DNA from: a virus
Reading direction: 5' to 3' (one strand)
DNA length: 34,098 nt
Virus record (IMG/VR): IMGVR_UViG_3300017786_000059
Coordinates: 1 to 34,098 of that record
A program made the position numbers and the translations under genes. Under the pieces are notes generated by a model, which had not been told where the DNA came from, made no database searches, and saw only the letters and a list, made by a program, of their open reading frames with translations. Positions 1 through 34,098 of this stretch are shown piece after piece (position 1 is the first letter of the stretch; every line of letters begins with the position of its first letter).

Positions 1-123
1 ATCAGCCACTTGCTCCCCGGTGGCTGCTCCATACTGTGACAGATGCCGCAGCACTTTCAGGCGCAGCCCGGTTACACGCGGCGCCACCTTCTCCGCTGCT
101 TCAACCTCAGTATCTGCAGCGCC
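1..123. repeat. Terminal direct repeat, copy 1 (identical to 33976-34098); circular-closure overlap
   Basis: Base-by-base comparison: atcagccacttgctccccgg...tatctgcagcgcc occurs at both window ends. It lies inside an open reading frame on the minus strand. Confidence 0.95.
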
Positions 124-156
124 ACGGTGGTGCATCTTTTTAATGTCAACTTGCAT
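1..156 (-). CDS. 5' part of the junction-spanning winged-helix protein gene (same gene as 33817-34098); 124-156 is the only non-duplicated part
   Basis: The minus-strand frame is open from ATG at 156 (MQVDIKKMHHRGAADTEVEAAEKVAPRV..., AGGAAA 6 nt upstream) into the repeat. It is in frame with the track ORF 33817-34062. An alternative coupled start is the ATG at 273 (TAATG overlap). Confidence 0.6.
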   Translation of the reverse strand, partial: MQVDIKKMHHRGAADTEVEAAEKVAPRVTGLRLKVLRHLSQYGAATGEQVAD

Positions 157-272
157 TTGGTTTTCCTTTCTCACAAATATCACCCTGTCGCGTTCTCCTT
201 GCCAGCCGGTCATCGGGTGCCTTGTCCAACCAGCTGGTGTTTCATCGCGTGCTTTGCCATACCGGCAAATCA

Positions 273-446
273 TTACCACTCCCCTTTCGCGGGTTCATAC
301 GGAATGAACAGGCAGTCCAGGGTTTCCCATGTGCCGTTCTCATAATAGACTGTCTCGCCGCAGCCAATCATTAAATTAAGTAAGGCCAGCCCGATAACCA
401 GGCTGACCACTATAACTAATCCTACTGCAAACAACTTGCTCAACAT
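273..446 (-). CDS. Small (57 aa) putative lipoprotein / membrane protein
   Basis: Hand translation: MLSKLFAVGLVIVVSLVIGLALLNLMIGCGETVYYENGTWETLDCLFIPYEPAKGEW. It has a charged N-terminus, a ~20-aa hydrophobic core and a lipobox-like MIGC. TAATG overlaps occur at both ends. It is below the 60-aa track cutoff. Confidence 0.55.
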   Translation of the reverse strand: MLSKLFAVGLVIVVSLVIGLALLNLMIGCGETVYYENGTWETLDCLFIPYEPAKGEW

Positions 447-730
447 TATATCACCACATAATCAGTAAGTTTCACATTGCCGGCTTTCTTCAGCTTGTCA
501 CCCACAAGCTCATAGAACCCGACAAGCTCCGGCGCTCCGTACCGCGTGGCCTTGCAGACGGTGATATATGGGTTCAGGGTTTTGCCCTCTGCTGCCCACT
601 TCTCACCCCACACTTCTAGCTTCCGGGCGGCCACATAGCCTACATCCTTCAGCGTTTTGCAAAGCGGGAAACCAATCGTCCATTTGCTGCCATCTTTATG
701 AGTACATGGCCACTCTACATAATACGTCAT
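446..730 (-). CDS. Hypothetical early protein (94 aa)
   Basis: Track ORF. ATGA overlap with the upstream gene and TAATG overlap with the downstream gene. No motif recognised. Confidence 0.65.
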   Translation of the reverse strand: MTYYVEWPCTHKDGSKWTIGFPLCKTLKDVGYVAARKLEVWGEKWAAEGKTLNPYITVCKATRYGAPELVGFYELVGDKLKKAGNVKLTDYVVI

Positions 731-1245
731 GCTGCGCCTCCTACGCCGTTTTTTGCCATACAGGCTATTGCCTTCGCATTTATCAAGCCGGTTATCTTGC
801 CCCCTATCTCGGCTTGCTCCGCGTCCTTCTTGGCCCGCTCTTCTGGGTCAGTAGGCCGCGCTTCCACTTTCCAGGTGACGTGCTTCATCACCTCATTCAT
901 GGCGTTTATCTTGCAGACCTGGGCTTTCTGCTGGTCGTTCAACTTGTCAAAGTCTAACCAGTCAAACACATCGGCCAACCGCTCCTCGCTGCAGTGTTTA
1001 CCAATGCCAGCCGTACCTAACTTGCCGTCCTCTGCCTGGGTCACAACCAATACCGCCTCATAGGTGCTTTTCTTAGGCTTGCACCATTTGCCAGTCTTGG
1101 GGTTCATTGTACAGGTAACAGTCCGATCACCATGCTTGGTAGTCTCGACCCAATACCGCCGCTGCGTTTTCATCCGAAAGCCCCAGGGGTAATTGTCAAC
1201 CTCTGCCGCTGTATCGAAACATTTTGCTTTGTAATGTATTTTCAT
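727..1245 (-). CDS. Hypothetical early protein (172 aa)
   Basis: Track ORF. Strong SD AAGGAGGAG ~7 nt upstream of the ATG, preceded by a sigma70-like promoter. Confidence 0.75.
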   Translation of the reverse strand: MKIHYKAKCFDTAAEVDNYPWGFRMKTQRRYWVETTKHGDRTVTCTMNPKTGKWCKPKKSTYEAVLVVTQAEDGKLGTAGIGKHCSEERLADVFDWLDFDKLNDQQKAQVCKINAMNEVMKHVTWKVEARPTDPEERAKKDAEQAEIGGKITGLINAKAIACMAKNGVGGAA

Positions 1246-1267
1246 ATCAACTCCTCCTTACACCCTT

Positions 1268-1296
1268 TATATAAGCACTCTATCACCCTTTGTCAA
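1268..1296 (-). promoter_or_regulatory. Predicted sigma70-type internal leftward promoter (TTGACA-N17-TATATA)
   Basis: The minus strand reads TTGACAAAGGGTGATAGAGTGCTTATATAAAGGGTGTAAGGAGG. The -35 is the complement of 1291-1296 and the -10 the complement of 1268-1273. It sits in the only gap of the leftward operon. Confidence 0.5.
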
Positions 1297-1646
1297 CCCT
1301 CTACCCGGTCGTGAATCGGAACCGCGCCGTAAAAGTCCTGGCCGGTCATCTTCTTGATAGCCTCACCAAACCGGCTATCGCTGCACGCTGCATAGTTACC
1401 GCCGAACATTGTCCACTTGCTGCCGTCAGCCCAGATGTTTGGAACTATCTTGGCATGGCCACCAGGCGTCAACTTAATGACCGCTGCCGGCGCATCAGCT
1501 GTCGGCTCAAACGGCCCGTCTGCGTTGATGATGGTCAACTTGTGAACACCAGTATCAGCGTTTGTGATGCCGCCATTGGTGCAGTCTACAACGCCCAACC
1601 AATCGTTTGTTTGCGTTGCCCGCAAAACGTCTACCCGAATACCCAT
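1293..1646 (-). CDS. Hypothetical early protein (117 aa)
   Basis: Track ORF 1293-1688. I place the start at the ATG at 1646 (MGIRVDVLR...) because of a GGAGG SD and a TAATG overlap with the upstream stop. Confidence 0.7.
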   Translation of the reverse strand: MGIRVDVLRATQTNDWLGVVDCTNGGITNADTGVHKLTIINADGPFEPTADAPAAVIKLTPGGHAKIVPNIWADGSKWTMFGGNYAACSDSRFGEAIKKMTGQDFYGAVPIHDRVEG

Positions 1647-1861
1647 TACTTTACCTCCACTTTTTCTGCTTCGCCGTACATGATACATTCAGCGCACGCA
1701 GTCTCCATGAACTCGCACTCTTCGCAGCCATCGACAGGCTTGTATTCATACTCAGTCTTTTTGTTTTCTGTGGTCATCTTTTTCTCCTCGATGATTAACT
1801 CTATGTCAGTCTGCCGCTCGCCGGGCTGGCTCTGAGCACCAATGTCGAACAAATCCCTCAT
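1646..1861 (-). CDS. Small acidic CxxC-N6-CxxC protein (71 aa), first gene of the leftward operon
   Basis: Track ORF with AGGAAA SD upstream. It has 19 D/E against 9 K/R, and Cys at 46, 49, 56 and 59 (CEECEFMETACAEC). Confidence 0.6.
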   Translation of the reverse strand: MRDLFDIGAQSQPGERQTDIELIIEEKKMTTENKKTEYEYKPVDGCEECEFMETACAECIMYGEAEKVEVK

Positions 1862-1872
1862 GTCATTTCCTT

Positions 1873-1935
1873 TTTATAACCAACCAACACCCTTTACAAT
1901 AATACCGATATCGCTAGTGTCAATAGTAATATCGC
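1873..1935. promoter_or_regulatory. Divergent control region: predicted overlapping rightward and leftward promoters plus ATATCGC repeats
   Basis: Plus strand: TTTATA (1873-1878)-N16-TACAAT (1895-1900). Minus strand: TTGACA (complement of 1918-1923)-N16-TATTGT (complement of 1896-1901). ATATCGC occurs at 1908-1914 and 1929-1935 (21-bp spacing), and the palindrome CGATATCG at 1906-1913. Confidence 0.45.
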
Positions 1936-1964
1936 AAAAAAATGCAAAAAAGGTGATTTTATTT

Positions 1965-2189
1965 ATGACAGCAAAACCAACAAGGCAGCGCAGCGCGAAC
2001 CTGGTGCCGTTTTTTATGCGGATGCCGCCGGCGCTGCGCAATGAAATTGAGACGCTGGCCCGGACGCAGAATAAAAGCCAGGCATCAATCGCAGTCGAGC
2101 TGATGCAGAAAGGCATGGGCGTGCATGGCACCGAGATGAAAGCAGCTGTCCAGGATTGGCTGGCCCGGAACCGGGAGCGGGTATCGTGA
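1965..2189 (+). CDS. Ribbon-helix-helix (Arc/CopG-like) DNA-binding protein (74 aa)
   Basis: MTAKPTRQRSANLVPFFMRMPPALRNEIETLARTQNKSQASIAVELMQKGM shows a beta-strand/helix/helix RHH pattern. It is the first rightward gene. I use the internal ATG of track ORF 1842-2189. Confidence 0.8.
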   Translation: MTAKPTRQRSANLVPFFMRMPPALRNEIETLARTQNKSQASIAVELMQKGMGVHGTEMKAAVQDWLARNRERVS

Positions 2190-2590
2190 AACAGGTTCAT
2201 GTAGTAATACCAGGGCAGCCAGTAGGCAAGGGCCGGCCCAGGTTTGGCAACGGCCGGGCGTACACGCCGGCCAAGACCAGGGATTATGAAAAGAAGATAG
2301 CAAGCGCAGCCTATATAGAGATGGCAGAGCTGGAGCCGGCAGCAACGCCGGTGCGTCTGGTTATACTGGCACAGTTTGAAATACCTAAATCATGGGCTAA
2401 ATGGCGCAAGGAAGCCGCTACAGTGGGCGCCTATCGACCAGGTAGGCCAGACATAGACAATATAGCAAAGGCCGTCCTGGACGCCTTTAACGGCATTGTT
2501 TATGTGGACGATGCCCAGGTTTATGATTTACAGATAAAGAAAACATACGGACAGCCGCTGCTGGTTGTGACTGCGACTTGGGATGAGTGA
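2186..2590 (+). CDS. rusA: RusA-family Holliday junction resolvase
   Basis: GQPVGKGRPRF...YTPAKTRDYE...RPDIDNIAKAVLDAFNGIVYVDDAQV is the RusA signature. The GTG start overlaps the RHH stop (GTGA). Confidence 0.9.
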   Translation: MKQVHVVIPGQPVGKGRPRFGNGRAYTPAKTRDYEKKIASAAYIEMAELEPAATPVRLVILAQFEIPKSWAKWRKEAATVGAYRPGRPDIDNIAKAVLDAFNGIVYVDDAQVYDLQIKKTYGQPLLVVTATWDE

Positions 2591-3056
2591 CGCAGCAGAA
2601 CACGCAGCCTGGCTGTATCGAGATTGCATAAGCGAAGGATGGGGCGTCTTTCGCATAGCAGAACACTTTACGTTTGAGGAAGGACGTAAGACATGGACAG
2701 AGCCGGAACTAATCCAGGCGATTGCCGCGTGGTTGGAGCATGAAGCCGCCAACGATACGCAGCAAAGACTTGAGGCGCTACAGCATACTGCCAATAGAAG
2801 CAGTACGCGACCCAGAGATAAACAGAACAACTGCGCTCTCAGTGCTGGCAGCCATCTGCAGCTACACAGACGAGCTGGGCAGAACATTCGTGAGCCAGGG
2901 CAGACTAGCATCAGACCTGGGAATATCACGCCAGGCAGTCAACCGGCAGATAAAGAAGCTGCTGGACAAGGGCTACATCGTACACGCACGCAAACAATAC
3001 AAAGACCAAAAGACAACAACGTTCAAAGTAAAGTACGGAGAGCAGCTCATGGATGA
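2583..3056 (+). CDS. Hypothetical protein; only the first ~60 codons look protein-like, the rest overlaps the initiator gene out of frame
   Basis: The ATG overlaps the RusA stop (ATGAGTGA). The N-terminus MSDAAEHAAWLYRDCISEGWGVFRIAEHFTFEEGRKTWTEPELIQAIAAWLEHE looks plausible. The tail is R/Q/S/P-rich and reads like frame noise. Confidence 0.4.
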   Translation: MSDAAEHAAWLYRDCISEGWGVFRIAEHFTFEEGRKTWTEPELIQAIAAWLEHEAANDTQQRLEALQHTANRSSTRPRDKQNNCALSAGSHLQLHRRAGQNIREPGQTSIRPGNITPGSQPADKEAAGQGLHRTRTQTIQRPKDNNVQSKVRRAAHG

Positions 3057-3570
3057 ACAAGAACAGCGCAGCAACCTATCTGCTAAAGAACAAATGGAAC
3101 TAGCGGAGAGAGAGCTAGGATTAACAGGTGCAACACCAGATGTTGCAGGTGCTAAAGGACAGGTGCAACATCAGAAGTTGCAGGCAGGTGCAACACTAGA
3201 GGTTGCGGGACGTGCAACATCAGAGGTTGCACTAAACGAGACACTAACGAGTAATAATAACGATATAAAGGGAAATGCGAGACAGTTATGTGAGTTGTTC
3301 CTCAGGGCTGCAGATGCCTACGGCACGCCTCGCGTATGGAATGACCGGGACTTTGACCTGGCTCAGAGCTGGGTCAGAGACGGCCTGGAGCTGCCACAAC
3401 TGGCAGAGATACTGCAGAACCACCACGACTATTGCCGCAGTAACGCCAGGGACTTCGCACGCGGCCTGGGATACTTTGCCAAGCCAGTAAGCCGGGCGCT
3501 CGGCAGCAGCAAGAACGTCCAGGTCAACAAGCTGCTGAAGCAGACAGCGTACAAAATGAAGAGGGTTTGA
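2740..3570 (+). CDS. Replication initiator (lambda O-like organisation: N-terminal wHTH, linker encoded by the iterons, C-terminal domain)
   Basis: RYSILPIEAVRDPEINRTTALSVLAAICSYTDELGRTFVSQGRLASDLGISRQAVNRQIKKLLDKGYIV is wHTH-like. Four iterons and an AT-rich tract lie inside the gene. Start is taken at ATG 2740 (track start 2722 is a TTG). Confidence 0.8.
   Translation: MKPPTIRSKDLRRYSILPIEAVRDPEINRTTALSVLAAICSYTDELGRTFVSQGRLASDLGISRQAVNRQIKKLLDKGYIVHARKQYKDQKTTTFKVKYGEQLMDEQEQRSNLSAKEQMELAERELGLTGATPDVAGAKGQVQHQKLQAGATLEVAGRATSEVALNETLTSNNNDIKGNARQLCELFLRAADAYGTPRVWNDRDFDLAQSWVRDGLELPQLAEILQNHHDYCRSNARDFARGLGYFAKPVSRALGSSKNVQVNKLLKQTAYKMKRV
3129..3231. repeat. Origin iterons: four 19-bp dyad-symmetric repeats TGCAAC-N7-GTTGCA
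   Basis: TGCAACACCAGATGTTGCA (3129-3147), TGCAACATCAGAAGTTGCA (3164-3182), TGCAACACTAGAGGTTGCG (3189-3207), TGCAACATCAGAGGTTGCA (3213-3231). An AT-rich stretch gagtaataataacgatataaag follows at about 3249-3270. Confidence 0.85.
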
Positions 3571-3819
3571 GCATGGATATACAACCAATGGTGCGCACAA
3601 CTTATGCGCTGTCAATGAAATCAAATAGTTACGCGGGGTCAACAGGGCTAAATCGCTTCCATAATGTACGTTATGCGACAAATACCACCGATAGGTTGCA
3701 AAATCCGCAGCAACTCGCGCAGCCGGCCGGCCAGACCGACCCCCTTGCCCCCCACCCTGCCCGCTGTGTGTGCGGGTGCTCACAGAAATATTTTCCGTTT
3801 TTTCATGGGGGTTGTGTTG

Positions 3820-4059
3820 ATGTCTACTGTTAAGATAGAGGGGATGGACAAGGCCATACTAGGTGTGGCTGTTGGTAGTAACTATGATAATCTGATGGTG
3901 TATAGCATTGAGAAGATTGTGGAAGAGCTGATGCGGCAGAACGAATGGACTGCTGATGAGGCTTGGGAATGGTTTGATTACAACATAGCCAGGAGTTGTG
4001 TAGGCTCGTCAGCTCCTATATTGGTTTATCAGGATTACGAGCTTTTATTGGAGGACTAG
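3820..4059 (+). CDS. Hypothetical small protein (79 aa)
   Basis: Internal ATG of track ORF 3664-4059 (MSTVKIEGMDKAILGV...) with GGGGG SD. The upstream part of the track ORF is P/R-rich noise. Confidence 0.7.
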   Translation: MSTVKIEGMDKAILGVAVGSNYDNLMVYSIEKIVEELMRQNEWTADEAWEWFDYNIARSCVGSSAPILVYQDYELLLED

Positions 4060-4314
4060 ATGAGTAAGAAGCGTTTTAATGTTAGCCAGGCGAAAGAGAT
4101 ACCTGGGAGAGACAAGCCTATTTGGTTAAAGCATGGTGTTGCTTTTCAGAGTGAGGATGGGAAGGTGCGCATCAAGCTGGAGAGTTTACCGCTGCCTAAT
4201 GCCGAGGGTGAGATTTGGTTGAATTTGTTTGAGGATGATGGTCAGGGTGCTCAGCAGCAGCCGGCGCAGCAGCCGATGGCGCCTGGTGGATTGGATGATG
4301 AGATAAACTTTTGA
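4060..4314 (+). CDS. Small protein with Q/P/G-rich linker and SSB-like acidic C-terminal tip (…GGLDDEINF)
   Basis: Track ORF. A ~58-aa beta-rich N-terminal part, then GQGAQQQPAQQPMAPGG, then LDDEINF at the C-terminus. Confidence 0.7.
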   Translation: MSKKRFNVSQAKEIPGRDKPIWLKHGVAFQSEDGKVRIKLESLPLPNAEGEIWLNLFEDDGQGAQQQPAQQPMAPGGLDDEINF

Positions 4315-4784
4315 TGGCAGAGGGTTCTGACAAGCGGCCGCCGATAGGGCGGTTCGGTGGTGTAAAGATGGTTCAGCGCCGTATAGGGCGTAGTGAGACT
4401 TTGCATCAGAACAAAGAGGCGGTTGCCCAGGAGCTTATAGCCCTGGGTACTGCCAACATTACGGATATTGTTAATCTGGATGGTAGTATCAAGCCGCTGG
4501 ATGAGATACCGGAGCACGCGCTGCGTGCGATTAAGAGGATAAGTGTGCGCGGTGATGACGTAACGATTGAGATGCACGACAAGGTGAGTGTGCTTCGCAC
4601 ACTTGCAAAAGCGTCTGGTATGCTGGATGCTGAACAGAACGAGGACAAGCCGAGCATTGTTGGTATCAACATGAAGGGGCCGGTCATAGAAGTGGAGGAT
4701 ACAGATGAAGGCGCCGTTCAAGAGAGAGGGCCTGGAGCTGATGAAAGCGATGCTGGAGGCGAAGGTGAGCGAACAGGAGATTAG
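4314..4784 (+). CDS. terS: Terminase small subunit (Terminase_2-like)
   Basis: ALRAIKRISVRGDDVTIEMHDKVSVLRTLAKASGML matches the C-terminal ...DK..AL..L.K..G. pattern of small terminases. It lies just upstream of terL. The ATG overlaps the previous stop (TGATG). Confidence 0.7.
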   Translation: MAEGSDKRPPIGRFGGVKMVQRRIGRSETLHQNKEAVAQELIALGTANITDIVNLDGSIKPLDEIPEHALRAIKRISVRGDDVTIEMHDKVSVLRTLAKASGMLDAEQNEDKPSIVGINMKGPVIEVEDTDEGAVQERGPGADESDAGGEGERTGD

Positions 4785-4890
4785 TTATCGCTTTGGCAAG
4801 CCGAAGGATAAGATAAAGAAGATGTTAAGGGGCGAGGTAAGGGCTGACCAGTATTTGGTAGAAAGTGTAAGGAAATTGAAGCGTGGCTGA
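4705..4890 (+). CDS. Small basic helical protein (61 aa), overlaps the terS tail and the terL start
   Basis: GGAGGA SD 5 nt upstream of the ATG. The sequence MKAPFKREGLELMKAMLEAKVSEQEISYRFGKPKDKIKKML is plausibly HTH-like. Confidence 0.5.
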   Translation: MKAPFKREGLELMKAMLEAKVSEQEISYRFGKPKDKIKKMLRGEVRADQYLVESVRKLKRG

Positions 4891-6397
4891 GACACCTAGT
4901 TTGGATTTGGACTTTTCGCAGAGTCCGACAGTATGGAAGTTTTTAAACGATGACGGATTCGTTAGGGGGCTCATGGGTCCAGTCGGAAGCGGAAAAAGCT
5001 ACGGATGTGCTGCTGAGATTATGTTGCGAGCTGTTAGACAGCGGCCATCCCCCAGGGATGGTATTCGATATAGCCGCTTTGTGGTTGTTAGAAATACATA
5101 CCCCGAACTCAGAACCACAACAATTAAGACTTGGCAGGAGCTTTTTCCTGAGTCTACATGGGGAGGCATGAGATGGCAGCCGCCGATTACACATCATTTA
5201 AAGCTGCCGCCCAGGGGTGATGCTGCTGGTATTGATTGTGAAGTGATATTTCTGGCCCTGGACACGCCGCAATCGGTGCGGAAGTTGCTGTCATTAGAGA
5301 TAACCGGGGCCTGGTGCAATGAGTGCCGCGAGCTTCCGAAGGCTGTTATTGACGGCCTTACCCACCGGGTAGGCAGATATCCGACAAAAGCTGACGGCGG
5401 GGCTACCTGGTATGGCATTTGGATGGACACAAATCCTCCTGACAACGACCATTGGTATCATACTGTTTCAGAGAAAGAACCCATAACGGGTAAATATGCT
5501 TGGAACTTTTATCGGCAGCCTGGCGGCGTATTACAAGCGAGCCCGGATGAGCTGCCGGAAAACCCGGAAGCCCAGGATTATATTCATAGTGCTGGCCGCT
5601 GGTGGCAAGTAAACCCGAAGGCTGAGAATAGAAATAATCTGCCGCCTGGATACTATCACCAGCTGCTTGGTGGTAAAAACCTGGATTGGATACGATGTTA
5701 TGCCGAAGGCAAGTTTACATTCGTTCAGGAAGGCCGGCCGGTTTGGCCTGAATATGATGATGAGCTGATGAGCGGTAACACGGAAGTTGACCCCTACTTC
5801 CCGGTACAGATTGGCGTTGACTTTGGTTTGACGCCGGCAGCTATATTTGGGCAGCGTACATCTGGTGGGGGCTGGCGCATCTTGGATGAGCTGGTGACGT
5901 TTGACATGGGGCTGGAACGGTTTGGCCAGGAACTGCTGGCCAGGATAGCTGAGAGATACAGCAAGTGTGAAATATTGGTGTGGGGTGATCCGGCCGGTAA
6001 TAAACGCGATGAAATTTATGAAGTAACGGCGTTTGACCATTTGCGTAGCCTGGGCTTCAAAGCGCAGCCGACAGAAAGTAACGCCTTCCAGGTACGCCGG
6101 GAGGCCGGAGCCTCGCCTATGTCCAGACTTATTGCCGGTAAACCTGGATTGATTGTGGACAAAAGATGCTTGCGATTGCGCAAAAGCCTGTCGGGCGGCT
6201 ATTACTTCAAGCGTCAAAGCCTAGGCGCCGGCCAAGAGCGGTTCAAAGATATGCCAGTAAAGAACGAACACTCGCATTGCGGTGATGCTTTCGGATATTT
6301 AATGCTGGGTGGTGGTGAGCAACGCAAACTGCGCGGCCGGGGCAACATGGCATCCGGCGGCATTTACACAGCAGATACGGACTTTTCGATAATATGA
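4883..6397 (+). CDS. terL: Terminase large subunit
   Basis: 504 aa. Walker A GPVGSGKS, followed by VVVRNTYPELRTTT. The C-terminal nuclease-like half contains GDPAG and HCGDAFGY. GTG start. Confidence 0.95.
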   Translation: MAETPSLDLDFSQSPTVWKFLNDDGFVRGLMGPVGSGKSYGCAAEIMLRAVRQRPSPRDGIRYSRFVVVRNTYPELRTTTIKTWQELFPESTWGGMRWQPPITHHLKLPPRGDAAGIDCEVIFLALDTPQSVRKLLSLEITGAWCNECRELPKAVIDGLTHRVGRYPTKADGGATWYGIWMDTNPPDNDHWYHTVSEKEPITGKYAWNFYRQPGGVLQASPDELPENPEAQDYIHSAGRWWQVNPKAENRNNLPPGYYHQLLGGKNLDWIRCYAEGKFTFVQEGRPVWPEYDDELMSGNTEVDPYFPVQIGVDFGLTPAAIFGQRTSGGGWRILDELVTFDMGLERFGQELLARIAERYSKCEILVWGDPAGNKRDEIYEVTAFDHLRSLGFKAQPTESNAFQVRREAGASPMSRLIAGKPGLIVDKRCLRLRKSLSGGYYFKRQSLGAGQERFKDMPVKNEHSHCGDAFGYLMLGGGEQRKLRGRGNMASGGIYTADTDFSII

Positions 6398-6873
6398 TAT
6401 CATTTTCAGACGCGAAACTAACAAAAGGCCAACATATAGTTCCATACCGGCCAGAACATTTGCTGGAAATAGAGCTGCGCGATTATGAAGCACAGAACTA
6501 TAAAGGCCATATCGAGGAATATCTTGAATATGTGGATATGAATGTGGTCGAGGGGTTGACCTGGACAGCTATAGGTCATGGCAGAGTAATCGGTATATTC
6601 GGTTTCAGGCCGATGTGGCGGGCAGTAGGCGAAACCTGGTTGCTGCCGGGGCATGGAATAGAGCGCCATGCGATATCGGTAGTCAGAGTAGCCAGACAAA
6701 TAATGGCCAACGTCGTGCACGATTTTAGCCTAAAGCGCCTTCAGATAGCCGTTTCAACCCAAAACGATACCGCTTACAGATACGCAAAAAGCCTGTATTT
6801 TGAAGAAGAGGCTATAATGAAGAACTATGGCCCCGAAGGTGCAGATTACAGATTAATGGTGAGGTTATCATAA
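6394..6873 (+). CDS. GNAT-like acetyltransferase-fold protein (159 aa) between terminase and portal
   Basis: ATGA overlap with terL. The C-terminal pattern KRLQIAVSTQNDTAYRYAKSLYFEEEAIMKNYGPEGADYRLMV resembles the GNAT beta4-alpha3 / C-terminal region. Assignment by eye only. Confidence 0.6.
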   Translation: MISFSDAKLTKGQHIVPYRPEHLLEIELRDYEAQNYKGHIEEYLEYVDMNVVEGLTWTAIGHGRVIGIFGFRPMWRAVGETWLLPGHGIERHAISVVRVARQIMANVVHDFSLKRLQIAVSTQNDTAYRYAKSLYFEEEAIMKNYGPEGADYRLMVRLS

Positions 6874-7106
6874 TGGGTGGTATTTTTAGTAAACCAAAGA
6901 CTCCGAAGCCGGATCCTTCTATTGCGGAAGCGCAAAAGAAGCAAGAGGCTCGCTTGACGCAACAAGAAACAGCCGAAAAGATGAAAATCTCTTCTAGGGC
7001 TAGAGCTCGTAGAAGTGGTGGTTTACGGTTGCTTATGTCATCAGGAGTGCCGCAGCAGCAACAGCAAACAGGCGGCCCTTCTGCAAAGCTAGGTGGTGGA
7101 GTATGA
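6873..7106 (+). CDS. Small hypothetical protein (77 aa), basic/Q-rich
   Basis: Track ORF with TAATG overlap to the upstream gene. Confidence 0.65.
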   Translation: MGGIFSKPKTPKPDPSIAEAQKKQEARLTQQETAEKMKISSRARARRSGGLRLLMSSGVPQQQQQTGGPSAKLGGGV

Positions 7107-7249
7107 CCAAAATTAAAGAAGATGCCCGCGTTCATCGCCGGGCATTAGTGCAGCCGGCGCCAGAGCCGGTAGCCGAGGCGAAACCAAAAGCTACGCGGAG
7201 CAAAGATAGTGACGCTAAAAAGGCACCAAAATCCAAAGGGCGGTCTTAA
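7103..7249 (+). CDS. Possible small basic protein (48 aa)
   Basis: Hand translation: MTKIKEDARVHRRALVQPAPEPVAEAKPKATRSKDSDAKKAPKSKGRS. ATGA overlap with the upstream stop. It overlaps the next ORF by 41 nt. Confidence 0.35.
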   Translation: MTKIKEDARVHRRALVQPAPEPVAEAKPKATRSKDSDAKKAPKSKGRS

Positions 7250-7487
7250 CGCCGCTGGCCGCAAGCACTTCGGGGTGAAGGCACCGGTCAAGGCGGGGGA
7301 CAACCCGCGCCGCGCTTCCTTCCTTGCGCGGATGGCCGGAGTACCCGGCCCGGAGAGAGACAGCAAAGGGCGCCCTACCCGGTTGTTATTATCTCTCCGG
7401 GCTTGGGGTGCTTCATCAAAAGCAGATGCAAAGTCCAAAGCAGCAGCAATAAGCAAGAGAAATAAGGCGAAAACACAAAATGCCTAA
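7209..7487 (+). CDS. Conserved small basic phage protein with KGGLNAAGRK...RRASFLARM motif
   Basis: GTG start with GGAG 8 nt upstream. The motif recalls a widespread small phage protein family. The family name is not verified. Confidence 0.6.
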   Translation: MTLKRHQNPKGGLNAAGRKHFGVKAPVKAGDNPRRASFLARMAGVPGPERDSKGRPTRLLLSLRAWGASSKADAKSKAAAISKRNKAKTQNA

Positions 7488-9042
7488 ATTAGATGTAGCA
7501 TTGATTATGGAGCGCGAGGCCAAAGCACAGGCCAGAAAAGATGAATGGCGCTCTATTTACGAAGATTGTTATGAGTTTGCGTTGCCGCAGCGCAACCTTT
7601 ACAGCGGGTACTACGAAGGCAAGGTAGCCGGTAAAGGTAAGATGGCTAGGGTGTTCGATAGTACAGCTATCCATGCTACGCAGCGGTTTGCTAATCGTCT
7701 CCAGGCGGGGCTGTTTCCTCCTTACAAACAATGGTGCCGCCTGGAACCTGGTTCAGCTATACCAGAAGAAGATAAAGAAACAGCACAAGAATTATTTGAT
7801 GAGTATAACCGGCGTATGTTTGACACGCTACGCCAGACAAACTTTGACCTGGCTATGGGTGAGTTTCTGCTAGAGCTGGCTGTAGGCACCGCCGTAATGA
7901 TGATCACGCCAGGGGATGAGTCTACTCCTGTACGCTTCACGCCTATCCCTCAGTACTTGGTTGCTTTAGAAGAAGGGCCGTATGGCACTGTTGATAACGT
8001 ATATCGTAAACAGCGCATGAAGGCAGAAGCTATCCCGCGTGAGTTTCCAGACGCCAGGATATCTGTCGAGCTGCAAGAGGCTATTGACCGCGCCGGTGAT
8101 AAAGAGCTGGATTTGTTCGATTGTGTTGTGTACGACCCGGAAAGCGGCCGCTATCACTATCACGTTATCTGGCCGTCTAAAAAGCAAGAGATTGTTTATA
8201 GAGAAATGCGCAGCAGCCCATTTATTGTGGCCAGATACAGCAAGATTGCCGGCGAGATATACGGCAGAGGCCCGCTGGTAACAGCTATAAGCGATATCAA
8301 AACGCTGAACAAAACCCTGGAGCTGGTGTTGAAAAATGCCAGCCTGGCGATTGCCGGCGTTTATACAGCTGCAGATGACGGCGTGCTCAACCCGCAGAAT
8401 ATTAAAATACAGCCCGGCGCAGTAATTTCTGTTGCGAGAAACGGCGGGCCACAGGGCGCGTCCTTAACGCCGCTGCCGAAAGCTGGTGACTTCAATACCA
8501 GCCAAATTATTATTAATGACTTGCGTATGAACATCAAAAAGATACTGATGGATGATACGCTACCGCCAGACAATATGAGCGCCCGGTCTGCTACGGAAAT
8601 CGCAGAGCGCACCCGCGAGCTGGCCACTAACCTGGGCAGTGCTTTTGGCAGATTGATACAAGAAACCCTGGTGCCGATTGTTAGCCGCACCATGTTTGTT
8701 ATGGATCAACAGGGATTGATTGACTTGCCGCTGAAGGTAAATGGCGTCCAGGTTAAGGTGACGCCGGTATCTCCCCTGGCACAAGCACAGAAGCTGCAAG
8801 AGATTAACGATGTGGTTCAATATATGCAGATTGCTAACCAGATGGGGCCACAAGGCCAGGTGACAGTATCCGTGCCGCGTGTACTAGAATTTATTGCTGA
8901 GCGCCTGGGCATTGAGCAAACGCTGCTTAACAACCCAGAAGAACAGCAAATGATGATGCAGCAGATGCAGCAGATGATGATGGCTCAACAAGCGCCGCCG
9001 GAAGCAGAGCCGGCGCCTGGAACTGAGGAACAGATGGTATGA
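7480..9042 (+). CDS. Portal (T7 gp8-like head-to-tail connector)
   Basis: 520 aa. The N-terminal ...RKDEWRSIYEDCYEFALPQRN... is typical of gp8-like connectors. It lies upstream of scaffold and capsid. Confidence 0.9.
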   Translation: MPKLDVALIMEREAKAQARKDEWRSIYEDCYEFALPQRNLYSGYYEGKVAGKGKMARVFDSTAIHATQRFANRLQAGLFPPYKQWCRLEPGSAIPEEDKETAQELFDEYNRRMFDTLRQTNFDLAMGEFLLELAVGTAVMMITPGDESTPVRFTPIPQYLVALEEGPYGTVDNVYRKQRMKAEAIPREFPDARISVELQEAIDRAGDKELDLFDCVVYDPESGRYHYHVIWPSKKQEIVYREMRSSPFIVARYSKIAGEIYGRGPLVTAISDIKTLNKTLELVLKNASLAIAGVYTAADDGVLNPQNIKIQPGAVISVARNGGPQGASLTPLPKAGDFNTSQIIINDLRMNIKKILMDDTLPPDNMSARSATEIAERTRELATNLGSAFGRLIQETLVPIVSRTMFVMDQQGLIDLPLKVNGVQVKVTPVSPLAQAQKLQEINDVVQYMQIANQMGPQGQVTVSVPRVLEFIAERLGIEQTLLNNPEEQQMMMQQMQQMMMAQQAPPEAEPAPGTEEQMV

Positions 9043-9293
9043 TGGAAGAAGGCTGGGATGGTTTATCCCCGGCTCAAGTAGAACAGCCAAAAGCAGAAGA
9101 TTTAGATATCGTATATGCAAAGGCGTTCAAAACAGCCGAAGGTCAAAAGGTGCTTAGTCACCTTAGAGAAATCACTATTGAGCAACCAACATGGGTGCCG
9201 GGTGAGGATGCCAGTTTTGGTTATGCTAGAGAGGGCATGGCAGAGCTGGTACGCATGATTGAAAAACGCATCAGGAGGAGCGAAAATGGATAA
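9039..9293 (+). CDS. Small conserved head-module protein (84 aa)
   Basis: ATGA overlap with the portal gene. Conserved-looking core AFKTAEGQKVLSHLRE...FGYAREGMAELVRMI. Possibly Bbp19-like, unverified. Confidence 0.7.
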   Translation: MMEEGWDGLSPAQVEQPKAEDLDIVYAKAFKTAEGQKVLSHLREITIEQPTWVPGEDASFGYAREGMAELVRMIEKRIRRSENG

Positions 9294-10062
9294 TCAAGAA
9301 GCACAAGTTGCAGAGCAGCCGCAAGCGGATGCACCGCTTATCAACCCACAGGCAGAGCCAGCAGCTGAAACACAACAAGAGCAGCCAATGCCTTTGTTTG
9401 AAGAACAGCAAGCAGAGACAGAGGCTGACGATGATAACGAGCCTATAGAGCGGCCAGATTATTACCCGGCTAAATTTTGGGATGAGGACGGCCCAGATGT
9501 TGAGAAACTTGCAAAGAGCTATGCGGAACTTGAGAAGCAATTTAAATCTGGCAAGCATAAAGCTCCAGATGGTGATTATGATGTGGCGCCTCTTGTTGAT
9601 AAAGGTCTTGACCCGGAAGATGAAACAATGGGCATCTTCTCCGAATGGGCTAAAGAGAATGGTATCAGCCAAACTGCCTTTGAAGAGCTGGCTGGAAAAG
9701 TTTTAGACGTTAGCAAAGTAGAGGGCGAGCTTTTTGAAGCAGACCGCCAGGCAGAAATGAGCAAGCTGGGCGAGCGAGCACAAGAAAAAATACAAATGAC
9801 AGAGCGGTTGTTAATGAAAGCGCCTCTTACGAATGAAGAGCGTAATGCGCTGGCCGTTGGTTTGGACAACGCAGATAGCATCAATGCTTTCCTAAAATAC
9901 CATCAGGCGCTGACGAATGAAGGCATCCCAGTACAGGCGGCGCCGTCAGCTCCATCTATGACGCGAGAGGACTTAGAATCAGCGATTGCAGACCCTCGCT
10001 GGCAGTCTGAACCGGCCTGGCGTCAAAAAATTGAAAAGCAATGGATGGAAGCTAATTCCTAG
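9286..10062 (+). CDS. Scaffolding protein
   Basis: Highly acidic, helical, 258 aa, between portal and capsid. GGAGGAG SD before ATG 9286 (track start 9259 is a TTG). Confidence 0.75.
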   Translation: MDNQEAQVAEQPQADAPLINPQAEPAAETQQEQPMPLFEEQQAETEADDDNEPIERPDYYPAKFWDEDGPDVEKLAKSYAELEKQFKSGKHKAPDGDYDVAPLVDKGLDPEDETMGIFSEWAKENGISQTAFEELAGKVLDVSKVEGELFEADRQAEMSKLGERAQEKIQMTERLLMKAPLTNEERNALAVGLDNADSINAFLKYHQALTNEGIPVQAAPSAPSMTREDLESAIADPRWQSEPAWRQKIEKQWMEANS

Positions 10063-10068
10063 ATATAG

Positions 10069-10097
10069 TTGCCAAAGCCGTTAAAAAGGTGTAAATA
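10069..10097 (+). promoter_or_regulatory. Predicted sigma70-like promoter upstream of the capsid gene (TTGCCA-N17-TAAATA)
   Basis: TTGCCA at 10069-10074 and TAAATA at 10092-10097, within the 171-bp scaffold-capsid gap. Confidence 0.4.
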
Positions 10098-10233
10098 TGG
10101 TATTGAAGGCTAACCGCTCCGGCCCTTCTATGAGATGAAGTCTCTGGCCGGCATGACCACTTTCATGCAAGCGACTGCCCGCAAGGATAACAGTTTGCGA
10201 AATAGTAGTAACTCTAAATAGGAGGTTCTAGCT

Positions 10234-11067
10234 ATGGCGCAGAACGTAACCACAGCGTTTGTTACCCTTTTTGAAAGTGAGGTCAAGCAAGCGTATCAGT
10301 CTGAATCAGTGTTGCGCGGTACAATGCGTACTCGTACTGGTGTTCAGGGAAATACTGTAAAGTTTCCAAAAATCGGCAAGGGTGTGGCAACACCTCGTAT
10401 TAACCAAACTGACGTTACCCCTTTAAATGTGACCTATTCGCAAGTGACCGCGAATATGTCAGATTTTATAGCTGCAGAATATTCTGACATATTCCATCAA
10501 AGTCATATCAATTTTGACGAAAGACGGGAGCTGGTCGAGGTAGTTTCAAAAGCTATTGCCAGACGTATGGATCAGATTTGTATTGACGCGCTCAATGCAG
10601 CTTCTTCTCCATCAACTGTTGCAACAGGTGTCGGTGGTACAACCACAAATATGAACATCGAGAAGCTGCGTGCAGCAGCAAAGGCGATGAATGAAAAGAA
10701 CGTGCCGTCAGAAGGCCGTTACTTGCTCATGCACGCTTCTCAGCTCGATGCTCTATTAGGTGAAACAGAGGTAACTTCGAGTGATTTTGCCACTGTGAAA
10801 GCTCTCGTTCGCGGTGAAGTCTCATCGTTCATGGGCTTCGATGTACTAACGATTGGCGATAGAGATGAAGGTGGCCTACCAAAGCCGTCTACTCGTACTT
10901 GCTTTGCGTGGCATAAAGACAGCATGGGCTATGCTGAGTCTATGGCGCAGAAAAGTGAAGTAAATTATATCCCAGAAAAAACGAGCTTCCTTGTTTCATC
11001 AATGTTCTCAGCTGGTGCTGTTGCCATTGACGATGAGGGCATCGTTAAAATTAGCTGTACTGAATAA
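10234..11067 (+). CDS. Major capsid protein
   Basis: 277 aa following the scaffold gene. Strong SD TAGGAGG. Capsid-like motif ...TVKFPKIGKG...NFDERRELVE... Confidence 0.85.
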   Translation: MAQNVTTAFVTLFESEVKQAYQSESVLRGTMRTRTGVQGNTVKFPKIGKGVATPRINQTDVTPLNVTYSQVTANMSDFIAAEYSDIFHQSHINFDERRELVEVVSKAIARRMDQICIDALNAASSPSTVATGVGGTTTNMNIEKLRAAAKAMNEKNVPSEGRYLLMHASQLDALLGETEVTSSDFATVKALVRGEVSSFMGFDVLTIGDRDEGGLPKPSTRTCFAWHKDSMGYAESMAQKSEVNYIPEKTSFLVSSMFSAGAVAIDDEGIVKISCTE

Positions 11068-11079
11068 GGAGATTTGTAA

Positions 11080-11319
11080 ATGGCTTATGATTCAGCTGGT
11101 TTAGCGACCATCGCAGCATCAAAGAGCGGCAATGCGCCTAACGTGTATAGCTACAAGACCGCAGCAGACAATAAGGCTGCTGTGGCTGGCTCTGGCTACT
11201 TCGATAGCGTAGAATCTCTTATCAACACAGGCGATTTTATTATGAATTTTGCCAGTGATGGTGGGCAGCTTCTTGTTGCTACCAATACAGCGGGCGTTAT
11301 TACAACCGCTGCTATTTAA
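11080..11319 (+). CDS. Small head-associated protein (79 aa; possible decoration/accessory protein)
   Basis: Track ORF immediately after the capsid gene, Ala/Gly/Thr-rich, followed by a strong hairpin. Confidence 0.65.
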   Translation: MAYDSAGLATIAASKSGNAPNVYSYKTAADNKAAVAGSGYFDSVESLINTGDFIMNFASDGGQLLVATNTAGVITTAAI

Positions 11320-11329
11320 CTTCCCTGAT

Positions 11330-11352
11330 GGGGGCTGTTCCAACCAGCCCCC
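11330..11352 (+). terminator. GC-rich hairpin after the capsid module (GGGGGCTG-ttccaac-CAGCCCCC), no U-tract
   Basis: Perfect 8-bp stem with a 7-nt loop in the 54-bp gap between the capsid-module and tail genes. Confidence 0.45.
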
Positions 11353-11373
11353 AACAAACTAAAGGAGAGCGGG

Positions 11374-11988
11374 ATGGCTGCTGGTGATACCGATTTATCT
11401 ATTTGCTCAGATGCTTTGATATTGCTGGGGGCTGCCCCGCTCTCTTCTTTTACGGAAGGCACAGATGCCGCCCAGGCCTGTGATAGACTTTATCCAGACT
11501 TGCGTGACAGCTTACTTTCCAGATATCCATTTAGCTGGAGCTACATCAAGGTGCAGCTCGGCCGACTATCCACTACACCAATCAATGAATTTAAATATGC
11601 TTATGGGCTGCCTGGTAATATGTTATCAGGCGTCCAGGCTGTTTTTGAAACAAGCTCCACCAACCAACGTCCTATTAATGACGGTTGGGAAATATATGGC
11701 CAGGAGCTCTACACAAATTTAGAATCTGTTTACATCGACTACCAGGAAAGCGTAGATGAAAGCAAAATGCCGCATTACTTTGTGCAGCTGCTGCGCACTT
11801 CCCTGGCATCTGAATTGGCGATTACGATTACCGACCAATCAACAAAAGCAGATTATTTCCGCACATTAGCATTTGGCACGCCTGGCGAAAACGGCCGGGG
11901 TGGTTTATTTCGTGAAGCAGTTAATATTGATTCACGCGGCCGGCTGCCGCAGATTATTGAAGATTATGCACTGATAGCGGTGAGATAA
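11374..11988 (+). CDS. Tail tubular protein A / adaptor (T7 gp11-like)
   Basis: 204 aa. The N-terminal CSDALILLGAAPLSSF...LYPDLRDSLLSRYPFSW...YAYGLPGNML pattern is typical of gp11-like proteins. AAGGAG SD. Confidence 0.8.
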   Translation: MAAGDTDLSICSDALILLGAAPLSSFTEGTDAAQACDRLYPDLRDSLLSRYPFSWSYIKVQLGRLSTTPINEFKYAYGLPGNMLSGVQAVFETSSTNQRPINDGWEIYGQELYTNLESVYIDYQESVDESKMPHYFVQLLRTSLASELAITITDQSTKADYFRTLAFGTPGENGRGGLFREAVNIDSRGRLPQIIEDYALIAVR

Positions 11989-14003
11989 TGGCTCGTATTG
12001 TTCAATTCCAAACGAACTTTAGCGTAGGCGAATTAGACCCCTTACTGCGTTCCAGGACAGATTTAAACCAATATAAAAACGCACTAGAGACGGCTGAGAA
12101 CGTAACTATTCAGCCTCAAGGCGGCGCACGTCGGCGAGCTGGCCTGGAGTTTATCTATGACTTTGGCAGCAGCTTTACATCATTTAAGCTTATACCTTTT
12201 GAATACAGCGTAGACGATAGCTATCTTTTGGTCGTTGTCACCGGCCGTATTTATGTGTTCAAAAACGGTACGCTGCAGACAAACATCAATAGCAGCGGCA
12301 ATGATTATATAACTGTGGCTGCTATTACAGCATCCATGATTGATGAGCTAAATTTTACGCAAGCTGTAGACACTTTAATTTTGCTCCACAAAGATTTAGA
12401 GCCGCAAAGAATTGTGCGCAACAGCGACACTAGCTGGACAGTAGGCGCACTGCCTATTTCTAATATACCTAAGTATGCCTACACAATTACGACAACAGCG
12501 GGAACTGCGTACAATACTGGTGTTCCGCATGATCATCTGGAGCCAAGCGGTACAGACGGAAACATTACACTTACAGCTAAGCATAGCGGGTCTGATGCAA
12601 ACGTATTTAGTGCTGCTGCCTCTACCTATATAGGCCAATATATAAATGTTGAGCCGTTTGGCAGATTACGCATTGTGCGCAAGGTAACTGCAGCTAAGTT
12701 AGAGGTTTATTGCGAGGTGCCTTTATTTGACACCAGCAATATTGATGATGCCGATTGGGAATATGAAGAAGGTTATGAGGACGTTTGGAGCAACACAAGG
12801 GGGTGGCCACGTTCTGCATCTTTCCACGAAAGCCGGCTATATTTTGGAGGTAGTGGTTCCAGACCTAATACCATCTGGGGCAGTAAGGTAATTGACTTTT
12901 TTAATTTCGATGTTGGAACTGCGCTTGATGATGAAGGTGTAGAAGCAACCATCAACACTAACCAGCTCAACGTCATAGTAAATCTTAATCCTGGCCAGGA
13001 TTTACAGATATTTACTACAGGTGGTGAGTTTATTGTTGCCCAGGCGGCTAATGAGCCGGTCACGCCCTCTAACTTCCTCGTCAAACCGCAAAGCCGCTTG
13101 GGCAGCCGGCCAGGCGTTCCTGTCGAGGATTTAGCCGGCGCAACAATTATTGTGCAACGCCAGGGCAAATCCCTCATCAGCTTTCAGTTTACAGACACAA
13201 CCGCCAGCTATGGTGCGCAGCCGCTATCTGTTTTAAGCAGCCACTTGCTAAACGACCCGGTAGACCTGTCTATACGCCGGGCAACGTCAACAGATGAGAC
13301 AGACAGGCTGTTTCTGGTAAACGCCGGCGATGGCAGCATGGCTGTCTACTCCATTTTGCAAGCGCAGAATGTCATAGCGCCTAGTAGATTTACTACAGAC
13401 GGCGAATTTATTTCTGTAGCAAATGAGCTTTCAGACACATATACAATCGTCAAAAGAACAGTGAACAGCGCGACAGTATACTATCTGGAGAAGTTTAACG
13501 AAAGTTTGACGCTGGATAGCGCTAAATCGGGCTCTGCGGCCTCCTCAGTCACCATGAGCCACCTGGAGGGTAAAACAGTAGAAATTGTTAGGGATGGGGT
13601 TCTTGAGCCTTCTCAGGTCGTTCCGGTGTCACCTTATACAATTACCTTCGGCACAGCTGCTACAAGCAGTCACCAGGTCGGCCTTAACTACGATATCACA
13701 ATTAAGACTATGCCGGCCGAACCAGCGCTGCCTCAAGGCACTATTCAGGGTATCAATAAACGTATTGTCCAGGTGGATGCAATCGTACATGAAACACAAA
13801 ACATGACCATCAATGGTAAGCCGGTTGCTTTTAGGCAGTTTGGCGCCAGCGTTCTTGGCCAGCCGGTGCAAGAATTTACAGGCACAAAAACTGTTCATGG
13901 ATTGCTAGGCTTTAGCAATACCGGGCAGATCACAATTAGCCAAAGCGTTCCGTTGAAAATGACGGTGTTGGGTATCGAATATAGAATGAGTGTAGGAAAC
14001 TAA
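11988..14003 (+). CDS. Tail tubular protein B / nozzle (T7 gp12-like)
   Basis: 671 aa. The N-terminal FQTNFSVGELDPLLRSRTDLNQYKNALETAENVTIQPQGGARRRAG is typical. TAATG overlap with tubular A. Confidence 0.8.
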   Translation: MARIVQFQTNFSVGELDPLLRSRTDLNQYKNALETAENVTIQPQGGARRRAGLEFIYDFGSSFTSFKLIPFEYSVDDSYLLVVVTGRIYVFKNGTLQTNINSSGNDYITVAAITASMIDELNFTQAVDTLILLHKDLEPQRIVRNSDTSWTVGALPISNIPKYAYTITTTAGTAYNTGVPHDHLEPSGTDGNITLTAKHSGSDANVFSAAASTYIGQYINVEPFGRLRIVRKVTAAKLEVYCEVPLFDTSNIDDADWEYEEGYEDVWSNTRGWPRSASFHESRLYFGGSGSRPNTIWGSKVIDFFNFDVGTALDDEGVEATINTNQLNVIVNLNPGQDLQIFTTGGEFIVAQAANEPVTPSNFLVKPQSRLGSRPGVPVEDLAGATIIVQRQGKSLISFQFTDTTASYGAQPLSVLSSHLLNDPVDLSIRRATSTDETDRLFLVNAGDGSMAVYSILQAQNVIAPSRFTTDGEFISVANELSDTYTIVKRTVNSATVYYLEKFNESLTLDSAKSGSAASSVTMSHLEGKTVEIVRDGVLEPSQVVPVSPYTITFGTAATSSHQVGLNYDITIKTMPAEPALPQGTIQGINKRIVQVDAIVHETQNMTINGKPVAFRQFGASVLGQPVQEFTGTKTVHGLLGFSNTGQITISQSVPLKMTVLGIEYRMSVGN

Positions 14004-14004
14004 A

Positions 14005-14445
14005 ATGGCACAAATGGCAATGGCGGGTTTTTCCGCATTTATGCAGATTAGGGCAGGGCAAGCGCAAAAAGCGATGTATAACGCAAAAGGTGCTGAAGCT
14101 ATTATACAAGGCCGAGCCCAAGCCATCGAAGCAAAGCGGAAGGGCGTGGCAGTATTGCAGCGTCTAAACGAAACACTTGCTACCACAACTGCCAGAGCAA
14201 CTACAGGCGGCGGCGTAGTAAGCACACTAGCGCTTGACAATTATGCTATGAAAGAAGGCACTGGTGAATATTATACCACTAAAGACAACGCTAATATCGC
14301 TGTCGGTCAGGCTCAGTTCCAAGCGCAAATTTATAAAACTGCCGGCAAACAAGCCATGTTAAGTGCTTATGCGGGCGCAGCCGGCACATTAGGACAAGGA
14401 CACGCCAATCAAATGCAAGTTGGTGGATACCCTTCATTTGGATGA
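14005..14445 (+). CDS. Internal virion protein (small, gp14 position)
   Basis: 146 aa, Ala/Gln/Gly-rich, directly after the nozzle gene. Confidence 0.6.
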   Translation: MAQMAMAGFSAFMQIRAGQAQKAMYNAKGAEAIIQGRAQAIEAKRKGVAVLQRLNETLATTTARATTGGGVVSTLALDNYAMKEGTGEYYTTKDNANIAVGQAQFQAQIYKTAGKQAMLSAYAGAAGTLGQGHANQMQVGGYPSFG

Positions 14446-14458
14446 GGTTTAAATTATA

Positions 14459-16717
14459 ATGGCACGCAGACCCAGATATCAAAAAGTAGGCGTTGGATTA
14501 GACGCACCAGCTCGCACAGATTTTGCTGGGCTTCGGGAGACTGCGCGAGCTGCACAAAACATTTCTGCGCAAATAGACCGTATGAGCCAATTTGTTTATA
14601 AAGAGCAAGCCAGGGCAGCTGAGCAACGCGGTCAGCAAATGGTTTCAGATATTGGTGCGCAGCCTACGTTACAAAAAATATCGGCTGCTGGCGGCCCATC
14701 GAACATCGAACAGCGTGCTGCTTATTCAACAGCAAATCGCATTGCTGCAGCTGAGATAGAAACACAAGCGGCGCTCGATATTGATAAAATTATAGCAGAT
14801 GCAGAGGTAAATGAGCTGCCATTCAGCCAAGTGCAAGCGCAGCTTCAAGATGTTACCGATGGCTACCCGGCAGCGCTATCTGATTTAGACCCGCAAACAG
14901 CTGGCATTTTGCGCCAACAACTGCAAAGAACTTCTCAGAAAGCTGAAACTTCCTACAGCATTTTTTATAACAAAGTGCAAACTAAGGCGGCGCAAGGGCG
15001 TGCATTGCAAGGCATAGATGTGCGCAGAAGAACTGTTTACAAGACTGCAGCTGGTCAAGTTTATGATGAATTTGGCGATGTAGACGTTTCTGCTAGAGAT
15101 GCTTTAGTTGATATGGAGCTGCAAAGCCTCGGTCAATATATGCGTGATTTGCAGTTTGATGAAGATGATATAAGCAAGGTTTTAATAGAAACAAAAAACC
15201 AAAGTTTTACAGAAAGCACATTGTTTGATTTTAGACAATTAAATTCACTTGATGAAAAACGAGACTTCATTGAAGAACAGCGCGAAAGATTGCCCGGCCT
15301 AATAGGCGAAGAAAGCGCCAGAACTTTAATGAACAGCCTTAATGCTGATCTTGGCAAAATTACTACTGGTCTGAAGGGGCAAGCCACAGCTACAGAAAAA
15401 GAAATAGCAGAAGCGCGTAAAGTTCTTTTGGGTGGCGGCAAACTAAATGACCAACAGATTGCAGCGCTGGATGCCAAAGTTGGCGGTTTAGGAGAATATG
15501 GTGCAGATGCAACAGAAGATTTGGCTAAGCTCAAGCGCATGAGCATGGCAGCGCAAGGTTTCCGGCAAATGCCTCCGCCACAGTTACAGGACACAATAAA
15601 CACTATGCGTACCGGGATTGCCGGAATGGGTGGTGATGGTGTTGACACATTAGAAGAGGTCGAGCTGCTAGAACAGGCTGAAACATTGCTTTCAAATATG
15701 AACACGCAAATTGCAAAAGACCCGCTATCGCACGCCATAAAATTAGATATTGTTTCTATGCAGCCGCTAGATATGTCCTTGCTTGGTTCACAAGATGAAG
15801 GTTTGCAGATGCAAGCTAGGGAACAAGCAAATGCCAGGATTGGCGCTGGGTTACAAGCAGCAGCTCATTTTGGTACTGAGCCTACGTTTTTGACAGATGA
15901 AGAAGCAAAGGCAATAACTAATGTCATGGACAATGGCAATGTGGGTGAGCAAATGGCCTTGCTCACTGGCCTTTACACAATATTCGGTGAGCAACACGTC
16001 TCCGATGTTTTTGCACAAGTAAGTAAAAAATCTCCAGAGGTAGGTCATATTGCTGGCCTGATTATGACCGGCAACCACCAAACAGCTGCAGATGCGCTGG
16101 CCGGTATGGATATTTTGCAGCAAGGATATAAAGCGCCGGAGTTTACGCCTACCAACACCGACACAATTTATAATGAACAAATGGCAGATGCGTTTGCGTT
16201 TATGCCCGACTCTATGATTGCCGGAAAAGAAATAGCCAAAGCGTTATACACCAAGCGAGCGCAGCGTGCTGGTTTAGATATGTTTGATGAAAAACTTTGG
16301 AGCCAAAGTATTAGCGATGCGTTTGGGCAAAGCATGGGTATGGGTGGTGTTCAAGATGTTTTCGGCAACAAACTACTTATGCCATCTGATGTAAGCGTAG
16401 AGCAGATAGAATCATCATTAAATAATATGACGCCAGATGATTTATATAGAGCATCTGGAGTCAAATTAAGCGATGAGCTTTTTAAATTTATTTTTAAACC
16501 AGCAGAAGAGGGAATAATATTTGACTCAGATGCAGAGTTTAACGATGAAGATTTTAGGCTAGTGGCTACAGGCAAGGACACTTACGTTATTATGATGGGT
16601 GAGCCTGGCAACGCATCATCCCGGATGGTTGAAGGCTTCTATGAAGATGAAATGGGCGGCGTAGAAGGCAACAGACGCCTAGAGATAAACATCAAAAAAT
16701 TGTTGAAGATGCAATGA
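14459..16717 (+). CDS. Internal virion / ejection protein (gp15 position)
   Basis: 752 aa, helical and Q/A-rich, no enzymatic motif seen. Call based on synteny. Confidence 0.65.
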   Translation: MARRPRYQKVGVGLDAPARTDFAGLRETARAAQNISAQIDRMSQFVYKEQARAAEQRGQQMVSDIGAQPTLQKISAAGGPSNIEQRAAYSTANRIAAAEIETQAALDIDKIIADAEVNELPFSQVQAQLQDVTDGYPAALSDLDPQTAGILRQQLQRTSQKAETSYSIFYNKVQTKAAQGRALQGIDVRRRTVYKTAAGQVYDEFGDVDVSARDALVDMELQSLGQYMRDLQFDEDDISKVLIETKNQSFTESTLFDFRQLNSLDEKRDFIEEQRERLPGLIGEESARTLMNSLNADLGKITTGLKGQATATEKEIAEARKVLLGGGKLNDQQIAALDAKVGGLGEYGADATEDLAKLKRMSMAAQGFRQMPPPQLQDTINTMRTGIAGMGGDGVDTLEEVELLEQAETLLSNMNTQIAKDPLSHAIKLDIVSMQPLDMSLLGSQDEGLQMQAREQANARIGAGLQAAAHFGTEPTFLTDEEAKAITNVMDNGNVGEQMALLTGLYTIFGEQHVSDVFAQVSKKSPEVGHIAGLIMTGNHQTAADALAGMDILQQGYKAPEFTPTNTDTIYNEQMADAFAFMPDSMIAGKEIAKALYTKRAQRAGLDMFDEKLWSQSISDAFGQSMGMGGVQDVFGNKLLMPSDVSVEQIESSLNNMTPDDLYRASGVKLSDELFKFIFKPAEEGIIFDSDAEFNDEDFRLVATGKDTYVIMMGEPGNASSRMVEGFYEDEMGGVEGNRRLEINIKKLLKMQ

Positions 16718-19700
16718 GCTTTGTATTTAAAAAAGCATCAGAGTTTGATTTGGCCCAATATCGCGGCGTTGATAAGCCAGACCCAGGGTTTGTTGAAAGT
16801 TTTAGGGCGGCTAAGAAAGCTGTTCAGCTAAATGATACCTCAGTTAGTGAGGCAAACGCACTAGAAGAGGTATGGGCGCCTATTATCGAAGAGATGAATA
16901 GCAGAGGCGCCGGGCAAACTTTTTACAACCCGGCCACAAGTTACAGAACAGCTATATTTGACGAAAACATACAGGAAGCTAATTACTCTAAAGCTATTGG
17001 CAGCATATTCAACGAAATAGAAACAAACGATGCGTTTGCAGATTTGCGCGGTAAGTTTGATAGAGACACGTTATTCGAGCAAGCTGCGACACTGGCACGC
17101 GATAGCCGCCAAGATTATTTAAACACAGTGCAAAACATATCAACCACTAGCTCTACGATAGGTCAATTTGCTGGCGGTTTTGCCGGTGCAATAGATGACC
17201 CGGTTCTGATTGGTTCAATGTTATTTGGCGGTGCCAAAGGGCTATGGCAGATGGCATTTCAGGAAGCAGTATTAGGCGCCGGCTCAGAAGCATTGATACA
17301 AACCAAAGTGCAAGAATGGTATGCGTCAACTAATCAAGAGTATGGTGCCGACCAATTTTGGAAAGCTGTTGCGTTTGGCGCAGCTGCTGGAGCTGCTACA
17401 CCATTTGCTTTTAGAGGTGCCGGAGAAGTTATTAACGTAGGCGGCAAAGCTGTCAACTTGACTGTAGAACAGTTAAAATCTGGGGTAGCTGCCTTGCGCT
17501 CAGCGGGCGTTAAATCAACATCAGAAGGCCGGCTGCTAGAGCAACTGGCAGATGATGTTCAAGCTGTCGATGAAGCTAATCCATTATTACCAAAACCAAC
17601 AAAGCCTGAAATAAAAGAAAACGAAATTATTGTTTATGACGCTAAAGGGAAGCCGGTTGTTGTTGAGGTGGTGGCCAAAAGTGAATCCGGCGGCGTTCGC
17701 ATTAAACTAGATGACGGCACAGAAGAACTTTTAGAACAACAATCTTTATCAGCAAAAAATCCATACGATTCTTCTTATGTTCAAGAAACAACTCCTGGCG
17801 CGCCTAAAACATCTGACATGGACGATGAGCTGCTAGAAACAGTAGCTCAACAGTTAGAAAGAAAAATTAAAGCGCATCAAGAAGAAAGAGGCGCAATAAG
17901 ATATGATTTTGTGCGCGACCTCAACGCAATACGAATAGAACAAAAGCGCAGAGCTGGGCAAAGTGTGGAGGCGCCAGAGCCGCCAAAAGAAAGCGCCAAC
18001 ACCTTGCCGGCTGAACATGAGCATGGTAAGCGCGTACAAGACGCTACAGCGGCTGTAGAGCGCAACCAGGCGCCTACTATGCCAGATGCTCCCAAAGTGC
18101 CACCCAGGGCCGTAGAATCGGCTTATGAAGCAGATAACCTAGATGGAACTATTTATCGCTTCGACCCGGACGAGCTGCAAGTAGATGCAGAGCTTTTCCA
18201 GTTTAAATCTGGCGGCGATGAGTTTGGTGTTACTGAGCGGCTGCAAGGCGTTACAACTTGGGATGCTGTAAAAGCTGGCCAAGTAACTGTATTTGAAAAA
18301 GCTGACGGCTCTCGCTTTATAGCAGATGGTCATCAGCGCATGGGCTTGGCTAAGCGTATCAAGGCGCAAGACCCTAGCCAAGATGTGCGTTTATATGGAC
18401 ATATACTGCGCGAAGTGGATGGGTACGCAGAAGCTGATGCAAGAGTTATTGCAGCTGTTAAAAATATTGCTGAAGGTACAGGAACAGCATTAGACGCAGC
18501 AAAAATACTCAAGGATGCACCAGGTCGAATTGGGGAGCTCCCGCCCAAATCTCGCCTGGTGCAGCAAGCAAATGGCCTGGTGATGCTGTCAAACAAAGCA
18601 TTTGGCGCAATTATCAATAATGTTGTGCCGGCTAATTATGGGGCTATAGTAGGGCGATTGATACCTGATGACGAGGGTATGCAAGACGCGGCTATAGCTA
18701 TTTTAAACAAAACACAGCCGGCAAATGAGTTCCAAACAGAGAGTATTGTGCGGCAAGTTATGGACGCCGGCGCTGAAACCAGGACACAGGAAAGCCTGTT
18801 TGGCGAAGAAATCATAACCGAGAGCTACTTTGCAGAACGTGCGAAGGTATTAGACCAGGCAGTTAAGCAGCTGCGCAAAGACAAGTCAGCATTTAACAGC
18901 TTAGTGCGCAACCAAAAAAGCCTGGAAGCAGAAGGCAATCAGCTTGCCCAGGCAGCAAACCAAAGGAGAGCAGACAATGACTCCCAAGCAATCGGGCTCC
19001 TCCAGGCCCTTGCCAACAGAAAAGGGGCGCTCTCAGACGCCCTCACAGCAGCAGCCAAACAAGCCAGAGAAGCGGGCAGCTACGGACGCGCTACTGACGG
19101 ATTCATCGAAGCTGTCAGACGAGCAATTCAAGAAGGCGATTTCGATAGGCTCGCGGCTGGCGATGTTGGACGCATTGTCAATGATACAGCGCAAGGCAGC
19201 CCTCGCCCGGCAGAACCAGAGCCAGACGTAAGCCTGTTTGATGATCCAAAAGGCCAGGCAACGCGGGAACAAGCTGACCAGCTGGAAACAGATGTAATAA
19301 CGGAAACTGAACTGCGCACCGCAGAGCCGGAAAAGCCGGTTGCTCGCAGGGAAGGAACGCAAGAAGATGAGGAGTTGCGCCAAGAATTAAAACAACTTAT
19401 AGACCGCAAAGCGCCAGAAGAAGAAATAGACAGCCATTCGGCAGTCACAACAGCTCTTGAGCAAGCGGAAGCTATACCTAAAACTAATGAGATGGAAGGT
19501 TTTGGAACAAGGGCTTTCCAGGAAAACAGAGTTTTCTATTTTGATGGCGAAGAGGTTGTCGGTTATTATGAAGCGATTTCCCGGCACTTTGATAACGCAT
19601 CAACATTACCGTATAGAGAAATGAATTTGCCGGTGCCAGATTTGCCTATCCGTTATGATGGCGAGGCTACTATTCTTTTAGGGCCGCCGGCAGCTGGCAA

Positions 19701-20544
19701 AAGCACGCTTGCCAACCCTTTTGCTATTAATGCAAAAGCAGCTATAATGGATAGTGATGAAATTAAAAAAACGCTGCCTGAATATCAAAATGGCATAGGC
19801 GCAATGGCGGTGCATGAAGAAAGCTCTGAAATTGCGCAAGACCTAATTGATGCGGCAATGAGCTCAAAAACAAATATGGTTTTACCCAAAGTGGGTGATA
19901 ATCCTGAAAGTATAAAAAAACTGGCTCGCAAGTTAAAGAAAGCCGGCTATAAAGTTAAAATATTAGAAATGAAGGTGCCGTATCAAGAAGCCCGGCGCCG
20001 TATGTTTAGCAGATTTTTAAACACTGGCAGATTAATAGGGCCAGATTATGTGCGTTATGTTGGTGATAAACCATCCGAAACATATAGAATATTGAAAGAA
20101 GAAGGAGAGTTTGATGGCTACGCAAGCATCAAAAACGACCAACCAAAAGACCAACTCCCAAGCATCGCAGACGATGCGTTTAACGGCCCAGAAATCTCAA
20201 ACACCATCGCTACGATACAACTGGTCAGAAGCGGAGAGATTAGCAGAGGAGCGCTCCCAGAGCCGGCCAGGCTACCAGAAGAAGGTGCAAGAGTTATCCC
20301 AGATGATACAGCAGAAGAAGCGCCAGCAGGGTTTTTAGGAATGTTAGAAGATGATGCGAGAGAAAGTTTACTCGCATTTAGAAATCAAATTTTTGAAGAA
20401 ATGGAAGGCCCTGAAATACCCATAGGAAGTACGCTTGATGAAAGTGGGAATGAGATTGCTGTCACTATGACCAGGCGAGAAATGTTAGATGAATTTGAGC
20501 AAGACAGAAAAATGTTAGATAGACTAAGGGATTGCGTCAAATGA
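16714..20544 (+). CDS. Large internal virion protein, polyvalent: ParB-like domain (~aa 476-600) and zeta-toxin-like P-loop kinase domain (~aa 980-1135)
   Basis: 1276 aa in the gp16 position. ...FQFKSGGDEFGVTERLQGVTTWDAVKAGQVTVFEKADGSRFIADGHQRMGLAKR... and ...ILLGPPAAGKSTLA...IMDSDEIKKTLPEY...GYKVKILEMKVPYQEARRRMFSRFLNTGRLIG... Confidence 0.8.
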   Translation: MSFVFKKASEFDLAQYRGVDKPDPGFVESFRAAKKAVQLNDTSVSEANALEEVWAPIIEEMNSRGAGQTFYNPATSYRTAIFDENIQEANYSKAIGSIFNEIETNDAFADLRGKFDRDTLFEQAATLARDSRQDYLNTVQNISTTSSTIGQFAGGFAGAIDDPVLIGSMLFGGAKGLWQMAFQEAVLGAGSEALIQTKVQEWYASTNQEYGADQFWKAVAFGAAAGAATPFAFRGAGEVINVGGKAVNLTVEQLKSGVAALRSAGVKSTSEGRLLEQLADDVQAVDEANPLLPKPTKPEIKENEIIVYDAKGKPVVVEVVAKSESGGVRIKLDDGTEELLEQQSLSAKNPYDSSYVQETTPGAPKTSDMDDELLETVAQQLERKIKAHQEERGAIRYDFVRDLNAIRIEQKRRAGQSVEAPEPPKESANTLPAEHEHGKRVQDATAAVERNQAPTMPDAPKVPPRAVESAYEADNLDGTIYRFDPDELQVDAELFQFKSGGDEFGVTERLQGVTTWDAVKAGQVTVFEKADGSRFIADGHQRMGLAKRIKAQDPSQDVRLYGHILREVDGYAEADARVIAAVKNIAEGTGTALDAAKILKDAPGRIGELPPKSRLVQQANGLVMLSNKAFGAIINNVVPANYGAIVGRLIPDDEGMQDAAIAILNKTQPANEFQTESIVRQVMDAGAETRTQESLFGEEIITESYFAERAKVLDQAVKQLRKDKSAFNSLVRNQKSLEAEGNQLAQAANQRRADNDSQAIGLLQALANRKGALSDALTAAAKQAREAGSYGRATDGFIEAVRRAIQEGDFDRLAAGDVGRIVNDTAQGSPRPAEPEPDVSLFDDPKGQATREQADQLETDVITETELRTAEPEKPVARREGTQEDEELRQELKQLIDRKAPEEEIDSHSAVTTALEQAEAIPKTNEMEGFGTRAFQENRVFYFDGEEVVGYYEAISRHFDNASTLPYREMNLPVPDLPIRYDGEATILLGPPAAGKSTLANPFAINAKAAIMDSDEIKKTLPEYQNGIGAMAVHEESSEIAQDLIDAAMSSKTNMVLPKVGDNPESIKKLARKLKKAGYKVKILEMKVPYQEARRRMFSRFLNTGRLIGPDYVRYVGDKPSETYRILKEEGEFDGYASIKNDQPKDQLPSIADDAFNGPEISNTIATIQLVRSGEISRGALPEPARLPEEGARVIPDDTAEEAPAGFLGMLEDDARESLLAFRNQIFEEMEGPEIPIGSTLDESGNEIAVTMTRREMLDEFEQDRKMLDRLRDCVK

Positions 20545-23012
20545 GCTTAGAGCAATGTATTATTAACGCCAGGCAAGAAGGCACTTTAACAGACAGCCAG
20601 GCTAACGAAGCTGGCGATTTGTTTGCGCAGCTCGAAGCAGAATACGCTACCAGGATGTCACCAGGGCAAGCAGCTGCACAAGCTGGCCAGGATACTTTCG
20701 ATGCGTTGCAATTCCAGGTTATGCAGCGCAAAAGAAAAAAGCTGCTGGCCTATCAAAACTGGAAACAAATAACAAAACAGCTGGACGAATACAAAAACTT
20801 TAAGGGCGAAGCAGACCCGGTTGCAGCTGCGATAGCGCACTTTGTCCCAGATGAACGCGCTAAATACTCAAACCTAGAGGCTAGAACACAGGCAGTAAAG
20901 AACGCGGCAACCCGGCAGCTGTATGATGTTTTAGGCACTTTTCGTAAAAATCTAATAGGCGGCACGCGCAAAAAGGCAAAGCTAAAAGACATGGTGCGGG
21001 AGGTATTTGGCGAAGATACTGGCAATGCACACGCCAAAGAAATGGCAGCTGCCTGGTCAAAATCATCTGAATATCTCCGTCAACGATTTAACGCTGCCGG
21101 CGGTGCGGTTGCAAAACGTAAAAATTGGGGGCTTCCTCAATTCCACGATACCCTTGCTGTACGCAAAGCAAGCTACCAAGAATGGCGCGACTTTATAGCG
21201 CCAAAGCTAAACAGACAAAAGATGATAGATGAACAAACCGGCGCAGCTTTTACAGAAGCCCGGTTAGAGCTGGCCTTGCGAGATGTATATGAAACAATCC
21301 GTACAGATGGGATGGTCAAAATAAAGCCAGGTGGTGTAGGCCGGGGCAAATCGGTAAGCAGCCGCCATACTGATCACAGATTTTTAGTATTTAATTCTGC
21401 TGATGATTGGATGACTTATCAACAGCGTTTTGGCAACCCAGATGCTTTTGACACAATGATGGGGCATATTTCCACTATGAGCCGCGATATCGCAATGCTG
21501 GAAATACTAGGCCCTAATCCCCAGGCAACAATGAGCTTTATGAAGCAGACCATAGCCAAGCGTGCTGCCGGCGATGTTAAGATGGAAGATAAAGCTCGCA
21601 AAGCAGCTAAGTCTATTGATGACCTGTATGGTGTTTTGTCAGGCCGCAACAATAGTCCTATTGATTCATTCTGGGGCAATACCTTTGCGGGGCTACGTCA
21701 GATACTGCAATCTGCGCAGCTGGGAGCTGCGTCTATAGCGGCTATAACAGATGTGAACTTCCAGCGAATTGCTCGCGCATCAGCCGGGCTGCCACAAACG
21801 AAAGTGGTTTCTGATTACTTGAAGCAGATGAACCCGCTCAGCACAGAAGAAAAAGGGCGCTTAGCCATCCGTCTTGGCCTTATAGCAGAAGGCTGGATGA
21901 GCATTGCTGCAGGGCAGCAAAGGTACGTTGGTGACATATCCGGGCCTGAAATAACCCGCCGGATAGCAGACTTTACAATGAAGGCATCGTTTCTATCGCC
22001 AATGACCAATGCCGGGCGCTGGTCATTTGGCATGGAGTTTTATGGCACGCTGGCCGATAATGTCGGAAAAACATTTGATGAGCTGGATGATGCGCTGCGC
22101 AACACAATGGAAAAGTATGGCATTGGTTCTGATGGCTGGGATATCATGCGCTCTACAGAGCCGTATGATTGGGAAGGTGCAAAGTTTCTGCGTCCTGAAG
22201 ATGTAGAGTTTCGGAATGACATAAGCCCGCGCCTGGCCAGAGACTTATCCACTAAAATGATGGAAATGATTGATACTGAAATGCAGTATGCGGTGCCTTC
22301 CACAACTACTAAAGGCAGAACAGCATTAGTAGGAGAAAGCCGACCAGGCACTGTTGCCGGGGAGCTAACGCGCTCATTTGCCATGTATAAAGGTTTTGGC
22401 GTTAGCCTGGTAAACTTTCACCTGATGCGCGGTCTTAACCAAACAGGTGCTAAAGGTAAGGGAAGATACTTTGCGGATTTGCTAATAAGCACAACTGTCA
22501 TGGGTGCGCTCGCGCTGCAGCTCAAAGAGATGAGCAAGGGGCGCGACCCTCGCCCTATGACAGATACAGAGTTTTGGCTGGCTGCTTTTTTGCAAGGTGG
22601 CGGGCTAGGTATTTACGGCGATTTCTTGTTTTCTGATGTTAATAGATTTGATAGAGGTTTGGCAGAAACCATCGCTGGCCCTGTTGTTGGGTTCGCAAAT
22701 GACGTTAGAAAGCTGACAATAGGAAATTTGGTTGAAGCCGTTAATGGCGAAGATACGAACATTGCATCCGAGATGATAAGTTTTGCGGGTAGATATACAC
22801 CCGGCGCATCATTATGGTATATGAGGTTGGGGCTAGAGCGCCTGGTTCTCGACCAGATGCGAATGGCTACAGATAACAAGTCCAGACAGAAGTTTAGAAA
22901 GCTCGAAGGGCGATATCGCAGAGACACTGGACAGAAATATTGGTGGCGCCCAGGACGGCGGGAGCCTAGCAGAAAACCAGATATTGAGAACATTCTAGCG
23001 GAGAGACAATAA
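20541..23012 (+). CDS. Internal virion / ejection protein with C-terminal hydrophobic segments
   Basis: 823 aa from ATG 20541 (ATGA overlap; track start 20532 is a TTG). Hydrophobic stretches LLISTTVMGALALQL and FWLAAFLQGGGLGIYGDFLF. Confidence 0.7.
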   Translation: MSLEQCIINARQEGTLTDSQANEAGDLFAQLEAEYATRMSPGQAAAQAGQDTFDALQFQVMQRKRKKLLAYQNWKQITKQLDEYKNFKGEADPVAAAIAHFVPDERAKYSNLEARTQAVKNAATRQLYDVLGTFRKNLIGGTRKKAKLKDMVREVFGEDTGNAHAKEMAAAWSKSSEYLRQRFNAAGGAVAKRKNWGLPQFHDTLAVRKASYQEWRDFIAPKLNRQKMIDEQTGAAFTEARLELALRDVYETIRTDGMVKIKPGGVGRGKSVSSRHTDHRFLVFNSADDWMTYQQRFGNPDAFDTMMGHISTMSRDIAMLEILGPNPQATMSFMKQTIAKRAAGDVKMEDKARKAAKSIDDLYGVLSGRNNSPIDSFWGNTFAGLRQILQSAQLGAASIAAITDVNFQRIARASAGLPQTKVVSDYLKQMNPLSTEEKGRLAIRLGLIAEGWMSIAAGQQRYVGDISGPEITRRIADFTMKASFLSPMTNAGRWSFGMEFYGTLADNVGKTFDELDDALRNTMEKYGIGSDGWDIMRSTEPYDWEGAKFLRPEDVEFRNDISPRLARDLSTKMMEMIDTEMQYAVPSTTTKGRTALVGESRPGTVAGELTRSFAMYKGFGVSLVNFHLMRGLNQTGAKGKGRYFADLLISTTVMGALALQLKEMSKGRDPRPMTDTEFWLAAFLQGGGLGIYGDFLFSDVNRFDRGLAETIAGPVVGFANDVRKLTIGNLVEAVNGEDTNIASEMISFAGRYTPGASLWYMRLGLERLVLDQMRMATDNKSRQKFRKLEGRYRRDTGQKYWWRPGRREPSRKPDIENILAERQ

Positions 23013-23047
23013 ATGTGGTATATTCACAGCCATAGAGGAGATATTTA

Positions 23048-24358
23048 ATGGCCGATATCCCTATTAATGCAATAGACAGACGCATCCAGTTTACCGGGAA
23101 TACTGGTTTAGGGCCGTTTGCCTTTACTTTTAACATCCTGGCAGACAGCGATATCGTAGTTTATAAAAACGATACGCTGCTTACGCTTACTACGGATTAT
23201 ACCATCTCAACTAGCGCAGATGGTACTGGCAGCGTAACGCTTACCGGCAGCGGTAACGGTACTGCACTTGTCTCATCTGATTTCTTAACGATTGTCGGCG
23301 GGCGTCAGCTTGCCAGGACAACTGATTTTGTTACTGCCGGCGATTTGTTGGCCAGCTCACTGAATGAGCAGCTGGATAGTAACGTGATCATGGTGCAGCA
23401 GCTGGATGAAAAGATTGAGCGCACGCTGCGTATCGACCAATCTGACGTTACAGCTGATATGGTGCTTCCTAAAAAAGATGACCGGGCCAATAAAACCCTG
23501 GGCTTTGATGCCAACGGTTTGCCGGCTGTAGGCGAAGAGATTGGCGATTACAAAGGTAATTGGGCGGCGAGCACGACCTATGCTATCCGTGACCTGGTAA
23601 AAGATACCAGCACAAGCAATATTTTCCGGGCCAATACAGCGCATACGTCTAGCGGTGCGCAACCCCTCACCACCAATACCGATAGCGCAAAGTGGGATTT
23701 GATTGTAGACGCCGCAGCTGCCGGCACATCTGCTAATGCGGCTGCGGCAAGTGCTACAGCGGCAGCCACTAGCGCGACAGCAAGCGCGACATCTGCAACT
23801 GCAAGCGCAACCAGCGAGGCTAACGCCGCAACATCAGAGCAAAATGCGAATGATTGGGCCGTCAAAACAAATGGCATTGTTGATAGCACAGACTATTCAT
23901 CTAAGGCGTGGGCCATTGGCGGTACTGGCGTAACTGATGCATCTGGCGCTGGCCCTGCAAAGGATTGGGCAACAGAAACCACAGGCCAAGTGGACGGCAC
24001 TGAATACTCTGCTAAAGAATATGCAGTGGGTACACAGACAAGAGGCGCAACTGGTTCTGCAAAAGATTGGGCTACCTATACGTCTGGCACTGTAGATGGC
24101 TCTGGCTATTCAGCCAAGTATTGGGCAGAGCAAGCGGCAGCTAGTGCTGATAATTTTGATGATACATATCTTGGGCCGAAGAGTGCAGACCCGTCTGTAG
24201 ATAATGATGGTGATCCGCTAACGGCTGGGGACTTGTATTTCAACACAACCAATAACGTAATGAGAGTTTACAGTGGAACAGCTTGGCAAGATGCGGCTGT
24301 TTCAACGGCTGGCTTTGCCTCTAACGGCTTTGCCATTGCGATGGCGATAGCCTTATAG
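23048..24358 (+). CDS. Tail fibre protein 1
   Basis: N-terminal fibre-type domain, then an Ala/Ser/Thr repeat (SATAAATSATASATSATASATSEANAATSE). Three ~25-aa repeats of the form KDWA..T.G.VDG.EYSAK.WA follow. The C-terminal motif is GDLYFNTTNNVMRVYSGTAWQD. Confidence 0.85.
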   Translation: MADIPINAIDRRIQFTGNTGLGPFAFTFNILADSDIVVYKNDTLLTLTTDYTISTSADGTGSVTLTGSGNGTALVSSDFLTIVGGRQLARTTDFVTAGDLLASSLNEQLDSNVIMVQQLDEKIERTLRIDQSDVTADMVLPKKDDRANKTLGFDANGLPAVGEEIGDYKGNWAASTTYAIRDLVKDTSTSNIFRANTAHTSSGAQPLTTNTDSAKWDLIVDAAAAGTSANAAAASATAAATSATASATSATASATSEANAATSEQNANDWAVKTNGIVDSTDYSSKAWAIGGTGVTDASGAGPAKDWATETTGQVDGTEYSAKEYAVGTQTRGATGSAKDWATYTSGTVDGSGYSAKYWAEQAAASADNFDDTYLGPKSADPSVDNDGDPLTAGDLYFNTTNNVMRVYSGTAWQDAAVSTAGFASNGFAIAMAIAL

Positions 24359-24367
24359 GAGTAAAAA

Positions 24368-24703
24368 ATGGCACAGAATTTTCGCAGATACACACTATCA
24401 CAGGTTGGCACTGTAGCGGCTGACATTCCTGATGGTGCTAACTTTGACACATACGATACCATCGTTGGCATTATGCTGGCGAATGTAACTGCTAATGCAA
24501 TCACTGTTAGCGTTTATATCAATGACGGCACAAACAACATCTATCTAATTAAGGATGCGCCTATTGCTGCTGGCGGTGCGTTGCAAGTCTTGGATGGCGG
24601 TGCAAAGTTTGTGGTGCAGTCTGGTGACAGGCTGTGGGTTCAGTCAGATACAGCATCATCTGTTGATGTGTGGGTATCGGCTGTCGATGACATTAGTTCA
24701 TAG
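24368..24703 (+). CDS. Small fibre-module structural protein (111 aa)
   Basis: Track ORF with SD AGGAG, beta-rich, between two fibre genes. Confidence 0.65.
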   Translation: MAQNFRRYTLSQVGTVAADIPDGANFDTYDTIVGIMLANVTANAITVSVYINDGTNNIYLIKDAPIAAGGALQVLDGGAKFVVQSGDRLWVQSDTASSVDVWVSAVDDISS

Positions 24704-24710
24704 GTGAAGC

Positions 24711-25922
24711 ATGGGTTATGTAGGCAACCAAACATCTAACAGCTACTCCTCAATGGACAAGCAGACCATTACTGGTAACGGTGGTGCAAGCTATACCCTG
24801 ACCCACGCTGTAGCCAACGCTCAAGAGATTGAGGTGTTTGTAAACAATGTGCGTCAGGAAGCTGGTGTTGCATACACTGTGGCTGGTACTGCACTAAGCA
24901 TGACAGGCAACGTGGCAAGCACAGATGACTTCTATGTTATCTATCAGGGCAAGGCATTGCAGACTGTAGTGCCGCCTGATGGTTCTGTTACTAGCGCAAA
25001 GCTAGACACGAACATAGCTGTTGCTGGTACGCTTACCACTGTTGGCAACGTGGGCATTGGGACGACTTCGCCTAGTTACTTGCTCGATGTTATTGGCAAC
25101 ACCAATGGCTCTGTTGTTTCTAGAATTGGTAACTTAAGCACTGGTGCTAGCTCACAGGCCATCGTGCAAATCGGTGCAGGCGCAAGTGCGGAGAGATACG
25201 TCAACTTAAACACTAACTATACGTCACAGTATTTTCAAATCTCTGGAGCAAGTATTACAACGTCTTATAAGGATTTTGACACCCAGATATTTAGAAACAA
25301 CTCTGGCGCAGAACGTATGCGTATCGACAGCAGTGGCAATCTGTCGGTGGGTAGCACTTCGGCTGTTAATGTCGCTTCTGGCACAACTGACGGTGTTACT
25401 TTAAAGCCAAATAATGTTGAAATTTCACGAGATGGTGGAACGCCTCTTTTAATGCGTAGAAGGTCATCGAACGGTGAGATGGTTGCATTTAGACGTGACA
25501 CTACATTTGTAGGCTCTATTTCCGTAACCGCATCATCCACCGCTTATAACACCTCATCTGACTACCGCCTCAAGGAAAACGTCACCGATATCACTGGCGC
25601 AACTGACAGGCTAAAGCAACTCAACCCTGTTCGGTTTAACTTTATCGCTGACGCAGATACTACAGTAGATGGCTTCCTCGCCCACGAGGTGCAGGACGTT
25701 GTACCAGAGGCAATCACTGGCACTAAGGACGGTATGCGTGACGAGGAGTACGAAGTCACACCAGCGGTTTTAGACGATGATGGCAACGTAGTCACTGAAG
25801 CTGTAATGGGTACTCGCTCTGTGCCAGATTATCAGGGCATTGACCAAAGCAAGCTAGTGCCGTTGCTGGTTAAGACCATACAAGAACTTGAGGCTCGCAT
25901 AGCCGCATTGGAGGCGAACTAA
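24711..25922 (+). CDS. Tail fibre protein 2 with C-terminal S74-type intramolecular chaperone domain
   Basis: The N-terminal anchor MGYVGNQ... is shared with ORF 27121. The C-terminus SSDYRLKENV...LNPVRFNF...FLAHEVQDVVPEA...DYQGIDQSKLVPLLVKTIQELEARIAALE is the auto-cleaving chaperone signature. Confidence 0.85.
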   Translation: MGYVGNQTSNSYSSMDKQTITGNGGASYTLTHAVANAQEIEVFVNNVRQEAGVAYTVAGTALSMTGNVASTDDFYVIYQGKALQTVVPPDGSVTSAKLDTNIAVAGTLTTVGNVGIGTTSPSYLLDVIGNTNGSVVSRIGNLSTGASSQAIVQIGAGASAERYVNLNTNYTSQYFQISGASITTSYKDFDTQIFRNNSGAERMRIDSSGNLSVGSTSAVNVASGTTDGVTLKPNNVEISRDGGTPLLMRRRSSNGEMVAFRRDTTFVGSISVTASSTAYNTSSDYRLKENVTDITGATDRLKQLNPVRFNFIADADTTVDGFLAHEVQDVVPEAITGTKDGMRDEEYEVTPAVLDDDGNVVTEAVMGTRSVPDYQGIDQSKLVPLLVKTIQELEARIAALEAN

Positions 25923-26926
25923 TGGCATTATCTAAAATACTACCAGCCTCACAAGCGCAATATGCAGGGGCTAGAAATCTTATTATCAATGGTGCGATGC
26001 AGGTCTACCAAAGAGGCAGTCAAGCTGGCGTCCGCAACACCTACGCTGTTGACCGTTTCAAACTTTTGGGTAGTGGCTCACAACTGTTTACATATAGTCA
26101 GTCAACAACAGTACCATCTGGGGAAGGCTTTTCTTATTCTGCAAAACTAGACGTGACAACAGCGGATACATCTGTAGCCGCAGGGGATTTTCAAATTCTA
26201 AGGTACATCTTTGAAGGTCAAGATTTACAGCATCTTAAATACGGCACATCAGATGCACAGTCTTTAACGCTTCAGTTTTGGATAAGGTCGCCAAAGACAG
26301 GAACACATATTGTAGAATTAGGGCATACGGATGATGTTTCTTTTAATTCACAGTCATACACTATTGCCGTAGCAGACACTTGGCAAAAGGTAACGCTTAC
26401 TTTTGATGGTTATCAGACAACATCAATCGCAAATGACAACACGGATAGTTTCAGAATTACTTGGTGGCTGATGGCTGGGTCAGATTATTCTGGCGGCACA
26501 CTTTCATCAAACACTTGGCAAAGCACAACAGCCAATCATGCGGTCGGTCAGGTGAATGTAGTAGACAGTACCAGCAATGAGTTTTACTTAACAGGCGTAC
26601 AGCTAGAAGTAGGCGAACAGGCCACACCGTTTGAACATCGGTCTTATGGGGATGAGTTGCAGAGGTGTCTGCGCTATTATGAAAGGTCTTACAAAGATGC
26701 TGTTTACTTTATGAACAACAGTTCTGGCGCACAAGTACAAAGGCAAACAAATTACTTTCAAGTCCAGAAAAGAGGCTCTCCAACACTGACGCAGACTGCA
26801 ACCCATGCAGATGGCAGTTCTACTGTTGGAAATGTTGGTGGGGATATTGATGGGATTATGCACTCATTTAGTGGCGGCGATAATGAAAGAGTTGCATTTT
26901 CTTGGACAGCAGATTCGGAGTTATAA
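25922..26926 (+). CDS. Putative receptor-binding / fibre-tip protein (334 aa)
   Basis: NLIINGAMQVYQRG...DRF...FYLTGVQLEVGEQATPFEHRSYGDELQRCLRYYE is a pattern seen in phage fibre-associated beta-sandwich proteins. TAATG overlap with fibre 2. Confidence 0.6.
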   Translation: MALSKILPASQAQYAGARNLIINGAMQVYQRGSQAGVRNTYAVDRFKLLGSGSQLFTYSQSTTVPSGEGFSYSAKLDVTTADTSVAAGDFQILRYIFEGQDLQHLKYGTSDAQSLTLQFWIRSPKTGTHIVELGHTDDVSFNSQSYTIAVADTWQKVTLTFDGYQTTSIANDNTDSFRITWWLMAGSDYSGGTLSSNTWQSTTANHAVGQVNVVDSTSNEFYLTGVQLEVGEQATPFEHRSYGDELQRCLRYYERSYKDAVYFMNNSSGAQVQRQTNYFQVQKRGSPTLTQTATHADGSSTVGNVGGDIDGIMHSFSGGDNERVAFSWTADSEL

Positions 26927-27121
26927 ATGAACATTACTAGCGCACAATATGTGAATGAATATGATTTTGATGGCACGACTGTCCTTAACAGTAACATCTA
27001 TATTAAAGCAGTTATTGATGGGGAAACACTAGATGTTCCCCTTGACCCAGCCAACCGCCACTACGCAGAAATCATGCGTCAGGTAAATGCTGGCGAACTA
27101 ACAATAGCGGAGGCAGAATAA
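26927..27121 (+). CDS. Small hypothetical protein (64 aa) in the fibre cassette
   Basis: Track ORF, tightly packed (TAAATG upstream, TAATG downstream). Confidence 0.55.
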   Translation: MNITSAQYVNEYDFDGTTVLNSNIYIKAVIDGETLDVPLDPANRHYAEIMRQVNAGELTIAEAE

Positions 27122-27891
27122 TGCCATACATAGGCAAATCACCAGTAGGCGGTGGCTTTCATAAGCTAGATGCTCTTACTGCTTCTGCTACAGCTACCTA
27201 CGCTTTGACGCTAGGTTCTGCGGCATACTTTCCAGAGACAGCTAACCAGCTACTTGTATCTCTGAACGGTGTTATCCAAGCACCACAGGATAGCTTTACA
27301 GTGTCAGGTAGCAACCTTATCTTTGACACGGCTCTGACAGCCAGCGACAGCATCGACTTTGTTGTTGCGCTGGGTGATGTGCTGGGTGTTGGTTCGGTTA
27401 CTGATGGGGCAGTAACGGCTAACAAGATTGGTAACGGTGCGGTTACAAAAGCCAAGATGGGTACGACTGAGTTGGACTTAGCTACCATCAAGGATAGCAC
27501 TGGTACTAATACTGCGATGACGATTGATAGCAGTGGTTCTGTTAATTTTCCAAACACAAATATTTCTTCTATTGGATTTGGTCAAACTTGGCAAGATGTA
27601 AACTCAAGTAGAGCAAAAGCTACTGAATATCAAAACACTACTAGTTTACCAATTATGGTTTCTATTTGGTTTAATGGTTCGTTTACTGACACAGGACGTT
27701 TACAAGTTAGCACAACATCTGGAAGCGGTTTTATTACTATTTCCGAAGCTGATGGTGGAGATTATTATTCTAGTAGTGCCTACACAACCCACACTGCAAA
27801 TGTCCAAGCAATTATTCCAGTAAATCATTATTATAAAATAGTACAAAATGGTTCAGTTTTAAATATTGTTGGCTGGGCAGAGTTAAGATAG
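27121..27891 (+). CDS. Tail fibre protein 3 (shared N-terminal anchor, AT-rich C-terminal knob)
   Basis: The N-terminus MPYIGKSPVGGGFHKLD...LLVSLNGVIQAPQDSFTVSG..LIF is co-linear with ORF 24711. The C-terminus GFGQTWQDVNSSRAKATEYQNTTSLPIMVSI...GWAELR is knob-like. Confidence 0.8.
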   Translation: MPYIGKSPVGGGFHKLDALTASATATYALTLGSAAYFPETANQLLVSLNGVIQAPQDSFTVSGSNLIFDTALTASDSIDFVVALGDVLGVGSVTDGAVTANKIGNGAVTKAKMGTTELDLATIKDSTGTNTAMTIDSSGSVNFPNTNISSIGFGQTWQDVNSSRAKATEYQNTTSLPIMVSIWFNGSFTDTGRLQVSTTSGSGFITISEADGGDYYSSSAYTTHTANVQAIIPVNHYYKIVQNGSVLNIVGWAELR

Positions 27892-27901
27892 GGAGACTAA
27901 C

Positions 27902-28387
27902 ATGGCACTAATTAAACTAAACAATCAGTCTCTGTCTGCTGTGACATCGGCTGGCTTGCCTACAAAAAGTGGGAGTATTATCAACGTAACCTCATCAAGA
28001 TTTACTGGAACAGCTAACACAACTAGCTCAAGTTTTTTAACCACAGGCCACAATATAACAGTAACACCTTCAAGCACCTCAAGCAAACTTATGATATTAG
28101 GTCTAGGTGGCGCACAAACTTATGCCCAAGTTGGTGAGGTTAGAATTAGGCTGTATAGAAAAATAGGAACGGGGTCTTTCAGTGACATTACAGGGGATAT
28201 AAATAGAATTTATATGAGTTCTTCTTTTTACAATCCTATAGCTTTTTCTTATACAGACAGCCCTGCAACAACCAGTTCAGTTACATACGAAATTTACTTT
28301 CGAAGTGGTAATGGTAATGACGTTTACTACTCTGGAACAGATTTAGATAAAAGACAAGAGCTTACCATAATGGAGATTGCAGGGTGA
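27902..28387 (+). CDS. Putative fibre-associated / receptor-binding protein (161 aa)
   Basis: Ser/Thr-rich beta protein (MALIKLNNQSLSAVTSAGLPTKSGSIINVTSS...) in the AT-rich segment that continues from the fibre 3 tip. Confidence 0.6.
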   Translation: MALIKLNNQSLSAVTSAGLPTKSGSIINVTSSRFTGTANTTSSSFLTTGHNITVTPSSTSSKLMILGLGGAQTYAQVGEVRIRLYRKIGTGSFSDITGDINRIYMSSSFYNPIAFSYTDSPATTSSVTYEIYFRSGNGNDVYYSGTDLDKRQELTIMEIAG

Positions 28388-28554
28388 ACAAGCCGACCAT
28401 TCAATCCATTCATGTCGAGCTTGAAAAGCATATTGCTGTATCAGATGAACGCTGGACAGAAACGATCCTACGCATAAAGCGGATGGAAAGCATCATGATC
28501 GGCTCTGCTGGTGCAATAATACTTTTGTTGTTAGCTGTAGTCTGGCGAGGCTAG
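28384..28554 (+). CDS. Small tail-anchored membrane protein (56 aa)
   Basis: Hand translation from GTG (GTGA overlap): VNKPTIQSIHVELEKHIAVSDERWTETILRIKRMESIMIGSAGAIILLLLAVVWRG. C-terminal TM segment. Below the track cutoff. Confidence 0.5.
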   Translation: MNKPTIQSIHVELEKHIAVSDERWTETILRIKRMESIMIGSAGAIILLLLAVVWRG

Positions 28555-28555
28555 C

Positions 28556-29023
28556 ATGGCTATAGACCCTGTATCGGCTATAGCTGTAGCTACAACAGCA
28601 TACAGGGGAATAGTACAGGCTTATAGGGCTGGCAAGCAAGTAGAGTCTATGTCTAAGGATATAGGCAAATGGATGGGTGCTATTGCTGATGTAAAGCAAG
28701 CCCACCAAGAAAAGAAATCATCCAGATTTAAGAACGTAGAGGAACAGGCTCTTGATACTTACCAGGCTTTGAAGAAGGCTGAGAAGATGGAGCAGGAGTT
28801 AAAGAATTTTCTTATTGCTAATTACGGATTTCAAGCATGGAATGATTTAATGCGTATTCAAGCTGACCTAAGAAAAGAAAGGCTAGCAGAGAAACGTAGA
28901 AGGCAAAAGAAAATGGAACGTATTATGGAGGCGTTGGGCCTGGGGTTTGTTACTTTGCTTATAGCGGCAATGGTAGCCGGAGTAGTTGCGTGGGCGGTTT
29001 GGTTAAAGGGAGGTTTTAGATGA
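28556..29023 (+). CDS. Membrane protein with coiled-coil region and C-terminal TM (155 aa)
   Basis: Track ORF with the C-terminal segment LGLGFVTLLIAAMVAGVVAWAVWL. Confidence 0.65.
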   Translation: MAIDPVSAIAVATTAYRGIVQAYRAGKQVESMSKDIGKWMGAIADVKQAHQEKKSSRFKNVEEQALDTYQALKKAEKMEQELKNFLIANYGFQAWNDLMRIQADLRKERLAEKRRRQKKMERIMEALGLGFVTLLIAAMVAGVVAWAVWLKGGFR

Positions 29024-29226
29024 GTGCAGAAGATGTAGCAAGAAAGCTATTAGAGCTAAAGATACTGCCACGCTTTATGATGCTTTGCATGACAGGCGTT
29101 TACATACGCTGTATTGAGTGGGCGTTATCACAGCCAGATTTAACAACGCAACAGGCCAGCCTGATATCTGTTGTAACTGGCGCCATGACAGGCAGCCTAG
29201 CGGTTTGGTTAAACTCAGAGAAGTAA
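29020..29226 (+). CDS. Two-TM small membrane protein (68 aa), holin-like
   Basis: ATGA overlap. Hydrophobic segments ILPRFMMLCMTGVYIRCIEWAL and ASLISVVTGAMTGSLAVWL. Confidence 0.5.
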   Translation: MSAEDVARKLLELKILPRFMMLCMTGVYIRCIEWALSQPDLTTQQASLISVVTGAMTGSLAVWLNSEK

Positions 29227-29622
29227 ATGGCTACTAAGCTCAATGAGAACACAGAGGTAGCGCTGCCGCTGCGCAACATCATCAGCATGGTTGCGGCGGC
29301 TAGTCTCGCAACGTGGGCGTACTTTGGTTTGATAGAGAGGCTAAACACACTAGAGACAAACCAGACCATGATGCAGTCTGACTTGGAACAGAACACAGAG
29401 TTTCGCATCAAGTGGCCGCGTGGCGAGATGGGTAGCTTGCCAGCAGATAGCGAACAGTTCATGCTAATAGAGCATTTAGCGACTGAGTTAGAGAAGCTAC
29501 AGAACGAGATAGAGGGCGGCAAAGCACCTTACGACCAACAGCAGAAACTCACGCTAGAGTTTTACGAGAAACGGATAACTAGCTTAGAAGAAAATATAGA
29601 GAAGTTGCGTAACGGTGATTGA
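29227..29622 (+). CDS. N-terminally anchored coiled-coil membrane protein (131 aa; i-spanin-like topology)
   Basis: TM segment IISMVAAASLATWAYFGLI followed by heptad-like helical sequence. Confidence 0.6.
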   Translation: MATKLNENTEVALPLRNIISMVAAASLATWAYFGLIERLNTLETNQTMMQSDLEQNTEFRIKWPRGEMGSLPADSEQFMLIEHLATELEKLQNEIEGGKAPYDQQQKLTLEFYEKRITSLEENIEKLRNGD

Positions 29623-29821
29623 ACTAACTTTTGTATTATTGTTGGTTATGGGTGGCGAGAAAGTAGAGTACACGCCTTATCAATCTTTGTCTGAGTGCTT
29701 GTCTGTAAGAAGAAAGATTAAGCGAAACGTAGGCCATACCAATAACTTCGACCAGAAGTGGTCATGTAAGGAACTAAAGGTTAAGGTGCGGGACGGTAAC
29801 ATATTGGAGTTTGTAGAATGA
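29615..29821 (+). CDS. Small protein with N-terminal hydrophobic segment (68 aa)
   Basis: GTG start overlaps the upstream stop (GTGATTGA). Sequence begins ELTFVLLLVMGG. No lipobox Cys. Confidence 0.45.
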   Translation: MIELTFVLLLVMGGEKVEYTPYQSLSECLSVRRKIKRNVGHTNNFDQKWSCKELKVKVRDGNILEFVE

Positions 29822-30162
29822 TTCAGTTACTAGGTGTAGTAGGCAATCTTGCTCAAACATTTCTTGAAGGCAAGGTAGAAAAGGAAAAAGCCAAGTCTGA
29901 GATTATGAAAACTGCTGCGCAGCATGACAGCAAATGGGAGCTCATCATGGCTGAGTCCACCCGCAGCAGCTGGAAAGACGAGGTAATCACAATCGCGGTG
30001 CTAACGCCTTGTGTGTTATCATTCATACCTGGCATGGAAGATGTAGTAAAAGAAGGCTTTGCCAGGCTGTCTGAGCTGCCGGATTGGTATCAAAACATAT
30101 TATATGTTACCATCCTAGCAGGGCTAGGCCTCAAGGGCTTGGATAAATTTAGGAGAAAGTAA
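29818..30162 (+). CDS. Holin (resembles the 3-TM 'GTA-type' holin family)
   Basis: The N-terminal LLGVVGNLAQTFL, central ...AESTRSSWKDE..., hydrophobic VITIAVLTPCVLSFIPG and the LYVTILAGLGLKGLDKF ending match that family's architecture. Close to the endolysin. Confidence 0.6.
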   Translation: MIQLLGVVGNLAQTFLEGKVEKEKAKSEIMKTAAQHDSKWELIMAESTRSSWKDEVITIAVLTPCVLSFIPGMEDVVKEGFARLSELPDWYQNILYVTILAGLGLKGLDKFRRK

Positions 30163-30320
30163 TGGCTAAACGACCCGGACTTTGGGCAAACATCCACGCT
30201 AAACGCAAGCGGATTGCTGCCGGCAGCGGAGAGAAAATGAGAAAGCCAGGCGAAGCTGGCGCACCTACAGCAAAAGCATTGCGTGTAAGCGCGGTGAAAA
30301 AAATGAAAGGAAAAAAATAA
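30162..30320 (+). CDS. Tiny basic protein (52 aa)
   Basis: Hand translation: MAKRPGLWANIHAKRKRIAAGSGEKMRKPGEAGAPTAKALRVSAVKKMKGKK. TAATG overlaps at both ends. The GLWANIHAKRKR motif recalls a widespread small viral protein family (unverified). Confidence 0.55.
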   Translation: MAKRPGLWANIHAKRKRIAAGSGEKMRKPGEAGAPTAKALRVSAVKKMKGKK

Positions 30321-30439
30321 TGCCTATGGGTAAAGGAACGTATGGAAAAAAGGTTGGCCGTCCATCTAAGGAAAACAAGAATGACCCGAAGATGAAGCGC
30401 CTGGCAATGCTGAAGATGAAAAAGGCAGCCAAAAAGTAA
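30320..30439 (+). CDS. Tiny basic protein (39 aa)
   Basis: Hand translation: MPMGKGTYGKKVGRPSKENKNDPKMKRLAMLKMKKAAKK. TAATG overlaps at both ends. Confidence 0.45.
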   Translation: MPMGKGTYGKKVGRPSKENKNDPKMKRLAMLKMKKAAKK

Positions 30440-30888
30440 TGAAGCTATCGCCTCATTTTAGCCTGGAAGAAATGACCAAAAGCCAGACGGCGGTGCGCAA
30501 GGGAATACCAAACGTGCCAAAGGATGAGCACATCCGGGCTATAGCGTTGCTCTGCGAGAATATCCTGGAGCCGGTGCGTGAACAGTATGGCAAACCATTT
30601 GCGCCCAGCAGCGGGTATCGCAGCGGGGAGTTGTGTATTGCTATCGGTAGCAGCGTCAACAGCCAGCACGCGAAGGGGGAAGCTGCAGACTTTGAGGTGC
30701 CGGGGGTAAGCAATCTGGAGGTGGCCGGGTGGATTGCCGGCAATCTGGATTTTGACCAGCTAATCCTGGAGCACTACGAAGGCGGCAATACCGGCTGGAT
30801 ACATTGCAGTTATAAAGGCCAGAACAACCGCAAGGAAGTCCTGACCTATGACCGCAAGAACGGTTATCGCAAGGGGTTAATCACTTAG
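30439..30888 (+). CDS. Endolysin, peptidase M15 (L-alanyl-D-glutamate / D-Ala-D-Ala peptidase type)
   Basis: HFSLEEMTKSQTAVRKGIPNVP...SSGYRS...NSQHAKGEAADFEV...GWIHCS gives the H-D-H zinc ligand pattern of the M15 family. Confidence 0.9.
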   Translation: MKLSPHFSLEEMTKSQTAVRKGIPNVPKDEHIRAIALLCENILEPVREQYGKPFAPSSGYRSGELCIAIGSSVNSQHAKGEAADFEVPGVSNLEVAGWIAGNLDFDQLILEHYEGGNTGWIHCSYKGQNNRKEVLTYDRKNGYRKGLIT

Positions 30889-31041
30889 CGCATCCGTAAT
30901 CCCCTGCGCTGCATCGAGCGTTTTATTGTTTTGTTTTGTATAACAGGGCCATTGCGCCTCTGGTCTGTCCTGTATTTATCAAAATTTATTACCCTGTCTT
31001 TTAATTTTTTCAGGTACAGGGCGAACTGTTCTGGCGTCATG

Positions 31042-31419
31042 TCATGCACTGTCATTTTTTTCATCTGCTTTCATTAAATGTTTTGTGCCTCTCATCACAC
31101 TAACTCCGGGGCTGTCAACGGAGACATTTAGTTTCACAGCATCCCCGCCGCCTGAAACAGCCCTCATTGCACACGATTGGTCACGCTCGTAAAAGAATTT
31201 ATAAGAAAACTCTTCTGCGTTCTCGTCATATCCCCGCACCTCAAGAACGGTGCCGCCTTGTGCCTTGTGAAACATAACACCAAGCCCACTTTCAATATGT
31301 TTTTTTGCGCGGTCTATGTCAGGCAAGTTTTTCGTTGCGCAAACCTTTACGCCTTGCGTTGTTTCGATTGCGTTAAAATTTTTATAGCGTTCCCACGCTG
31401 CTAATTCAAATGCGTCCAT
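31042..31419 (-). CDS. Hypothetical protein (125 aa)
   Basis: Track ORF with AAGGAGGA SD upstream. No motif recognised. Confidence 0.7.
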   Translation of the reverse strand: MDAFELAAWERYKNFNAIETTQGVKVCATKNLPDIDRAKKHIESGLGVMFHKAQGGTVLEVRGYDENAEEFSYKFFYERDQSCAMRAVSGGGDAVKLNVSVDSPGVSVMRGTKHLMKADEKNDSA

Positions 31420-31431
31420 AACTAATCCTCC

Positions 31432-31653
31432 TTAATCCAATATAACCAAGCCATTCTTCATGCCATTGCCCCGGCGCACCCAACCCCGGCGCTCGATGGC
31501 AGCCAGGTGCTTTGCTATATTAGCCTGGCTGATGCCGAAATACTCCGCTGCTTCTGTTTGCGTAGGCGTGATGCCGTTAGCTTTCTGGTACACCACCAGG
31601 TAATCAAAGATTTCCTTCTGGCGTTCCGTCAAATTGTACTTTACCTGTTCCAT
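31432..31653 (-). CDS. LexA N-terminal (winged-helix) DNA-binding-domain-only protein (73 aa)
   Basis: LTERQKEIFDYLVVYQKANGITPTQTEAAEYFGISQANIAKHLAAIERRGWVRR aligns co-linearly with E. coli LexA [54 protein letters not shown]. The protein ends where the LexA hinge begins. Confidence 0.8.
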   Translation of the reverse strand: MEQVKYNLTERQKEIFDYLVVYQKANGITPTQTEAAEYFGISQANIAKHLAAIERRGWVRRGNGMKNGLVILD

Positions 31654-32612
31654 TATCCGTTCCTCGATTTAACGGCGAGCTCTTTTAGCTTGCCCTTGTA
31701 AGCATCAGCAACAATCTGCTTGATGTTCTCTGGCATTTTGTCGATGCCTTCCTGGTTTGCTTCCTTTAGCTGTTTGAGTAATGACATTCTATCCCGGGCG
31801 TTTATCGGGTTGCCTTGCGCGTCAAGCTCGGCTGCAGCTGCCTTCTCAAACATCATAATCATTTGGTTTCCGTATGCCTCAACGTCCTCTGATTCGAAGA
31901 TAAGCGAACCCTGGCGCCCAACCAAGCGGTAGTTATATGCCGGTTGCTGGGGCTCTGGCGGCACCTCGGCCTCCTCTATCACATCAATAGCATCTTCCAC
32001 CACCAGCTCGACATCCCCGCTCTCAGGCGCCTTTATATCGTCCAGCTGGTTCTTTGGCGGGTCATCCGGGGTGATGTTCTTTGGCGGCGGGATATCTTGC
32101 GCCTCTTCTTGAGTGATAATCCCCTTCATTGCATCCGGGAAAGCATCGCGGATAGCAAACCCCCTAGCACGCATGGCAAGCATCCGCTCCGGGTACTGTG
32201 TCCAGGGGCCTTGCTTGCCCCAAAGCCTTGCCTTCTTGGCATTAGCAACAGAAAAAGTTTTTGTTGTTTCCTCTATCTGTCCGTCAGGATAAGCACGTTT
32301 TACGGTGCAGCTGGCAACCATGCTTTCGCCTTCGCCTTCCACCTTTTCGGTTACGCCCCGGCAATCAGGGTGCGCTTTTACCAGGGCAAGCGCAGCATCC
32401 CCCCAGATGCTAGGCTTACCATTGATAACGGCTATGTTCTGCAGCGCTTGCATCGGCTGCAGCCCTACTTCAAATCCCCATTGCATTGCGACCAGGCAAT
32501 CTTGTGGCTTGCCCTTAAAGTTGTTAGGCACCATGCCGGACTGCGCCAGCATCTTGGAAAACTCCATTGCCTCGGTCATGTTTTGCGGGGTGAGCGTTAA
32601 ACTTTTCGACAT
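31653..32612 (-). CDS. recT: RecT-family single-strand annealing recombinase
   Basis: ...VAMQWGFEVGLQPMQALQNIAVINGKPSIWGDAA...GPWTQYPERMLAMRARGFAIRDAFPDAMKG is the RecT signature. Start is placed at the second ATG (GGAGGA SD; TAATG overlap). Confidence 0.9.
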   Translation of the reverse strand: MSKSLTLTPQNMTEAMEFSKMLAQSGMVPNNFKGKPQDCLVAMQWGFEVGLQPMQALQNIAVINGKPSIWGDAALALVKAHPDCRGVTEKVEGEGESMVASCTVKRAYPDGQIEETTKTFSVANAKKARLWGKQGPWTQYPERMLAMRARGFAIRDAFPDAMKGIITQEEAQDIPPPKNITPDDPPKNQLDDIKAPESGDVELVVEDAIDVIEEAEVPPEPQQPAYNYRLVGRQGSLIFESEDVEAYGNQMIMMFEKAAAAELDAQGNPINARDRMSLLKQLKEANQEGIDKMPENIKQIVADAYKGKLKELAVKSRNG

Positions 32613-32827
32613 TATTTTTTCCTCCATACCCGGTAGCTATCACCTTCCCGCCGGCTGATTGCCAGGCCGCCGCTCTGTTTGATTGCCGCAAACAGGCCAT
32701 TCTTTTTGGTGCCATTCGATACCAGGACGCTATCTCCTGGCTTCATCTTGGCAGCTATTTCTTGCCACTTGCCGGCACGCTGCCGGCTTGGCATTGGCAC
32801 GTTCTTTTCAATTTTAATTTTATCCAT
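32612..32827 (-). CDS. Small hypothetical protein (71 aa) between exonuclease and RecT
   Basis: MDKIKIEKNVPMPSRQRAGKWQEIAAKMKPGDSVLVS...SYRVWRKK. Only the C-terminal 71 codons of track ORF 32612-33112 lie outside the exonuclease gene. GGAG SD and ATGGATAA overlap. Confidence 0.65.
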   Translation of the reverse strand: MDKIKIEKNVPMPSRQRAGKWQEIAAKMKPGDSVLVSNGTKKNGLFAAIKQSGGLAISRREGDSYRVWRKK

Positions 32828-33824
32828 CGTTTTGCTCCTTGATGCTGATGGTTTTTTGTCTGACAGATTTTGCTTCTGTCGCTGGTTTGATGATGGTGCT
32901 GCACGTTGCGCAGCGTTCAGCCGGCTTTGCTTTATAGTTTCTGACCGGCCAGCTGACTTGGTAGAGGGTGTTGCCGGCGATGATTTTCCCCCGGCTGTTT
33001 TCTCCAAGCGCTGCCATGAGCTGCGTTTGAGTTGCTGCTTTGATTTCTTCTGCGCCTTTGATTGCGTCCAGGGCAGCCTGGTAATTTCGTACAGCTTCTG
33101 CAAGGTCTGCATCTAACTCTATCTCCTCTTCTATATCTTTCGGCGCCGGGTGCAGCTTGGCTGCTTCCTCTGCTGTTCTGGGTTCCGGCCAGGTTCCGTC
33201 TGCCATGTGGCGCTCAAAGTCCTGAACGGCACGTTGGATAGCGGTTTGCGTATCCCGGTGCCGCATATAAATGTGAGCTGTCAGTTTGCGCCCGCCGTAG
33301 TTTGTAAAGATTATACCCACTTCAGCAGCGTGGCACATCATGCCAGCTTGCACCTGGATTGGCCCCCGGTACAGTGGCGGGTCATCTTCCCGCTGCGCTG
33401 TAGTGGTGAACTTCGCTTCCAGAACCACCCGGCCGCTAGCCTCCAGCTCCCCGCTGCGTGTCATAACATAAATGCCAGCAGCTTCGTCTGTCCTAAACGT
33501 GATGGGTTCATCATCTGGGATGTAATGCAGCCCATCATCAGAATAATACAGCTCCATTCTCGGGTGCTTCTTTGCTTCTTTGTGGCTGTGGGTGCCGATC
33601 TCTGCCGGGTCTAATCCGACCAGGCGGCAGCCTCGCTCCAGAGTAACATCCTCTGTCGCGTCTCCCATGTCCACTTGCAAGCTATCCAGCTCCGGCCGGG
33701 CCTTACCTTCCAGGCTTTCCCTGGCACGCAGCAGCACATCATAGGCGTCTTGCCAGGGGCTAAAGCCCATGTAAGCGGCCAACGCGCTGCCAGACAAGTG
33801 ATTATCAGGCGATAGCTTAGCCAT
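32820..33824 (-). CDS. YqaJ / lambda-exonuclease-like PD-(D/E)XK recombination exonuclease
   Basis: GSALAAYMGFSPWQDAYDV..., ...VLEAKFT... (ExK), ...YRGPIQVQAGMM.... Paired with RecT. Confidence 0.85.
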   Translation of the reverse strand: MAKLSPDNHLSGSALAAYMGFSPWQDAYDVLLRARESLEGKARPELDSLQVDMGDATEDVTLERGCRLVGLDPAEIGTHSHKEAKKHPRMELYYSDDGLHYIPDDEPITFRTDEAAGIYVMTRSGELEASGRVVLEAKFTTTAQREDDPPLYRGPIQVQAGMMCHAAEVGIIFTNYGGRKLTAHIYMRHRDTQTAIQRAVQDFERHMADGTWPEPRTAEEAAKLHPAPKDIEEEIELDADLAEAVRNYQAALDAIKGAEEIKAATQTQLMAALGENSRGKIIAGNTLYQVSWPVRNYKAKPAERCATCSTIIKPATEAKSVRQKTISIKEQNDG

Positions 33825-34098
33825 TTAAAAACTCCTTCCCTGCCTGGGTTATCTGCCAGACAATCTCCCGGCGCTTACGCTGGTTCAGTAATCTTTCCCC
33901 GGTATCTTCTACCAGGCCATAGCGCGTGAGCTCTGTGATGCGAGGCTTCACACTATACAGCCATTCATCCATGCCATCAGCCACTTGCTCCCCGGTGGCT
34001 GCTCCATACTGTGACAGATGCCGCAGCACTTTCAGGCGCAGCCCGGTTACACGCGGCGCCACCTTCTCCGCTGCTTCAACCTCAGTATCTGCAGCGCC
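33817..34098 (-). CDS. Winged-helix (MarR-like) DNA-binding protein; the ORF runs off the window edge and continues across the circle junction to a start at 156 (or 273)
   Basis: LKVLRHLSQYGAATGEQVADGMDEWLYSVKPRITELTRYGLVEDTGERLLNQRKRREIVWQIT is wHTH-like. The frame stays open through 34098, which is equivalent to position 123. Confidence 0.75.
   Translation of the reverse strand, partial: GAADTEVEAAEKVAPRVTGLRLKVLRHLSQYGAATGEQVADGMDEWLYSVKPRITELTRYGLVEDTGERLLNQRKRREIVWQITQAGKEFLNG
33976..34098. repeat. Terminal direct repeat, copy 2 (identical to 1-123)
   Basis: Exact 123-nt identity with the window start. Unique genome length is therefore 33,975 bp. Confidence 0.95.

Follow-up and report, generated by a model that had tools for sequence, protein, structure and literature searches.

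A zeta/PezT-type kinase domain in an apparently exchangeable C-terminal cassette of a gp16-position polyvalent protein from a marine T7-like podophage

T7 gp16 is an internal core protein of the ejectosome with 1318 aa that carries an enzymatic domain, an N-terminal lytic transglycosylase, and it has a low copy number per virion. Zeta and PezT are stand-alone kinases of ~250–290 aa and serve as the toxins of the type II toxin-antitoxin systems epsilon-zeta and PezAT. Their catalytic aspartate (zeta Asp67, PezT Asp66) deprotonates the substrate, and the GTXR motif (zeta G117–T121) binds UDP-GlcNAc together with Glu100 (PMC6362051). AvrRxo1 is a zeta-fold kinase that reaches the target cell as a type III effector, and PDB entry titles give it an antitoxin-like partner, AvrRxo1-ORF2. 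Zeta-like kinases were also predicted computationally by Iyer et al. 2017 in polyvalent proteins, which are large multidomain proteins of phages or conjugative elements that unite two or more conflict-type effector domains, have their genes amid those of the virion and can join a ParB-superfamily domain to a zeta-like kinase (PMC5512222). The first-pass annotation of the locus studied here had pointed to this earlier computational record correctly. The same paper places the zeta-like kinases within polyvalent proteins that belong to conjugative elements and in MuF fusions, lists RelA/SpoT domains among the polyvalent cargo, predicts packaging for the polyvalent proteins of phages, and reports that DdrB of phage P1 is found in the head; a term search of it returned no mention of gp16 (PMC5512222). 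The (p)ppApp synthetases of the Tas1 kind are described as T6SS-delivered bactericidal toxins that use ATP and target nucleotides.

The window analysed in this study is a stretch of viral DNA of 34,098 nt, and its carrier is a marine MEP301-like podophage of the T7-like type. The gene order (portal, scaffold, capsid, tail tubes A and B, and proteins of 146, 752 and 1276 aa) is T7-like, and the loci L003–L008 showed the order of the window. The gene of the 1276-aa protein lies within the structural and packaging genes of a portal-terminase phage, flanked by those for TerS, TerL, portal, scaffold, capsid and the tail. Tail tube B is at 11988–14003. The 146-aa protein in the gp14 position (14005–14445, plus strand) had a modest match to phrog_418 'internal virion protein' (E = 3.4e-5). 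The 752-aa protein in the gp15 position (14459–16717, plus strand) is conserved in the syntenic loci and gave no PHROG or Pfam match. The 1276-aa protein thus stands where T7 has gp16, after tail tube B and two genes of gp14 and gp15 size, and the sizes of all three proteins are close to those of T7 gp14, gp15 and gp16. A profile search of PDB sequences and a Foldseek search with a model of aa 1–884 gave no gp16-like match, a weak negative given the moderate quality of that model (pLDDT 69). The T7 gp15/gp16 slot named in the first-pass annotation is therefore borne out by gene order and sizes but not by detectable homology to T7 gp16, and the protein is assigned to gp16 by position only.

The gene is an uninterrupted ORF (16714–20544, plus strand, as are all parts of the protein given below), and ATGA overlaps couple it translationally to its neighbours on both sides. 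From ORF and synteny, its product is a multidomain protein at the gp16 position of the structural module. The N-terminal module (aa 1–287; 16714–17574) is conserved and mostly helical in the AlphaFold (AF2) model, and it is present in the close homologs P0013–P0030 with either of the two cassettes described below. It contains Gly/Ala-rich, mildly hydrophobic stretches at aa ~148–190 and ~215–237, with a hydropathy peak of ~1.2, lower than a classical transmembrane helix would reach. An insertion particular to the window follows (aa 288–439; 17575–18029). It is a small beta-rich domain with helices in the AF2 model, has its strands at aa 304–340, and was not found by blastn in L003, L007 or L008.

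The middle module (aa 440–858; 18030–19288) is conserved and includes a ParB/Noc-like domain. It matched phrog_10691 (2e-63) and phrog_21, over the C-terminal part of the latter (9e-25), and its Foldseek matches were Noc (7nfu, 2.2e-4) and ParB (~5e-3). A D-G-H-Q-R motif lies within it (aa 538–542; 18325–18339), of which residues G539, H540 and R542 are invariant. The presence of a ParB/Noc-like module in a kinase-bearing protein makes this 1276-aa protein a polyvalent protein. In the homolog P0032, an SLT transglycosylase stands immediately upstream of the middle module and echoes the transglycosylase of T7 gp16. Unlike in T7 gp16, the cargo of the window's protein is C-terminal and is a toxin-type kinase.

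The comparison of the window with the sister-phage locus L007 by blastn showed 89–92% nucleotide identity up to 19288, none across 19289–20450, and 84% from 20451. The breakpoints of 19288/19289 and 20450/20451 delimit a cassette with the zeta-type kinase (aa 859–1246; 19289–20450). In the L007 protein P0015, a Tas1-like cassette stands in its place, matching Tas1 (6ox6) with E = 4.6e-13 and RelA_SpoT weakly. The C-terminal tail (aa 1247–1276; 20451–20544) is conserved by blastp, alignment, and blastn against L007 and L003, and it is kept regardless of which cassette stands before it. In a sister phage of ~90% identity, a cassette with a Tas1-like RelA/SpoT pyrophosphokinase thus stands cleanly in the place of the kinase, and the C-terminal slot therefore behaves as an exchangeable effector bay. 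Tas1 is homologous to the cassette of the sister phage and not to the kinase of the window, and it is relevant here as allelic cargo only. With a Tas1-like toxin in the same slot of sister phages, the swappable kinase looks like an enzyme that would be delivered with the DNA. Two features set this protein apart from the cases in PMC5512222: its place at gp16 within a T7-like module, and the alternation of its kinase with a Tas1-like one across defined breakpoints in ~90%-identical genomes.

The kinase domain matched Pfam Zeta_toxin (PF06414) over aa 985–1142 (19666–20139) with 65 bits and E = 8e-18, far beyond chance and above the gathering cut-off of 22.3 bits. In a profile search of PDB sequences, the best match was zeta 1gvn (3e-7), and PezT came third (2.3e-5). 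The AF2 model showed a compact kinase fold at aa 885–1165 (19366–20208; pLDDT 94.4, pTM 0.90), which includes an N-terminal helical extension of ~90 aa (aa 885–975) specific to the subfamily. Its best Foldseek matches in the PDB were PezT 2p5t (1.3e-7) and zeta 1gvn/3q8x (1.5e-7). The top eight matches all belonged to 2p5t, 1gvn and 3q8x (E = 1.3e-7 to 1.5e-6, TM 0.48–0.60), and the next family followed at ~7e-5. AvrRxo1 (4z8q) had significant similarity in fold but ranked behind PezT and zeta (E = 7.7e-5, TM 0.41/0.35), and it differs also in its delivery route and in having the antitoxin-like partner. The domain at aa 985–1142 genuinely belongs to the zeta/PezT superfamily of P-loop kinases. 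The zeta/PezT-type kinase had first been read from motif order, and both comparisons proposed at that stage agree with it: the profile search showed no shift to another P-loop family, and the structural search put PezT and zeta first. The first-pass annotation had placed the kinase at 19650–20120; the domain does lie there, but the functional unit is wider and extends over the fold or the whole cassette.

Conservation of the kinase residues was scored over 41 relatives, down to ~20% identity. The Walker A motif GPPAAGKST (aa 990–998; 19681–19707) contains K996, which aligns with zeta K46, and both K996 and S997 are invariant (41/41). The segment MDSDEIKK (aa 1012–1019) carries the D-S-D-E motif (aa 1013–1016; 19750–19761), in which D1015 is matched, by profile against 1gvn and 2p5t, to zeta Asp67 and PezT Asp66; D1015 was kept in 35 of the 41 relatives and D1013 in 39. 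AGYKVKIL occupies aa 1077–1084 and EARRRMFSRFLNTGRL occupies aa 1092–1107, so that the residues quoted before this analysis are present where they had been given. The latter includes the Arg-rich lid segment RRRMFSRFLNTGR (aa 1094–1106; 19993–20031), whose arginines R1096 (41/41) and R1100 (40/41, aligned with zeta R158) are almost without exception. The Walker A lysine, the D-x-D aspartate followed by a P-x-[YF] segment, and the lid arginine occur in the same order as in zeta and PezT. The dN/dS of the kinase core was ~0.10 against the distant relative L005, with dS near saturation. The zeta-type domain is probably catalytically competent, as far as its residues tell.

The likeness to zeta and PezT does not extend to the substrate site. 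In the alignment, zeta E116-G-T-G-R-T121 stands opposite P1058-K-V-G-D-N1063, with R120-T121 facing D1062-N1063, and the GTXR motif is absent from the kinase domain. P-K-V-G (aa 1058–1061; 19885–19896) occupies the site of zeta E116 and G117-T118-G119; P1058 was kept in 37/41 relatives, and the P-x-V-G pattern is conserved throughout the subfamily. Zeta Glu100 is unmatched, with a non-acidic residue aligned there. The helix that bears Glu100 in zeta begins here with the subfamily signature H-E-E-S-S (aa 1034–1038; 19813–19827), with H1034 kept in 38/41 relatives, and this signature may take part in substrate binding. Since P-K-V-G stands in for GTXR, the substrate is probably not UDP-GlcNAc, and the loss of GTXR favours a non-canonical target over the canonical zeta activity.

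The canonical activity would be phosphorylation of UDP-GlcNAc or UDP-MurNAc, blocking MurA and weakening the wall for DNA entry or lysis. A wall-weakening role through UDP-GlcNAc has already been proposed for polyvalent zeta-like kinases by Iyer et al. (PMC5512222), the UDP-GlcNAc kinases PezT and zeta are the nearest solved structures, and the relative P0032 of the same protein family has a peptidoglycan-cleaving SLT domain. Nevertheless, we consider this role unlikely, because the UDP-GlcNAc-binding GTXR (PMC6362051) is replaced across the whole subfamily, zeta Glu100 has no counterpart in the alignment, and the cassette of the sister phage is a nucleotide pyrophosphokinase rather than a wall-targeting enzyme. 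We also reason that MurA poisoning would be slow relative to DNA ejection.

The zeta domain has many relatives, with 1068 clusters at E <= 1e-30, and the closest 150 of these lie mostly inside proteins of 1000–6900 aa. All 26 sampled close relatives matched Zeta_toxin. Their partner domains were ART-PolyVal (6), ddrB-ParB (4), LPD38 (2) and a portal fusion (1), as in polyvalent proteins, and GNAT, SNF2 and RadC domains also occurred among them. ORF030 of P-SS2 contains a related zeta domain, and mass spectrometry of purified virions detected this ORF (PMC2784084). ORF030 also has capsid homology, and the virion detection refers to the whole ORF and not to its zeta part specifically.

We consider it on balance probable that a competent zeta kinase is carried as exchangeable C-terminal cargo of a gp16-position ParB polyvalent protein, is delivered with the virion, and acts on a substrate other than UDP-GlcNAc. 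The 1276-aa protein would be packaged in the capsid and would enter the cell along with the DNA, and a few kinase copies may then phosphorylate, at the expense of host ATP, a small molecule that is not UDP-GlcNAc. AvrRxo1 reportedly phosphorylates NAD. The 3'-OH chemistry of zeta and AvrRxo1, and the pyrophosphorylation of the nucleotide 3'-OH by Tas1-type enzymes, suggest by analogy that the acceptor may be a 3'-OH on the ribose or sugar in a nucleotide-type metabolite, an analogy in which AvrRxo1 is a weaker structural match than PezT/zeta. The likely outcome would be an early host shut-down or a blunted nucleotide-based defence.

No Epsilon_antitox or PezA-like domain was recognised in the about 40 ORFs of the window, and none adjacent to the kinase gene, both of whose neighbours overlap it by ATGA; an inhibitor of unrecognisable sequence may escape such a search. 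The absence of an epsilon-like antitoxin gene, also claimed in the first-pass annotation, is thus upheld, and it is a further difference from zeta and PezT, as is the embedding of the domain and its extension in a 1276-aa protein. An antitoxin would be superfluous in the producer cell because that cell is already doomed. We speculate, more tentatively, that the slot is a hot-swappable bay for toxin-type, ATP-using enzymes that modify nucleotides, either a zeta-like kinase with a target other than UDP-GlcNAc or a Tas1-like pyrophosphokinase, and that these go in with the genome and from time zero affect the host's nucleotide pool or a nucleotide immune signal. If true, small-molecule kinases would for the first time be seen as virion-delivered effectors of a T7-like ejectosome. 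A few ATP-consuming copies of a Tas1-like enzyme would harm the phage too, which complicates the 'toxin' logic of the slot.

That the kinase acts late in infection, in the cell that makes it, seems to us improbable. It might then stop the metabolism of the host, interfere with abortive-infection signalling or set the time of lysis, with the rest of the protein as a structural tether and delivery into the next cell of no consequence. The late structural operon and the translational coupling are consistent with this, since abundant synthesis late in infection would follow from them, and so are the lack of a detected antitoxin and the low number of copies per virion that a gp16-like protein would have. 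However, the cassette is always set into a structural-slot protein, with a conserved body before it and a conserved tail behind, and is not a free gene, and members of the zeta subfamily occur as fusions with portal, ART-PolyVal and ddrB-ParB domains. The predicted packaging of phage polyvalent proteins and the DdrB of P1 in the head (PMC5512222) likewise speak against this reading.

A polynucleotide-kinase-like enzyme of the AAA_33/Pnkp1 type, acting on 5'-OH ends of RNA or DNA, for instance in the repair of tRNAs cut by host anticodon nucleases, is very unlikely. The domain did match AAA_33 (6e-9), phrog_505 'polynucleotide kinase' (4.5e-9) and Pnkp1 (4xrp, 3e-5), and polynucleotide kinase structures reached TM values of up to 0.72 when normalised to the target. 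However, the Zeta_toxin score was nearly twice that of AAA_33 (65 vs 36.7 bits), and Pnkp1 fell behind zeta in the profile search (3e-5 vs 3e-7). In Foldseek, polynucleotide and adenylate kinases appeared at ~4e-4; the E-values of AvrRxo1, polynucleotide kinase and adenylate kinase were about 500–3000 times worse than those of PezT/zeta, the polynucleotide kinases being at the ~3000-fold end. In addition, no phosphatase or ligase partner domain was found in the 1276-aa protein.

A degenerate, non-catalytic P-loop fold that serves as structural filler of a core protein would fit a slot that accepts wholly different sequences, but the (near-)invariant Walker A Lys/Ser and lid arginines and the highly conserved catalytic Asp in the 41 relatives, the 1068 related clusters and the dN/dS of ~0.1 make it extremely improbable. 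Within the gene, dS falls to 0.009 in the zeta core compared with 0.33–0.77 elsewhere, indicating, as judged from this substitution pattern, that the zeta core was exchanged recently.

The ORF at 16714-20544 (+) ran without interruption and encoded 1276 aa. All residues quoted in the first-pass annotation were found in its translation, namely the Walker A motif GPPAAGKST (aa 990-998, nt 19681-19707), MDSDEIKK (aa 1012-1019), AGYKVKIL (aa 1077-1084), and EARRRMFSRFLNTGRL (aa 1092-1107), all on the plus strand. The Pfam model Zeta_toxin (PF06414) matched aa 985-1142 (E = 8e-18, 65 bits; curated cut-off 22.3 bits), and the generic kinase model AAA_33 reached 36.7 bits in the same protein. NCBIfam returned only kinase noise, all below threshold. 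In PHROGs, 'polynucleotide kinase' (4.5e-9) ranked behind phage families labelled 'minor head protein' or lacking a known function (1.7e-13, 6e-11). A profile of 14 relatives searched against PDB sequences placed zeta toxin 1gvn first (3e-7), with PezT third (2.3e-5) and Pnkp1 at 3e-5. The single-sequence phmmer search of PDB sequences gave nothing significant (best, Pnkp1 at 0.052), so zeta and PezT were resolved only by the profile. The AlphaFold model of aa 885-1165, built from a 41-sequence alignment, had a pLDDT of 94.4 and a pTM of 0.90. Its top eight Foldseek matches in the PDB were PezT 2p5t and zeta 1gvn/3q8x (E 1.3e-7 to 1.5e-6, TM 0.48-0.60), and the next ranks were the putative kinase 2rhm (7e-5), AvrRxo1 4z8q (7.7e-5), and gonococcal zeta1 6eph (1e-4). 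These results place the domain in the zeta superfamily, as had been proposed; the profile and structure searches put it neither in another P-loop family nor without a significant match.

The window is a near-complete marine podophage genome of about 34 kb, whose capsid protein shares 60% identity with its counterpart in Methylophilales phage MEP301. In the gene order, RusA, TerS, and TerL are followed by a T7-type portal, scaffold, and capsid. It continues with tail tubular A, tail tubular B, and proteins of 146, 752, and 1276 aa, after which come an 826-aa 'virion structural protein', fibre-like genes, and an M15 peptidase. The same order was found in five metagenomic loci, with Pfam Head-tail_con on the portal and Phage_T7_Capsid on the scaffold. 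The window ORFs scanned included no identifiable DNA or RNA polymerase, and in this the window resembles MEP301 and differs from T7. The 403-aa protein at 24711-25922 contains a Peptidase_S74 intramolecular-chaperone domain (E = 5e-11), a type characteristic of tail fibres and spikes.

The T7 internal core proteins gp14, gp15, and gp16 have 196, 747, and 1318 aa, a size series paralleled by the 146-, 752-, and 1276-aa proteins. The 146-aa protein, which follows tail tubular B, matched phrog_418 'internal virion protein' (3.4e-5), and the 752-aa protein had no family match. The family profile searched against PDB sequences found zeta and Tas1 only, with no gp16 homology for the N-terminal or middle parts. 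The model of aa 1-884 (moderate quality, pLDDT 69) did not match the T7 gp16 fold in Foldseek; it matched Noc (2.2e-4) and ParB (about 5e-3) via the middle module. The earlier placement of the gene in a gp15/gp16-type slot thus holds for gene order and size and found no sequence or fold match to T7 gp16; the gp16 assignment is positional. The middle module has an invariant D-G-H-Q-R motif (aa 538-542). The union of a ParB-like module and a kinase in one protein makes it a 'polyvalent protein' as Iyer et al. use the term (PMC5512222). In the homolog P0032, an SLT lytic transglycosylase domain lies at aa 351-428, just before the middle module. The SLT lytic transglycosylase is the enzymatic hallmark of T7 gp16. 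Gly/Ala-rich hydrophobic segments in the N-terminal part were below the hydropathy of transmembrane helices, and a membrane role is not claimed.

At the upstream junction, the start ATG of the kinase gene overlaps the preceding stop (ATGA, 16714-16717), and at the downstream junction its stop overlaps an in-frame ATG of the next gene at 20541 (ATGA). The downstream 826-aa gene was annotated from TTG 20532, and its in-frame ATG 20541 gives the same ATGA overlap as at 16714-16717. With such overlaps at both ends, the gene is translationally coupled on both sides and a small gene cannot fit between. The Pfam scan of about 40 window ORFs found no epsilon/PezA-type antitoxin, in agreement with the first-pass annotation. 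The only three HTH proteins among these ORFs are a LexA-DNA-binding-like 73-aa protein adjoining RecT, an 81-aa minus-strand protein, and a 282-aa protein in the early region; the first two are far from the kinase gene. An inhibitor of unrecognisable sequence may exist, or the extension at aa 885-975 may inhibit the kinase in cis. A divergent minus-strand module occupies 31042-34062, with the 73-aa LexA_DNA_bind-like protein (31432-31653, E = 4e-12), RecT (31653-32627), and the 81-aa HTH protein (33817-34062).

A blastp map of 24 full-length homologs showed two conserved modules, one N-terminal (aa 1-291) and one in the middle (aa ~424-870/930), then a variable region and a C-terminal tail that is again conserved, from aa 1204/1235. 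Precomputed Pfam annotation placed Zeta_toxin (PF06414) in 13 of the 24, and in seven the variable region held an unrelated sequence. The DNA of L007, a related phage locus, was 89-92% identical to the window up to nt 19288, showed no similarity across 19289-20450, and was 84% identical from 20451. The zeta-type sister locus L008 was 90-93% identical throughout, except for the window-specific insertion at 17575-18029. This second variable slot (aa 288-439) is a 455-nt insertion not present in L003, L007, or L008; it encodes a small beta-rich domain plus helices in the model, with weak Tudor/SH3-like fold matches (E>3). The seven alternative cassettes share one common core, whose profile matched Tas1 (PDB 6ox6, E = 4.6e-13) and also a small alarmone synthetase (2e-3); Pfam RelA_SpoT gave a weak match in the homolog P0023. 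Tas1-like RelA/SpoT pyrophosphokinase cassettes occupy the core-protein slot in L007 (3897-4920) and in the related locus L003 (about 12139-13158). In type VI secretion and in toxin-antitoxin systems, (p)ppApp synthetases of the Tas1 kind are bactericidal toxins. Longer Tas1-like versions (P0023, P0024, P0026, P0028) have an extra segment N-terminal to the core, with an '...ELADGNSTYA...' motif that is ParB-like by eye.

Comparison of window 16714-20544 with L008 10001-13429 gave dS values of 0.77 in the N-terminal module (aa 1-287), 0.33 in the middle module (aa 440-858), 0.009 in the zeta core, and 0.125 in the C-terminal tail. The fall to 0.009 indicates a recent exchange of the cassette between lineages, brought in by recombination; the core has hardly any substitutions, and dN/dS in this pair is uninformative and serves only this purpose. 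In its behaviour, the slot resembles the variable toxin tips of polymorphic-toxin loci. A GC dip in the zeta core (0.39-0.40 versus about 0.47) was dropped as a transfer signal, since the region has comparable dips at other positions. A megablast search of the phage collection with the gene found nothing, and PADLOC matched neither the window protein nor the Tas1-type homologs to a defence system.

Profile alignment to zeta paired zeta K46 with K996, zeta R158 with R1100, and zeta D-N-D-T-F-K-Q-Q-H-P-N-F with D-S-D-E-I-K-K-T-L-P-E-Y, in which the substrate-deprotonating residue, zeta Asp67 (PezT Asp66; PMC6362051), falls on D1015. K996, S997, and R1096 are invariant across 41 relatives with identity down to about 20%. 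R1100 is kept in 40 of the 41, D1013 in 39, and D1015 in 35, and the exceptions all belong to a dinoflagellate branch. In the core, dN/dS was about 0.10 against the distant relative L005, where dS is near saturation. These values indicate that the phosphotransfer machinery is intact and under selection. The substrate side differs from that of the UDP-GlcNAc kinases. The GTXR motif of zeta (G117-T121) is needed for UDP-GlcNAc binding (PMC6362051). Zeta E116-G-T-G-R-T121 aligned with P1058-K-V-G-D-N1063, and zeta Glu100 had no match. The defining substrate-binding feature is missing, so the substrate is probably another molecule. The subfamily has conserved signatures of its own, namely H1034-E-E-S-S, N1054, and P1058-x-V-G.

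We slightly favour a mechanism in which the 1276-aa protein would be packaged and enter the cell together with the DNA, and the kinase would then use host ATP on a small molecule other than UDP-GlcNAc. The host would then probably be shut down early, or its nucleotide-based immunity would be disturbed. Zeta phosphorylates a sugar 3′-OH, AvrRxo1 makes 3′-NADP, and Tas1/RelA-SpoT enzymes pyrophosphorylate a nucleotide 3′-OH. From this shared chemistry, a nucleotide-type 3′-OH is our preferred guess for the target. A canonical UDP-GlcNAc kinase that weakens the cell wall, as proposed by Iyer et al. (PMC5512222), is unlikely; the absence of GTXR throughout the subfamily argues against it. We give an equally low probability to a kinase acting late in infection, in the producer cell. 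Iyer et al. predict capsid packaging of phage-encoded polyvalent proteins and suggest host delivery for several fusions (PMC5512222). A polynucleotide-kinase-like end kinase is quite improbable: polynucleotide kinases, like adenylate and shikimate kinases, were found at the lower Foldseek ranks (about 2-9e-4). A non-catalytic filler is very improbable in a domain with conserved catalytic residues.

One oddity touches the favoured mechanism of a co-injected kinase: even a few copies of an ATP-consuming Tas1-like enzyme should harm the phage too, so the true activity or regulation of the slot cargo may differ from that of the characterised toxins. The zeta/Tas1-like allelic pair in genomes of about 90% identity is a natural experiment that offers matched constructs, and it points to a common target logic of nucleotide pools or nucleotide signalling. 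Phage-injected enzymes include T4 Alt, N4 virion RNA polymerase, the T7 gp16 transglycosylase, and P1 Dar. If the kinase truly enters with the DNA, it would lengthen this short list and add small-molecule kinases to it as a new class.

Zeta-toxin-like kinases, ParB, and RelA/SpoT domains were listed in polyvalent proteins by Iyer et al. (PMC5512222), so the kind is already known computationally, as the first-pass annotation had remarked. Our analysis adds that the carrier is, by position, the gp16-slot protein of a T7-like module, and adds the exact cassette breakpoints and the zeta/Tas1-like allelism. It also adds the GTXR loss across the subfamily, which speaks against their cell-wall explanation. 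A literature search turned up no relevant experimental study of zeta-like kinases in phages or virions.

The exhaustive profile search gave 8223 clusters (50% identity) at E<=1e-3, of which 1068 reached E<=1e-30. Among the best 150 (all E<1e-70), most lay within proteins of 1000-6900 aa, and many share the window architecture, in which the domain sits at ~750-1100 in a protein of ~1100 aa. Zeta_toxin matched in all 26 sampled clusters; six had ART-PolyVal, four ddrB-ParB, two LPD38, and one a phage portal domain, and others had RadC, GNAT, or SNF2. Entry of the kinase with the DNA, if it occurs, would also assign a role to a very large zeta branch that is so far uncharacterised (>1000 clusters at E<=1e-30), mostly inside giant phage and plasmid proteins. 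The top viral structure matches were long phage proteins, one named Acb1 and others from P-SS2 and haloarchaeal viruses. Second among the viral fold matches (E = 2.6e-12) was BFVD A0A6J5LTH6, an uncultured-phage protein of 1134 aa named 'Anti-CBASS protein Acb1'. The entry name and fold match suggest that some polyvalent proteins join a zeta-like kinase to a phosphodiesterase that degrades signals. P-SS2 ORF030 (17648-22147) includes a related zeta domain. For this ORF, which also has capsid homology, an average of 96.5 peptides, counted over the whole ORF, was found in purified virions (PMC2784084).

'Zeta toxin domain-containing proteins' of 350-580 aa were found in Symbiodiniaceae dinoflagellates (Durusdinium, Effrenium, Symbiodinium). 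These proteins (P0049-P0055, P0057, P0060) gave E-values of 1e-26 to 1e-53 with the profile of the phage subfamily, and this branch has N or E in place of D1015. The domain may have moved between eukaryotes and marine phages or bacteria. The record HQ332136 was submitted as an algal virus, Dunaliella viridis virus SI2, and contains a structural module of podophage type. A 792-aa gene in it (L002 8966-11344) is 40% identical to the window middle module (E = 2e-59) and stops short of the kinase cassette. This virus is probably a bacteriophage.
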